Shown: one piece after another, positions 1 to 64,000 of the stretch | Numbering within the stretch: the stretch's first letter is position 1 | How the letters are laid out: every line of letters starts with the position of its first letter | From: Macrostomum hystrix | Lineage: Eukaryota; Animalia; Platyhelminthes | NCBI GenBank assembly: GCA_950097015.1 | Contig: CATNEN010000003.1 | Span: forward strand, 7,998,001-8,062,000 | Direction: 5' to 3' | Length of the DNA: 64,000 nt | Position numbers and translations under genes: made by a program | The notes under the pieces: model-generated | What the model saw: only the letters and a program-made list of their open reading frames with translations | What the model was told of the DNA's origin: nothing | The model's database searches: none

Positions 1-669
1 GGATACTCCTGTTACATAGTTAAAAATATTCTCCATAGTGGTATGGAGAATATATAAGTAATGTTTGATATATTACATTTTTACATATTCAGATGTTCTT
101 GTATAACAAGTAAAAGGCTTAGTGTTTGAATTTCATTTAAGAAAAAAAGATAATAAGAGAAGTACTGTTATATAACATTAAAATTGAAGTTATCACATGA
201 TAGTTTCTTGGAAATGTGATAATATAACTAGTGCTTTTCTACTTTGTTAAAATGCACAATGTTTTTGTAAATATTCTGACACCCACCTCATCACACAAAT
301 TTACTATTCACAATTAATTGTCTGCAAGCTTGGAGTTCACAAGCAAAAATATATGCTAGCAAAGCAAATATTAATAGCTGGAGACCGAGGACCTTTTAAT
401 AACCACATTGGATTTGAAACCAAGGGACCGGGACCCTAGCGCTGCTGCTGACAAGCCATTGACTTATCAAGAAATTGTGTTTTGGTCTTACAAAATTCTG
501 TTACTTCTAGGAAACACACGAACTCTAGCTTGTCACAACACATTGTGTTTGATTGGTCAACCTCTTCACTAGAAGCCTTTGAAGACTGGATATAACAAAT
601 GATGGCTATCCTATAGAACTGTTAGTTTAATTATTTTTCTACTTAATTTTAATTAAATTCGCTAAACTA

Positions 670-843
670 ATCGAGGGCATGTGGGCTCACTGCAAGACAA
701 TGTTTCAGCAAATGCACAGCACATCGGACAGTCTGTTTGATTCATACCTACAAGAATATCTCTGGAGACGGCTGTTCAAGCAAAATGTTTTTGGTAGGCC
801 TAACTTCCTTTACTGGGTTGCCCACATGTATTACCCAGTTTAA
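670..843 (+). mobile_element. C-terminal fragment of a Merlin/IS1595 (ISXO2-like) DDE transposase
   Basis: Manual translation IEGMWAHCKTMFQQMHSTSDSLFDSYLQEYLWRRLFKQNVFGRPNFLYWVAHMYYPV* matches the IE-x-x-W...K...YL-x-E-x-x-WR signature around the catalytic Glu of ISXO2/Merlin transposases. No upstream coding part is visible. Confidence 0.7.
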
Positions 844-1036
844 CATCAAGTCTACACTCATGAGTCATGTTGTAGCTGGTGTTGTTTCGTGATTTGTGAA
901 CTATAACAAACTATTTTGCTTCCCGTTAAACTGTTAGGGGCCTAATTTGTTCATGTGTTTCACATTTTTCAATTCTCCAAATATAAAAGAAATGAATTAA
1001 AGTGAAAAAATAATTAAACGAATGGTTCTAACTTCT

Positions 1037-1462
1037 GGATCCTAGACACTTTGTCATCTTACAACTTTGTCATCCACTTGGAAGGTAGGACACTTCGTCA
1101 TCCAGCCAATTGGCATGCTTTAAAGTTTGGTCAGTTCGTCATCTACTAATAACAAATAAGCAATTAAGTTTGTCATCAATAAAGTGAGGGTGGGGTGGTG
1201 GGGCAGAGGTGTGAACACACTTCACATCTTAAAATGCCAGAAAGAGGTGTCAAAACTGATTTCATTATAAGAGTTGAAAGAAAGGTGCCAACACGATGTG
1301 AGGAGGTGGGGAGGGGTGGTTCTGTTCTAACTTTGAAAACTTTTGTTTTATAGATGACGAAGTGTCCACAAGTCTCAGTCTCTTCGTCATCCACCCTCTG
1401 AGATATTGGACAGATCGTCATCTGGATGACGAAGTTGTAAGATGACGAAGTGTCCAGGTACC
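1037..1462. mobile_element. Non-autonomous TIR element (MITE), Merlin-like, 426 bp
   Basis: Imperfect ~40-bp TIRs (GGATCCTAGACACTTTGTCATCTTACAACTT vs reverse complement GGTACCTGGACACTTCGTCATCTTACAACTT) and internal CTTCGTCATC motifs. Perfect 9-bp TSD CTAACTTCT at 1028-1036 and 1463-1471. Ends are GG...CC. Confidence 0.85.
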
Positions 1463-1722
1463 CTAACTTCTATATATAGGATAGGCCTAGCCCAAATAAT
1501 ATATAAATAACAAGTAATTGAATCAGATTAGAGTGTTTAATGTGTCTTAATGCTTGAGCCCCTATAATTTGCTAGGCCTATCACAGTAATTGGACTACAT
1601 ATTGCAGTGGATAAAATAAGTAATTAGGCCCCCTACTGTATAAGAAAAGAGTTCAACAACAGCAATGTTAAATGAATAAATAAATTTTAGATAGGCCTAG
1701 GATTGAAATGATTAGGTCAGAT

Positions 1723-2154
1723 TGTAGCAGTTTTGTGGTCGCGAGTTCGGGAGTAATTACTAGGCCTAGTAAGAGCTAGGCGTTGGTTTTTTGTATTGTT
1801 TGTAAAGTATTGTATGAGATCAAAAAGGTTTGATTATTGTTGGATCGGGTGCAGTATATTTAGTGTATTGTATAGTGTTTTTCCGAAAGTTTCTAGAAAT
1901 ACTGTACGGTAAAACAAATTTATTTAAGCTATTTATTATTAGATGCAAGCGCATGAGAAGTTTGTGTTATATATACAATTATTTAAGGTGAATTATGCAA
2001 TTATTGCACTCAAGGAATATTCTAAGAAAAATGTCGAAGTTTAATTTGTACTATATCGAAGAATTTTCTAAAATCAATGTTTTCGTACTGTATAGAATGT
2101 TCTCGAAGGTCAATTGAATATCGTACAGAAATTTCGCGAATTAAGGTCACTACA
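1723..2154 (-). repeat. 3' LTR (432 bp) of the gypsy element
   Basis: Starts TGTAGTGACC immediately after the integrase stop and PPT, ends CTACA (5-bp terminal inverted repeat). Contains TATATA and AATAAA on the minus strand. Confidence 0.85.
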
Positions 2155-4224
2155 TCAGTCCCCCCGCGGAAGATGGAGTCCTGATGGTGAATGAATATGC
2201 ACACGGGGAAAACTGGAGATTATGGCATGGGGTGCCGAAGCCGTTTCGAGTGCGTACTGGGGATGTTTGTGTCCTTGTCGTCTCTGACTCAGGCTGTCGA
2301 GAGGCTGATCATCCCCAGTTGTTGAGGCGTCAATAGCGTAGTCCTTCCGGGTGCTCGGTGGTGACTCGTGTCGCGCCGTGGATTGCTGCTGATCCTGCGT
2401 CGCTTCTGTCGGTCGAACCCTTTGGTTGCCAGCTGCGGGCGTCGGCGCGGTTCGCCAAGGTTTGAGGCGGTCGATGGAGACGGATTCCTGACGTCCTGCG
2501 GCTGTCTCGATCATGAAGAATTTCGGTTTCACAGCCGGGTAGGGGCCTTGATACGGTGCTTCCAATGGCTTCCGGGTGCGGTCGACTCGGACCCAGACCT
2601 TCTCGGCTGTCTCGAGGTCGCTCGGGATATACGTTGGCCGATCAGCAGGTGGAGCTCTCGTGTCGTCCATCGGGTCGTCCAGGCGAAGTCGAATGGTCTC
2701 CGGCGTGAGGTCCTCTGTCGTCAAGATGCGGGGCATCATAGTATGTTCTCCAATTAGGCGAGTGAAGGCGCTGATACCGTTTTCGTTTGGAGAGATGCGC
2801 ATCGCGAGGAGTGCTCTGGTTGGTAGGCTCTCCAACCAGGAATCCCAACGAGTTTTCAGGATGGCTTTCAGCGTTCGATGTGCTCGTTCAATTTTGCCGT
2901 TTGTCTGAGGGTGGTAGGCTGTCGTTCGCAGTCTATGGAATCCGATGACTTTGGCGACTCGGCTGAAGAACTCGGCTTCGAATTGTGGTCCTCGGTCCGT
3001 GACGATGTACAGCGGCACTCCGAAGCGCGAGACCCAGGTGGAGATTAATGCGGATGCTACGCTCTCGGCGGTGACGGACTCAAGCGGCGTCGCCTCGATC
3101 CAGCTGGTGCTGCGGTCGATCATGGTGAGCATGTTTCGAGGGGTCAGCCCGCAGGAGACGTCGTACTTCCTGTCTCGTACTTGGAGCGGACCGACAATGT
3201 TCGATGTGAACGACTTCGAGTCTGTTAGAAGGTAGGTCAAACGCGGAACTGCCGGCCGTCGTGTGGCGTCCGATTTTGCTTCGTTGGCAGGTTTCGCACG
3301 CTCGGCAATACCTCTTAATGGCGTCTTTTTGGGCCAGAAGTATCGGGTTGTCAACAGGCTTGTGGTCTTGCGTAGTGGCCTCCGTAGAGAGGCCGAGTTG
3401 ATGGAAGTGTCGGATGAGCGGTTGCTGGAGCGAATCTGGGACGACTGGTCGAGGATAGTGGCTGGAAGTGTCGCACAGCAGCGAATGCTGACCATCAAAC
3501 TGGAAGAAGCGGCTGTTGGAGTTCTGTTGCATCTGGGTCCTTTGTTGCTCTGCGGCGATCGCTGGTAGGTCGACTGGCTCCTCCGTGGTCGAGTCCGCGG
3601 CGGATGCAATCGTCTGCGCCGGAAGTTCACCGGACTCGGGTAGTCGAGACAGAGCATCGGCGACGATGTTGTCGGAACCCCGGATGTAGACCAAGTCGGT
3701 GACGCATTCGGAAATGATGCTCAGGTAGCGCTGGTTTCGGTCGGATGTGCCCTGGCTGCCGCTGTGGAAAGCCTGAACGAGGGGTTTGTGATCCGTGAAG
3801 ATCGTGACCTGTCGGCCCTCGATGAGGCTGCGGAAGTGCAGAACTGCCAGGTGGACAGCGAGGAGCTCACGGTCGAAGGTGGAGTATAGGCGCGCTGTGT
3901 CGGTGACAGAGTCTTGCTGAATAGTCCGGGTGGTTCCGGCGACTGACCATCGGTCTGGTGTAGAGCGGCTCCTGCGCAGGTTGCTGAGGCATCCGTGACC
4001 AGGCTGTAAGTCGAGCACTGCGGGTTGGGGTGATGCAAGAGGATCCGCTCGGCCAACTTACCTTTCAGCTGATTGAATGCGTCGTCGTGCTCGGCTGTCC
4101 ACAAATACTCACGTGGCTTCTTGAGCGACTTGGTCACCAGGCTTAGCAGCGGCGCGGCGGTGTGGCTGAACTGAGGGATGAAACGCCGGTAGAATCCGAT
4201 CGTGCCGAGGAATCTGCGCAGGTC
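2155..4224 (-). pseudogene. pol: Frameshifted gypsy pol (RT C-terminus, RNase H, integrase)
   Basis: DLRRFLGTIGFYRRFIPQFS (RT end); LVTDAS, YSTFDRELLAV, IFTDHKPL, NIVADALSR (RNase H); CRACETCQRSK, TDRGPQF, TAYHPQTNGKIERAHRTLK and APYQGPY (integrase, GPY/F). Motifs are split over three ORFs. Confidence 0.93.
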
Positions 4225-4707
4225 ACTACAAGATCACAATCAGAATTTTTTTATTCTGGGATTGGGAACTGGATTCAGGTCGTTTATAGTGTACCATGGG
4301 GATAGGCAGGGTTTGTAAGTCTATATTGAGTTGCAAGAGTTGAATATATTGTCATACACTCATACTCATAGGCCTATATAATATAGAGTTGCAAACACAA
4401 AGATGAGCTATCTTTTGAAATATTGATAGGTACGTCTAGGCTTAAACTACATATTATCTAAACTTATATATAAATTAGAAAATAATAGCCGGCTGTCTAT
4501 ACTAGTCGCTGCCCATCTCCAATTACTTAATATACTATGATGTAAGCTATTCTGTCCTCTTAGCAGCATTTTCCCATTAGCTTACCTAATTGTCTTAATT
4601 GTTACCTGTAGTTGGCATCGTGAATGAAACCTCAAATTATTGATGTGCTATCGCTTAACATGACTTTTAGCTTTACTTGACAATGCTATTTCGACTCAGC
4701 GAATCGA

Positions 4708-5665
4708 ATGTACCTGTTTCCCGACAGATATTCAGACACATATTCAAAACAATCGCTCCCGATTTTTAATAAAAGCACCCAATCGAGTTGTCTTTTTCCT
4801 ACAATTTTACGCAATCGATTAGCTTAAAATTTATCAAGCTCCATGCTGTGGTTCCCGATATACGTTCTTCCAAAGTCTGCTTGGCGACGTCGGAATTTTT
4901 TATCCATTTAACTTCTTTAAAATTGTTTGCATTATTAAAGCTAGATTAAACTGCTGATTCCTCTGAAATTTGTGCCAGATTTTTACGAGTCCTAGCTTTT
5001 TAAAGACACCTCGCAAGTCTCAATGGTTGTTTTTTTCCCCGAGTTATTCTCTTCTGAATCATGTTTTTCCATTTGCAATTTCGTGCTTTTTGCTAAGGGT
5101 ATCAATCTGTTTCAGACGCCACGCCTGAGCATTAATCAGGAGCACAACAAAATTTTTGCTGATTTCTAACGCATAACTCTACTTTAAAACGACTGCTCCG
5201 GTGACGAAGTAGTATACTTCCTGAGATATTCACGCCTTTAAGTTTGTTTCATAGTAGTCATAGTGCAGCCCTCTTCAAATGTGCAATTAAATTCAAGTGA
5301 ACTCCATGAACTCATTTACTCATGTACCTTCACGAAACTTTAGCCCCACTTTTACGCACTCATAGGTTTTAAGATGGCACCTCGAAAAAGCTAAAAGCTG
5401 CTGTGGTTGTTTAGGTATTTGACTTCAAAGTGTATTCTAATTTTAAAGAGGTTAAATAGATAAAAAATTCCGACGTCGCCAAGCAGACTTTGGAAGAACG
5501 TATATCGGGAACCACAGCATGGAGCTTGATAAATTCGCTTTTATTTTAAGCTAATCGATTGCGTAAAATTATAGGAAAAAGACAACTCGATGGGGTGCTT
5601 TTGTTAAAAATCGGGAGCGATTGTTTTGAATATGTGTCTGAATATCTGTCGGGAAACAGGAACAT
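4708..5665. mobile_element. Non-autonomous DNA transposon with long (~215 bp) TIRs, MULE/foldback-like
   Basis: About 4708-4924 is the near-perfect reverse complement of about 5440-5665. Flanked by 9-bp direct repeats GCGAATCGA (4699-4707) and GCGAATGGA (5666-5674), one mismatch. Confidence 0.85.
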
Positions 5666-5999
5666 GCGAATGGACCGCGTCTAATCCGTCACACTGTAAA
5701 ATTTTTCTTTCTCAGTAATTTGTTTAAAATGACAAAACTGTAGATTCTCATTCGTAGTTTGTATTTGACATAACAATATGTTCGTTCATCGTTATCGTAT
5801 TATTTAAATATTTTTTTAATAATAGTTTTATCCTCTGAAATTATTTTTTTGTTTTGCTGAATAAAACTTCGTTAAATGCTATTGCAAAAACTACGTCCTA
5901 CTCTGGACATGCCTCTCGTAATTGCTTCAAAGCCTGCTTCGTGTTTCTATGTCGCTACGTTATGAAGCTATGAATTACAATCCGACGCGCATGAACCTG

Positions 6000-6370
6000 T
6001 ACGTACGGCATGGTAGCAGGTCCCTGGCTAGCGCTAGTACGCCCTAGCTAGGGCGTGCACTGCCCGGAGAGGCTGCCGTCCATTCATCTGATGGCCCGTT
6101 CCATTGTTCCGGCCCTGAGCGAGACTCTGCGTCGGCGGCGACAGATTCAGCTGGGCCACTGTCTATGAAACCACGAGATAGCGGCAAAAGAACCCGCAAT
6201 AGCGCTGGTCCTTCAGCACCAGCCCACTGAGCTGCTGCGACGTGGCGAAGACCGAACTGTGACTCTAATAGTCATGACTGGCTGATTTTCAGGCCATTGA
6301 GTCCACATTGACCTGCCCCTCTCGTTTGTTCAGCAAACTTGGGTGTGCTCAGGCTGAGTAGCTAGCTATA
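6000..6370 (+). mobile_element. Degraded 3' end of a non-LTR (RTE-like) retrotransposon ORF
   Basis: Frameshifted translation VPALSETLRRR..QLGHCL..EPAIALVLQHQPTELLRRGEDRTVTL resembles the RRRRLQLAGH...RRG-R C-terminal block of RTE-type RT proteins. Confidence 0.5.
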
Positions 6371-6460
6371 ACCGTAATTCCTGTTACGTATTTGCTTTCG
6401 AACAGTCTCGACCTTTTGTACAGTAATTTGCAGCACACAATTCAAATTCAAGGAGCATAC

Positions 6461-7778
6461 AATTGTCAGTTGTCTGACAGTCCCGTCAGGCAGTTCGATG
6501 CAGCAGTTGGTGCTGGCTGGCTGCCACACGGCCGGCATGCTCTGATCATGACATTTTCTTTGGGCTTCAAGAGGGACAATGACTTTTCTGTACAGCCGGC
6601 TCTACCGACTATATACAGAACTGTTCTGAATCAGACAAAAACTGACTGATGTTGAAAAACATTTTTTGCTAAACTCTGCTTATGATATAGATGAAAGAGT
6701 AATGAACAATGTTATTATGCCATGCGTTCTAGGCTTCTGAAGATTATAAAATATCTCAATTTATAAATTTAGCTTGTGTCAAATTAAGAGTAAAATTACA
6801 CACCTCCATCGATTTCAAGAAGTCTGAAGTTCATGTACTTATCATTAGTCTGATTGTTTACGAACTTCCTGGGTAGTACAAACTGGGTCATCTGCAATCA
6901 AAATAATAAAAATATTATTTTATTGGAAAAGGCGCCAACAATGTACCAACATTGCACCAAGCAAATCAAACCTTTTCATAATTCCCATCCGTGCAGTTCA
7001 CTTTGTACTCGAAGCCCGGCTTCTCCGAGTAGCTGGTGTAGCCGCACAGGTGAAATCCGGTCACATTGTGAGTGAAGCTCGCTGTGCAGCCTGGCGGATT
7101 CTCAGTCAGACCGACCGGTTGCTGGTCGCTGAGCAGCACTTCAATGCCCTGGGCCCTGACTCTTTCACTGGCAGGAACTGGAGAAGAAGACACTATTACT
7201 TAAAAAATTCTACGTACAAAACTTTCAAAACGCAACCTAATTTGAAAGCTAATACAATTAAAAGCTGAATTATACTGGCACTGTGAGGTGGTGTCAATAG
7301 TTTGATAGGACATAGAAGACTCTACAAGAATAATTATGATCGAGTAGCTAAGAGGCTGAATCGAATTTGCCTTTTGCGCACCCTCCGGCCTCCGATAGAC
7401 AGTGACGGAGCGCACTCGGACACAGCGGCTCAGCTTCAGCAGCAGCCACTGGTAGCCCGAGCTGTCCGGAATGTCGCTGGAGTGAAAATAGTCTCCCAGG
7501 TCTGGCCGAGGAGTGGCGCAAGCAGAGACTGTCGCTCTCGAGCCAGGACGACTGCCAGGCGTCGGCGATTTCGGCTTTGGTGACGTTGAAGCCGCTGCCT
7601 GAAGAATGAGTAACAGCTGTGGATGCATTCACGCAATTTCGAAGATTTCGTAGCTGTTGCGAGCTACCGATGGATCAACAGCTCAAACTCAAAAGCAGCT
7701 CAAAACCTGAATGAAAATCTCACACCCAGAGAAGATGCAGATCATACAGCTGCAGGTTAGCATCAGCCTGAAATCCAT
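6461..7778 (-). pseudogene. Paralog C of the lectin-Ig receptor family: 5' exons only, frameshifted
   Basis: Signal exon MDFRLMLTCSCMICIFSG (ATG 7778). Lectin exon GSGFNVTKAEIADAWQ.../DYFHSSDIPDSSGYQWLLLKL is broken by a frameshift. Next come ERVRAQGIEVLLS...YKVNCTDG, then FVLPRKFVNNQTNDKYMNFRLLEIDG, then a frameshifted first Ig exon (CTEKSLSLLKPKENVMIRA..STNCCIELPDGTVRQL). No downstream exons found. Confidence 0.85.
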
Positions 7779-8125
7779 CGATAAGGAGGCTATTGTATTC
7801 CAGCTGAGTCTGAAATTCTACCGAGAAAGACAACGAAATTCTGATCAAATTTTTTAATCGCTTTGCTATAAAGTGAAGCAAAGTAGGTTTCTTGAAAGTG
7901 ACGAGGTATTGTCCTATGGAAATGAACAGTTTTCAGTTATTTATGGTTTACGGACAGCCAGTTTGCCCAGCTCGGACCTACCCAATGAAATCAGACCAAG
8001 AGAGGTTCTGGCAATGGTTAACGAAACCATTGGCTGACGAAAAAGTGCTAAATAAAATTCTTAAATGATTTGTAGCATTGTTTTTTCAATTTAGCTTGTA
8101 TAATATACGAGGAAGGTTCATGTCA

Positions 8126-8212
8126 CCTGTAGGAAAAGTCTGTAGGAGCTGTAGTCTGTAGGAGCTGTAGTCTGTAGGAGCTGTAGGAGTCTGTAGGAGC
8201 GTCTGTAGGAAA
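8126..8212 (+). repeat. Short tandem repeat (AGTCTGTAGGAGCTGT-like)
   Basis: Several adjacent CTGTAGGA-containing units. Confidence 0.7.
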
Positions 8213-8314
8213 AGTTTAAGTTGTGTCCTACTTGAATTTTAATGATACTTTGGCAGACTTTTTCCACCCCATTTCGGGCCTTAGTGACTTATATGAGGTG
8301 TCGATTGGGACTTT

Positions 8315-11300
8315 GAGATTTCATGGGATACAAGATCGAGAAATAATGGAATGCTAGAATGAGATTTCATGGGACACAAGATCGAGAATTAATGGAATTC
8401 TAGAATGAGATTTCATGGGATACAAGATCGAGAATTAATGGAATTCTAGAATGAGATTTTATGGGATTCTAGAATGGGGTTTCACGGTATTATAGACTGA
8501 GATTTTATGGGATTCTAGACTGAGATTTTATGGGATTCTAAAATGGAGTTTCATGATATTATAGACTGAGATTTTATGGGATTCTAGACTGAGATTTTAT
8601 GGGATTCTAGACTGAGATTTTATGGGATTCTAGAATGAGGTTTCACGGTATTATAAAATGGAGTTTCACGGTATTATAGAATGGAGTTTGACGGTGTTAT
8701 AGACTGAGATTTTATGGTATTCTAGAATGAGATTTTATGGGATTCTAGACTGAGATTTTATGGGATTCTAAAATGGGGTTTCACGGTATTATAGACTGAG
8801 ATTTTATGGGATTCTAGACTGAGATTTTATGGGATTCTAAAATGGGGTTTCACGGTATTATAGAATGAGATTTTATGGGATTCTAGACTGAGATTTTATG
8901 GGATTCTAGACTGAGATTTTATGGAATTCTAGAATGGGGTTTCACGGTATTATAGACTGAGATTTTATGGAATTCTAGAATGAGGTTTCACGGTATTTTA
9001 GAATGGAGTTTCACGGTATTATAGAATGGAGTTTCACGGTGTTATAGACTGAGATTTTATGGAATTCTAGAATGAGGTTTCACGGTATTATAGAACGGAG
9101 TTTCACGGTATTATAGAATGGAGTTTGACGGTGTTATAGACTGAGATTTTATGGGACTCTAGACTGAGATTTTATGGGATTCTAGACTGAGATTTTATGG
9201 GATTCTAGAATGGGGTTTCACGGTATTATAGAATGGAGTTTCACGGCATTATAGACTGAGATTTTATGGGATTCTAGAATGGGGTTTCACGGTATTATAG
9301 AATGGGGTTTCACGGTATTATAGACTGAGATTTTATGGGATTCTAGAATGGGGTTTCACGGTATTATAGACTGAGATTTTATGGGATTCTAGAATGGGGT
9401 TTCACGGTATTATAGAATGGGGTTTCACGGTATTATAGACTGAGATTTTATGGGATTCTAGAATGGGGTTTCACGGTATTATAGAATGGAGTTTCACGGC
9501 ATTATAGACTGAGATTTTATGGGATTCTAGAATGGAGTTTCACGGTATTATAGAATGGAGTTTCACGGTATTATAGACTGAGATTTTATGGGATTCTAGA
9601 ATGGGGTTTCACGGTATTATAGAATGGAGTTTCACGGTATTATAGAATGGAGTTTCACGGTATTATAGACTGAGATTTTATGGGATTCTAGAATGGGGTT
9701 TCACGGTATTATAGAATGGAGTTTCACGGTATTATAGACTGAGATTTTATGGGATTCTAGAATGGGGTTTCACGGTATTATAGAATGGAGTTTCACGGTA
9801 TTATAGAATGGAGTTTCACGGTATTATAGACTGAGATTTTATGGGATTCTAGAATGGGGTTTCACGGTATTATAGAATGGGGTTTCACGGTATTATAGAA
9901 TGGAGTTTCACGGTATTATAGACTGAGATTTTATGGGATTCTAGAATGGGGTTTCACGGTATTATAGAATGGAGTTTCACGGTATTATAGACTGAGATTT
10001 TATGGGATTCTAGAATGGGGTTTCACGGTATTATAGAATGGAGTTTCACGGTATTATAGACTGAGATTTTATGGGATTCTAGAATGGGGTTTCACGGTAT
10101 TATAGAATGGAGTTTCACGGTATTATAGAATGGAGTTTCACGGTATTATAGAATGGAGTTTCACGGTATTATAGAATGGGGTTTCACGGTATTATAGACT
10201 GAGATTTTATGGGATTCTAGAATGGAGTTTCACGGTATTATAGAATGGAGTTTCACGGTATTATAGACTGAGATTTTATGGGATTCTAGAATGGGGTTTC
10301 ACGGTATTATAGAATGGAGTTTCACGGTATTATAGACTGAGATTTTATGGGATTCTAGAATGGGGTTTCACGGTATTATAGAATGGGGTTTCACGGTATT
10401 ATAGAATGGGGTTTCACGGTATTATAGAATGGAGTTTCACGGTATTATAGAATGGAGTTTCACGGTATTATAGACTGAGATTTTATGGGATTCTAGAATG
10501 GGGTTTCACGGTATTATAGAATGGGGTTTCACGGTATTATAGAATGGAGTTTCACGGTATTATAGACTGAGATTTTATGGGATTCTAGAATGGGGTTTCA
10601 CGGTATTATAGAATGGAGTTTCACGGTATTATAGACTGAGATTTTATGGGATTCTAGAATGGGGTTTCACGGTATTATAGAATGGAGTTTCACGGTATTA
10701 TAGACTGAGATTTTATGGGATTCTAGAATGGGGTTTCACGGTATTATAGAATGGAGTTTCACGGTATTATAGAATGGAGTTTCACGGTATTATAGAATGG
10801 AGTTTCACGGTATTATAGAATGGGGTTTCACGGTATTATAGACTGAGATTTTATGGGATTCTAGAATGGGGTTTGACGGTATTATAGAATGGAGTTTCAC
10901 GGTATTATAGACTGAGATTTTATGGGATTCTAGAATGGAGTTTCACGGTATTATAGACTGAGATTTTATGGGATTCTAGAATGGGGTTTCACGGTATTAT
11001 AGAATGGAGTTTCACGGTATTATAGAATGGAGTTTCACGGTATTATAGAATGGAGTTTCACGGTATTATAGAATGGGGTTTCACGGTATTATAGACTGAG
11101 ATTTTATGGGATTCTAGAATGGGGTTTCACGGTATTATAGAATGGAGTTTCACGGTATTATAGAATGGAGTTTCACGGTATTATAGAATGGAGTTTCACG
11201 GTATTATAGAATGGGGTTTCACGGTATTATAGACTGAGATTTTATGGGATTCTAGAATGGAGTTTCACGGTATTATAGAATGGAGTTTCACGGTATTATA

Positions 11301-14300
11301 GACTGAGATTTTATGGGATTCTAGAATGGGGTTTCACGGTATTATAGAATGGAGTTTCACGGTATTATAGACTGAGATTTTATGGGATTCTAGAATGGGG
11401 TTTCACGGTATTATAGAATGGAGTTTCACGGTATTATAGACTGAGATTTTATGGGATTCTAGAATGGGGTTTCACGGTATTATAGAATGGAGTTTCACGG
11501 CATTATAGACTGAGATTTTATGGGATTCTAGAATGGAGTTTCACGGTATTATAGACTGAGATTTTATGGGATTCTAGAATGGAGTTTCACGGTATTATAG
11601 ACTGAGATTTTATGGGATTCTAGAATGGAGTTTCACGGTATTATAGACTGAGATTTTATGGGATTCTAGAATGGAGTTTCACGGTATATAGACTGAGATT
11701 TTATGGGATTCTAGAATGGAGTTTCACGGTATTATAGACTGAGATTTTATGGGATTCTAGAATGGGGTTTCACGGTATTATAGACTGAGATTTTATGGGA
11801 TTCTAGAATGGAGTTTCACGGTATTATAGACTGAGATTTATGGGATTCTAGAATGGAGTTTCACGGTATTATAGAATGGAGTTTCACGGCATTATAGACT
11901 GAGATTTTATGGGATTCTAGAATGGGGTTTCACGGTATTATAGACTGAGATTTTATGGGATTCTAGAATGGGGTTTTCACGGTATTATAGAATGGAGTTT
12001 CACGGCATTATAGACTGAGATTTTATGGGATTCTAGAATGGAGTTTCACGGTATTATAGACTGAGATTTTATGGGATTCTAGAATGGGGTTTCACGGTAT
12101 TATAGAATGGAGTTTCACGGTATTATAGAATGGAGTTTCACGGTATTATAGACTGAGATTTTATGGGATTCTAGAATGGGGTTTCACGGTATTATAGAAT
12201 GGGGTTTCACGGTATTATAGAATGGAGTTTCAACGGTATTATAGACTAAGATTTTATGGGATTCTAGAATGGGGTTTCACGGTATTATAGAATGGAGTTT
12301 CACGGTATTATAGACTGAGATTTTTCACGGTATTATAGAATGGAGTTTCACTGTATTATAGACTGAGACTTTATGGGATTCTAGAATGGGGTTGTTCACG
12401 GTATTATAGAATGGGGGTTTCACGGTCTTATAGAATGGAGTTTCACCGGTATTATAGGACTGAGATTTTATGGGATTCTAGAATGGGGGTTGCACGGTAT
12501 TATAGAATGGAGTTTCACGGTATATAGACTGAGATTTTATGGGAATTCTAGAATGGGGTTTCCACGGTATTTATAGAATGGGAGTTTCACGGTACTTATA
12601 GACTGAGATTTTATGGGATTCTAGAATGGGGGTTTCCGGTATTATAGAATGGAGTTTCACGGTATTATGCGAATGGAAGTTTCACGGTATTTATAGAATG
12701 GAGTTTCACGGTATTATAGAATGGGGTTTCAACGGTATTATAGACTGAGATTTTATGGATTCTAGAATGGAGTTTCACGGTATTATAGAATGGAGTTTCA
12801 CGGTATTATAGACTGAGATTTTATGGGATTCTAGAATGGGGTTTCACGGTATTATAGAATGGAGTTTCACGGTATTATAGACTGAGATTTTTATGGGATT
12901 CTAGAATGGGGTTTCACGGTATTATAGAATGGAGTTTCACGGTATTATAGACTGGGATTTACTGGGATTCTAGAATGGGGTTTCACGGTATTATAGAATG
13001 GAGTTTCACGGTATTATAGACTGAGATTTTATGGGATTCTAGAATGGGGTTTCACGGTATTATAGAATGAGATTTTCACGGGATTATAGAATGGAGTTTC
13101 ACGGTATTATAGACTGAGATTTATGGATTATGGGTTCACGGTATTATAGAATGGAGTTTCACGGTATTATAGACTGAGATTTTATGGGATTCTAGAATGG
13201 GGTTTCACGGTATTATAGACTGAGATTTTTATGGGATTCTAGAATGGGGTTTCACGGTATTATAGACTGAGATTTTATGGGATTCTAGAATGGGGTTTCA
13301 CGGTATTATAGACTGAGATTTTATGGGATTCTAGAATGGAGTTTCACGGTATTATAGACTGAGATTTTATGGGATTCTAGAATGGAGTTTCACGGTATTA
13401 TAGAATGGAGTTTCACGGCATTATAGACTGAGATTTTATGGGAATTCTAGAATGGGGTTTCACGGTATTATAGACTGAGATTTTATGGGATTCTAGAATG
13501 GGGTTTCACGGTATTATAGAATGGAGTTTCACGCATTATAGACTGAGATTTTATGGGATTCTAGAATGGAGTTTCACGGTATTATAGACTGAGATTTTAT
13601 GGGATTCTAGAATGGGGTTTCACGGTATTATAGAATGGAGTTTCACGGTATTATAGAATGGAGTTTCACGGTATTATAGACTGAGATTTTATGGGATTCT
13701 AGAATGGGGTTTCACGGTATTATAGAATGGGGTTTCACGGTATTATAGAATGGAGTTTCACGGTATTATAGACTGAGATTTTATGGGATTCTAGAATGGG
13801 GGTTTCACGGTATTATAGAATGGAGTTTCACGGTATTATAGACTGAGATTTTATGGGATTCTAGAATGGGGTTTCACGGTATTATAGAATGGAGTTTCAC
13901 GGTATTATAGACTGAGATTTTATGGGATTCTAGAATGGGGTTTCACGGTATTATAGAATGGAGTTTCACGGTATTATAGAATGGAGTTTTCACGGTATTA
14001 TAGAATGGAGGTTTCACGGTATTATAGAATGGAGTTTCACGGTATTATAGACTGAGATTTTATGGGATTCTAGAATGGAGTTTCACGGTATTATAGAATG
14101 GAGTTTCACGGTATTATAGACTGAGATTTTATGGGATTCTAGAATGGGGTTTCACGGTATTATAGACTGAGATTTTATGGGATTCTAGAATGGGGTTTCA
14201 CGGTATTATAGAATGGAGTTTCACGGTATTATAGAATGGAGTTTCACGGTATTATAGACTGAGATTTTATGGGATTCTAGAATGGGGTTTCACGGTATTA

Positions 14301-17300
14301 TAGAATGGAGTTTCACGGTATTATAGACTGAGATTTTATGGATTCTAGAATGGAGTTTCACGGTATTATAGACTGAGATTTTATGGGATTCTAGAATGGG
14401 GTTTCACGGTATTATAGAATGGAGTTTCACGGTATTATAGAATGGAGTTTCACGGTATTATAGAATGGAGTTTCACGGTATTATAGAATGGAGTTTTCAC
14501 GGTATTATAGACTGAGATTTTATGGGATTCTAGAATGGGGTTTCACGGTATTATAGAATGGAGTTTCACGGTATTATAGAATGGAGTTTCACGGTATTAT
14601 AGAATGGAGTTTCACGGTATTATAGAATGGGGTTTCACGGTATTATAGACTGAGATTTTATGGGATTCTAGAATGGAGTTTCACGGTATTATAGAATGGA
14701 GTTTCACGGTATTATAGACTGAGATTTTATGGGATTCTAGAATGGGGTTTCACGGTATTATAGAATGGAGTTTCACGGTATTATAGACTGAGATTTTATG
14801 GGATTCTAGAATGGGGTTTCACGGTATTATAGAATGGAGTTTCACGGTATTATAGACTGAGATTTTATGGGATTCTAGAATGGAGTTTCACGGTATTATA
14901 GACTGAGATTTTATGGGATTCTAGAATGGGGTTTCACGGTATTATAGAATGGAGTTTCACGGTATTATAGACTGAGATTTTATGGGATTCTAGAATGGGG
15001 TTTCACGATATTATAGAATGGAGTTTCACGGCATTATAGACTGAGATTTTATGGGATTCTAGAATGGAGTTTCACGGTATTATAGACTGAGATTTTATGG
15101 GATTCTAGAATGGGGTTTCACGGTATTATAGAATGGAGTTTCACGGCATTATAGACTGAGATTTTATGGGATTCTAGAATGGAGTTTCACGGTATTATAG
15201 AATGGAGTTTCACGGTATTATAGACTGAGATTTTATGGGATTCTAGAATGGGGTTTCACGGTATTATAGAATGGAGTTTCACGGTATTATAGACTGAGAT
15301 TTTATGGGATTCTATGGGGTTTCACGGTAATTATAGAATGGAGTTTCACGGTATTATAGACTGAGATTTTCATGGGATTATAGAATGGAGTTTCACGGTA
15401 TTATAGAAATGGAGTTTCACGGTATTATAGACTGAGATTTTATGGGATTCTAGAATGGAGTTTCACGGTATTATAGAATGGGAGTTTCACCGGTATTATT
15501 ATGACTGAGATTTTATGGGATTCTAGAATGGGTTTCACGGTATTATAGAATGGAGTTTCACGGTATTATAGACTGAGATTTTATGGGATTTCTAGAATGG
15601 GGTTCACGGTATATAGAATGGAGTTTCACGGTATTATAGCCTGAGATTTTAGGGATTCTAGAATGGGGTTTCACGGTATTATAGAATGGAGTTCACGGTA
15701 TTATAGAATGGAGTTTCACGGTATTATAGACTGAGATTTTATGGGATTCTAGAATGGGGGTTTCACGGATATTATAGAATCTGGAAGAGTTTAAGGGGAT
15801 TCTAGAATGAGATTTTCACTGTATTATAGAATGGAGTTTCACGGTATTATAGACTGAGATTTATGGGATTCTAGAATGGGGTTTCACGGTATTATAGAAG
15901 GGAGTTTCACGGTATTATAGACTGAGATTTTATGGGATTCTAGAATGGGGTTTCACGGTATTATAGAATGGAGTTTCACGGTATTATAGACTGAGATTTT
16001 ATGGGATTCTAGAATGGAGTTTCACGGTATTATAGACTGAGATTTTATGGGATTCTAGAATGGGGTTTCACGGTATTATAGAATGGAGTTTCACGGTATT
16101 ATAGACTGAGATTTTATGGGATTCTAGAATGGGGTTTCACGGTATTATAGAATGGAGTTTCACGGTATTATAGACTGAGATTTTATGGGATTCTAGAATG
16201 GGGTTTCACGGTATTATAGAATGGAGTTTCACGGTATTATAGACTGAGATTTTATGGGATTCTAGAATGGGGTTTCACGGTATTATAGAATGGAGTTTCA
16301 CGGTATTATAGACTGAGATTTTATGGGATTCTAGAATGGGGTTTCACGGTATTATAGAATGGAGTTTCACGGTATTATAGAATGGAGTTTCACGGTATTA
16401 TAGAATGGAGTTTCACGGTATTATAGAATGGGGTTTCACGGTATTATAGACTGAGATTTTATGGGATTCTAGAATGGAGTTTCACGGTATTATAGAATGG
16501 AGTTTCACGGTATTATAGACTGAGATTTTATGGGATTCTAGAATGGGGTTTCACGGTATTATAGAATGGAGTTTCACGGTATTATAGACTGAGATTTTAT
16601 GGGATTCTAGAATGGAGTTTCACGGTATTATAGACTGAGATTTTATGGGATTCTAGAATGGAGTTTCACGGTATTATAGACTGAGATTTTATGGGATTCT
16701 AGAATGGAGTTTCACGGTATTATAGACTGAGATTTTATGGGATTCTAGAATGGGGTTTCACGGTATTATAGAATGGAGTTTCACGGTATTATAGACTGAG
16801 ATTTTATGGGATTCTAGAATGGGGTTTCACGATATTATAGAATGGAGTTTCACGGCATTATAGACTGAGATTTTATGGGATTCTAGAATGGAGTTTCACG
16901 GTATTATAGACTGAGATTTTATGGGATTCTAGAATGGGGTTTCACGGTATTATAGAATGGAGTTTCACGGTATTATAGACTGAGATTTTATGGGATTCTA
17001 GAATGGGGTTTCACGGTATTATAGAATGGAGTTTCACGGCATTATAGACTGAGATTTTATGGGATTCTAGAATGGAGTTTCACGGTATTATAGACTGAGA
17101 TTTTATGGGATTCTAGAATGGAGTTTCACGGTATTATAGAATGGAGTTTCACGGCATTATAGACTGAGATTTTATGGGATTCTAGAATGGGGTTTCACGG
17201 CATTATAGACTGAGATTTTATGGCATTCTAGAATGGAGTTTCACGGCATTATAGACTGAGATTTTATGGGATTCTAGAATGGGGTTTCACGGTATTATAG

Positions 17301-17525
17301 AATGGAGTTTCACGGTATTATAGACTGAGATTTTATGGGATTCTAGAATGGGGTTTCATGAGATTATAGATTCAGGTTTCACGGGATTATAGAATGAGAT
17401 TTCACGGGACTCTAGGATCAGGTTTAATGGGATTCTACAATGAGATTTCATGGGATTATAGAATGAGAAGCAATAGAATTCTAGAATGAGGTTTCATGGG
17501 ATTATAGAATGAGGTTTCATGGAAC
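8315..17525 (+). repeat. ~9.2-kb satellite of two interleaved 23-bp monomers (~400 units)
   Basis: Monomer A is TAGACTGAGATTTTATGGGATTC; monomer B is TAGAATGG(G/A)GTTTCACGGTATTA. Degenerate intermediate monomers occur at both edges. Confidence 0.97.
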
Positions 17526-17528
17526 TCT

Positions 17529-17990
17529 TGTGTTTGGTGCTTCCTTGGCACTGGAGGCACTGCACATAATTTTACTTATATTGAGTAAGGATGCAGTCAT
17601 GCGGTAAAAGCTTCGAACTTCTGACCGAGAGGTTTGAAGTTCGAATCTCGGCCCTAGGAGGCTGTTGTTCAAAGCGAGACATTAAATACTGCCATCAGCA
17701 TCACGGAGATAAAAAGAATAAAAATTTCCCTAAATTTTACTAAATCTGATTTCCGAATAAAATCTTCCATAAAATCTCTCAGTCTAGAATCCCATAAAAT
17801 CTCATCTTCCTGGTCTGAGATTGAGACTACGATTTCTTGAGATCAACAAGTGAAACTCAGCGAGACTATTGTAGAATGACCTTGGTCAGAAGTCAAAAAG
17901 CTCGAACCACTGGACTACAGCATTCTTTGCTGCGGTACACGTTTGCATTTATGTGTAGGACATCCAGTGCCTAGCAAAACTATAAACACT
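17529..17990. mobile_element. Degenerate inverted repeat with tRNA-derived (SINE-like) heads, enclosing inverted satellite monomers
   Basis: 17529-17640 resembles the reverse complement of 17875-17990 (GGCACTGGA...CACATAA, GACTTCTGACC). B-box-like GTTCGAATC at ~17639. Reverse-strand monomer A copies at ~17766-17805. Confidence 0.5.
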
Positions 17991-18165
17991 ACATCACAGC
18001 ATCTTAATTCAGCTGTGGCTAAATCGGATTTCTAAAAGTGCGCGCGCCAAACTGAACCATCCCCACCTCAACTCCCCTGCAACCTGAAGGTCACTCAGCA
18101 ATCGCGTGCGCCATCTGAATGAGCTTCAACCGCTTTCTCTTGATCATCGAGACACACTATAGGCC

Positions 18166-19154
18166 GATCGATCAACTGTCAGCAAGTTCTTGTCCATAAA
18201 GCACAGTCGATCGATCAACTGTCAGCAAGTTCTTGTCCATAAAGCACAGTCGATCGATCAACTGTCAGCAAGTTCTTGTCCATAAAGCACAGTCGATCGA
18301 TCAACTGTCAGCAAGTTCTTGTCCATAAAGCACAGTCGATCGATCAACTGTCAGCAAGTTCTTGTCCATAAAGCACAGTCGATCGATCAACTGTCAGCAA
18401 GTTCTTGTCCATAAAGCACAGTCGATCGATCAACTGTCAGCAAGTTCTTGTCCATAAAGCACAGTCGATCGATCAACTGTCAGCAAGTTCTTGTCCATAA
18501 AGCACAGTCGATCGATCAACTGTCAGCAAGTTCTTGTCCATAAAGCACAGTCGATCGATCAACTGTCAGCAAGTTCTTGTCCATAAAGCACAGTCGATCG
18601 ATCAACTGTCAGCAAGTTCTTGTCCATAAAGCACAGTCGATCGATCAACTGTCAGCAAGTTCTTGTCCATAAAGCACAGTCGATCGATCAACTGTCAGCA
18701 AGTTCTTGTCCATAAAGCACAGTCGATCGATCAACTGTCAGCAAGTTCTTGTCCATAAAGCACAGTCGCTCGATCAACTGTCAGCAAGTTCTTGTCCATA
18801 AAGCACAGCCGATCGATCAACTGTCAGCAAGTTCTTGTCCATAAAGCACAGTCGATCGATCAACTGTCAGCAAGTTCTTGTCCATAAAGCACAGTCGATC
18901 GATCAACTGTCAGCAAGTTCTTGTCCATAAAGCACAGTCGATCGATCAACTGTCAGCAAGTTCTTGTCCATAAAGCACAGTCGATCGATCAACTGTCAGC
19001 AAGTTCTTGTCCATAAAGCACAGTCGATCGATCAACTGTCAGCAAGTTCTTGTCCATAAAGCACAGTCGATCGATCAACTGTCAGCAAGTTCTTGTCCAT
19101 AAAGCACAGTCGATCGATCAACTGTCAGCAAGTTCTTGTCCATAAAGCACAGTC
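18166..19154 (+). repeat. 43-bp minisatellite, 23 near-perfect copies
   Basis: Unit GATCGATCAACTGTCAGCAAGTTCTTGTCCATAAAGCACAGTC; 989 bp = 23 x 43. Only two substitutions seen (~18769, ~18809). No spacers. Confidence 0.97.
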
Positions 19155-19299
19155 GCTGCCACCAACGCTTGATCCACCTCGCTTTGAAGTCCAGAGTCCT
19201 AGCTCTAATCGCGATGCTGATATTCTGAGAGAAGCCTGTATCATCGATGAAATAGGGTTGAGCTGGCTTGAAGCCCAATTTTGAGTCGCAGTTTAAAGG

Positions 19300-19520
19300 C
19301 ATACAATGTCTGGGGTTCGATTCCCGATTCCAAAGCAACAATTGGTGCCCTTTAGAAAGACACTTAACTCTGCATTGCTTCAGTTCACCCAGGTGGTAAA
19401 TAGGTAGCAGTATTGGCTGGAGTAAGTATGATCGGGTGTGGCGCCCCCAGTCCATGGACTGAACAGTTATACGAAGCATTCAGATGGTCCAATTCGGGCA
19501 GGTGTAATCAACTGTTACAA
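19300..19520 (+). mobile_element. tRNA-derived SINE, family 1 (other copies ~50730-50910 + and ~55470-55620 -)
   Basis: B-box GGTTCGATTCC, then CAGTTCACCCAG..GTAAATAGGTA and the shared palindrome CAGTCCATGGACTG, found in three places in the window. Confidence 0.6.
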
Positions 19521-21097
19521 TTTTTATTCCAACACAAGCTACAATGAACCCTCGCTCCCCTGCCAACCACTCTGTGGTTCTCTGAGCGAATCAGCTAATG
19601 CTGGGTGACTAATCCAGCCGCTCGGGTTCTGTCGGTAGGATTAATATAATCACCGAGAGGCATCTAACAGACCGTAACCCCCTAACACACCTGCGAATTG
19701 TCTTTAATCCACAGAGCATTCCTAATTATCCGACCCGATCGGGAATAGCACCCGCCTGCCTTGTGCCATTGTGCCAGGGAGTAGAGTGCCTTCATCTGCT
19801 GTCGCTGCCTGTACAATAGTATCTGCTCAACTTCAAAGCAGAATTGCTGGAGTCCTTGAAGTCCTTGAGTTCGGGAGTCCTGAAATTGTAAGCGAAATTG
19901 ATCCAAGCACGTGCAGCACATGCCAGTCGTATACGAACTTAGGGCATTGGTAAACCAATTTTATCTCTGCATCTCTTCTAAAGGCTACAACAAAAGCTAC
20001 GGCATTTTTACAACAACAGGAACTCTAATATTATTCACAACTAGTACCAGCATTTAAACTGCCAAGCTGCTGTGCCCATGTTTACATGTTGATTGTGCAC
20101 TCGCTGATTGAATATGCATAGGAAATTGCACATCCGTGATTAAATTCAGACACGAGTGTCGGAAAGTGTTCTTGCCTCATTAGATCAGAATTAGAAGAAG
20201 CTGCTATAAATTGATCGCATTTTATTAATTCAGTTCTTGTCAGCACCAACTGTAAAGGGAACTTGTATCTTGCTAAGTTTTGCCGTGTGCCGTTCTGAAA
20301 TAGAAATTCTACAGGTAAATATTATATACCAAGACTGCCATTCCAAAGCTGATAAGAAATGAGGAGTTCATTGGAGCAAATTTAGAAATGGAACACACTC
20401 CAGCGATGTTTAGAACAAACGCTTTAACAAAACTCTCCAATGAGACCTTCGCCTGAATATTTAGCATGCAGGTTTTATATAAGCTGAGCCAGATCTGGGA
20501 TAGTTGTACACCTAAATATGATATTCATACAAACACTTTATAAATACAGTCTGGGCTCCATCAGGAGTAAAGCTTCGTTAGCGCCAGTGTTTATGGCCAA
20601 GCGATAAATATTAAGCATACAAGACGGACGCTCGCTTTGGTACTGAATAAATAGGACAAGCGAAAATTGCCAAATTGAGGCTAATAGGAGTCGGTAACAA
20701 ACTGCACCCATTAAATTAGTAACGAAATGACTACATTTATAAGTAAATCAAATCAAGTTTAGGTCTTTGCTTAACTGGAGTATGGAAACCTTAGTGAAGC
20801 AGTCGCTGATTCTCAAATTGATAAAATGGATGCTTAATAGAGCTGATAAAATCGAATCTGTGCATATTGCTCTGGAATAAAAACAGGCGCAGGTTACAGT
20901 CATTTCCGTTTTGATCTTTCACAGACATTGCTGCTTCTAATCAGACTTATGTAGACAAGCTGATTCGTGTGGCAGTTCTTCGAATTCAATGCTATCACAG
21001 GATTAGCATCGAAAATTGGTAGGCAGAACTCGATAGCTATTAACGCTATCCCTAAATTAGTTTCCTCAAATCAACATCCTCTCAACTCTTTGAAGTG

Positions 21098-24000
21098 TCA
21101 AGCCGTCACCAGGTGGCCTTCCTCATCCAGGTGGCCAACAATTGGCAGGTAGAGAGTCTCCCAGCTGTCCGAGAGGCCGGGCACCGAGCCCACAACGGTG
21201 GCGTATTCCGTGTTGCCCAAGTTCTGCGGGTAAAAATGCAGGATGTGGCGCGAAGATGAGGAACATGATGCAGTTGCTGACGGAGAAGCTATTCGGTTGC
21301 AAAGTTTAAGAAGCCTGTGGATTCTTCATTGCATCATTCTTCAAGTGCAAAATGAAAGATTGCATTACATTCACTTTATAAACGCCTGTATTTTACTAGA
21401 CTTTGCAAAACATCATTTTTTCTTCGAGTTTCACAGAAGGGCGTTTACGAGCTCATAGTGACGATAAAAATATTACCTGGTACAGATAGTGCGACTTTCT
21501 AAACTCCAACTCGAGCTCCAGGGATGAACGGCGCTCTTCGTTTCTGGTTTTAGAGGCCGCAGCCGAGGTGGCCATCGATAGCTGAACCGAGTTTAGTCTG
21601 CGGCGATGCAGCCAAACAGGCACTGCGAGGATGAGCAGCAGCGGCAGCAGAATCAGCGGGGACAACAGAGGCCACATGGACCTCTGTGGCTCATGGTTAG
21701 GCGTGGCGATCAGCTGAGGCATTTCAGCTGAGGTTTTCATGAGAATGAATATGCTTCACTTTTCCATATGTTTCACCAAATCCATTAATAAATTGTTCGT
21801 AATGTAATGATGTTCATTTGTTATACCTATTTCTGCTTTTTCCTGATGTGAGGCTATCATGCGTAGTTCAAGATAAGCTGTGAATACTTGAGCCTTTGCT
21901 TGCTTCACATATAAAAGATGCTTAATGCTGCACCTAAGCTTGTAGCCTTCTACTGATTCGCAACTCCTCCCCATTCCTCACAATGTCCCATCGCATATAA
22001 TGTGCAGGCCCTCACCACTCACTGACAGGGCCATCGAGCCTAATGAAAATTAAGAACTTCAACAAAAGTCAAGCCCCCTATCTACTGATAATAGTTTGTG
22101 ACATCATGTCTGTCAAAGTTTATTGAATCATCCAACGCATGGTATCGTGCTTTGAGCAGAGCCTTAAAAACTTGCTCACTGGTGGAATTCAGCGTCCAAT
22201 TGTAGGTCTCCGAGAAATTCTGCCCACCTACTTGAGTCACAATGCAGGAGATTTCAATGAAAGGAATTTGCTCATGATGAACAAATGCTAATGCGTGAGT
22301 CGCATTGCCAAGCAGAACCGAACGGTTTGAGATTTCGCTTCTAAAGATCTGGAATCAAAATGGTTTCAGGCATCGAATCAACTACTGTACTCAAATAGCG
22401 AGATAGAGGAACAATTTTAGGCCTCATGAAACGTTCGCGTACTGATGATGAAGAATTGCCATTGACAAAGCACTCAGCCTCCGGCATGGGGTTTCCACCT
22501 GACAGACGCAGGGTGCCATCAAAGTGGGTTCCATTGAAGCTCGGCTCGGACAGCGTCACGTTTGGCTTGTCTAAAATCAGTTTTGAATTTGATTTCTTAG
22601 AGCAACTTCTTCAGCCACATGCGAGTTGGGTCGTTTTAAATCGCTTAAAACCATCAGCTTACAGTAAACAATGAGAGTCAAACTCCTCCAATCCGACAAA
22701 GCTTTGTCCTGCCTGAATATGCACCTGAGTATCTTCTCATGGTGCACTCTCGAGGCTTGAAGCCAGAAATTCTTCATCATTGTCGATTTCTCCGTCACAT
22801 TTCTGGTCTGTGTAGGAAAGCAGACGAATGAGCTAGTCACAAAAGAACCAGTTGATGAAGATAACAAGCAAGGTACGTACATGAAATTTACTCTTAGACA
22901 GTCTCAGATCTCCTAGAAAGCACTCGAGTTCGCTGACTGTTGGTCTGCCACCAGCTGACTCGAGCGTGACGTTCAGGATGTTGCCTTCAGCGATCTCGGA
23001 ACTTGGACTTATCAGCAGAGAATTGTTGGCCATGTCTGGAATCAGATGATCAGCACTCAGCTGTCTGGCATGCTTATAACAAAATTCAATCAGAAGCAGA
23101 GAGAACACAGTGAGTTTGGTCTCACAGTTCACTTGAAAGACCACTGCGGTGCTGCTGTTGAACACGGTCTGTGAGTTTAGAACTTGCTCAGCTGAGCACT
23201 GAATGGTGCTGCTCTGTCTATGCGGATGGAAACTCACTTCTGTTGTAACTCTATTTGACACGACTTTGCTTGATAGCTGACTCTGAAATATTGCCAGTTT
23301 TATGATAAAGAGAACAGTTTATGCTGTGTTCAAATAACTTTTTTCTTGAAAGAGTAAATGAAAATCAGCTCACAATCAGGCCGTGGTCAGCGCTGCATTT
23401 GTGAGTCACTTTCGGATTCCCGTCACCCGATGTGACGGAGAAGATTTTGGTAACGTTTTCGTAGATGTCGGATGTCTGCAAGCCGGTGATTTCTGGTTTG
23501 GGAGGCTGGTCTGAGGAGTCAGGATTCGATCATCAATTGATTTTAAAATGTAAAGGGCATCCAGTAGGTAAAAGTGTTTAAGATTCTTAACATTCTTTAA
23601 GGAGGTCCTCATGAACTCACAGAATACATTGACACTCTGATTGAAGTTGCTCAGCAGATCTGCCGCACTGCCCTGACTCACTCTGCACATCACAGAGACT
23701 CCGTTCATTTGTCTGCTGGACGTCGAGCTGAAGTTGGTGACGAGTTCCAGCTGTGGAATATCCTGAGTGCGCGGAGAAGTCGCATTTCTCGCATGCGTCA
23801 CATTCATGCGGATGTTTTGACTGCCAGCCACCTGCAGCCAGCACTCATGACTGGGTGCAGGATTCCCACCGACTGACGTCACAGAGACTGAGATGGCCTC
23901 GCCCTCTTTCACATCCAGGGGCTGAGTTGCCGACCATGAGTTATTTGATGCATCTGTGCATGAGTAACAGTTTTAGAATCAATTTCAGATTTGATTGTAG

Positions 24001-27000
24001 CAAAGCTTAATGCGACAAGACTGCCACTGCGAACTCACACAGCACATTTAGAGTCTCGCTTGTTGCCGAATTGTTGAACAAGACTTTGCCTTCAGCAGTC
24101 TGTACAACCTGGCAGGCGATGCTCTTCTTGTTGTCAGTGGCCAGGGCGCTGATGGTCCACACGGACGAGGCATTCGATTTTGAAGGATTCTGTTGAAGAG
24201 AAAAAGTTTCAGTAAACAACTAGCGACTCATTTCCTAAGACAACTTAAGAGCACTGAAGTTGTTAGGTGGTCTTAAGTTCTTAGGTGTTATTAAGTTGTC
24301 CTTGCTAATTTCCAGCACTTCATGTCCACCGGAACGCCTCTGCTGAACAACATTTCTATTTGCTCCATACCTTCCAGATTTATGAGATTCTTTTCAATAC
24401 CGAAACAGTGTACTCTACACAACTTGTCCACCCGCGACAAAAGGAGATCATGTCGGAAGGGATTCAAAATGCGCTATTTAACAGACATGTAGCAGAATAT
24501 ACGGACAGACCTATTATTCAGACCAAACAAAATTATTAAGTAATTTATTAAGTTGCTCATTGTTTCAGCCACCCTTAATTCAGAATTACCTTGAGCTGCG
24601 TGAGACTTCTACCACTGACTGAGCAGCTGGGCACAGCAGGTGGATTTCCTGGCTCGGAGATTTGCAAGGTGAAGTTCGCAGGAACTCCTGCTTGTAACTC
24701 CTTAGGCGGTAGTTTGATCAAAAAATTTTCTGCTGTGTCTGTGAAAGTAAGCATTGAATGAATTACGCTGGCAATGAAATCGAACATAATCGTAAAAGCA
24801 AAGATTTTGGTAATTCGATTCGGAGAAGAATTCGGAGAAGATTTTGGTAACGTTTTCGTAGATGTCGGATGTCTGCAAACCGGTGATTTCTGGTTTGGGA
24901 GGCTGGTCTGAGGAGTCAGGATTCGATCATCAAGTGATTTTAAAATGTAAAGGGCATCCAGTAGGTAAAAGTGTACATTCTTTAAGGAGGTCCTCATGAA
25001 CTCACAGAATACGTTGACACTCTGATTGAAGTTGCTCAGCAGATCTGCCGCACTGCCCTGACTCACTCTGCACATCACAGAGCCTCCGTTCATTCGTCTG
25101 CTGGACGTCGAGCTGAAGTTGGTGACGAGTTCCAGCTGTGGAATATCCTGAGTGCGCGGAGAAGTCGCATTTCTCGCATGCGTCACAGTCATGCGGATGT
25201 TTTGACTGCCAGCCACCTGCAGCCAGCACTCATGACTGGGTGCAGGATTCCCACCGACTGACGTCACAGAGACTGAGATGGCCTCGCCCTCTTTCACATC
25301 CAGGGGCTGAGTTGCCGACCATGAGTTATTTGATGCATCTGTGCATGAGTAACAGTTTTAGAATCAATTTCAGATTTGATTGTAGCAAAGCTTAATGCGA
25401 CAAGACTGCCACTGCGAACTCACACAGCACATTTAGAGTCTCGCTTGTTGCCGAATTGTTGAACAAGACTTTGCCTTCAGCAGTCTGTACAACCTGGCAG
25501 GCGATGCTCTTCTTGTTGTCAGTGGCCAGGGCGCTGATGGTCCACACGGACGAGGCATTCGATTTTGAAGGATTCTGTTGAAGAGTAAATGTTTCAGTAA
25601 ACAACTAGCGACTCATTTCCTAAGACAACTTAAGAGCACTGAAGTTGTTAAGTGGTCTTAAGTTCTTAGGTGTTCTTAAGTTGTCCTTGCTAATTTCCTG
25701 CACTTCATGTCCACCGGAATGCCTCTGCTGAGCATCATTTCTATTTGCTCCATACCTTCCAGATTTATGAGATTATTTTCAAAACCGAAACAGTGTACTC
25801 TACACAACTTGTCCACCCGCGAGAAAAGAAGATCATGTCGGAAGCGATTCAAAATGCGCTATTTAACAGACATGTAGCAGAATATACGGACAGACCTATT
25901 ATTCATACCAAAAATTATTATAAAGTAATTTATTAGGTTGCTCATTGTTTCAGCCACCCTTAATTCAGAATTACCTTGAGCTGCGTGAGACTTCTACCAC
26001 TGACTGAGCAGCTGGGCACAGCAGGTGGAATTCCTGGCTCGGAGATTTGCAAGGTGAAGTTCGCAGGAATTCCTGCTTGTAACTCCTTTGGCGGTAGTTT
26101 GATCAAAAAATGTTGTGCTGTGTCTGTGAAAGTAAGGATTGAATAAATTACGCTGGCAAGGAAATAAAACATAAAGTAAAAATAATATTCAGTTAATCGT
26201 AAAAACAAAAACATGTAAAATGAAATGAAGGAGAACTAAATAAGAAACGAATAGTCCTTTTTTACGAATTAAAACGAATAGATAAGCAAAGAGCTCACAC
26301 AGCACATCAGGCAGCGGATGACGGACCCAGGTCTCGAGGAGTCCTGACTGATTCACCAGGCACGCAATCGATGCTGAGCTGCCCCAGAGTCTGCTCACAT
26401 TCACCGAGAATGTGCTGCTCATGTTGCTGCTCTGAATAGAATATTTACGAAATCGATTCACTGAATTTATTATTTATCTACTGAAGGTAGATTAAGGATT
26501 TACAGCAAGGAAACTTGAGCGATGTGAATCGAAATCCTGATAGTCTTATAGTCTTAGAGTCAAACCGCTCAGTGCTGGAAAATTTACTCCACAATCAATT
26601 ATTCGGCAGTCATGGTGCCTCTTTTGTAAATCATAAAAGAAAACTTTGTTGCATTGTTAGTAGTGTATAATTAAAATTTATCAACTCAGTTGAAAACCAA
26701 ATTCTAGTATTATATTTCAACAATCCTTTCATTAGATTTTCCTGAAATTAGCAGCTTTTCAATTAGCTGGTTTTCAACCATGATGCTTCAGTCTGGTCTG
26801 TCATTACACAACATTGCTGTTTGGAGAAATTCAAGTTCAATTCGAGACTCACTGAAATCATTCGAAGCGATTCATTAGCGCTCCCGGACTGCAGCAAGCA
26901 GGCGTGACTGGTTGGCACCCAGTTGTCAGTCGATGAGTCAGCTGTCACATTTACGACTGCACCATCGATCCAGCTGATGCTCGGTGGCATTACGAATTTG

Positions 27001-29116
27001 CTCTGCGATGGCTCTGCAATGAATATATTAAATTGTTGCTTAATTTTACTGCAGGCACAAAAATTAAGCAATGCGCAATTTATTCATTAAAAAACACACT
27101 TAATATGCGAGGCAGCTTGGCTGTCTTCTGTTTAAAATCTTCAGATCCCGGCATCTGATATACGCATCGAACTTTGGCACCCACGTGAGCATTGGTCACA
27201 TTTATTCCGAAATTTGTGCTCAGGTTATACGTAGAGCTGGTGACGTCCTTGGCTTTCGTGCTCTGTGAATCGATGCATTGTGCTCATATTTCATTCACGT
27301 TAGACTACATCTGGCCACCGACTTTGAATTTCGTTGAGCTACTCACAGAGAGTGGCGCCATTTCCCCGTAGTCTGGAAGTTTGTCATTTGTATCATTAGT
27401 TTTATCAGCTGCACTGAGCAGGAAGCACCTGTGCACAGGCACAGGGAACGAGTCTTCAGTGCTGAATGTGAAAAATGCCGGCTTGCCGACGACCCAGAGC
27501 TTCGTGACACTCATATCCAGATTGTAAGCCTTGGGGCTCACTGAAAACAAATTCGGGATGGAGTGAAGTTAAGTGACCAATTTTAAGCTTCAATATACTA
27601 AAGAAGCTTTTTGTTCAAAATTAAAGCTAAAAAGTAGATGATGAGAAACAGATAATGTAGAGCTTCCGAGATGTCTCCAGCTGACTCCCATCGCTGCAGC
27701 TATGCTGGCACTGCAGCAGAGCTCCGTGCAATTCCGTACTCATGATGAACTCTTGGAGAATAATGAATTCCCTCATCGCAGATTTCTACAATGAACGGAG
27801 CACAAATTGATGGAAACCTTCAGTTCAATTGCTTCAAACTCGAAACTAAGAGGCAACATCTAACGCGTACAGTCTTTAGAGGTAAGACGGTCCCGTTCCC
27901 AATTTTTATGCTGCATGTTGATGAACTGGTCACATTGTGACAGGGCAGCCACGCCTTTATCATCAGCCCATCTTTTGGTTTGAGAAGCGACAGTTTTGTC
28001 TCAGAGCAGGTGTTCTGGGATGACATCAAGCAGAAGTCAGCGGCTGAAGTTTTATCAAGGGTCAGCAATCAATGCCATTGAGAATGTGACCAGTGCAATG
28101 AGAGCACTGAAACTCACTTTCAATGTTCAGAAGCCTGAAGTTCATGTACTTGTCAGTCTGGTTGCCCACGAATTTTCTCAGCAGCACAAACTAATGGAAA
28201 GTGAGGTTTGCAACGCGCGAACATGAAAATTCAAAACAGAAATATTGGTAGAAAGAAAGCTTACACACCATGGAATCCTTTACATCTGTGCAGTTCACTT
28301 TGTATACCCGACCCGGAACCTCTGAATAGCCGATGGAGCCGCACAGGTGAAATCCGGACACATCGGGAGTGATTCTCGATGTGCAAGCAGGTGGATTCTC
28401 AGTAAAAGATGTCGGCCTCTTGTTGCTGAGCAGAATCTCGATGCCTTGAGCTCTGATCCTCTCCTGTTCTGGAGCTGAAGTGAGTTCAACGCAGTTTTTA
28501 GGAAATCTTCTCAATTTATAGTTTCCTGGATGCACAAAAACTGGAGCTGCTCGGTAACTTACAGTCAGTTCGGCCATAGACAGTCACCGATTTTATTTGA
28601 ACAGGTCGGTTCAGCTTCAGCAGCAGCCACTGGTAGCCCGAGCTGTCCGGAGTGTCGCTGGAGTGAAAATAGTCAAACTGGCCTGGTCTGACCGATGAGT
28701 GTCGGAAGCAGCGACTGTCGCTCTCGAGCATGGACGACTGCCAGGCGTCGGCGACTTCGGCTTTGGTGACGTTGAAGCCGCTGCCTGCTAAACTATCATC
28801 CCTGCTCTCAGCTTCTGTGGTTAATGAACACGAGGATTCTCAAGTTATACTTTAGGATCATAAGTCCAGAAGATCATAAGATTCAACAGTGAAAAAAAGT
28901 TCTATGAATTCTTTTAGCCCACTCGTTGGCACTAAATTTTCACTTGAATTCCGTCAAATGGCAGATGAGTTTTTTTGCTCAATACGAGAGTCCCAGCTTA
29001 TCGAGATTCAACAGCATGAGTATTGAGTGCGAATAATATTGCGAAGAATACTTACTGCAGTAAACACAGCTGAAGATGCAGCTAGATAATAGCAGAAGAT
29101 GCAGTCGGAAGATCAT
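21098..29116 (-). CDS. Receptor A: signal peptide + F-type-lectin-like domain + 10 Ig-like domains + TM + ITIM/ITSM-like tail (~1361 aa, 24 exons)
   Basis: Phase-consistent GT-AG exons: 29056-29116, 28563-28814, 28269-28474, 28118-28190, 27871-28043, 27650-27785, 27347-27540, 27100-27262, 26853-27013, 26299-26431, 25975-26123, 25424-25574, 25006-25338, 24590-24738, 24039-24189, 23621-23953, 23374-23510, 23126-23282, 22881-23035, 22663-22807, 22443-22570, 22180-22348, 21477-21727, 21098-21223 (4086 nt, no internal stop seen). SP MIFRLHLLLLSSCIFSCVYC; TM WPLLSPLILLPLLLILAVPVWL then HRRR; tail ...SHYLYQNLGNTEYATVVGSVPGLSDSWETLYLPIVGHLDEEGHLVTA*. Confidence 0.85.
23436..26190 (-). repeat. Intragenic tandem duplication (1385-bp period) of the three exons encoding two Ig domains of gene A
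   Basis: Exon boundaries repeat with an exact 1385 offset (26123/24738, 25574/24189, 25338/23953). Junction at ~24800-24850. Confidence 0.93.
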
Positions 29117-31631
29117 TCGGACTGGCAGGTAAAAAGTGAGTTGCAGCTGCAAGTGATCGACTGATTGCTGTCTCTGCTCAGTAGTGTACTTTTCCTCTGA
29201 AAAACAAGCCGCAGGTTTGCAAATTACTGAACCTGTGGAATCGAAGGATTTGTGAAAAATGCAGAAACTCTCAAGAACTAAGTCGACAGCAGCTCCAGAC
29301 TGCACTCAGTTCCCTTTGCTCACATTTAGAGATGCGGACCAGAGCTTTACAGATTTCCGTGAGCTCTTCGTTTATTTCTTCGAAAACAAAAGTGATGTTA
29401 AATTTTAACAAATCCTGGTCAGAAATTCAAGTGCTCTGGCTTGCTTGAGATTGGAAAGATGTAGATATTTGAGAAGCCGCTCAGATTCCACAGTGTCAAG
29501 CTGTTTTATTGCTGCAGAAGTTAGTAAAGCAGTGTCAGGTCCACCGCGTGATTGGTCGCGAAAATGGACTTTCAGTTGCTAGTGATTATAATTGATAAAC
29601 GCCATAAACACAGTAGCCCCGAACTTTGAAAAGGTAAAATGAGCGGCGAAATTTTTATAAGCACAGAAACTGAGAGTGTGAAATGCATTCAATTGCAGAA
29701 AGTCTGTAATTTCACAAAACTTTTCAAATCGTTTAAAAAGCTATTTACAGGGCCAGTACATGGACTAGAAATGGAGTCCAGCATTTTAGATAGATGTTAT
29801 CTAGAAATAATCAACGTGCCATTCTGCTTTCTAACTGAAGGCTAAATTTCTGTTTTGCAGACTGCATAAAAGATGCAAGCCCACGAGATTGTAATTGACA
29901 CGGATTCCTGACGACACGATTGACCAAATTATCTTATGACGATGAGCAGCGCGATTTCGTTATAGCTTGACGGTTTCGGGCTTAGAAAATTTGTGTTAAA
30001 TGTTTCTAATAGAACAGTAGAAAACCGGGAATTGAGAAGTACGAGTACTCGTAAAAGTAGTACTCGTAAAAATGACGGTCGTCTCACTGAATAGTTAAGT
30101 GTATAAAATAGCATTAGACGTAATACTTATTGTGTGTCAATAATACGCATTTTCATAAATTTATTGAAAATCTTGATGCTAGACATGATTTAATAAATAT
30201 TAATTTGTATCTTTCTTTATAGCTGGATGAAAATGCATTCAGATTTAGTGCTTCTTTCTTCAACTTGTTTAGTTCATTCGGTAACGGTAATGTTTTCCTT
30301 AACTTTGTTGTTTGCACTTCGTCTTTGTATTAAAAGACTGAAAGACTAGGCCCTAGGCTGCTGGGCTAGATAATCAGCGAGGCCATATCGCGATTTCATT
30401 GGCCGTGGCTCCAGCCCAGGGGGAGAGTTGACAGGGTGGTTGGCATCCCCCCGGGGTAGTATTGTGAAATTAATCGAGGCGAAAAACACGGTGGTTCGTA
30501 TGCTTCGATTCTGCTTTGATTGTTTTCCGTGTGGAAAAAGAAAAGTATTGAATAATTGTGTGCCAGGGTGCTGTATATTCTATTGAATATTCGTGTTAAT
30601 AGAACATTCCGGAATCCGGAAAGTTTGAGAAGTACTTTCTAGAAAGGGTGCGCGGGAGTTCGAAATACCGAATATAGTAAGTGAGTGTCTACGCGGAAGT
30701 CTCTAGAATACAAGTATTGTATCGTAGGCTATCTTATGCCATGCACGCACGTTGTTTAGTTGGAGAACTGTCTCGAAAATGAAGATTTAAACATGTCATA
30801 GAATATCACAGAAAACAGAAATACGCCAGGACACTTATATAATACTCGTACGATGAATACGCTGCAATAGCTTTTCTTCTTTCATATGAGACTGTCATAA
30901 ATTATGAAATTATGAAATTATCTGAACTTAGGAAATAGAAATCAATAACAGGAACAAGCCCAGAAATTTGATCTCAGATCTGCCTTCATTAACTTTCATA
31001 TTGCCCGCTCAAAGAGGCAGTGATATTAAGCTAATACAAAATATTGCAAAGGCTAAAAATACTATTAAGTATAATTCTAGTCCTGTCATGCATAAAGTAG
31101 CTCTACTTCACAAACACAAGCATTTTTGCACGACATGCTGCAGTGCGAATTACTTCTAGAGTAATGAGAAATCAAGGCTGAAACTAAAGGTGCAAAAGTA
31201 TCAGTGGCTCAAGATTTACAATTAGGAGTCCTAATGAATCAGTAGTGTAGCAGAACTTTGCTAGATTATAAATGTGGCTTTGTGACAGCTGCATCACGCA
31301 ATTATAACTGCAAAGCCTATCAGCAGTTCCCATTGATTTCGTATGGATATTGGCCGAATTTTAATCTGAAACATCCTTATTAAAGACGCTTTAAATGTGG
31401 CTACTAGTTGTTGATTAGCTCAACTACAGGCCAACATAACTCTCACTTGTTTCAAATAGTTATAATGCACAGTCTTAATGAGTAAACTCAGATATCAATG
31501 GAAGTCAGCAAAGTGTTCTTAGTGGACAACGACAAAGCCAGAAGAATGTTCAGAAGAAATTCATTAACTGTCATTCGGTCGAAACCCACAGGCCATACGC
31601 CACTGACAGAATCAGGCTATTCATTCTTTCT

Positions 31632-34600
31632 TCACTCTTCATAGTAGTAGACAGTCTGCAATAAAAAAGAGTTCGGTCATAAATAATTACAAAAAATGTT
31701 TTTTTAATTGCAATGACTACTTATAGTAGTTGACTAACATTCGGATCGGCGGGATTCGAAACTTCAGCAGGTCGTCTCGCTAGCATCTCAACAGCCTCAC
31801 ATTGGCTGGTGGCGGCCGGTCGCTTCCGCCTCAGCACAATGGCGGCCACCGAGGCTCCGACTGCAGCAGCTGCGACCAGCGAGCAGCTGAGTGTCACGAT
31901 TGGCAACGCTGCGCCACTGCTGACTGCCGGTGTCTGTCTGGAACTCGCTGAAGCAAAATATGCCAGAGTGAAGTTCAGTCAGAGCTCAGGTAATTGTCTA
32001 CAAAGACCTAAATTCTTTGTCCATCTACTGCTATTCAGTCATCAGCGGCTCACGGAAGACGGCCCGAAAGGTGGTTGAGCTCCTTGCGGGGCTGAACAGA
32101 GTTCCGAGACCAGGCCAGCTCTGGTTTATCAGACACGTGACCGTGACCTCCGCCTGCGGCTCCATGAACCAATGGGACAGCCGAGCACTACGAATCCAGC
32201 CTCCGCTTCTGCCTCTGGTGTCGGGCTCCGGAGTCAGCTGCTCAGAGGATAGAAGTGCGACGAGAGTTTCTTTCGAGACAATGGTGTGAGTTATGCCTCT
32301 AACTCAAAGACTCAAATGACTCAAGTGAAAAGATCCCTCACTGTCAGGCCTTCAATGCTGACTGAGTCGGACCTCAGAGAGCAGCGCAGCTCCGGCTTCG
32401 GGTTTCCCTCCAGCGTCCTCCCAATGAGACTGAGCTCAGAGCCGTTCAGCAGCTGGCCGGACCAGCCGATGCTGTTTGAGGCGACTGCGGGACGGTTTGA
32501 GGGATGAGCAGTCAAGACTCTCAAGTGTCGTTCTGTAATTAGGGCTCTGAATATCCTCTGAAGTTCTATGCAAGAAACTCCACATTCATGTTACCTATCT
32601 CATTAAATGTAACAAGGACTCACAGAAAACCTGAACACTTTGTTGAAAGCGCTTCGGAAATTCCTTCACAGCTGTCTGATAGACAACGCACATCAGGGAG
32701 CCGTTGTTCATTCGCCTTGCTGATGGCACGCTGAAGTTGGTCTCCAGCTCCCTGTCCAAGTTCTTGCGCAGAGTTTCAGCTGTCAAGTTGATCACGAGAC
32801 TATCTGCTGATATCACCCAGCACCAGTGGCCAGTGGGCTCAGGGTTGCCACCGACTGACCTCACTGAGACAGCCAAAGGCTCGCCTTCCCTCACGAGCAG
32901 CGGCTGATTGGCACTCCACGAGCAGTTTGACAGATCTTTTTTGGGGAACAAAAAATGGATAAGACTGCACCTTGTCCTTTTAGTTTAGGTTTGGATGCGC
33001 TCATTTGAGATGAACTTACGCAGCACATTCAGCGCCTCGCTGATTACAGATAAATAAAAAACTGTTGCATCTTTTCCAGTGGACTGTATCACATGGCAGT
33101 TGATGCTCATTCCGTCGTCGCCAGCGATGGCATCGAGTATCCACGTCGATGAGGCATCGAGGGCAGTTGGAGGCTGAAGTTTGAGTTGTTTTGGCATCAC
33201 TAAATAGAATTGCACTGAATGCTGCATTTGCTGCAGACTCACTTTGATTTGTGATAAAGTTCTTCCCGCAACGGAGCAGATGTGCTGAGCAGGCGGATTC
33301 CCAATGTCCGATGCAGCGAGCTCAAACTGAACTGCCGATCCACTTTGGATTGGTCCATCGGGCAATCGGATCGATGCGTTGCGAACCGGGACTGCAATTC
33401 AAGAGTCTGGGCTGAAAACTGAAGGGCTTTTGACAGTGTCAGTATGCTTGATTCACTTGAAGATGGAAGGTGAGAACCTAATTGACTTTCAATAGTGTTC
33501 GTGGGTGCATGAAAGTTTTAGCGAAAAATTGAATTTGGTCTAATTTCTAACACATCAACTCGCCATGAAGGTAGAATATGTGTGGACGAGGTAATTTTCG
33601 CTGGGCTGGCATTGTAGCATCATGTGAGTTATAATATTTTATTTAAACTCTTGAGCTTTTCTAATGCATTTCGTGCTAGATTTACCGCTTTGGGTGTCAG
33701 CGGTCCTTCTCAGTTTACTGATTTTCATGACTCGACCAATTCTTAATAAACATGGTCAATTCGGAATGGAATTTCTATTTTTATTAGTCAAATTGTCGCT
33801 TGTAAACTGCAAATTGTTGGAAACCATCTATAAATATCTGATAAAGTAACAGGTGTGGAAATGAACCATCGCCTTTATGCTCATAGCAGCAAGCCAGCAA
33901 AATCCACGGCAAGTTAATTACAAAAGCAGATCCTACTGCATTCTATTTTTGTCGTGTCAATCGAACAACGTCTATTATTGTTTGATATGCCGATCTGAAG
34001 CGGATGTAGTTTTGCTTGGCAGAAATGGCTCGCATTTACCAAAGTGCAGCAATTTCTAGATTCAGTGAATGCCGAGATCAAATTTGCAGTCAAATGCTAA
34101 AGTTGGCCCTTGAAGCCTGAGAATAAGTGGTGTACGTACTCAACTCTAAATGATGAAGCGATTCCAAAACAACGAAAGAAAAGCTATTATTGGCGCAAGC
34201 TTTCAAACAGACTCTAAAGACCTTGTTCCGTCTTCTCAGTTGATGCTTTGTGACGCTCTGCTTTCATAATTTCAGAAATAACATCGACTAAATGGAAAGT
34301 ATTTTCATAAAGCTGCTTGCAACCCAACCTTCAATTTTCTATAATTCTAGCAAAAATACATCAGCCAGCGTTTTGCAAGACATGGAGAACTTCAGGACAA
34401 AAGTGCTTAAATCGCTTAAAACCATCAGCTTACAGTAAACAATGAGAGTCAAATTCCTCCATTCCGTCAGAACTTTGTCCTGCTCGAATTTGCACCTGAG
34501 TATCTTCTCATGGTGCACCCTCGAGGCTTGAAGCCAGAAATTCTTCATCATTATCGATTTCTCCGTCACATTTCTGGTCTGTAGGAAAGCAGACGAATGA

Positions 34601-37600
34601 GCTAGTCACAAAAAAACCAGTTGATGAAGATAACAAGCAAGGTACGTACATGAAATTTACTCTCAGACAGACTCAGATCTCCTACAAAGCACTCGAGTTC
34701 GCTGACTGTTGGTCTGCCACCAGCTGACTCGAGCGTGACGTTCAGGATGTTGCCTTCAGCGATCTCGAAACTTGGACTTATCAGCAGAGAATTGTTGGCC
34801 ATGTCTGGAATCAGATGATCAGCACTCAGCTGTCTGGCATGCTTATAACAAAGTTCAATCAGAAGCAGAGAGAACACAGTGAGTTTGGTCTCACAGTTCA
34901 CTTGAAAGACCACTGCGGTGCTGCTGTTGAACACGGTCTGTGAGTTTAGAACTTGCTCAGCTGAGCACTGAATGGTGCTGCTCTGTCTATGCGGATGGAA
35001 ACTCACTTCTGTTGTAACTCTATTTGACACGACTTTGCTTGATAGCTGACTCTGAAATATTGCCAGTTTTATGATAAAGAGAACAGTTTATGCTGTGTTC
35101 AAATAACTTTTTTCTTGAAAGTGTAAATGAAAATCAGCTCACAATCAGGCCGCGGTCAGCGCTGCATTTGTGAGTCACTTTCGGATTCCCGTCACCCGAT
35201 GTGACGGAGAAGTTTTTGGTAACGTTTTCGTAGATGTCGGATGTCTGCAAGCCGGTGATTTCTGTTTTGGGAGGCTGGTCTGAGGAGTCGGTTTGATAGT
35301 CAAGTGATTTTAAAATGTAAAGGGCATCCAGTAGGTAAAAGTGTACATTATTTAAGGAGATCCTCATGAACTCACAGAATACGTTGACACTCTGATTGAA
35401 GTTGCTCAGCAGATCTGCCGCACTGCCCTGACTCACTCTGCACATCACAGAGCCTCCGTTCATTCGTCTGCTGGATGTCGAGCTGAAGTTGGTGACGAGT
35501 TCCAGCTGTGGAATATCCTGAGTGCGCGGAGAAGTCGCATTTCTCGCATGCGTCACATTCATGCGGATGTTTTGACTGCCAGCCACCTGCAGCCAGCACT
35601 CATGACTGGGTGCAGGATTCCCACCGACTGACGTCACAGAGACTGAGATGGCCTCGCCCTCTTTCACATCCAGGGGCTGAGTTGCCGACCATGAGTTATT
35701 TGATGCATCTGTGCATGAGTAACAGTTTTAGAATCAATTTCAGATTTGATTGTAGCAAAGCTTAATGCGACAAGACTGCCACTGCGAACTCACACAGCAC
35801 ATTTAGAGTCTCGCTTGTTGCCGAATTGTTGAACAAGACTTTGCCTTCAGCAGTCTGTACAACCTGGCAGGCGATGCTCTTCTTGTTGTCAGTGGCCAGG
35901 GCGCTGATGGTCCACACGGACGAGGCATTCGATTTTGAAGGATTCTGTTGAAGAGTAAAAGTTTCAGTAAACAACTAGCGACTCATTTCCTAAGAAAAGT
36001 TAAGAGCACTGAAGTTGTTAAGTGGTCTTAAGTTCTTAGGTGTTCTTAAGTTGTCCTTGCTAATTTCCAGCACTTCATGTCCACCGGAATGCCTCTGCTG
36101 AACATCATTTCTATTTGCTCCATACCTTCCAGATTTATGAGATTATTTTCAAAACCGAAACAGTGTACTCTACACAACTTGTCCACCCGCGAGAAAAGAA
36201 GATCATGTCGGAAGGGATTCAAAATACGCTATTTAACAGACATGTAGCAGAATATACGGACAGACCTATTATTCAGACCAAACAATATTATTAAGCAATT
36301 TATTAAGTTGGTCATTGTTTCAGCCACCCTTAATTCAGAATTACCTTGAGCTGCGTGAGACTTCTACCACTGACTGAGCAGCTGGGCACAGCAGGTGGAT
36401 TTCCTGGCTCGGAGATTTGCAAGGTGAAGTTCGCAGGAACTCCTGCTTGTAACTCCTTTGGCGGTAGTTTGATCAAAAAATGTTGTGCTGTGTCTGTGAA
36501 AGTAAGCATTGATTAAATTACGCTGGCAAGGAAATTAAACATAAATTAAATATAATATTTAGTTAATCGTAAAAACAAAACATGTAAAATGAAATGAACA
36601 AGAACTAAATAAGAAACGAATAGTCGTTAGTTAAGAATTAAAACGAATAGATAAGCAAATAACTCACACAGCACATCAGGCAGCGGATGACGGACCCAGG
36701 TCTCGAGGAGTCCTGACTGATTCACCAGGCACGCAATCGATGCTGAGCTGCCCCAGAGTCTGCTCACAATCACCGAGAATGTGCTGCTCATGTTGCTGCT
36801 CTGAATAGAATATTTACGAAATCGATTCACTGAATTTATTATTTATCTAAATGAAGGTAGATTAAGGATTTACAGCAAGGAAACGTGAGCGATGTGAATC
36901 GAAATCCAGAGACTCTTATAGTCTTAGAGTCAAACCGCTCACTGCTTGAAAATTTACTCCACAATCAAATATTCGGCAGTCATGGTGCCTCTTTTGTAAA
37001 TCATAAAAGAAAACTTTGTTGCATTGTTAGCAGTGTATAATTAAAATTTATCAACTCAGTAGAAAACCGAATTCTAGTATTATATTTCAACAATCCTTTC
37101 ATTAGATTTTCTTGAAATTTGCAGCTTTTCAATTAGCTGGTTTTCAACCATGATGCTTCAGTCTGGTCTGTCATTACACAACATTGCTGTTTGGAGAAAT
37201 TCAAGTTCAATTCGAGACTCACTGAAATCATTCGAAGCGATTTATTAGCGCTCCCGGACTGCAGCAAGCAGGCGTGACTGGTTGGCACCCAGTAGTCAGT
37301 CGATGAGTCAGCTGTCACATTTACGACTGCACCATCGATCCAGCTGATGCTCGGTGGCATTACGAATTTGCTCTGCGATGGCTCTGCAACGAATATATTA
37401 AACTGTTGCTTAATTTTACTGCAGGCACAAAAAATTACGCAATGCGCAATTTATTCATTAAAAAAACACACTTAATATGCGAGGCAGCTTGGCTGTCTTC
37501 TGTTTAAAATGTTCAGATCCCGGCATCTGATATCCGCATCGAACTTTGGCACCCACGTGAGCATTGGTCACATTTATTCCGAAATTTGTGCTCGTGTCAT

Positions 37601-39568
37601 ATGTAGAGCTGGTGACGTCCTTGGCTTTCGTGCTCTGTGAATCGATGCATTGTGCTCATATTTCATTCACGTTAGACTACATCTGGCCACCGACTTTGAA
37701 TTTCGTTGAGCTACTCACAGAGAGTGGCGCCATTTCCCCGTAGTCTGGAAGTTTGTCATTTGTATCATTAGTTTTATCAGCTGCACTGAGCAGGAAGCAC
37801 CTGTGCACAGGCAGAGGGAACGAGTCTTCAGTGCTGAATGTGAAAAATGCCGGCTTGCCGACGACCCAGAGCTTCGTGACACTCATATCCAGACTGAAAT
37901 CTATGGGGTTCACTGAAAACAAATTCGGGATGGAGTGAAGTTAAATGACCAATTTTAAGCTTCAATACACTAAAGAAGCTTTTTGTTCAAAATTAAAGCT
38001 AAAAAAGTAGATGATGAGAAACCGGAAATGTAGAGCTTCCGAGATGTCTCCAGCTGACTCCCATCGCTGCAATTATGCTGGCACTGCAGCAGAGCTCCGT
38101 GCAATTCCGTACTCATGATGAACTCTTGGAGAATAATGAATTCCCTCATCGCAGATTTCTACAATGAACGGAGCACAAAATGATGGAAACCTTCAGTTCA
38201 ATTGTTGCGAACCCGAAACTAAGAGGCAAAATCTAACGCGTACAGTCTTTAGAGGTAAGACGGTCCCGTTCCCAATTTTCATGCTGCATGTTGATGGACG
38301 GGTCACATTGTGACAGGGCAGCCACGCCTTTATCATCAGCCCATCTTTTGGTTTGAGAAGCGACAGTTTTGTCTCAGAGCAGGTGTTCTGGGATGACAAG
38401 CAGAAGCCAGCGTCTGAAGTTTTATCAAGGGTCAGCAATCAATGCCATTGATTATGTGACCAGTGCAATGAACAGAGCACTGAAACTCACTTTCAATGTT
38501 CAGAAGCCTGAAGTTCATGTACTTGTCAGTCTGGTTGCCCACGAATTTTCTCAGCAGCACAAACTAATGGAAAGTGAGGTTTGCAACGCTCGAACATGAA
38601 AATTCAAAACAGAAATATTGGTAGAAAGAAAGCTTACACACCATGGAATGCTTTACATCTGTGCAGTTCACTTTGTATACCCGACCCGGAACCTCTGAAT
38701 AGCCGATGGAGCCGCACAGGTGAAATCCGGACACATCGGGAGTGATTCTCGATGTGCAAGCAGGTGGATTAGATGTAAAAGATGTCGGCCTCTTGTTGCT
38801 GAGCAGAATCTCGATGCCTTGAGCTCTGATCCTCTCCTGTTCTGGAGCTGAAGTGAGTTCAACGCAGTTTTTAGGAAATCTTCTCAAATGACAGTTTCCC
38901 GGATGCACAAAAACGGGAGCTGCTCGGTAGCTTACAGTCAGTTCGGCCATAGACAGTCACCGATTTTATTTGAACAGGTCGGTTCAGCTTCAGCAGCAGC
39001 CACTGGTAGCCCGAGCTGTCCGGAGTGTCGCTGGAGTGAAAATAGTCAAACTGGCCAGGTCTGACCGATGAGTGTCGGAAGCAGCGACTGTCGCTCTCGA
39101 GACTGGACGACTGCCAGGCGTCGGCGACTTCGGCTTTGGTGACGTTGAAGCCGCTGCCTGCTAAACTATCATCCCTGCTCTCAGCTGAAACTGCCAGGGC
39201 GGATTAAACTAGCTACTACGCTCATAGATGCGATTGGAGCGTACAGAATGTTCTTTTGTCCAACTCTTTTCCTATACAACTGCTATTGCTACCAGTTGGT
39301 CTGTAAATGTAAAGTAGACAACTAATATACATAAAATATTACTTACTATGTTTTTGGCATATAAATTTTAATATTGTTCGGGACCTATCTGGGTAGCGAA
39401 CGGCTAGTTACGTGCAGCACAAAACGTATGTACAATGAAACACATTGCTTTCTCCTAGGTGTTGCATTCCACATAAAAAATAAAGTTTCAACTGAAACAA
39501 CACTTACAGCGACGGATGGCTCCGACAGTGCAGATGAGGCACATCAGCAGCTGGAAACAGATATTCAT
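31632..39568 (-). CDS. Receptor B: signal peptide + F-type-lectin-like domain + 10 Ig-like domains + TM + short Tyr-ended tail (~1315 aa, 24 exons)
   Basis: Exons: 39508-39568, 38936-39184, 38642-38847, 38491-38563, 38244-38413, 38023-38158, 37719-37912, 37472-37634, 37223-37383, 36668-36800, 36345-36493, 35794-35944, 35376-35708, 35143-35279, 34895-35051, 34650-34804, 34434-34578, 33243-33391, 33020-33173, 32624-32935 (weak AAG acceptor), 32342-32484, 32054-32237, 31739-31947, 31632-31655 (3948 nt). SP MNICFQLLMCLICTVGAIRR; TM LPIVTLSCSLVAAAAVGASVAAIVL then RRKR; tail ends PADPNTVYYYEE*. Confidence 0.83.
34407..39186 (-). repeat. Block near-identical to 22636-28813 (exons 2-17 plus introns shared by genes A and B)
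   Basis: Direct comparison shows only scattered substitutions in exons and introns. Similarity stops at the exon-2 acceptor and ~27 bp into the intron after the LTLIVY exon. Confidence 0.95.
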
Positions 39569-41349
39569 GCGGGCTTGTTAATCTGAAGTGGATTTCAACA
39601 GATTTTCTTTGCGGTATAACAGTAGGGAGGCTTTTCCTATCTGAAAAATGAGGTGGTTTTGATGGGAATAACGGGTTCTGAACTGGAAGTACTTAAAAAG
39701 CAAATGGCTCTGTAGACACTTAACATTAAAACAAATTTGTGTTAATCGGAGCTATTTAGGTAGTTAATCATACATAGCAGATTTAGTATCAACGACAACC
39801 TAACTTTAGCTTACAAGCAATGCAGTCTTATTGGTTCAGAATTCAGTAAAGCGAGCTGTTGTAATTGGCTAAAAGCAAAGTCCCGCCAGCTGCCACGATG
39901 ACCGAATTTACAAGTTCATTAGAAATTGAAAGTCATCACAGCTATTTTTGCCCTTATTCGGTTTGTCTGTCCTTTGTGAGCTAGTTGTGTGCTGTGGTTA
40001 CAACATCCGTAAGCACGAGATTTAGCTGGGGTTGTGTCTGCTTTGCCCGCCCTTACCTGTACGTCCTTACGTCCTTACCTGAACTGCCCTTCATCACCTC
40101 TCGCGTGCCATCCACTCGCCACGGCAGAATTGTTGTGCAGACTACAGTCTGTCTATTATTTTAGTCCTGTTTGCTATTTGGCCATGATAGACTTCGAGCG
40201 ATTGGCTCAGATCCAACAATTTGAAACAAGGTGAGGATCTGATGAACAGGTGGGCTGGGAGTGCCGAGGAGCTGACATTTTTGAGAGACCCGAGACTAAA
40301 AATAGGGGGTTAAAGAGAATAGATGGCTGGGCCTGACATGAGGATAGCAATTATTTACACAAACTAAACTAAGTTTCATATATCCTAATAAACCCTAATT
40401 AAAAATTCCTATAATCCATCACTATCCATCACTATCCATCACTATCACTATCAGCATCAGATGAGTAAATAATTTATGGCGCCTAAATCACAGCTTCAGA
40501 ATCGACAGCCAGCCAAACAAATAATGCTGACAGCTCTGGTCAGTCTTTCATATTTATCCTTTGGAGAGGCTATTTTCGGTGTAAACAAACCCGACATTGT
40601 GGATTTGGTCCTCGGTTTGATCCGCAAATACTTGCTGCGAACTGTCTAACATGAATCTTAAGCATGAATCTTATAGTTGTTAGCTGATCTGAGTCTGTAA
40701 ACTAAAGTGATCATCTGGAACTGGAAACAGCAAACAATTTGCAACCATAATTAAATCATGCGCATCATGCATTGTGCAGACTAGATATGTGAAGAAATAT
40801 TATAACTAAGTTCTTTGACAGAAATTTCGCTAGGCTGAAATGAAACCTCTATTATCTCTATTTTCCTTTGATTCAACCGCAATCGCAAGATAAATTTGTA
40901 CCTGTCTGTACCTTAATTAAGCGACTTGGTGTTTATAATGCAATTGCAGAATACACATATATAGAGGATTCAGATTAATTAGTTCGTGGGTCTATAGTCC
41001 TTCGAGAATGTCAAGAGAGTACATTTTAGGCACTTTCATAAACTTCAAAAGCTTCACTCTAAACTCCACAAAACCACAAAAACACAACATTACCTACATT
41101 ACACTTCCTCAAAGCTTTGGAAATGATTTCCACATCCGCAAAGTTTTAATAAAGTTCCTCATTACCCAAATTTCACTCCCGCCCACTTTGGCAAGAGCAG
41201 TGCAGAGCACTATAAAAATCGGGAGATGTGAGCATTAAAGCTCAATGAATGTAAACTAGACGTGCGATCTGTGAGCGAAGCTTACACAAGACAAGAATTC
41301 TCTCTTGAAAAACGCGACACATCACAAAGTCCTCGCTCATTCACCTCGA

Positions 41350-41487
41350 TTACGTCACGCTGAAGCTGGTCTTCCGCTTCGATTCCTGCCTTTCAGTCTT
41401 CCTCAGTGTCTCTGTAGCCACAGTGATCACGTGACCCTCAGCTCTCTTCAGCCAGCCTTGATGATTGGGCTCCGAGTTGTCACCGAT
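41350..41487 (-). pseudogene. Orphan degenerate Ig-exon relic of the receptor family
   Basis: IGDNSEPNHQGWLKRAEGHVITVATETLRKTERQESKRKTSFSVT* aligns by eye with gene B VGGNPEPTGHWCWVISADSLVINLTAETLRKNLDRELETNFSV. Confidence 0.7.
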
Positions 41488-42181
41488 CTTAGCGAGAACA
41501 ACACACGCAAAAATGTCCTATCTTAGCGCCATCATGCCCAGTTAACATGCCCCAGTTTACAAATCTCTGCACTATTGTTGCAGACATAATTAAATAATAC
41601 TGGAATGACTAGAACTAACAGCGGCACGATTTTAATTTATATACCATTCATTTATTTATCATTTATCTCGTATCTTTGATTGAAACTTTTTTCTTCATTG
41701 AGTATCGTTGTATTAGAACCGGTAATATAGAAAATCTGGGTTATACAGAATGCCAAATGCTGCAGGTGAAAGTACCAGCTAAATCTGTTTTATGGACCTC
41801 GCACGATAAACGAGCTAAGAACTGGATAAATTTTCCATTTATGCTTCACATGCAGGTAACAGTAATGCACTGAAGTGATTCAAATAGCATTTCATAGATA
41901 CATGCATGTACTTGTTTTACATGGAAAAGCAACCACCACTCGTAGAAATACACGAGCCGCATTAACAGGACTTCGTTGATACTGAAAATAATGAGTTGAA
42001 TGAGCAATGATTAATGATTTATTGCTGTGACTTGCGTAAACAGCATTAAATTACGAGCGTCCTTGGTTAGTGACAGCTTGAACATTGTTTATTTTTCTCA
42101 GGAGTATCGAAAAGGGGCCATTCAGTCTAGGACATCAGCTTTAAAGTAGTGCATTAATTCCATGGTTAGCGCATTGATAGG

Positions 42182-43592
42182 TATAACAGGAAAGTTTTGT
42201 CTTCCTGTTACCTTCTGCCACAGCAACAGAGAGATAAACGCTCCACGGGCCAGAGGCCCGTTTCTGTGTGGACTCCGGAGTCACATGAAAAGCGGCAGCG
42301 AAGCTCTGCCTCTCGCTTCCAGTGTATTTAAATTCAAGCAGCGCGCACAACAGAGGCAGAATGGGGAGAGAGGGAGAAACGCTGGGAGATTGCTAACACA
42401 GGGGCAGCTGTTTCTTTGTCCCACACGCACACGCTCCCCAGCGAACGCTCGCCGAACTTCTTCCTCACATTCCTGGGCCGTATCGATCCACGGACGCCTC
42501 GTCGTGTACGCGAATCATGTGAGCCATGCAAATACGATGTTCTGAAGCCTATTTGCAAGGCTTACATATACCCCGGTTTTTTCTAACTGACACTCCTGTC
42601 AGTGCTTTGGCAGTCTGGATCGCGTTCTTCTTGAATTGTCCTGATGATGACGTTGTCTCGGGGTGACACGACGCGTAGATCCGTACCAGCCAGTCCGCTT
42701 GCCGAAAAATTGAGGGAGATAAAAATTCTAGTCAGCAGCTTCTGTTCAGTTTAGGCCAGGTTTTCTTCCAAGTTGCTTCAGATGAGCCGTGCGATCCCGA
42801 TTTGGTCTTCTTATTGCAGCAATTGTCCTGGCCTGCACCCACTGTCCACAGCCTCTTCGGACTTGCTGGGTTGCAGCTCAGGCTTCTCTTCGAGCATTTG
42901 CAGTCGAGTTGGTTAATCGGTGAAGCTCACCTGCTTCACGTATGGCATGTCTTTTGTGCATGCAAATTTAGTATCAGTGAGTAACTGGCTCGTAGGCCAA
43001 AACACGATTAGAGCCCACTGCGACCGCTTTTGTTTTTCATTGTCACATGCTGCCGTAGTCTGACCAAATCCAAAACTAGTAGAGCATTTGAGGTTAATTT
43101 GCAGTTTTTTGTCCAGGTTGATGGTCGTGAATTGTAGATAGTTACTGCCAATACTGAATTGTAGATAGCTACTCAGTTGCTGGTACTTTGACTGCGTCGC
43201 ATAGCTTTTTCTGATGACGTTACGTTCGTTCTGTTCGTTTCTCTCTGAAGCCGTTGCAGGAATCTGGTGTCTAGCGGTGTAGGAACCTTTCGGCAATCAC
43301 CCATCGTTGACAAAGGCGAAAAGGGTGACTCTCTCTCAAGGAACCACGTATAACAGGAAAGTTTTGTCTTCCTGTTACCTTCTGCCACAGCAACAGAGAG
43401 ATAAACGCTCCACGGGCCAGAGGCCCGTTTCTGTGTGGACTCCGGAGTCACATGAAAAGCGGCAGCGAAGCTCTGCCTCTCGCTTCCAGTGTATTTAAAT
43501 TCAAGCAGCGCGCACAACAGAGGCAGAATGGGGAGAGAGGGAGAAACGCTGGGAGATTGCTAACACAGGGGCAGCTGTTTCTTTGTCCCACA
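42182..43592 (-). mobile_element. Small non-autonomous LTR element (TRIM-like), 1411 bp, identical 244-bp LTRs
   Basis: 42182-42425 equals 43349-43592 with no differences seen. 5-bp TSD ATAGG at 42177-42181 and 43593-43597. PBS-like TGGTTCC 2 nt after the upstream LTR on the minus strand, purine-rich tract before the other LTR. No recognisable pol. Confidence 0.88.
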
Positions 43593-43998
43593 ATAGGCAG
43601 AGACACAAGCAGACGCGCAAGGCGAGACCCCAAAGTTTAAAGTTGGGGGCCTATGCATTCTATTTAAGGTACGAGTTGATCAAAACCGAATATATTTGCG
43701 ACACAAAACAAATAAAGGCCAAATAAGAGCACTAGAAGAGCAAGGCCTTAAAACTAGGGAAATTGGGGGGCAGGGAAGGGCGAGGCGCAGGGGTGGCAAA
43801 CTGTCATTGACCTCCGAAAGCATCGCACGACGTGCACGCTTACAGACCATAAAAATCAAGTCTACAATCGGCACATGTGTTTTGAACCATTAAAGGCGTA
43901 CTTGCAACACTCCTGCTTCTAATGTTCACTTTGAGGTGACACTCACTTTCAACTCAGAGATTCAGCGCCAGATCGCAGCTGTCAATCACTTCGCAGTT

Positions 43999-44732
43999 CT
44001 AGGCGTCGTAGTACACAGTCTGGAATGGCAGTTTGATTCACGCTGTTCAAACGATTCAACACCTGAGAGCTATGAGCATCTCTACTCACATTCGGATCAG
44101 GCGGCTTGACCTCGACCTGCGCCTGTCTGACTGACATCTCCACAGGCTCGCTTCGGCGGCTGTTGGCAGCTCGCATCCGCTTCAGCACAGCGAAGGTGAC
44201 CACGGCGGAGATCGCGGCGGAGATCGCGGCAGCTGCAGCCAGCGAGCAGCAGAAGACAACTATGGTCACCGATCCGCTCGATGGAGAGCTCCCATTGGCG
44301 GTCGCAAAGGAGCCTTGGGAACTCAGCTGGAAAAGTCATTGTGCTCTCAACAGGTGAGAACGGAGCTTGGCTGATCTTGCAGCTGACTGTGACTTCAGAC
44401 TGCTGCTCAGCGAATCGGTGGAACAGCCGAGCTGTCCGAACCCAGCCTCCGTTGCTGCCTCTCTCATCGGGCTCTACGAGCGTATAATCAGCTGATAAGT
44501 GCATGAACGAGTACATGCTTTAAGAATGAGGCTTCATTGGTTGGGAGTTTTAAAACGACTCGGATATCTAAAATACTTTTCCGACTCACCGGGATTCCCT
44601 CGATCAGGACTGAGCTGGTCTTGAGTGAGCAGTCCAACTCAGGCCTCGGATTTCCCTCCGGTGTTTTCCCCGTGAGATTCAGCACAGAACCGTTGAGCAG
44701 CCCACCGGACCAGCTGATGTTGTTCGAAGCGA
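43999..44732 (-). pseudogene. Orphan 3' end of a diverged B-type receptor (last Ig, TM, tail), frameshifted
   Basis: Exon 44590-44732 (ASNNISWSGGLLNGSVLNLTGKTPEGNPRPELDC). The Ig-half exon is fused out of frame to the TM exon (IVVFCCSLAAAAAISAAISAVVTFAVLKRMR...PPDPN). Last exon 43999-44019 encodes TVYYDA*. Confidence 0.85.
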
Positions 44733-44810
44733 CTGCGGGCCAAGGAATTTGAGCTGTTCTGAGATTCTGACTTAAATTATAAGTGACTAAAATCGTACAA
44801 GTGTACAAAA

Positions 44811-45908
44811 CGTAGTGAGCCACTGCTTAGGGGCCTATTGGTGTCTCGCTAGCTGTCAGTTGCCTTGCCTGCTTAGGTAGCTTAGGTGCCTTTCGTTGGC
44901 ACTGAGCGACTGCCCTGCCCGCCTCTCTCTGGCGCCGACTGGTCTGTCACTCTCTGCCCGACTGTCCCCCTTGGCCGCGCCTGCACTTTGAGTGTGCTTT
45001 TTCCCCCAGGAATCACCTTTTTCCAATGTGAAGTCTTAGAATTCGAATGCAGCGTAGTAGAGCTGCCACCAGGGCGTCAGGTTTCTGCCTTCGGTGAGGT
45101 GAAGGATCCTTGGCCCGAAGTCACGAAGTCAAGAGTCGCACACCGTGCAGAGTTTCCAGGCGCAGTCAGAGGCTGTCAGAGTCCTGCGTCGCTCCAGCGA
45201 GGATGGAAGGCTAAGTTAGTTTCGGGACTTGGCCCGAACAGAGCTTAAGAGTAGGCAGACACACCGAGACAGATGCAGGGAACTCGAACACTGATAGCAC
45301 TTGAAGTAACGGATTGCTAGAATTTCAAAGACTCAATGATTTGACTAAGCTAGGACAACATCAGCTACAGACCAATTGTTCTAGAATTTCACGAGATTCG
45401 GATCGAGAAGAAGACCGCGTATTCGGAGTGGCCACCGAGGCTATGTCAGCAGCTCGGCAGCAGCAGCAGCAACCGAAAATTTAGGAAACCGACACGATGC
45501 ATGACGTAGAAGACCCGCCTGACGAAATTATCGAAGATCTGGACAACATCGGCCGATACATCAACCTCTGAGACCTACAGACGATAATGGCGGCGCTGAG
45601 ACTGCAAACCAAACAACAACCAGTCAAGCTGGTCATGATCATCAAGTACACGCTGCAACAGGACTTCCAGACTTGGCTCGCGGCATTCGAACAGCGCTGC
45701 GAGATGGAGCGCATCAACGACCTGTTCGAGATGAAGCAACATCAGATTGCCAGCCTGGACCTTGCCTCTTCCTACCCGGCGCTGCTCAGCATGAATCTTC
45801 CGCGCTATTCAAGCTGTCAGGAAGTCAAGGACCGTCTGATCGAGCGATTTTCTCGTCACACTGGAACTGACGAGTACCGTGAGCGATTCCGCCGACGACA
45901 TGAACGAG
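44811..45908 (+). mobile_element. Truncated LTR retrotransposon 5' part with gag-like remnant (45587-45908)
   Basis: DFQTWLAAFEQRC...QEVKDRLIERFS..DEYRERFRRR resembles a gypsy capsid. Region begins CGTAGTGAG (TGTAG-like) exactly where the 44-kb relic stops. LTR limits are uncertain. Confidence 0.55.
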
Positions 45909-46414
45909 TTAAAGACTGTCTATTATTAGATTTTTAATTTACAGTAGAAGAAAAACGACAGTAAATGCTCATGCGAAGACCAAAAAAACAATTCATGTTT
46001 TGGAAGCCGATATTAATGTTTCTTGTTAAGTTCGTGATTCACTGATTTACTTGTTAAGAAGGAAAAAGAAATTGGGCAGCAAAATCGCAATATCATAACA
46101 AGATTGAGTTCGTCACTCCTTTGTTTTGAAGACAAAGTTTGATCCAAAAACCGGTCTGGATCACAGATCGTATAGTATTTAATATATGGTCTGTGATCTG
46201 GATTCATCGGCACGCGATCGGCTTTCAGCTAAGTAACCCGCGCAGCGGCTTTTAATTGTTATTTCTAAGGGACTGCTACTTCTAGCTAGGCGGCACAATA
46301 GTGGGGAAGAGCATTGGGAATTTCAACCTAATAAACTTTCATTATTAGCCAATCGACTTACATTAGACCAATTTTCAATTACAATTCAAATCCTTTCATT
46401 CCTTGTCCGCCTCT

Positions 46415-48033
46415 AATGTGGCTACTAGTTGTTGATTAGCTCAACTACAGGCCAACATAACTCTTACCTGTTTCAAATAGTTATAATGCAGTCTTAATGA
46501 GTAAACTCAGATATCAATGGAAGTCAGCAAAGTGTTCTTAGTGGACAACGACAAAGCCAGAAGAATGTTCAGAAGAAATTCATTAACTGTCATTCGGTCG
46601 AAACCCACAGGCCATACGCCACTGACAGAATCAGGCTATTCATTCTTTCTTCACTCTTCATAGTAGTAGACAGTCTGCAACAAAAAAGAGTTCGGTCATA
46701 AATAATTACAAAAAATGTTTTTTAACTGCAATGACTACTTATAGTAGTTGACTAACATTCGGATCGGCGGGATTCGCCACTTCAGCAGGTCGTCTCGCTA
46801 GCATCTCAACAGCCTCACATTGGCTGGTGGCGGCCGGTCGCTTCCGCCTCAGCACAATGGCGGCTACCGAGGCTCCGACTGCAGCAGCTGCGACCAGCGA
46901 GCAGCTGAGTGTCACGATTGGCAACGCTGCGCCACTGCTGACTGCCGGTGTCTGTCTGGAACTCGCTGAAGCAAAATATGCCAGAGTGAAGTTCAGTCAG
47001 AGCTCAGGTAATTGTCTACAAAGACCTAAATTCTTTGTCCATCTACTGCTATTCAGTCATCAGCGGCTCACGGAAGACGGCCCGAAAGGTGGTTGAGCTC
47101 CTTGCGGGGCTGAACAGAGTTCCGAGACCAGGCCAGATCTGGTTTATCAGACACGTGACCGTGACCTCCGCCTGCGGCTCCATGAACCAATGGGACAGCC
47201 GAGCACTGCGAATCCAGCCTCCGCTTCTGCCTCTGGTGTCGGGCTCCGGAGTCAGCTGCTCGGCGGATAGAAGTGCGACGAGAGTTTCTTTGAAGACAAT
47301 GGTGTGAGTTATGCCTCTAACTCAAAGACTCAAATGACTCAAGTGAAAAGATCCCTCACTGTCAGGCCTTCAATGCTGACTGAGTCGGACCTCAGAGAGC
47401 AGCGCAGCTCCGGCTTCGGGTTTCCCTCCAGCGTCCTCCCAATGAGACTGAGCTCAGAGCCGTTCAGCAGCTGGCCGGACCAGCCGATGCTGTTTGAGGC
47501 GACTGCGGGACGGATTGAGGGATGAGCAGTCAAGACTCTCAAGTGTCGTTCTGTAATCAGGGCTCTGAATATCCTCTAGCTGAAGTTCTATGCAAGAAAC
47601 TCCACATTCATGTTACCTATCTCATTAAATGTAACAAGGACTCACAGAAAACCTGAACACTTTGTTGAAAGCGCTTCGGAAATTCCTTCACAGCTGTCTG
47701 ATAGACAACGCACATCAGGGAGCCGTTGTTCATTCGCCTCGCTGATGGCACGCTGAAGTTGGTCTCCAGCTCCCTGTCCAAGTTCTTGCGCAGAGTTTCA
47801 GCTGTCAAGTTGATCACGGGACTATCTGCTGATTTCACCCAGCACCAGTGGCCAGTGGGCTCAGGGTTGCCACCGACAGACCTCACTGAGACAGCCAAAG
47901 GCTCGCCTTCCCTCACGAGCAGCGGCTGATTGGCACTCCACGAGCAGTTCGACAGATCTTTTTTGGGGAACAAAAAATGGATAAGACTGCACCTTGTCCT
48001 TTTAGTTTAGGTTTGGATGCGCTCATTTGAGAT
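46415..48033 (-). pseudogene. Near-identical duplicate of the 3' end of gene B (31394-33011): five exons 46651-47957 with no 5' part
   Basis: Same exons, TM, TVYYYEE* tail and 3' UTR with few substitutions (VISADSL to VKSADSP, EVSNP to EVANP). Confidence 0.9.
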
Positions 48034-48293
48034 ATCGTATGCTAGAAGATCGTATACGTATATCGTATATCGTATTCGGTCAGTTTTAATTTTCTCTTTA
48101 AATTTCAATATTTCATTTTTTGTTTTAATGCCTTTGTTTATTTCAAAAATTTGTCCTCTTTTCAAATATTTTATTAACCTAAAATTACGCATGCTACTGT
48201 TTTCCTATCGCCTTCTCTTTAAAAATCGATTTGTTTAACCTCAAACATAAAATAAACAAAAAAAATCAGCACTCAATCGGCGTGCGCACCTCA

Positions 48294-48307
48294 ATAATAA
48301 TAATAAT

Positions 48308-48343
<36 letters not shown>
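48294..48343 (+). repeat. (AAT)n microsatellite
   Basis: About 16 AAT units with one interruption. Confidence 0.9.
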
Positions 48344-48344
<1 letters not shown>

Positions 48345-48347
48345 GTA

Positions 48348-48475
48348 TACAGACCTATTATTTAGACCAAAAAATATTATTAAGTAATTTATTAAGTTGC
48401 TCATTGTTTCAGCCACCCTTAATTCAGAATTACTTTGAGCTGCGTGAGACTTCTACCACTGACTGAGCAGCTGGG
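48348..48475 (-). pseudogene. Fragment of receptor Ig exon end (PSCSVSGRSLTQLK) plus adjacent intron
   Basis: Near-identical to ~24506-24631, ~25890-26016 and ~36260-36386. Confidence 0.85.
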
Positions 48476-48696
48476 AATGATTTTTTAGCATTCAGCTTCA
48501 AGACTGGAAAAGAAAACAATAATACTCGCTTCATTCAGTCTCGATTTTTTATATTTCCTGTTTATAACCTGCACAAAGAGCTGGCCATAATTGCCGATCC
48601 AGACATTCTTTATAGTGTGAGCAAAAAAATTTGAATGCAGAAATAAAAGTTTAGTTATGCTTTAATAGTATTCGGGGGCATTTCGTCGCCGGTCGC

Positions 48697-49209
48697 TCAA
48701 TCACATTTGTTGTTGTCATTCGCGGCAGCGTCACAATCATCAGCATCGAAGCGCGGTGTTTCTTTAGACGAATTGGAAGTGTTTTTCTTTTTACTCTTGT
48801 CATTTTTAGAATCAGTCTTCTCCGGCTTCTTCTTTACGTCCTTTTTGGGCGTCGGGGCCTTGCTTGTACTCTCTTCTTCTTCTTCATCCTCTTCTTCAAC
48901 ACTTTCTGTGTCGCTGTCCAAGCTGGTCTCTAGCTCTTCATCTTCTTCTTGGTCCTGATCGCCGTCATCATCATCATTTTCTTCTTCTTCTTCTACTTCC
49001 TCATCGTCATCATCTTCATCTTCGGCATCTTTAGTTTCGATAACTTTAGCTGTGTTCGGTTTGGCTTTGTTCTTGTTCTTGTTATTATTGTTGTTGCTGT
49101 CCATTGTACATTTGTCGCAAATGTCAAGAACAGAGACGTAGTTAGCTGCTTTAGCGTTGGTGTCGTTGCTGCTGCTGCTGTTGCTGCCTGACACACTAAC
49201 CGGTTGCAT
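48697..49209 (-). CDS. Intronless 170-aa acidic, low-complexity protein (poly-Asp/Glu tract followed by a Lys-rich segment)
   Basis: ATG-started ORF with a ~50-residue D/E tract using mixed codons, PKKDVKKK and KSKKK basic patches, a CDKC motif, and ATTAAA ~30 nt after the stop. No family recognised. Confidence 0.5.
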   Translation of the reverse strand: MQPVSVSGSNSSSSNDTNAKAANYVSVLDICDKCTMDSNNNNNKNKNKAKPNTAKVIETKDAEDEDDDDEEVEEEEENDDDDGDQDQEEDEELETSLDSDTESVEEEDEEEEESTSKAPTPKKDVKKKPEKTDSKNDKSKKKNTSNSSKETPRFDADDCDAAANDNNKCD

Positions 49210-49622
49210 GCTGGTTACAGTCTTTTTTTTTAATCTATAGTTTATTGCTTCGCTTATGAATGCTTTAAATACTTTTGATGAAAGTTAGCTAGCTATCCGA
49301 AGTTAGCAAATGTCTTAAGAATATCTGCAGCATTAAATCTCTTTTGAAAGTATCCCGATCTATAGGTTTCGTTATTTCTGTCTATGGCTCTGTCCCAAAC
49401 GTAATGCATTTGAGTGCGTTTGAGTAAGAAGGGGCGATAAAGTTTTCTTAGTTAGAATGCACATTATTCTAAAATTACTTTCTAAGAAAAATTTAGCTTC
49501 AACTCCTAAAAAGCAAATAGTTTTTAATCAAATCGAAATAATCAGCAATACAGTACTTGACTTTTTCAACCAATCAAAACCAAACCCCAAAACAGGTATT
49601 GCTAGGCTCATTTGTAGGCTCA

Positions 49623-50434
49623 TATGAAATCAACTGTAAACAGGTTACTCGCCATATTGAGCCTCAAGTATTTTGCTTTATTTTTTATGCCAATTATCTT
49701 AAAATACATAAATTGCAGCATCGTGGCTTCCAAGAAGTCAATCCTAGCAGCTTTGCTAATTATGAATCTATTCGCACTATCGCTGCGTGTGAACGGATGC
49801 CAATCAACGGGCGGTATCGGAAACTGGTTGGGTTCAATCGAAGGATTTATTTGCGTTAACAGCGAGATCGTTAAGCGCTACGACACGGTCACTGCAGTCT
49901 ATTTAGCATGCGCCTACCTGCGCACTTTGGAACAACGATGCCAGGCCTTCACCATGGCTGACGGTCCGTGTCAGCTGCTCGTGTTCGACAAGTGCAGCAA
50001 GTCGGTGAGGGACTGCAGCTGCTCCAGGAGAGGCCAGGTGTTTGTGAAGCGCCAACGAAAGCTAAATGTTGGCGCGCTGTGTTCAACTGGCTACAGAGAC
50101 GACCTGTGCGGAGTGAAGTACAAGCTGGAAGCACAACCGTAGCTTAAGGTTCTTACATCAACTGGTACCAGGGCAGAGAGATGTGCGAGTCAGAAGGCGG
50201 TCTGGCGATGATGGCCGAAGTGACCGACGTCCCGAAGCTCCGGCCCGTGGACGCACTGTTCGAAAAACTCGCGTCCGGATTTTTCTTTCTCGGCGGATTC
50301 CAGTCACCGGGCAGCAAGGAACCGTTTGGAGGCTACACCTGGGCTACGTGCAGCATCACCGTGAACTAAGCTTCTGGGTGAAAAATCCGAGCCTCGATCC
50401 ACCGAACTACGTTGGCATTGAGAACACTCATTGA
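49623..50434 (+). pseudogene. PAN/apple-like + C-type lectin domain gene, disrupted
   Basis: ACAYLR..RCQAF..GPCQL (PAN-like), then CSTGY..CGVKYKL..NWYQGREMCESEGG..FFLGGFQSPGSKEPFGGYTW (CTLD). Stop plus ~17-nt insertion at ~50140 and a second stop at 50369. Confidence 0.7.
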
Positions 50435-51468
50435 GAATATAGAGAACAAAAAAGATTCTTAAAACTACTGCAAACTCTTCTGAAAATAGAATTCGTTAGT
50501 TTTTTTATTTAATAAATATACTCTGTGACCACAATACAGTCTTAACAATGACGGCTTTCACCGTTATCTGGCAACCCATCACCCATGGAGACCTAAAGTT
50601 TAAATTCCTGATGATGCTGGTTCATCTATAGTCATCGCATCCAAAATCCCAGGTTCTACGATCCTTTATTTTCATTCACAAAAATATAGTTAATTGATAA
50701 ATCATTAATCACTAAGCAAATTGGAGCCCATTAATTAGAGCACTGGACTCAATACTTGAAGGTGCATGGTTTCAGTTCAAATAGCTGTTAAATGGGTACC
50801 TGCATTAGCTGCTTGGGGCAATTAAGGGTGAGTGTGGTGTCTTCCCCAGTCCATGGACTGAACAGCTGCCCATCTGGCCCAATTAAGGCAGTTGTAACCA
50901 ATAATTATTATCAGTCATAATGAGGTATTATTTATTATTATTGAGGCAGTGAATAATTAGGACACTTTTTCATTTTGAATTCCCGCCACTTTTTCTCACG
51001 CGCTAGCTATTTGTCGTAACCTCACGCAGCGCTCTTTGTTCGTTGTATGCGCACTCAAGCAGGACATGCACCCACCCCAATTTTGGTATATATATACAGA
51101 GAATAATATAATGCGATCTGGACCTGTTTGACCTGCTTTACGTTCTATTCGTTCTCAACATTTTGCTCTACGTTCGATACAACCTATACGTAATATAAGC
51201 GGTTCCACTTCCTACCTCTTTCCCTGTTTCGCTATTAAATTAACCGAGTTCCTTAGTTATTTTCCTTAATAGGAGTAAAACAGCTAGATCCCTTTACCTC
51301 CCCAATCCTCTCCCAAAGATCTCTCATCACCCAAATCCACGCTATTATATGACCATTTGAAACCCCAACATACTGCCCTAAAATCCCATCTAAAAGTCCA
51401 CATTGAATTTTATCTGAAGTCCACCTAAAGTTCCCTAAATACCCCCTTGAATTCCCAAAACTCTGCCT

Positions 51469-52140
51469 TTATTCCCCTAATGAAACTGTACTAATTCCGG
51501 ACCCCATAAAGGACCCCATAAAGTTCCACAGGCTGGCTTTGACGCTGATGTTGCAGCCGACCCAGTACCAGCCACCAGCCGGCTCCAGACTGCCTACTGG
51601 CTGAAGGCCACCCAGCCACATTGTGACACCTGCACTGTACTTGCTGTAGATCAGTTCGATATGGCTCATCTCGGTGGCGTCGGTCACATCGGCCATGATC
51701 ACCAGACCGCTCTCCGACTCGCACTTCTGCCTGCTCATCGACCAGTTCCCAGTGCCAGCGAGCAGCTTGTACTTCACTCCGCACAGGTCGTCTCCGTAGC
51801 CAGTCGGACACAGCTGGCCAGCCTCGAGTCCCGGCTGCTGCTTCACAAACACCTGGCCTCTCCTGGAGCAGCTGCAGTCCCTCACCGACTTGCTGCACTT
51901 GTCGAACACGAACAGCTGACACGGACCGTCAGCCATGGTGAAGGCCTGGAAGCGCTGCTCCCTGCTGCACATCGATGAACATAGCATCTTGGAACTGATG
52001 AGTGACAGGATTATTGTGAAGTCAGGCCGGATGCAGAGAAATCCGAGCACCTGGTGATAGGTGCGTCCAGGTGAACAGGAAGTCAGTTGAAGAAACGGCA
52101 GCAGCAGCAACAGACTTAAAATCATTTTCGATAGGAACAT
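51469..52140 (-). CDS. Secreted PAN/apple-like + C-type lectin protein, CTLD truncated at the C-terminus (possibly a pseudogene)
   Basis: SP MFLSKMILSLLLLLPFLQLTSC; SKMLCSSMCSREQRFQAF..CQL; CPTGY..KYKL..NWSMSRQKCES..MWLGGLQ..GGWYW..SLW. An unrelated tail follows, with no EPN/QPD, WND or final Cys. Confidence 0.72.
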   Translation of the reverse strand: MFLSKMILSLLLLLPFLQLTSCSPGRTYHQVLGFLCIRPDFTIILSLISSKMLCSSMCSREQRFQAFTMADGPCQLFVFDKCSKSVRDCSCSRRGQVFVKQQPGLEAGQLCPTGYGDDLCGVKYKLLAGTGNWSMSRQKCESESGLVIMADVTDATEMSHIELIYSKYSAGVTMWLGGLQPVGSLEPAGGWYWVGCNISVKASLWNFMGSFMGSGISTVSLGE

Positions 52141-52706
52141 TTAACTCCGGCAAAGCGGAGCTTTCAACCGGCTTTCAGACTAAATTGCTGCACAATGCTC
52201 TTAGCAGCCTGCAAAAGTTACGGAATCGGAGCTTTTATCATTGGTCTGTGTAAGAAACAACCTGCCCATACGATGAACGCCACAGGGGCAATGTCAAGAA
52301 AAATAATTTAAATATGAGTAGTATGCTTGGAAATTTAGATTAATCTTTCATTATCTAGTGTAGTTGTCTTTAGACATAGGTGCTTTGTTTTAAGGTGTGA
52401 ATTAATCATAACTTATTAAAATATTTTGCATTCTTTGAGTAGCTTCTTTTGGAGAGCAATCTTCTATTGGCTTTTTCGATTTAAATCTCATGATGCTCAC
52501 AAAAGTAGACCTCCAAAGTCAGCATCCTAATCACAGTAAAAAACTGCTGGCACCCCGTATGTACTTCATAAAGGACCAAGGACCATGAAGGATTGAAAGC
52601 AGTCAAACGCTGACTTCGCGAAGCACCAAGACATTCATGTTGCAGTAAAGTCTCCATCCTGATTCTTAAACCTAAGTAGACCTTCATAGAAATAAAGAAG
52701 GGTCTT

Positions 52707-52795
52707 GGGATGAGTGGCAGAACGGTTAACGCGCTCGTTTCTCGCACCAAGGTTCCTGAGTTCGATTCCGCGGCGAGGCCACATTCATTTGGGGC
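52707..52795 (+). mobile_element. tRNA-derived SINE head, family 2
   Basis: A-box TGGCAGAACGG and B-box GAGTTCGATTCC. Homologous to 55645-55900. Confidence 0.65.
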
Positions 52796-53848
52796 GCAGC
52801 CACGGAGAGAAGGCTTGGGGGGCTTGTCGTGCAATTTATGCTTGTAGCTCGGAAAAAAATCTGGCACTTTTCTCACAGGTCTGCCTTACTGCCCTGCAGA
52901 AAGCTATTGATGCGCAATATTAGCATACTACTGACAGGCCAGTTTGATTACCTATTGCTAGTTGACTGGCATAGCAGCCCAGCAGTGACAGATGATGATA
53001 CGAATGCGTCCTTGTAGAACAGAGATGAGATTATTAAAAACTGTTTGAAAATCTCGGAATGAGCTGTGAAATATTCCATAGTCTTCTGCTTGTCTAGCAC
53101 TTGTTAAATTGATAAGCATAATCACATAATATCTCAGATGCAAATATTTATTTATACTTGTATTTTAGCAGCTCTCAATCATACTTTCTAAAGTCTAAAC
53201 TGTCCATCGAGGTGCAGGTTTTTATTTTTTTCAGAAAACATTATCATTTTATGAGGCTTTAAATTATACTCGTGGGTAAATGAATGCGCACTTCATGCCA
53301 TGACAGTCGACATTGAGAAATTAACAGTTAGAATGGACCCTGTTGACCTGTTGACCCCAGTACGGTCGTCCTTCGGATCTACAAACTCCCTTGCTTAAAA
53401 ATGTACAAGTTATACTCAGCTGCACCGCATGGATACGGAATCGAAGTTTTAGTACAATTCTTTGCAGTCTAGTTTGCCAAATTCCGACAAAAGTGTACTC
53501 ATTGCGGGAAGCAAGCAATAAAACCAATACCAAAATACATAAGCGTCAAGAATGGTATATTCCTTCCGGTTAGAGAGTCCAGAAATGGCGCTTCCTTCCC
53601 TTCCCTTCGGGGCTCGCCGTGAAGCGCCATTTCTAGACTCTCTAACCGGAAGGAATTGCATTCGTTCTAAATTTGCCATAGACATGGCATTCCTGGAACC
53701 CGATGCGTCGGATTGCGTTGATGCCATTCCCGGAGCCTGATGCATTGGTTCTGCCCATAGACATAGAAATTAGTGGAGAGAGCTGCCACTGTGGGTTTGA
53801 ACTGTCAGAGAGATAAGTTATAAGCTGCTGTAAGAAATTCGAGCTCCA

Positions 53849-54150
53849 ATGGACTCAGACATAATTAACGAGCTAAATGCCAAGGAGACGACTTGGAGAA
53901 GACATGCCAAAATGCAATCAGTGTTTCCAAGGAGTGTGCTACTGTGCGAAAACTTGCTGATTTTCGCCACTCTAGGAATCAAAATCGCTTGGGAGACACG
54001 TCCTATCGAGATTCTGGCTGACCGCTTACGTTTGTTTCTTGGTTTGATTCGTTGCAAGGACGGTGAATTGTATTCTCCATCGAGGTTGATCGGATACCGA
54101 GCTGCTTTGTTCCGATATTTCCGACGCGTGCGTGGCATTAAGAGGTTTTA
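53849..54150 (+). mobile_element. Crypton-type tyrosine-recombinase N-terminal remnant (DUF3504/KCTD1/ZMYM-associated region)
   Basis: LRLFLGLIRCKDGELYSPSRLIGYRAALFRYF matches the L..F...R..DG..Y.P.SL....A.L.RY pattern of Crypton-derived proteins. Cut off at a CCATAGAC motif (54151). Confidence 0.6.
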
Positions 54151-55270
54151 CCATAGACATGACATTCCCTGATCGTGTTGGCATCCCAGAAACAACACAG
54201 AGGGTAGCAAATTTAGAAGGAATGAGTCGAAAAGAATTTTAGAAAACTTTAATGCAGTTTTCCCAGATTTGTCTATGGCTCACATCATTTTCACAAGCAT
54301 GGATGGATAAGTCTAGAGAGGAATAAAGTTATTAACGTTTTTACCATTGCAAAAAATATTTTGAAAGCGTTCCTTTTAAATTTAACTGAAATTTTCAGAC
54401 CATAAAACTGCGATTTCAAGACAGAAGCTGACAATTAGTTGACTAACTGTGGTTATGATATCATTTTTGCTTTGTATGTCTACCTTTTCGTTGTTCTGTC
54501 AACTTCACAATTAGATCGTTTCTGTGTCACATCGCCATGTTATCAATCATATCACGAGTATATTTCATTAGACAAAAACATATTTGCACTACTTAAAGTA
54601 ATTTAGGGAGCAAAGATATTGTCAACTACGAGGTGAATAATAACAAGACTAATCCTAAAAACAAAAACACGTAGGAGCAATTGATACACCAACAGAAAGG
54701 TCTTGTGTGGAGCAGAAAATAATGAACTAAAATAATTTTGTTCTTAATCTTTAGAAGTGTAAATAACAAAAATATAATCTTTTGTTGGGTCACATCGTAT
54801 GTTTGGGCGCTGAGAAAAGAGACTACAAATATTATATGTGTCCGCGGAATATAAAAAAATGTTTTTAAATTTGTAAAAACAAGCGTTTAAACAAAAAATG
54901 AGCGAGGATTTATGGTTTACTGAAAAAAACAAAATCTTTATATATTTTCATGTGAGAAACAAGTTGCTAAAATATGATTTTAATATGCGCTACTTTGAAC
55001 ACTATAAACGGGGAATGGAACACAATGGGAGCTCTAGTTTTACGGCTGAAAACAATGTTAAAATTGAAATTGCATAATTTGATCGTAATTGATTAGTTGA
55101 AATCTGCGATTAAATCAATCAATCTATCAGGTTTTATAAAAGATTTGAAGCGCAAAACTGATTGTAATGCTTTCACAGCTTTTTATTGACTTTAATGAAT
55201 TGGTTTTTTGATACTGCATCTTCAAAACGCGAAGTCAACGTCTTCATTCTAGTATCCGTTCAGTCGAGTG

Positions 55271-58200
55271 TCACATAGCCTTGTCCAAAGCATCCAGGTA
55301 GTTTTCATTGATTAGCTTCGGAATTAGCAGGTGTCTAAAATGGTGCATGCAGTCCAATAAAATTTATCGTAGTTTTACACGTTTGATTTGTTGATAATTT
55401 TTTCCTGATACGTCAAAGTTACTCCCCCAATAACGGTTTATTTTCACAACCAAAAGCTGCGTATATAGTTTTTCAGTCCATGGACTGGGGACCGCTACAC
55501 TCACCTAAGTTTTTATCTTGGCACCGATTTAAGAGCTTAACGTAGCGAAGCAATGGGAAGCTGATTGACTGTCTAGGAACCTCTCGGTCAGGAATCGAAA
55601 GATTTAACCACTGGGCATCATCTACTTATGCACTTTAGTCAGGGGGGGTGAGTGGCAGAGCGGTTAACGCGTTTGCCGCTCGCACAAAGATCCCTGAGCT
55701 CGATTCGGCTTGTCGTGAAATTTACGCCCTTAAGGGCCAACCTCCAAGGCACATTGAGAGTGTACACTGCCTGACGATGAGAAAGTCAGGGCAGATGTAC
55801 ACACCTGTATACGTTATCTGTGTGCGTGTGTGCTCAAGAGTCGGCGGAATGGGCAGCGGGTCTAGTATCACCAAATGACACTCCTGCAACTATTTTTTAT
55901 TAGTGTTATTATGCACTTTAGTCGCAATAGTCTATGGCTAAAACCGAACTCACCGCACTGGCATCTGCAGCAGAAGAATGACGGGGAAGCCCAGCTTAGC
56001 ATAAGCGATGCTGTTGAATCCAAGGGCGCACAGAACCAACACCTGCAGCAGTTGCAGGCAGGTGAAGATGTGCACCTTACGCTGCGGCACTCGCCTCAAA
56101 AAATGAGACGGCGGATAAGCGGCCTGCGAAATTTGATCGAAAGAAATAACGTTTAATTTGATACCAATTTTATTTCAATGAGTAATAACAAAATACACTG
56201 ACCTGTTCCGTGAACAATAGAAGCGTGCGTTCAAACAGTTGATTTCCAATTAGAGCGGTGATGGCCATGCAGATAAACAGGCCGTCTAGCACTGGCACAG
56301 GAATAAACTGCAGCGGCAGTGGACACATTAGCAGTGACAGACCGATGAGCAGGCTAGATACAATGCCTGAGATTCGGGTCTCACGGACTCGAACAACTCT
56401 GCGTAAAATACGGCTCGTAGAAATAAGTTTTTGTTCAGCGAAAGAGTCCATCAAGAGCATGTCCAGCGTTTCTGTTGTCATTTTCTTAACAGCAGAAATG
56501 CCACGGGGGTATTTCAAATACCCACTGCCTACTTCACGATTGCTCCGAAACCGAATGACCTATTGTCATGAAAGTCCACACTTTCGATCAAAACTTTCAG
56601 CCCTTTACGATGATGTAGCTTCCAAAGCCGTCCGACATCAGCATAAGTCGAGATATCCAGCGATTTTAGTCCGAGTTCTGGATTTTCGTTTGCTTTTTAT
56701 TTTGAGAGATTCAGAAAAATGTGGATATTTGAATTACCCCGTTCTCTTTCCACTGTTTATAAAAAGTGTTATTAGTATATAGTGTTTTACATTTTATTCA
56801 AATATATCATTTTTAGGTTGTTGTTGCTCCACTCGAAAGATTTGCAGGGTATTGGTGTAACGAATCGTCACACAAAAAAGAAATTGTTAATTTAGATCTC
56901 TTTTATGTGGAATGATGCCAGATTCAAGAAAGTTGAGTTATATTTCTACGCAGTCAATTAGGACCAGAAGTCTCGAGTACAGGTGGTTGTAGGACACAAA
57001 TTGCGGAGAGAATACACAGAATGCCACTGGGGAAAAAGCTATTTGCATGAACAAATTGCAAGAAAGCTAAAATTTCGATGCTTTAAAATATTTCTTACGT
57101 CTGGTGCACATGCTGACCATGGTCGATGCGTTCCTCCAAGTCGGCGAGAGCCTTCACGTGCAGCGGCGAGTGCGGTAGGGCGCCATGGACCCAGGGCAGG
57201 CCGAAGCAGGACAGGCAGCCGTTGATGATGGCAACGATCATCAGGTCCCAGTGGTAGGCGGAGCCCTTGCGCAGTCTGTGAGTAATAATAACTAATATTA
57301 TTATGAGGGCTGTGGGGCAATGGCACATCATTTGGTGACAGTAGATCCTTAGCCAGCTAAATGGCGATTCTGCCCATTCCGCTGACTCCTGAGCACACAC
57401 GCACACAGATGCTGTACGCAGGCACACCACTCATACAGGGGTGTTCGTCAGGCAGTGTACACTCTCACTGTGCCGCAGAATCGAGCTCAGGTACCTTGAT
57501 GCGAGCGGCAAGGGTGGCGCGACAGACCGGGCTCTAAACAAAAATAGCAAAAACTTTGCAAACGGAGCAAGGAAGCGGTGAACACGCGGTGAGTGTTCAC
57601 ACTGCCTTTCGATGAGAAAGCAAGAACAAAATAAAAAAATGAGCGATTGTGTGCCTACGAGCGTGTCCGTTTTCTGTGAAATGTAAAATTTACCGGCGAA
57701 ATTTCCAACTCACTGGCTAATGAGCACTTCTGTACACAATTTTAACAATCAGAATGTACAAGAATTACGATAAGGACTTCTAGATTGGCATCATGAGGAT
57801 CGACTGTGCCTACAGCCTCCTTTATAAAAAAATAAATTGTAATTTTGGATGGCTAAATACCAGTACAGAATCGTAGAAGAATGGTTTCAATTCAGCAAGA
57901 TTGTATTTTCTGAGCATCAAAAAATGCTTTTATCATATCTTATTTTTCAAATAAACAGAGCTCTGCACTTCTGCCAGACACACTTGTCGATAAAACAACT
58001 GTAGCGGACAGTCCGCTTGGGTACACACAAAACCTGATTTTCGTTTCCTGAGCTGATCCAGTGGTTGACAACCTTGAAAAGCATTGATTTCTATGGATTC
58101 GAAGGAAACTACACATCGAAAAGAGTGAATTAGAATCGATTTGAAGTTTCTCGGAAACTCAATTGGTCTTGTCTAATTCCCAGGAATTGAGCTCTCACAG

Positions 58201-61090
58201 CTACGGACTTTTGGGAGAAACTATGATTGAATTTTCAATAAAAATTTGTACTAAGGTGTAGAAAGTGTACAAAATGATCCAGAGTTAAGCGCGTTACCCA
58301 TTAGTAGTTAGCAATTTTGTTACGATCGTTACTTTTTTGCAACGTTACTTTTTCGCGTTACCACGGGCAGGTAACGAAAATAATGGTAACGAGTTGTTAC
58401 CAACGGCGTGCATTTCCCGTTGCGTGTTTTCGTTACCAGTTTCCGAAACAAAAAAATTAATAAGTTATCAGCAGCAATTTAAACTGTTTCTTTTGCTGCA
58501 TAAGAAACGTTATAAGAACTATAATAAGAATCATAATTATAATACAGACTATAACTATAATAACCATAATAACAGACTAACGACCGATAAACATATTATA
58601 ACATGTTATAACTTATTTATAACATGCTTACTTAAAAAATTGCTGATTTAAGCTAAAAGTGTAAAAAAAAGAAAGTAACGATTAAAAGTAAAGACCGTTA
58701 CTATTTTTGGGTATTTTTTCAATACCACAATGTTATCCTACCAAATGGTTAGTAACTATTGTTACCGCCATCGCCGTTACTTTTTTGGTAACGCGCCCAA
58801 ACACGACTAAACTCCCAGAGTAAAAGTTGCCTGCGAAATGTTGACAATCTCCGCTCGGAAGAACATGCTAATATAAATTTTAGAGGACTGATGGGTTCAA
58901 GGAGGAAAACTGTTTACTTATCTTATTTAAAACAAGGACCGCTTACTTATTGGTTGGGCAGTTAACCATGGCTGAACTAATGTTCTGATCCATGAAGAAT
59001 AGCATTGACAGCGGGATCGCCAGACCAAAAGCGCCCAGTATGGCTGTCCACGGCAGCGGTCGAGTGATGACTAACGCAAGTCGCAGCTCACGTTCGCAAG
59101 TGAAATTCTCCTCTGCAAGAAGGGGAAGAAGGCCTCACGAAATGCAAAACAAATAGCTTTGTAACTGCGTTCAAAAAAAAATACCGAAATCAGCAATGAT
59201 TTGCAATAGTTAAAACTACGATTATGTTAAAATCTCACGGTAGACATCTCGAAAGAGGTAGGTGCCAAAAAAGGACATCACTAGAACAGAGACGGGCAAT
59301 GAGAAGTCCGTTATGAGCTCCCGCTTGGCCCGGTTTAGATATGGTCTGCAATTGTTAAAAGTTGGCAACCGGAAAATTGAAATTCGCGAAAGAACTGCGG
59401 TTTGGTGCGTGGGTGGCTGTTGAAAAAAAATGAACGACTGATGGCTAAAGTTAGGCAACGAATTTAAGAAGGCCAGACAGATCGAAACTAGGGCTCGAAT
59501 TCCTCACACGCAACCCTCCGTCCTTGGCATTTAACTATTTCCCAAAACCGTAAGTCTTATTGGCGTAAAATTGCAAGCTATTTTGGTAGCCCTTTAGAAA
59601 ACTAATGATAAGCAAACTGATTGATGACCAGCACATGGTGTCCGCACCTTACCGGTTAGGGGAAAAAGTATAGCTAATCTGTCGATTCTCAACAAAGAGA
59701 GGCTGTTAAGTGCGGGGAGGAATTTCCCGGTCTTCTATTTTGCAAACAAAGCATTTGCGTTGAAAATGCAAGAAAGATTGATAAAAAACCTCTAGAAAAC
59801 AGTCAAGTATCAACTAAATCAGTCATTATTTATGGCTCTCACGTCTTGGTAAAGTTCAGCAGGTACATAGCTAGAAACACTGTGCCCAAGCACAGAAGCA
59901 CAAACAGGATGCTGGTGTCTCGATGGCAGACCCCAGTCTCGCCTGCCCTGTCTGTGACATTCGCTAGCCCGGCTGCGGATGTAGCTGTGGTCAGGGCATC
60001 TTCAACCGTGGAGTTGGCAACGATACTAGCGGCGACTGCAGTGGACTCACAGTAAAACTTGTTAAAGTCTGCAGCGTTTTTGGCAGAACGTAAAATACAG
60101 CAACGTTTTTAATATTATTAGCTAACAATTCAATGATTAGAATAACAGTTATGATGACCAAAACCATGCCATAATTAAAGGACTGCGTATTGTCCATTTT
60201 CCTGCATGTCGAACATAAGTCTACAAGAAGTAAAACCCTGCAGCATGCTCTTCTATAGAACTACTACTTGTGGAATTCGAATGAGATCGCGTAGACACAA
60301 TCAAACTAGGCTTCGATTTTTTCGTTTCCTAGATGTCGTTCGCCGCCATTACAAGTTTATCCTTGTAAAGTATTTTCTAGTGAGCTAGAAGTATTTCTAC
60401 TTCAGACTACAAACACTAAGCCCAGCCAGCACTCTGTCAGTCTTCCTACAAAGTCTTGACGCACCGATGCGCATACACAGGCCTATAGATACACAAATTC
60501 AATAGGCCCTAGTATCGTGTAGCTGAGCTATTACTATATAGCAAGCAGGCATTTGTAATTGGAAGGCATAGCGTGATTGGCTACCCCTACAGATGCGAAG
60601 CCTAGATTGCTTTGGCAGCCAAGCGCTCTAGCTCTTATCGATCTGCATAATTGCTCGATATGAGACTAGGAATGAAGACGAAGAGATTTAGATAGAGAGA
60701 AGACAGCCGGGACTGCTTCGGTATAGATAGAAAACGTTAGCGTGAGAACTGCACTAATTGATTTGACTGACTGTCCATTCTTGTGTTTGCCTCTTCTCCT
60801 GCATGCTCTTCTCTTACAAGTCTTTGCTCAGCCCCTCCAACTGTCTATAGCACTCTGAAACCAAATCACGGGCAAGTTCTCACTGCTATAGACACTCTTG
60901 AAGGCGTCAACGGTGAAAGCGACCGAGATGAACAGGGCGAAGATCTCCTCTGTGCTGCGGGTGGACCACCGCATCAGCTTGCTCAGGTCGAACATTGCGT
61001 ACATCATCAGCAGCGAGGCGTTGAAGAGGCCGACCCAGCCGAAGAAGGCAAAGAAGTCCAACTGGTGCTCGAAGCTGAGATCGTAGATAA
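55271..61090 (-). CDS. SLC4A11-like: SLC4-family (SLC4A11/BTR1-like) transporter, last 8 exons; 5' exons apparently lie beyond the window
   Basis: Phase-consistent exons 60884-61090, 59843-60068, 59239-59345, 58947-59112, 57099-57275, 56203-56398, 55954-56123, 55271-55334. Motifs [89 protein letters not shown]; ends LDALDKAM*. Confidence 0.93.
55645..55900 (+). mobile_element. SINE family 2, long copy (others ~57300-57510 -, ~57575-57620 +, ~63845-63950 +)
   Basis: tRNA-like head, hairpin GTGTACACTGCCTGAC..GTCAGGGCAGATGTACAC, and a TATT-type tail shared among copies. Confidence 0.7.
58280..58805. mobile_element. MITE-like element with GTAAC/GTTAC subterminal repeats
   Basis: GCGCGTTACC (58289) and GGTAACGCGC (58787) are inverted ends with many internal GTTAC motifs. 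TSD not found. Confidence 0.55.
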
Positions 61091-61146
61091 CTGCAATTGC
61101 AATCATATGTGACAAGGATGTAACTGATGTGATCTAGTTTATGATC

Positions 61147-62280
61147 AGGATGTAACTGTTTGTGATGAGGATGTAGCTGTTTGTTATGAGGATGTAACTG
61201 TTTGTTATGAGGATGTAACCTTTTGTCATGAGGATGTAACTGTTTGTTATGAGGATGTAGCTGTTTGTTATGAGGATGTAGCTGTTTGTTATGAGGATGT
61301 AGCTGTTTGTTATGAGGATGTAATTGTTTGTTATGAGGATGTAGCTGTTTGTTATGAGGATGTAATTGTTTGTTATGAGGATGTAGCTGTTTGTTATGAG
61401 GATGTAACTGTTTGTCATGAGGATGTAACTGTTTGTTATGAGGATGTAGCTGTTTGTTATGAGGATGTAACTGTTTGTTATGAGGATGTAACCTTTTGTC
61501 ATGAGGATGTAACTGTTTGTTATGAGGATGTAGCTGTTTGTTATGAGGATGTAGCTGTTTGTTATGAGGATGTAGCTGTTTGTTATGAGGATGTAATTGT
61601 TTGTTATGAGGATGTAGCTGTTTGTTATGAGGATGTAACTGTTTGTTATGAGGATGTAACCTTTTGTCATGAGGATGTAACTGTTTGTTATGAGGATGTA
61701 GCTGTTTGTTATGAGGATGTAGCTGTTTGTTATGAGGATGTAGCTGTTTGTTATGAGGATGTAGCTGTTTGTTATGAGGATGTTGCTGTTTGTTATGAGG
61801 ATGTAACTGTTTGTTATGAGGATGTAGCTGTTTGTTATGAGGATGTAACTGTTTGTTATGAGGATGTAGCTGTTTGTGATGAGGATGTAGCTGTTTGTTA
61901 TGAGGATGTAACTGTTTGTTATGAGGATGTAGCTGTTTGTTATGAGGATGTAACTGTTTGTCATGAGGATGTAGCTGTTTGTCATGAGGATGTAGCTGTT
62001 TGTTATGAGGATGTAGCTGTTTGTTATGAGGATGTAACTGTTTGTTATGAGGATGTAGCTGTTTGTTATGAGGATGTAGCTGTTTGTTATGAGGATGTAA
62101 CTGTTTGTTATGAGGATGTAGCTGTTTGTTATGAGGATGTAGCTGTTTGTTATGAGGATGTAGCTGTTTGTTATGAGGATGTAGCTGTTTGTTATGAGGA
62201 TGTAGCTGTTTGTTATGAGGATGTAGCTGTTTGTTATGAGGATGTAATTGTTTGTCATGAGGATGTAATTGTTTGTGATG
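61147..62280 (+). repeat. 21-bp intronic minisatellite (~54 copies)
   Basis: Unit GAGGATGTA(G/A)CTGTTTGTTAT. Lies in the SLC4 intron about 55 nt from the acceptor at 61091. Confidence 0.96.
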
Positions 62281-64000
62281 ACGGTTCGGTTTCTTTAGCT
62301 AAGATGAAATTTAGATTTGTGTGTCATTGCTTTCGATTGAAATTTCAATTCAATAAATACAGTAGAGGCTGAGCTATTTCTAGACTTTAACAAATCAAAT
62401 TCCGTGCTAAGCCTGGGGCTTTGGTTAATCTACTTAGGTTACATGCACTTCCACTGAGTGCTCAGTTCGGAAACTGTCTCCCAAGTGCAAAAGCCATTAG
62501 ACACGCTTTTTTTCGACCCCATGATATGAGACCGAAACCTCCTATAATATATATGTTTAGTCCACTTCGCGAGGGCTGCACTACAGTGTAGGAGGGGGAG
62601 TAGAAAAAATTAGGTTACAGTCGCTATGCGGATGAAATCTCGCATGTGCATGCATGTCCTACTGGTCACTCTAAACTTAGAGGCTGGGCCTTGTGTGTGG
62701 GCGGAATGCCGCATCATCGCTTGCGCCCGCCAACCCTGGGGACAGGCTTCAGCGCGACACTCTTGAGATGGCACTCGTCTCCATCGAGCAAATCATCTTC
62801 CTCATCCGTGTATAAGGAGGACAAATTTCCTGCACCCCCACGACATGTAGGACACAGGACACATAGTTCATCGGTCCCGCAATCTCGTTGTGGACTATAG
62901 CAACTACTGGCTGCACGAGATGACAACTGAATAATTTGAATGCTAATTGCGAAAGAAAGGCATTAAGCATGGTGGCCACCAAGCTTGCAGAATTTCTGAT
63001 CCATTTCCAATGCCTCCACAGCAGTTCCACCAAACTGTATAGAGAACGAAGTCATCACAATCTCACTTGGCTGACAGAAATGACTGAATCACTGGCTCAT
63101 GTACTGATACAAACATATACAGACGCAAACTGTAGAACAGTTACTGACTAATTCTCTGTTTTACGATTGGGAATACTTTCTTTAAGCGTGGAAGAAATCG
63201 TTCAAGAGTACCCATCACTAAAAAGTGCTCGTGTACTTTTGGCTCTCAAGAATTCTACACCAGAAGTAGGTTTAGGACATCCTGTGCAATACAGAAAACT
63301 TCAACCGCACTTTTCTGATCTCCTTCTGCACATGTACTCTTTTAGCCAATTCAAGTTGCCTTGTTCCAGTCTCTCCTTTTAAATCCCATCTTTATTTCTC
63401 ATTGCTAGCTGTCGATTTCGATCCGACCCCTTGTGTGCTACTAAGTTTTCCGTTCAAACGCAATGGCTCTAGCAGACGGGGCAAGGAATTGGGCTACATT
63501 TTTAAACTAGAAGATTCTGGAAGGAAACAGACGAGGTTAAATTGTTTCGATTCCAAAAGTGAAAATAATTTGTTAAAATAAATATAGAAGCATGTCTGAT
63601 TGGTTGCTTCATGATAAATAGACGAAAAGAAAATGAAGATCAATTAATTATTCGCAAATGAAGTTTTCTAAAATTCGTTGAAAAACACGATTTGCGAGAT
63701 ATAGTAGAAGAAAAGCATTGATGTGAAAGAATGTGAAAAACGTGTAAATTTCCTATCCCGCTAGTGCATTTTTCTGTGAAAATCAGCCTTTAATAAAATT
63801 TTTCTAAGAAACGAAGTGTTCCGTCCTTCTTCCTCTTGTGGTCCTTGTGCCTGACGATGAGAAAAACAGGGCAGATGTACACACCTCACTGGCTACGGGT
63901 CTACCGTCACAAAATGATGTACCAGTACCTTCTGCAGCTATTATTATTATTTTTATAAATGAAATCGATTTAATACACTTAAGATTTACAATCATCCAAT

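What the first reader, a model, noticed from the sequence alone, without database searches (positions are those of the whole stretch)
21098..39568. Candidate new paired-receptor system: Siglec-like architecture built on an F-type lectin head (lectin + 10 Ig + TM + divergent Tyr-signalling tails)
Seen: two intact 24-exon genes that the ORF track only fragments. They have nearly the same ectodomain but unrelated TMs and tails: A carries YQNL, TEYATV and TLYLPI; B has a short tail ending NTVYYYEE. Established: vertebrate Siglecs are glycan-binding head + Ig stalk + ITIM/ITSM, and paired receptors such as SIGLEC5/14 share ligand-binding regions but signal differently. Hydractinia Alr genes are a clustered Ig receptor family in an invertebrate. 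Inference: this is an independently evolved invertebrate glycan-sensing inhibitory/alternative receptor pair for immunity, self-recognition or adhesion. I do not recognise this domain combination.
Basis: partly seen in the sequence, partly recalled or inferred. Interest (0 to 1): 0.93.

Follow-up and report, generated by a model that had tools for sequence, protein, structure and literature searches.

The report
Flatworm lectin-headed Ig receptor pair
Two neighbouring genes of a Macrostomum-type flatworm encode long surface receptors with nearly the same fucose-lectin-like head and antibody-like stalk but two different, conserved tyrosine-motif tails, a design like vertebrate paired immune receptors; their ligand and role are untested.

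Summary
Two 24-exon genes lie on the minus strand: A (29116-21098, about 1361 codons) and B (39568-31632, about 1315 codons). All 23 introns in each are GT-AG. Spliced public transcript contigs join A's ectodomain, membrane and tail exons without mismatch. B's splicing was not checked with RNA.

Each protein has a signal peptide, a head with the galactose-binding jelly-roll fold (nearest solved structure: eel fucolectin), ten Ig-like modules, a membrane span and a tail. A and B are 97% identical in DNA, introns included, from exon 2 to A exon 20 / B exon 17. Exon 1, the membrane-proximal modules, the membrane span and the tail are unrelated.

A's tail carries YQNL, TEYATV and TLYLPI. B ends in NTVYYYEE. 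Both tail classes recur in diverged paralogues and in Macrostomum lignano proteins. A second pair on contig C7 repeats the pattern: shared ectodomain, A-like or B-like tail.

These are not an isolated pair. They belong to a family of at least 43 genes, found only in Macrostomum and in no paper I could find. This scan has already noted the family on other pieces of this genome.

B is not a classical activating partner: it has no charged membrane residue and no ITAM. Glycan binding, signalling and biological role are inferred only.

The parts
29056..29116 (-). Gene A exon 1: start codon and signal peptide (20 codons plus 1 base)
   Evidence: ATG at 29116 and a GTAAGT donor after 29056. The N-terminus is hydrophobic. 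It is unrelated to B exon 1.
28118..28814 (-). Gene A head domain, exons 2-4 (28814-28563, 28474-28269, 28190-28118): F-type-lectin-like galactose-binding jelly roll
   Evidence: Pfam F5_F8_type_C is only weak (E 0.008). The head is colinear with M. lignano proteins. The model of homologue P0002 matches eel fucolectin 1k12 at Z 10.3. A profile search of PDB sequences hits only FBP32, at E 0.045. ESM Atlas neighbours are all from the F5/8-C / fucolectin clan.
27650..28043 (-). Gene A Ig-like module 1 (exons 5 and 6: 28043-27871, 27785-27650)
   Evidence: Canonical splice sites and phases 1-0-1. The module profile does not match significantly. It is assigned by size, exon phase and Cys pattern only. 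The exon 6 donor is weak.
27100..27540 (-). Gene A Ig-like module 2 (exons 7 and 8)
   Evidence: The exon halves hit module-profile positions 23-46 (E 0.013) and 58-96 (E 2e-5).
26299..27013 (-). Gene A Ig-like module 3 (exons 9 and 10)
   Evidence: Profile hits at positions 17-44 (E 0.038) and 62-93 (E 1.4e-4). The exon end at 26299 is confirmed by an RNA joint.
25424..26123 (-). Gene A Ig-like module 4 (exons 11 and 12)
   Evidence: RNA joints 26123|26299 and 25338|25424. The second half hits the profile (E 0.013); the first half does not hit in register.
25006..25338 (-). Gene A Ig-like module 5 (single exon 13)
   Evidence: 97% identical to the module that was folded. RNA joints are seen on both sides.
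24039..24738 (-). Gene A Ig-like module 6 (exons 14 and 15), part of the A-specific 1.4-kb tandem duplication
   Evidence: Self-blast: 23436-24797 matches 24833-26181 at 96.4%. RNA joints 24738|25006 and 24189|24590.
23621..23953 (-). Gene A Ig-like module 7 (single exon 16): the module that was folded
   Evidence: AlphaFold2 gives pLDDT 79 and seven strands. Foldseek finds IL-18Rbeta, SYG-1 and Rst at about E 1e-4. VIA-align gives SYG-2 D2 Z 10.7, SYG-1 9.8 and Rst 9.2.
23126..23510 (-). Gene A Ig-like module 8 (exons 17 and 18)
   Evidence: RNA joints. The first half hits the profile at E 1.2e-5.
22663..23035 (-). Gene A Ig-like module 9 (exons 19 and 20): the last module shared with B
   Evidence: RNA joints. 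Profile hits at E 5.5e-5 and 0.006. A/B similarity ends at 22636, 27 nt into the next intron.
22180..22570 (-). Gene A Ig-like module 10 (exons 21 and 22), part of the class-A 3' cassette
   Evidence: RNA joints. Profile hits at E 0.001 and 0.022. Related exons occur only beside A-type tails: C7 g4 and g5.
21477..21727 (-). Gene A transmembrane exon 23 (TM followed by HRRRL; ends ...HYLYQ)
   Evidence: RNA joints 21727|22180 and 21223|21477 in all four runs. Copies lie at C7:538049 and C7:587806.
21098..21223 (-). Gene A last coding exon: completes YQNL and carries TEYATV, TLYLPI and the stop
   Evidence: RNA-verified junction. The exon is 98% conserved in two C7 copies and 66-68% in g5, which reads MEYATV and TVYEVI.
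39508..39568 (-). Gene B exon 1: start codon and signal peptide
   Evidence: ATG at 39568 and a GTAAGT donor. A 70% identical copy lies upstream of C7 g3.
38491..39184 (-). Gene B head domain, exons 2-4 (39184-38936, 38847-38642, 38563-38491)
   Evidence: 97-100% aa identity to A's head exons. All splice sites are canonical.
34434..38413 (-). Gene B Ig-like modules 1-7 (exons 5-17), shared with A
   Evidence: Exons: 38413-38244, 38158-38023, 37912-37719, 37634-37472, 37383-37223, 36800-36668, 36493-36345, 35944-35794, 35708-35376, 35279-35143, 35051-34895, 34804-34650, 34578-34434. DNA identity to A is 97%. One X2 contig carries B's base at A 22748 / B 34519.
32054..33391 (-). Gene B Ig-like modules 8-10 (exons 18-22), the class-B 3' cassette
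   Evidence: Exons: 33391-33243, 33173-33020, 32935-32624, 32484-32342, 32237-32054. Exon 20 hits the module profile at E 6e-47 and exon 21 at 4e-5. Related exons sit beside B-type tails in C7 g2 and g3. Not RNA-checked.
31739..31947 (-). Gene B transmembrane exon 23 (uncharged TM, then RRKRP ... ADPN)
   Evidence: A 99% copy lies at 46757-46963. Copies at 40-47% identity lie at 44090-44281, C7:549683 and C7:572587.
31632..31655 (-). Gene B last mini-exon, TVYYYEE plus stop
   Evidence: A phase-0 donor and acceptor. The mini-exon is conserved as TVYYYEE*, TVYYDA* and TVYYEA* in four paralogues. M. lignano P0018 carries PTVYYYEE.
24813..24905 (-). Skipped pseudo-exon (a relic of exon 17) at the junction of A's tandem duplication
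   Evidence: tblastn gives 81% identity to exon 17 over 31 aa. The RNA joint 24738|25006 skips it.
46415..48033 (-). Fragment E: a copy of B's last five exons and 3' UTR, without a 5' half
   Evidence: Self-blast: 31394-33011 matches 46415-48033 at 98.3%. Exon hits. Mini-exon at 46674-46651.
43999..44730 (-). Fragment D: diverged class-B 3' exons (module 10, TM, TVYYDA mini-exon)
   Evidence: tblastn gives 41-67% identity to B21-B23. Mini-exon at 44019-43999.
6490..7602 (-). Copy C: head exons of another family member, with head exon 2 split between two frames
   Evidence: tblastn gives two overlapping pieces for exon 2 (7383-7508 and 7492-7602) in different frames. It is probably a pseudogene.

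Best explanation
A and B are neighbouring members of a large, Macrostomum-restricted family of type-I membrane glycoproteins.

Shown:
- Each gene has 24 exons and encodes a signal peptide, an N-terminal jelly-roll domain of the galactose-binding / F-type-lectin clan, ten Ig-like C2-type modules, one membrane span and a cytoplasmic tail. In the modules a Cys takes the place of the usual C-strand Trp and the B-strand Cys is missing.
- The head and seven modules are kept 97% identical between A and B, introns included.
- The 3' cassettes belong to two old, separately conserved classes. Class A has two T/x-x-Y-x-x-V/I (ITSM/ITIM-type) motifs, plus YQNL in this subgroup. Class B has a short tail ending in N-T-V-Y-Y-(Y)-D/E-A/E.
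- The same combination of one ectodomain with either tail class recurs at a second locus.
- Gene A is transcribed and spliced as modelled.
- The genome encodes a tandem-SH2 tyrosine phosphatase of the SHP type.

Inferred:
- The head, held about ten Ig modules away from the membrane, binds an extracellular ligand, most plausibly a glycan.
- Recombination or gene conversion keeps the two genes seeing the same ligand.
- Phosphorylated class-A tails recruit SH2 proteins such as the SHP-type phosphatase (and Grb2 through YQNL), while class-B tails give a different output through their C-terminal YY-acidic motif.
- This would be a paired-receptor logic that arose independently of vertebrate Siglecs, KIRs and LILRs. 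The biological setting (immunity, self/non-self, mating or adhesion) is open.
For: Gene models and RNA:
- All introns are GT-AG.
- Spliced contigs from four runs join A's tail, TM and ectodomain exons with no mismatch.

Head:
- The AlphaFold model of the 57%-identical homologue P0002 matches eel fucolectin 1k12 at Z 10.3, rmsd 2.3 over 115 residues, and FBP32 at Z 9.3. Foldseek gives FBP32 at E 4e-4.
- The family profile finds only FBP32 among 177,635 PDB sequences, with both Arg of the fucose motif aligned.
- All the best ESM Atlas neighbours are of the F5/8-C / fucolectin clan.
- WQSS, FFHS, G-Y/F-H/Q-W and SVTV-x-x-R are conserved in 41 paralogues.

Ig modules:
- The model has pLDDT 79 and matches SYG-2, SYG-1 and Rst at Z 9-10.7.
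- Exon halves match the module profile in register.
- Pfam C2-set_2 sits at threshold in M. lignano homologues.

Pairing:
- A/B blocks are 97% identical.
- C7 g2 and g5 are 96.6-97.4% identical over 6.6 kb, then switch to B-like and A-like cassettes.

Tail conservation:
- Class A: and P0004 with VVYAQV and TEYTEI.
- Class B: the mini-exon in four paralogues and PTVYYYEE in P0018.

Signalling partner: a 549-codon open frame with two SH2 domains and a PTP domain.

Family size and range: at least 43 head exons in the genome. Only M. lignano hits in 1.84 billion representatives.
Against: - No ligand, phosphorylation, partner or expression site was tested.
- The head misses the defined F-type motif spacing and the calcium motif, scores below Pfam thresholds, and its fold match ties within 1 Z with CBM32, CBM62 and discoidin domains.
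- The head model is of a M. lignano homologue with moderate confidence (head blocks pLDDT 50-86). The window's own head could not be folded because it is split over three exons.
- B has no RNA support here beyond one B-type base in one contig. A search with its TM exon found nothing.
- B has no charged TM residue and no ITAM, so an activating role is not indicated.
- The 97% identity could be a recent unequal crossover rather than maintained homogenisation.
- A/B differences are mostly non-synonymous (45 against 8). That fits relaxed constraint as well as diversifying selection, and the counts are small.
- Modules 1 and 4 and some exon halves are not significantly matched by the module profile.
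- The locus holds several truncated or frameshifted copies.
Confidence: 0.6

Rival explanations
1. The proteins are cell-adhesion molecules of the IgCAM type. The head and distal Ig modules would mediate protein-protein (homophilic or heterophilic) contacts in tissue organisation. The tail tyrosines would serve endocytosis or cytoskeletal adaptors rather than immunoreceptor-type signalling, and no glycan would be sensed.
For: The best structural matches of the Ig module are adhesion receptors: SYG-2/nephrin, SYG-1/Kirrel, Rst and nectin-like proteins. Nectin-4 is the only Ig hit of the profile in PDB sequences. The head lacks the exact fucose and calcium motifs. Discoidin-type domains also bind proteins and lipids (my own knowledge).
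Against: Tissue-patterning adhesion molecules are usually conserved single-copy genes. This family has at least 43 copies in clusters with pseudogenes, is confined to one genus, and has a length-variable head loop. Two ITSM-consensus motifs are conserved between species.
Confidence: 0.15
2. The family acts in reproduction (sperm-egg, sperm-female tract or mate recognition) in these hermaphroditic, sexually conflicted flatworms. Rapid duplication and divergence would be driven by sexual selection, not immunity.
For: The family is genus-restricted and fast-turning-over, with clustered copies. Non-synonymous changes between A and B are in excess in the Ig part (dN/dS about 2, small counts). F-type lectins include fertilisation proteins (review PMC12221842).
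Against: No expression data by tissue were available. The tail motifs are those of signalling receptors rather than gamete-coat proteins.
Confidence: 0.12
3. The 'pairing' has no function. B is a recent chimera made by unequal crossing-over in an unstable cluster, and it may be silent or on its way to becoming a pseudogene like its neighbours.
For: Truncated and frameshifted copies lie all around: C, D, E, C7 g1 and g4. B's splicing and expression were not shown. The breakpoints lie in introns, as an exchange would give. Substitutions between A and B look nearly neutral.
Against: B keeps an intact frame of 1315 codons over 24 exons with all splice sites canonical. The same arrangement recurs with a different ectodomain type on C7. 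The class-B C-terminal motif is conserved at 40% TM identity and in M. lignano, so class-B genes as such are under constraint.
Confidence: 0.12
4. A and B are two alleles, or a collapsed and expanded repeat, placed wrongly in tandem by the assembler.
For: The 97% identity over 4.8-6.2 kb resembles allelic divergence in a heterozygous animal.
Against: The two copies have unrelated exon 1, 3' modules, TM and tails, and different module content, inside one contig. A's private tandem unit and unique tail are in mRNA at 100% identity. A parallel pair exists on another contig.
Confidence: 0.01

Closest known systems
Vertebrate Siglecs, including the SIGLEC5/SIGLEC14 pair and CD22
   Same: A type-I membrane protein with a glycan-binding-type domain at the tip, a stalk of C2-type Ig domains, and a tail with ITIM/ITSM-type tyrosines. 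Neighbouring genes share near-identical ligand-binding parts but differ in tail. The comparison with Siglecs rests on my own knowledge; the features of A and B come.
   Different: The head is a jelly-roll of the F5/8-C / F-type clan, not a V-set Ig with the sialic-acid arginine. There is no sequence relationship. B lacks the charged TM residue by which Siglec-14 couples to DAP12. There are ten modules. The family is confined to Macrostomum.
F-type lectins (eel agglutinin AAA 1k12, striped-bass FBP32 3cqo) and mosaic forms such as Drosophila furrowed
   Same: AAA is the best structural match and FBP32 the only sequence match in the PDB. The QSS, His, Trp and Arg...Arg landmarks are shared. Membrane-anchored mosaic F-type proteins are known (PMC5712786).
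   Different: The motif is H-X30-R-T-D-X5-R instead of H-X24-R-X-D-X4-(R/K). There is no h2DGx calcium motif and no CC pair. Scores are below Pfam thresholds. The reviews list CTLD, pentraxin, CCP, FA58C and TM as partner domains, not Ig.
ITSM/ITIM receptors such as PD-1 and the SLAM family
   Same: A's TEYATV and TLYLPI, and M. lignano's VVYAQV and TEYTEI, fit T/V-x-Y-x-x-V/I. The tandem arrangement is conserved. An SHP-type phosphatase is encoded in the genome.
   Different: This is only a match to a short consensus, and binding is untested. The ectodomains are unrelated. SAP-type adaptors were not looked for.
Nephrin/SYG-2 and Kirrel/SYG-1/Rst adhesion receptors
   Same: They are the best structural matches of the folded Ig module (Z 9.2-10.7). 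The G-G-x-P-x-P signature is the same.
   Different: No sequence search connects the families. Those proteins have no lectin-like head and keep the canonical B-F disulfide and C-strand Trp, whereas here a Cys sits at the Trp position. This is not orthology.
Lectin-plus-IgSF defence molecules of other lophotrochozoans (snail FREPs, CREPs and GREPs) and clustered invertebrate Ig receptors (Hydractinia Alr)
   Same: They combine Ig-superfamily and lectin-type domains in expanded, lineage-specific, clustered families (my own knowledge, not tested here).
   Different: The snail molecules are secreted, with Ig at the N-terminus and a different lectin type at the C-terminus. Alr proteins have no lectin head. 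Nothing found here suggests homology.

Membership tests
F-type lectin domain (FTLD) | Beta-barrel jelly-roll 'F-type' fold | tested here: inconclusive
   The model of homologue P0002 gives 1k12 as the top match at Z 10.3 and 3cqo at Z 9.3. CBM62, CBM32 and muskelin discoidin domains tie within 1 Z. The galactose-binding-like fold is met; the F-type subtype is not resolved. The window's own head is split over three exons and was not folded.
F-type lectin domain (FTLD) | Fucose motif H-X24-R-X-D-X4-(R/K) (PMC5712786) | tested here: not met
   A and B read H-X30-R-T-D-X5-R across the exon 2/3 junction. Both Arg align with FBP32's, but the His is offset by three positions. The Asp is not kept in M. 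lignano homologues. This is a variant, not the defined motif.
F-type lectin domain (FTLD) | Calcium motif h2DGx | tested here: not met
   There is no DG in the stretch between WQSS and FHSS in A, B or the 41 paralogues.
F-type lectin domain (FTLD) | Match to the curated domain model above threshold | tested here: not met
   F5_F8_type_C and F5_F8_type_C_2 score only E 0.008-0.019, at 15.5-17 bits against cut-offs of about 28.
F-type lectin domain (FTLD) | Binds L-fucose | not testable with these tools
   This needs recombinant protein and a glycan array.
Siglec family | N-terminal V-set Ig domain with the sialic-acid-binding arginine | tested here: not met
   The head is a jelly-roll of the F5/8-C clan, not an Ig domain.
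Siglec family | C2-set Ig stalk, a single TM span and an ITIM plus ITIM-like/ITSM tail | tested here: met
   The Ig fold of the module is shown. The TM exon and motifs are on verified mRNA for A. This is a resemblance of design only.
Paired receptors (functional class) | Neighbouring genes with near-identical ligand-binding ectodomains | tested here: met
   97% DNA identity from exon 2 to A exon 20 / B exon 17. A second such pair lies on C7.
Paired receptors (functional class) | One member with ITIM/ITSM motifs in a long tail | tested here: met
   A carries TEYATV and TLYLPI, conserved in g1, g4 and g5 and echoed in M. lignano P0004. This is a motif match only.
Paired receptors (functional class) | A partner with a short tail and a charged TM residue that couples to an ITAM adaptor | tested here: not met
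   B's TM span has no charged residue. Its 38-residue tail has no YxxL/I-x6-8-YxxL/I. Instead it has a conserved C-terminal TVYY(Y)-acidic motif.
Paired receptors (functional class) | Opposite signalling outputs on the same ligand | not testable with these tools
   This needs biochemistry and cell assays.
Immunoglobulin superfamily, C2-type domain | Seven-strand Ig beta-sandwich | tested here: met
   The single-exon module has pLDDT 79 and every top match is an Ig domain. Most split modules match its profile in register. Modules 1 and 4 are assigned by pattern only.
Immunoglobulin superfamily, C2-type domain | Canonical B-strand/F-strand disulfide and C-strand Trp | tested here: not met
   There is no B-strand Cys. 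An invariant Cys sits at the usual Trp position, six residues after the first Pro of G-G-x-P-x-P, and the F-strand Cys is also invariant. Whether they form a disulfide was not measured.
Nephrin / sidestep / hemicentin orthologues | Detectable sequence orthology and the same domain order | tested here: not met
   HMMER against 1.84 billion representatives and two word-based searches return only uncharacterised M. lignano proteins.

The most novel reading that the evidence does not exclude
Flatworms of the genus Macrostomum independently evolved a true paired-receptor system. Lectin-headed Ig receptors would have their ligand-binding cassettes kept matched by recurrent gene conversion at several loci, while two ancient tail classes deliver opposing signals: ITSM/ITIM-type tails docking an SHP-type phosphatase, against a C-terminal pY-Y-E-E-type tail docking another SH2 or PTB protein. 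That would be a convergent counterpart of Siglec-5/14, KIR or LILR logic in a lophotrochozoan.
Probability: 0.3. Interest if true: 0.85.

Novelty: new variant of a known kind. Interest (0 to 1): 0.66.

Why it matters
Receptor pairs that see the same ligand but signal differently are a hallmark of vertebrate innate immune regulation. They are thought to arise in arms races with pathogens. Outside deuterostomes almost nothing comparable is documented.

Here the whole design is built from different parts, in an animal that can be cultured, knocked down by RNAi and made transgenic (M. lignano has counterparts of both tail classes). The design comprises:
- a lectin-type head;
- an Ig stalk;
- ITSM/ITIM-type tails;
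- an alternative tail class;
- matched ectodomains at two loci.

If the inferred logic holds, it would be a clean case of convergent evolution of immunoreceptor architecture. It would also offer a tractable entry into flatworm non-self, symbiont or mate recognition. Even if the role proves to be adhesion or reproduction, the family is undescribed, large and fast-evolving, with an unusual Ig variant in which Cys takes the place of the core Trp.

Tried and rejected
- Pfam on raw open segments of the window gave no Ig hit and only a weak F5/8-C hit.
- phmmer of head exon 2 against PDB sequences gave only a chance hit.
- The search for homologous proteins with B's TM exon found nothing. Its length window admits only 38-121 aa proteins, so this says little.
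- The search for homologous proteins with P0004 found only P0004 itself, because the search is limited by shared words.
- An automatic search for phase-1/phase-1 exons missed the split modules, because their internal introns are phase 0. Models were then built by hand and from the RNA joints.
- My first coordinates for A exon 3 and for B's TM exon were out of frame and were corrected.
Variant bases in those contigs mostly match neither B nor A's duplicate, so they come from other paralogues. Only 22748 T>C is B-specific.
- The loose ends at 21530 and 26429 are paralogue transcripts (C7 g1/g4-like), not alternative splicing of A.
- Paper searches for Macrostomum with F-type lectin, lectin plus immunoglobulin, or ITIM found nothing on this family.
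- I did not build, search or fold the joined 1361- and 1315-residue proteins. Every search used single exons by reference or database homologues. For the same reason the window's own head, which spans three exons, was not folded.
- An assembly or allele chimera was considered and rejected (see rivals).

Full report
**Setting.** The window is C3:7998001-8062000 of a 220-Mb, 42-contig eukaryote assembly. The nearest database proteins are all from Macrostomum lignano at 44-62% identity, so the organism is a Macrostomum-type flatworm. All searches and folds used single exons by reference, or database homologues.

**Gene models.** Open segments on the minus strand and hand inspection of splice sites give two 24-exon genes.
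- A runs from the ATG at 29116 to the stop at 21098, 4086 coding nt.
- B runs from the ATG at 39568 to the stop at 31632, 3948 nt.
- All 23 introns in each gene have GT..AG ends.
- Introns between domains are phase 1. Introns that split a module are phase 0.

**RNA evidence.** The look-up of sequencing runs returned four runs of one study that hold about 40% of the words of the 8.4-kb query, roughly its exon share. Laying their contigs on 21001-27000 gave 15 joints, all with CT..AC ends on the + strand (GT..AG on the gene strand).
- One 1643-nt contig with no mismatch runs from the 3' UTR through the last exon, the TM exon 21477-21727 and six of the seven ectodomain exons up to 23510.
- Exon 22443-22570 and the joints on to 26299 come from other contigs.
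- So A's tail is joined to its ectodomain on mRNA, and the YQNL motif made by the 21477|21223 junction is real.
- The joint 24738|25006 shows that A's private duplicated unit is expressed, and that a relic exon at 24813-24905 is skipped.

B was not covered. The only trace of it is one contig with B's base at A 22748. A's exons 1-9 and all of B therefore rest on canonical sites, A/B conservation and colinearity with M. lignano proteins. The donor of exon 6 (GTTTCT, same place in A and B) is weak.

**The head.**
- Pfam gives only sub-threshold F5/8-C hits.
- HMMER of exon 2 against 1.84 billion representatives finds ten proteins. The seven real relatives are all M. lignano 'uncharacterised' or 'Ig-like domain-containing' proteins.
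- I folded the homologue P0002 with a 12-row alignment. The head region has pLDDT 50-86 and the rest is poor.
- VIA-align against 48,161 chains puts eel fucolectin first (Z 10.3, rmsd 2.3 Å, 115 residues) and FBP32 fourth. CBM62, CBM32 and discoidin domains lie within 1 Z. Foldseek agrees.
- The family profile, searched against all PDB sequences, hits only FBP32 (E 0.045, both tandem domains) and nectin-4 (E 0.95).
- The best ESM Atlas neighbours are all of the F5/8-C / fucolectin clan.

The published fucose motif is H-X24-R-X-D-X4-(R/K), and the calcium motif is h2DGx (PMC5712786). A and B read H-X30-R-T-D-X5-R and have no DG. The head is therefore a variant member of the galactose-binding-like clan with F-type as its nearest kin. 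It is not a proven fucose lectin.

Across 41 paralogous head exons, WQSS, CF, FFHS, G-Y/F-H/Q-W and SVTV-x-x-R are kept. The loop between CF and FFHS varies greatly in length, and one cluster has lost the His.

**The stalk.**
- The single-exon module 23622-23951 folds with pLDDT 79 into seven strands.
- All top matches are Ig domains, led by SYG-2 D2 (Z 10.7), SYG-1 and Rst.
- Invariant residues include G-x-P, a Cys-Trp pair and the F-strand Cys. There is no B-strand Cys. Counting from the G-G-x-P-x-P signature, the Cys occupies the usual Trp position.
- A profile of this module matches first-half exons at positions 3-46 and second-half exons at 58-99, mostly at E 1e-5 to 0.04. Modules 1 and 4 and a few halves are not significant.
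- The ectodomain exons hold 41 (A) and 34 (B) N-x-S/T sequons.

**The pairing.**
- A 28813-24833 matches B 39186-35205, and A 24789-22636 matches B 36544-34407, both at 97% with introns included.
- The shared tract starts at the exon 2 acceptor and ends 27 nt after A exon 20 / B exon 17.
- Outside it, exon 1, the remaining modules, the TM span and the tail are unrelated.
- A gained two modules by a 1.4-kb tandem duplication (96.4%). B has three class-B modules instead. The equal count of ten is therefore a coincidence.
- In the shared exons there are 45 non-synonymous and 8 synonymous differences: dN 0.022, dS 0.013; Ig part dN/dS about 2.1, head 0.65. The counts are too small for a firm claim.

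**Tails.**
- A's tail follows the TM span and HRRRL, and holds YQNL, TEYATV and TLYLPI.
- The last exon is 98% conserved in two C7 genes.
- In the diverged g5 (TM exon 38% identical) it reads MEYATV ... TVYEVI.
- M. lignano P0004 ends with VVYAQV ... TEYTEI.
- B has an uncharged TM span and a 38-residue tail ending ADPN|TVYYYEE.
- The phase-0 donor, the acceptor and the mini-exon are kept as TVYYYEE, TVYYDA or TVYYEA in four paralogues whose TM exons are only about 40% identical.
- M. lignano P0018 has PTVYYYEE after its TM span.

Both tail classes are thus old and constrained. The genome encodes an SHP-type phosphatase: one 549-codon open frame with two SH2 domains and a PTP domain. A second candidate lies on C11.

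**A second pair.** On C7 (loci L031-L038) five family genes lie in a row.
- g2 and g5 are 96.6-97.4% identical over 6.6 kb, from upstream of exon 1 to just past a single-exon module.
- After that, g2 continues with class-B-like exons and TVYYEA, and g5 with class-A-like exons and the two Tyr motifs.
- g3 shares its 5' 4.1 kb with g2 and g5, and its 3' end with g2.
- The C7 ectodomain type is only 37-84% identical to the A/B type at the protein level.

So 5' halves group by locus and 3' halves group by tail class. That is the signature of recombination or gene conversion between neighbours. Whether it is maintained by selection is not shown.

**Family context.**
- Head exon 2 has at least 43 matches in clusters on seven contigs.
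- The window also holds a frameshifted head (copy C, 6490-7602), two 3' fragments (D and E) and a stray module piece at 41296-41502.
- Profile and single-sequence searches find the family only in M. lignano.
- Four paper searches found no description of it. The F-type lectin reviews list no Ig partner domain.
- This scan had already noted the same family many times on other pieces of this genome. Those are unchecked AI notes that agree with what I tested, and I do not count them as support.

**Verdict.** The architecture, the shared cassette with two tail classes, and the lack of a described orthologue all hold. 'Paired' gains support from the second locus and from cross-species conservation of both tails. 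Three points do not hold or remain open:
- B is not a classical activating partner.
- The head is a variant that fails the defined fucose motif.
- Ligand, signalling and role are inference.

I rate it a new variant of a known kind (lectin-headed Ig-superfamily signalling receptors) and of real interest to comparative immunology, pending biochemistry.

Noticed in passing
window 8443-17519: A 9-kb satellite of 23/46/69-nt units (about 197 copies of the 46-mer, 80-85% matches) with strong GC skew (+0.5). It lies between copy C and gene A. A second, 99%-regular 43-nt array starts at 18165.
   Followed up: partly
window 2158-4233 (-): A remnant of an LTR-type retroelement pol gene, with RT RNase H and integrase core domains spread over several frames. 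It lies just downstream of the frameshifted family copy C.
   Followed up: partly
window 56173-61133 (-): Exons of an SLC4-type bicarbonate transporter gene (Pfam HCO3_cotransp, E 1e-18 to 1e-19 on three exons). It is an ordinary neighbouring gene.
   Followed up: partly
window 60910-62369: A long, regular coding-like tandem repeat that stays open in several frames (for example KQLHPHN units), inside or beside the transporter gene. It is probably an intronic minisatellite.
   Followed up: no
window 49618-52140, both strands: Two diverged copies of a Cys-rich segment (shared ...AFTMADGPCQL.VFDKCSKSVRDCSCSRRGQVFVK...) on opposite strands. They have no Pfam match and may be another lineage-specific secreted gene pair.
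   Followed up: partly
window 42181-42425 and 43348-43592: A 245-bp direct repeat, 100% identical, 1.2 kb apart, between gene B and fragment D.
   Followed up: no
L036 (C7:583370-588432): Family gene g4, the closest full-length relative of A (exon peptides 74-98% identical). It shows frame breaks in head exon 3 and in the TM exon, so it is a likely pseudogene or an assembly indel. Even so, contigs matching g1/g4-type TM exons are present in the RNA runs.
   Followed up: partly
G000:C11:6341046-6347651: A second locus with two SH2 hits about 5 kb upstream of PTP-domain hits on the same strand. It may be a second SHP-type phosphatase gene.
   Followed up: no

What the first reader, a model, noticed from the sequence alone, without database searches (positions are those of the whole stretch)
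21098..21727. Receptor A tail has two ITSM-type motifs and a splice-created YQNL motif
Seen: the tail reads ...RRSSL..SHYLYQ|NLGNTEYATVVG...ETLYLPIVG. TEYATV and TLYLPI both fit the ITSM consensus TxYxxV/I, and TEYATV differs by one residue from the PD-1 ITSM TEYATI. YQNL (YxxL, also a YxN Grb2-type site) forms only across the last splice junction, so intron retention (giving YQVIFLSSL*) would remove all three motifs. Inference: recruitment of a tandem-SH2 phosphatase (SHP-2/Corkscrew type). The last exon is missing from the ORF track.
Basis: partly seen in the sequence, partly recalled or inferred. Interest (0 to 1): 0.82.

Follow-up and report, generated by a model that had tools for sequence, protein, structure and literature searches.

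The report
Flatworm lectin receptor two-tyrosine tail
A flatworm cell-surface receptor gene ends in a short, conserved tail with two tyrosine motifs like those that switch off vertebrate immune receptors, and the genome also encodes the matching phosphatase, but neither the splicing nor any binding has been tested.

Summary
On the minus strand, a membrane-spanning exon (21727-21477) ends ...HYLYQ at a GT donor. After a 253-base intron, a 41-codon last exon (21223-21098) reads NLGNTEYATVVG...ETLYLPIVGHLDEEGHLVTA*.

This is not chance. The same module occurs in 11 genes of one lectin-headed receptor family in this genome, which earlier scan notes call a Macrostomum-type flatworm (not human). Both tyrosines are invariant, and the exon is under purifying selection (dN/dS about 0.28, dS above 1). 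The intron keeps its position and phase in three diverged lineages. One sub-family encodes the same tail with no intron.

Only the second motif is a conserved ITSM match (T.Y..I, extended to IVGH). The first keeps Y..VV, but its -2 residue varies (T/M/V/D). YQNL occurs only in the three near-identical A-type copies, so it is probably incidental.

The genome encodes an SHP-2 orthologue with two SH2 domains and a phosphatase domain. Phosphatase recruitment is therefore possible, but it remains an inference. Tyrosine-based sorting signals or other SH2 partners fit as well.

I could not reach any transcript or any other species. The scan has already noted this receptor family, with tyrosine-motif tails, on other DNA of the same genome.

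The parts
21477..21727 (-). Penultimate exon of receptor A: juxtamembrane stretch, transmembrane helix and the first 44 cytoplasmic residues, ending HYLYQ
   Evidence: The acceptor cag|CT at 21728/21727 is in phase with a GTGAGC donor at 22179. The region is collinear with paralogue L029.
21609..21677 (-). Transmembrane helix MWPLLSPLILLPLLLILAVPVWL, followed by the HRRR stop-transfer signal (21608-21597)
   Evidence: The positive-inside rule puts the downstream residues in the cytoplasm.
21477..21491 (-). HYLYQ at the exon end. It is HYLYK in C7:598k and HNLFT in C31:750k, so these tyrosines are not family-wide.
21224..21476 (-). Phase-0 GT-AG intron of 253 nt. If retained it reads VIFLSSL* and removes the last exon.
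   Evidence: The intron has the same position and phase in C7:598k (267 nt) and C31:750k (about 2 kb).
21098..21223 (-). Terminal coding exon: 41 codons plus the TGA stop at 21100-21098
   Evidence: It is conserved in 11 loci, with dN/dS about 0.28 and dS above 1.
21194..21211 (-). Motif 1, TEYATV. The family-invariant core is Y..VV. The -2 residue varies (T/M/V/D).
21125..21160 (-). Motif 2, ETLYLPIVGHLD. The family-invariant core is T.Y..IVGH, a conserved ITSM-consensus match with an extension.

Best explanation
Receptor A is a single-pass membrane protein of a flatworm lectin-headed receptor family. Its mRNA most likely joins the membrane exon (to 21477) to a 41-codon last exon (from 21223).

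That exon encodes a conserved two-tyrosine module: Y..VV, then 18-27 residues, then T.Y..IVGH[LI][DN]. Acidic and serine residues precede each tyrosine.

The most likely mechanism is as follows. On ligand engagement a cytoplasmic tyrosine kinase phosphorylates both tyrosines. The doubly phosphorylated tail then docks a protein with two SH2 domains. The leading candidate is the genome's SHP-2/Corkscrew orthologue, with its N-SH2 on motif 1 and its C-SH2 on motif 2, as in PD-1. This would both localise the phosphatase and release its auto-inhibition.

Shown here: the sequence, the conservation, the selection, the conserved intron and the presence of the phosphatase. Inferred: splicing in RNA, phosphorylation and the identity of the partner.

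YQNL at the junction is a recent, lineage-specific feature and probably not part of the mechanism.
For: - **Sequence and topology:**
- **Distribution:** a profile of the tail hits only 11 loci in 220 Mb. All three lineages I checked by fetching about 10 kb (C7:598k, C31:750k and one C2 gene) lie in genes with the same lectin head; C7:598k has fully collinear exons, the other two share the head and only some or none of the other exons.
- **Invariant residues across five diverged lineages:** Y, V+3 and V+4 of motif 1; L..S; and T-2, Y, I+3, V, G, H of motif 2.
- **Selection:** dN/dS is 0.28 against C7:598k and C31:750k, with dS of 1.2-1.7.
- **Intron:** position and phase 0 are conserved in three lineages.
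- **Intron-less paralogues:** the C2/C31:782k sub-family encodes membrane helix plus the same module in one exon. This shows the module is a cytoplasmic tail.
- **Candidate partner:** C1:10614977-10616623 is one 549-aa open frame with 2 x SH2 plus a PTP domain. It matches human PTPN11 end to end at E = 2e-107. The FLxR arginine and the following His are kept in both SH2 domains, and the HCSAGIGRTG and WPD catalytic motifs are intact.
- **Fit to published binding rules:** bivalent parallel binding, and a preference for a medium non-polar residue at pY+1, are described for PD-1/BTLA and SHP1/2 (PMC8631942). Motif 1 has A, L or V at +1.
Against: - No RNA evidence for the junction could be reached.
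- No relative of the tail was found in 1.84 billion representative proteins or in three word searches. Cross-species conservation is therefore untested.
- Motif 1 is not a conserved ITIM or ITSM at -2.
- Motif 2 has E or T at +1 in some paralogues.
- The extension IVGH[LI]D is not part of any known SHP-2 motif and could point to another partner.
- Both motifs also fit the Y..hydrophobic sorting signal.
- The tyrosine spacing of 18 residues in A is shorter than the roughly 23-25 I recall for PD-1, BTLA and PECAM-1 (from memory, not checked here).
- No AATAAA-type signal lies within 500 nt after the stop.
Confidence: 0.4

Rival explanations
1. The two tyrosines are unphosphorylated Y-x-x-hydrophobic sorting signals. 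Clathrin adaptor mu subunits would read them and drive endocytosis or lysosomal/basolateral sorting of a lectin-type uptake receptor.
For: YATV, YLPI, YEVI, YLTI, YTDI and YLQV all fit Y..[VI]. A lectin head suits a cargo or clearance receptor. Such signals are common in short tails (general knowledge).
Against: Sorting signals constrain mainly Y and +3. Here T at -2 and V, G, H at +4 to +6 are invariant although dS is above 1. Two copies at a kept spacing are not needed for adaptor binding.
Confidence: 0.2
2. The module is a phosphotyrosine docking site, but for another reader: a Src/Csk/Abl-type kinase SH2, the Syk-like tandem-SH2 kinase, a small SH2 adaptor or a PTB protein. The tail could then activate rather than inhibit.
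For: At least 83 SH2-encoding stretches are present, including SH3-SH2, Abl-like and a second tandem-SH2 open frame at C7:10.95 Mb. The invariant IVGH[LI]D extension is not explained by known SHP-2 preferences.
Against: The Tyr-Tyr spacing of 18-27 does not fit the ITAM rule of about 10-12 residues needed by Syk-type tandem SH2 domains. From general knowledge, a threonine or hydrophobic residue at -2 together with V/I at +3 is the hallmark of SHP/SAP-type readers.
Confidence: 0.25
3. The last exon is not used in copy A, or A is a decaying copy. In that case the motifs have no function at this locus.
For: The copies are mosaic. Homology of A to C7:538k starts only at about 22100. C7:588k has a 1-bp insertion in the membrane exon, a roughly 350-bp deletion upstream, and a stop in the nearest upstream lectin-head exon (C7:583.7k), which I take to be its own. 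There is no transcript evidence and no poly(A) signal near the stop.
Against: In A both exons are open and the splice sites are canonical. All changes in the last exon that separate the three young copies are either synonymous or fall in the one variable residue G/S/R. A's ectodomain exons are collinear with an intact paralogue.
Confidence: 0.1

Closest known systems
Vertebrate ITIM/ITSM pairs of inhibitory receptors (PD-1 VDYGEL/TEYATI, BTLA, PECAM-1, CD33-type Siglecs)
   Same: It is a type I membrane receptor with two tyrosine motifs in a short tail. The distal motif fits T.Y..[VI]. TEYATV is one residue from the PD-1 ITSM. Motif 1 has a medium non-polar residue at +1, as published for SHP docking. 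A tandem-SH2 phosphatase is present.
   Different: There is no sequence homology to those tails, so the resemblance is probably convergent. The proximal motif has no fixed -2 residue. Spacing is 18-27 residues. The distal motif carries an invariant IVGH[LI]D extension that I do not know from vertebrate tails (general knowledge, not searched here). The ectodomain starts with a fucose-lectin-like / F5/8-C-like head rather than a V-set Ig domain (weak Pfam hit only). Binding is untested.
SLAM-family ITSMs read by SAP/EAT-2
   Same: The T.Y..[VI] consensus is met, with the T at -2 invariant in motif 2.
   Different: I did not look for a SAP-like single-SH2 adaptor. The 'switch' behaviour that defines an ITSM cannot be inferred from sequence.
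Invertebrate multigene receptor families with ITIM-like tails, e.g. Botryllus allorecognition receptors (PMC12582321, listed) and Hydractinia Alr genes (from memory)
   Same: It is a tandemly arrayed, fast-diverging family of single-pass receptors with tyrosine motifs in the tail. At least 45 lectin-head hits were found here.
   Different: The phylum, domain set and tail sequence all differ. No allorecognition or immune phenotype is known. I did not read that paper beyond its listing.
Tyrosine-based Y-x-x-hydrophobic sorting signals
   Same: Both motifs match.
   Different: Conservation extends from -2 to +8, beyond what such signals need.

Membership tests
ITSM (T-x-Y-x-x-V/I) | Consensus match in the cytoplasmic tail of a membrane receptor | tested here: met
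   TEYATV and TLYLPI lie after the membrane helix plus HRRR. Motif 2 matches in all 11 paralogues.
ITSM (T-x-Y-x-x-V/I) | Consensus residues kept among relatives | tested here: inconclusive
   Motif 2 is fully kept (TLY..I, TVY..I, TIY..I). Motif 1 keeps Y and V, but its -2 residue is T, M, V or D. No other species could be examined.
ITSM (T-x-Y-x-x-V/I) | Phosphorylated tyrosine binds SAP/EAT-2 and SHP-2/SHP-1/SHIP SH2 domains (switch behaviour) | not testable with these tools
   This needs phosphopeptide binding or cell assays.
ITSM (T-x-Y-x-x-V/I) | A tandem-SH2 phosphatase exists in the organism | tested here: met
   A 549-aa open frame at C1:10614977-10616623 has 2 x SH2 plus a PTP domain and matches PTPN11 at E = 2e-107. 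A second tandem-SH2 plus PTP locus lies on C11.
ITIM ([S/I/V/L]-x-Y-x-x-[I/V/L]) | Consensus match | tested here: not met
   In A neither motif has S/I/V/L at -2; both have T. Only the C31:750k paralogue has VEYATV.
ITAM (Y-x-x-L/I, 6-12 residues, Y-x-x-L/I) | Spacing between the two tyrosine motifs | tested here: not met
   Tyr-to-Tyr distance is 18 (A), 21 (C7:598k, C31:750k) or 27 (C2 type) residues. Motif 1 also has V at +3.
Grb2-type pY-x-N site (YQNL) | Motif present and kept among relatives | tested here: not met
   It is present only in the three copies that are 95-97% identical. C7:598k has YK|ER and C31:750k has LFT|ST at the same junction.
Y-x-x-hydrophobic sorting signal | Consensus match in a cytoplasmic tail | tested here: met
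   YATV and YLPI match. The function is not testable here.

The most novel reading that the evidence does not exclude
The lectin-headed receptor family of Macrostomum has independently evolved a bivalent SHP-2-recruiting inhibitory tail. This would make it a Siglec-like glycan-sensing checkpoint system in a flatworm, the first inhibitory immunoreceptor-type signalling module shown in Platyhelminthes. Its docking motif (T.Y..IVGH[LI]D) is longer than the vertebrate ITSM.
Probability: 0.25. Interest if true: 0.7.

Novelty: new member of a known kind. Interest (0 to 1): 0.4.

Why it matters
If the tail really docks the SHP-2 orthologue, paired ITIM/ITSM-type inhibitory signalling would not be a vertebrate or deuterostome speciality. 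It would have arisen again on a different receptor scaffold in a flatworm that can be manipulated by RNAi. That would give a simple model for how glycan-sensing receptors restrain cell responses. The conserved extension of the motif could also reveal how SH2 specificity evolves.

If the tyrosines are only sorting signals, the finding is an ordinary feature of an otherwise undescribed receptor family.

Tried and rejected
- **Profile of the last exon against 1.84 billion representative proteins.** Only two repetitive proteins matched (P0001, P0002); judging by their sequences they are probably bacterial and unrelated. No relative was found.
- **Word searches.** I searched the membrane exon, the natural 322-aa open frame of the C7:598k paralogue (tail region only) and the single-exon tail of the C2 type. 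Nothing was found. The length window of that tool excludes full-length receptors, so this says little.
- **Pfam on ten exon-level open frames.** The only signal was a weak F5/8-type-C hit on the head exon. No Ig family matched.
- **AlphaFold2 on one Ig-like-looking exon with a five-row alignment.** Mean pLDDT was 44, which is unusable. I ran no fold search and make no claim of my own about Ig domains.
- **Shuffle test on the whole tail.** I dropped the step and used only a per-residue background count.
- All searches were done exon by exon.
- **Literature.** I found no paper on ITIM/ITSM receptors in flatworms or on this Macrostomum family.
- **Rejected readings.** ITAM is rejected on spacing. 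YQNL as a conserved Grb2 site is rejected because it is not conserved. A chance match is rejected because of paralogue conservation.

Full report
**What is there.** The window is eukaryotic. Earlier notes of this scan on the same assembly call it a Macrostomum-type flatworm. It is not human, and nothing here needed to be withheld on that ground.

On the minus strand:
- An exon runs from 21727 to 21477. It encodes a membrane helix (MWPLLSPLILLPLLLILAVPVWL, 21677-21609), a stop-transfer HRRR and 40 further cytoplasmic residues ending ...LELELEFRKSHYLYQ.
- A GTAATA donor follows at 21476.
- After 253 bases, a pyrimidine-rich acceptor (...TTTTTACCCGCAG) precedes the last exon at 21223.
- That exon reads NLGNTEYATVVGSVPGLSDSWETLYLPIVGHLDEEGHLVTA, with the stop at 21100-21098.

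This includes the retained-intron product YQVIFLSSL* and the absence of the last exon from an ORF list. The PD-1 ITSM is indeed TEYATI (PMC10901852).

**Is it more than chance?** T.Y..[VI] occurs at 1.3e-4 per residue in the window's open frames. Two matches in 41 residues are therefore unexpected for a single exon, although a few such pairs would occur somewhere in a whole proteome.

The stronger evidence is comparative. Searching the whole 220-Mb assembly with the exon, and then with profiles, finds the module in only 11 places:
- three near-identical A-type copies (this one, C7:538k and C7:588k);
- C7:598k;
- C31:750k;
- C31:782k;
- five genes of an array on C2.

The three lineages I checked by fetching about 10 kb all belong to genes with the same lectin-like head. 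C7:598k also has collinear ectodomain exons throughout. The head alone has at least 45 hits in the genome, so the module marks one part of a large family.

Across the five diverged lineages the invariant residues are:
- Y, V(+3) and V(+4) of the first motif;
- L..S between the motifs;
- T(-2), Y, I(+3), V, G, H of the second motif.

Nei-Gojobori estimates for the exon give dN/dS of about 0.28 against C7:598k and C31:750k, with dS of 1.2-1.7. The residues have therefore been held while silent sites were nearly randomised. Among the three young copies, the changes in this exon are synonymous or fall in the one variable residue (G/S/R).

**Is the exon spliced in?** I could reach no transcript. 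I left out every step that needs the joined sequence, both protein searches and junction-spanning DNA strings.

The indirect evidence is good:
- The splice sites are canonical.
- The intron lies at the same codon boundary (phase 0) after ...H.L[YF]. in A, C7:598k (267 nt) and C31:750k (about 2 kb).
- In the C2/C31:782k sub-family the membrane helix and the same module lie in one uninterrupted exon. This shows directly that the module is the end of a cytoplasmic tail.

Against this, there is no AATAAA-like signal within 500 nt of the stop.

- *Motif 2* (TLYLPI; TVYEVI, TIYLTI and TLYTDI in paralogues) is a conserved match to T.Y..[VI].
- *Motif 1* is TEYATV only in the A lineage. It is MEYATV, VEYATV (an ITIM match) or DVYLQV elsewhere. 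What is conserved is Y..VV, not an ITSM.
- *YQNL* is not conserved. C7:598k has YK|ER and C31:750k has LFT|ST at the same junction. It is a feature of three copies that are 95-97% identical and has no comparative support.
- *ITAM* is excluded, because the tyrosines are 18, 21 or 27 residues apart.

**Can the proposed effector exist?** Yes. SH2 and PTP domain hits coincide at C1:10.615 Mb. One 549-aa open frame there has two SH2 domains and a phosphatase domain. It aligns end to end with human SHP-2 at E = 2e-107. The phosphotyrosine-binding FLxR arginine and the following histidine are kept in both SH2 domains, as are the catalytic HCSAGIGRTG and WPD motifs. Both SH2 domains also keep glycine at the αA2 position, which in SHP-2, from memory, is what opens the pocket for the -2 residue. 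A second tandem-SH2 plus PTP locus lies on C11. SH3-SH2, Abl-like and Syk-like SH2 proteins are also present.

For PD-1 and BTLA, published work shows bivalent parallel binding (N-SH2 on the proximal motif, C-SH2 on the distal ITSM) and a preference for A/V/L/I at pY+1 (PMC8631942). The flatworm module fits this pattern at motif 1 (A, L or V at +1) and partly at motif 2.

**Best reading and rivals.** I read the exon as a real, selected, two-tyrosine docking module. The SHP-2 orthologue is the leading candidate partner (confidence 0.4).

The constraint from -2 to about +8 argues against a mere Y..hydrophobic sorting signal (0.2). It equally leaves room for a different SH2 or PTB reader (0.25), because IVGH[LI]D is not part of any known SHP-2 preference. 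A non-functional copy is unlikely but not excluded (0.1). The copies are mosaic, and C7:588k carries a frameshift in the membrane exon and a deletion upstream; the lectin-head exon just upstream of it (C7:583.7k) also contains a stop.

**Comparison and novelty.** The tail works like, or at least looks like, the ITIM/ITSM pairs of vertebrate inhibitory receptors. It shares no ancestry with them that I can detect. I found no relatives of the tail outside this genome and no paper on such receptors in flatworms.

I could not confirm the Ig nature of the stalk. Pfam was silent and the AlphaFold2 model was poor.

The scan has already noted this family and its tyrosine-motif tails on other pieces of the same genome (s1-306165, s1-408116, s1-332678, s1-278211, s1-306123). 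One of those notes reports Tyr-to-Phe replacements in relatives of another sub-family. In the 11 copies of the present module both tyrosines are invariant.

I class the finding as a new member of a known kind, of moderate interest. Binding data could raise that.

Noticed in passing
L008:1225-1491 (G000:C7 about 597.9-598.2k): The homologous intron of the C7:598k paralogue is a 267-nt TCC/TCA-type microsatellite. It stays open in frame, so retaining it would insert a serine-rich stretch without removing the tyrosine motifs. This is unlike copy A, where retention ends the protein.
   Followed up: partly
window 20800-22100 versus G000:C7:537.7-538.8k and C7:587.5-588.7k: The tail cassette (from about 22100 to beyond the stop) is 95-97% identical at three loci, while the sequence upstream differs. 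C7:538k switches to another exon at about 22100, and C7:588k has a roughly 350-bp deletion. This looks like duplication or conversion of the tail cassette alone. C7:588k also has a 1-bp insertion that shifts the frame in the cytoplasmic part of the membrane exon.
   Followed up: partly
window 31724-31978 (-): The membrane exon of neighbouring receptor B has no charged residue in its helix. Its tail has no copy of the A-type module, because the profile search hits only A in this window. The B-type exon end ...DPNVS is shared with a C7 paralogue (L051 around 7420).
   Followed up: no
window 7380-7605 (-): Two overlapping lectin-head matches lie in different frames (77% and 65% identity to A's head exon). 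This is probably a frameshifted relic of a third family member.
   Followed up: no
window 8443-17519: A 9-kb satellite with a 23/46/69-bp period (about 130 copies of the 69-mer), with very strong GC skew (+0.5) and 36% GC.
   Followed up: no
window 18165-19155 and 61147-62281: Two young tandem arrays: a 43-bp unit x 23 copies (99% identical) and a 21-bp unit x 54 copies (94% identical).
   Followed up: no
L027 (G000:C1:10614300-10617300) and L043 (G000:C11:6340500-6348200): The SHP-2 orthologue on C1 is a single intron-less 549-aa open frame. A second locus on C11 has a tandem-SH2 exon and a PTP exon about 5 kb apart, with long open frames (up to 1,352 aa) between them.
   Followed up: partly
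G000:C2:552k-640k: A tandem array with a spacing of about 12-13 kb holds at least five nearly identical genes (identical tails). They have a lectin head and a single-exon membrane helix plus a roughly 200-aa tail ending ...DVYLQVV...TLYTDIVGHIDTDGR.... This may be the cluster described in note s1-332678.
   Followed up: partly
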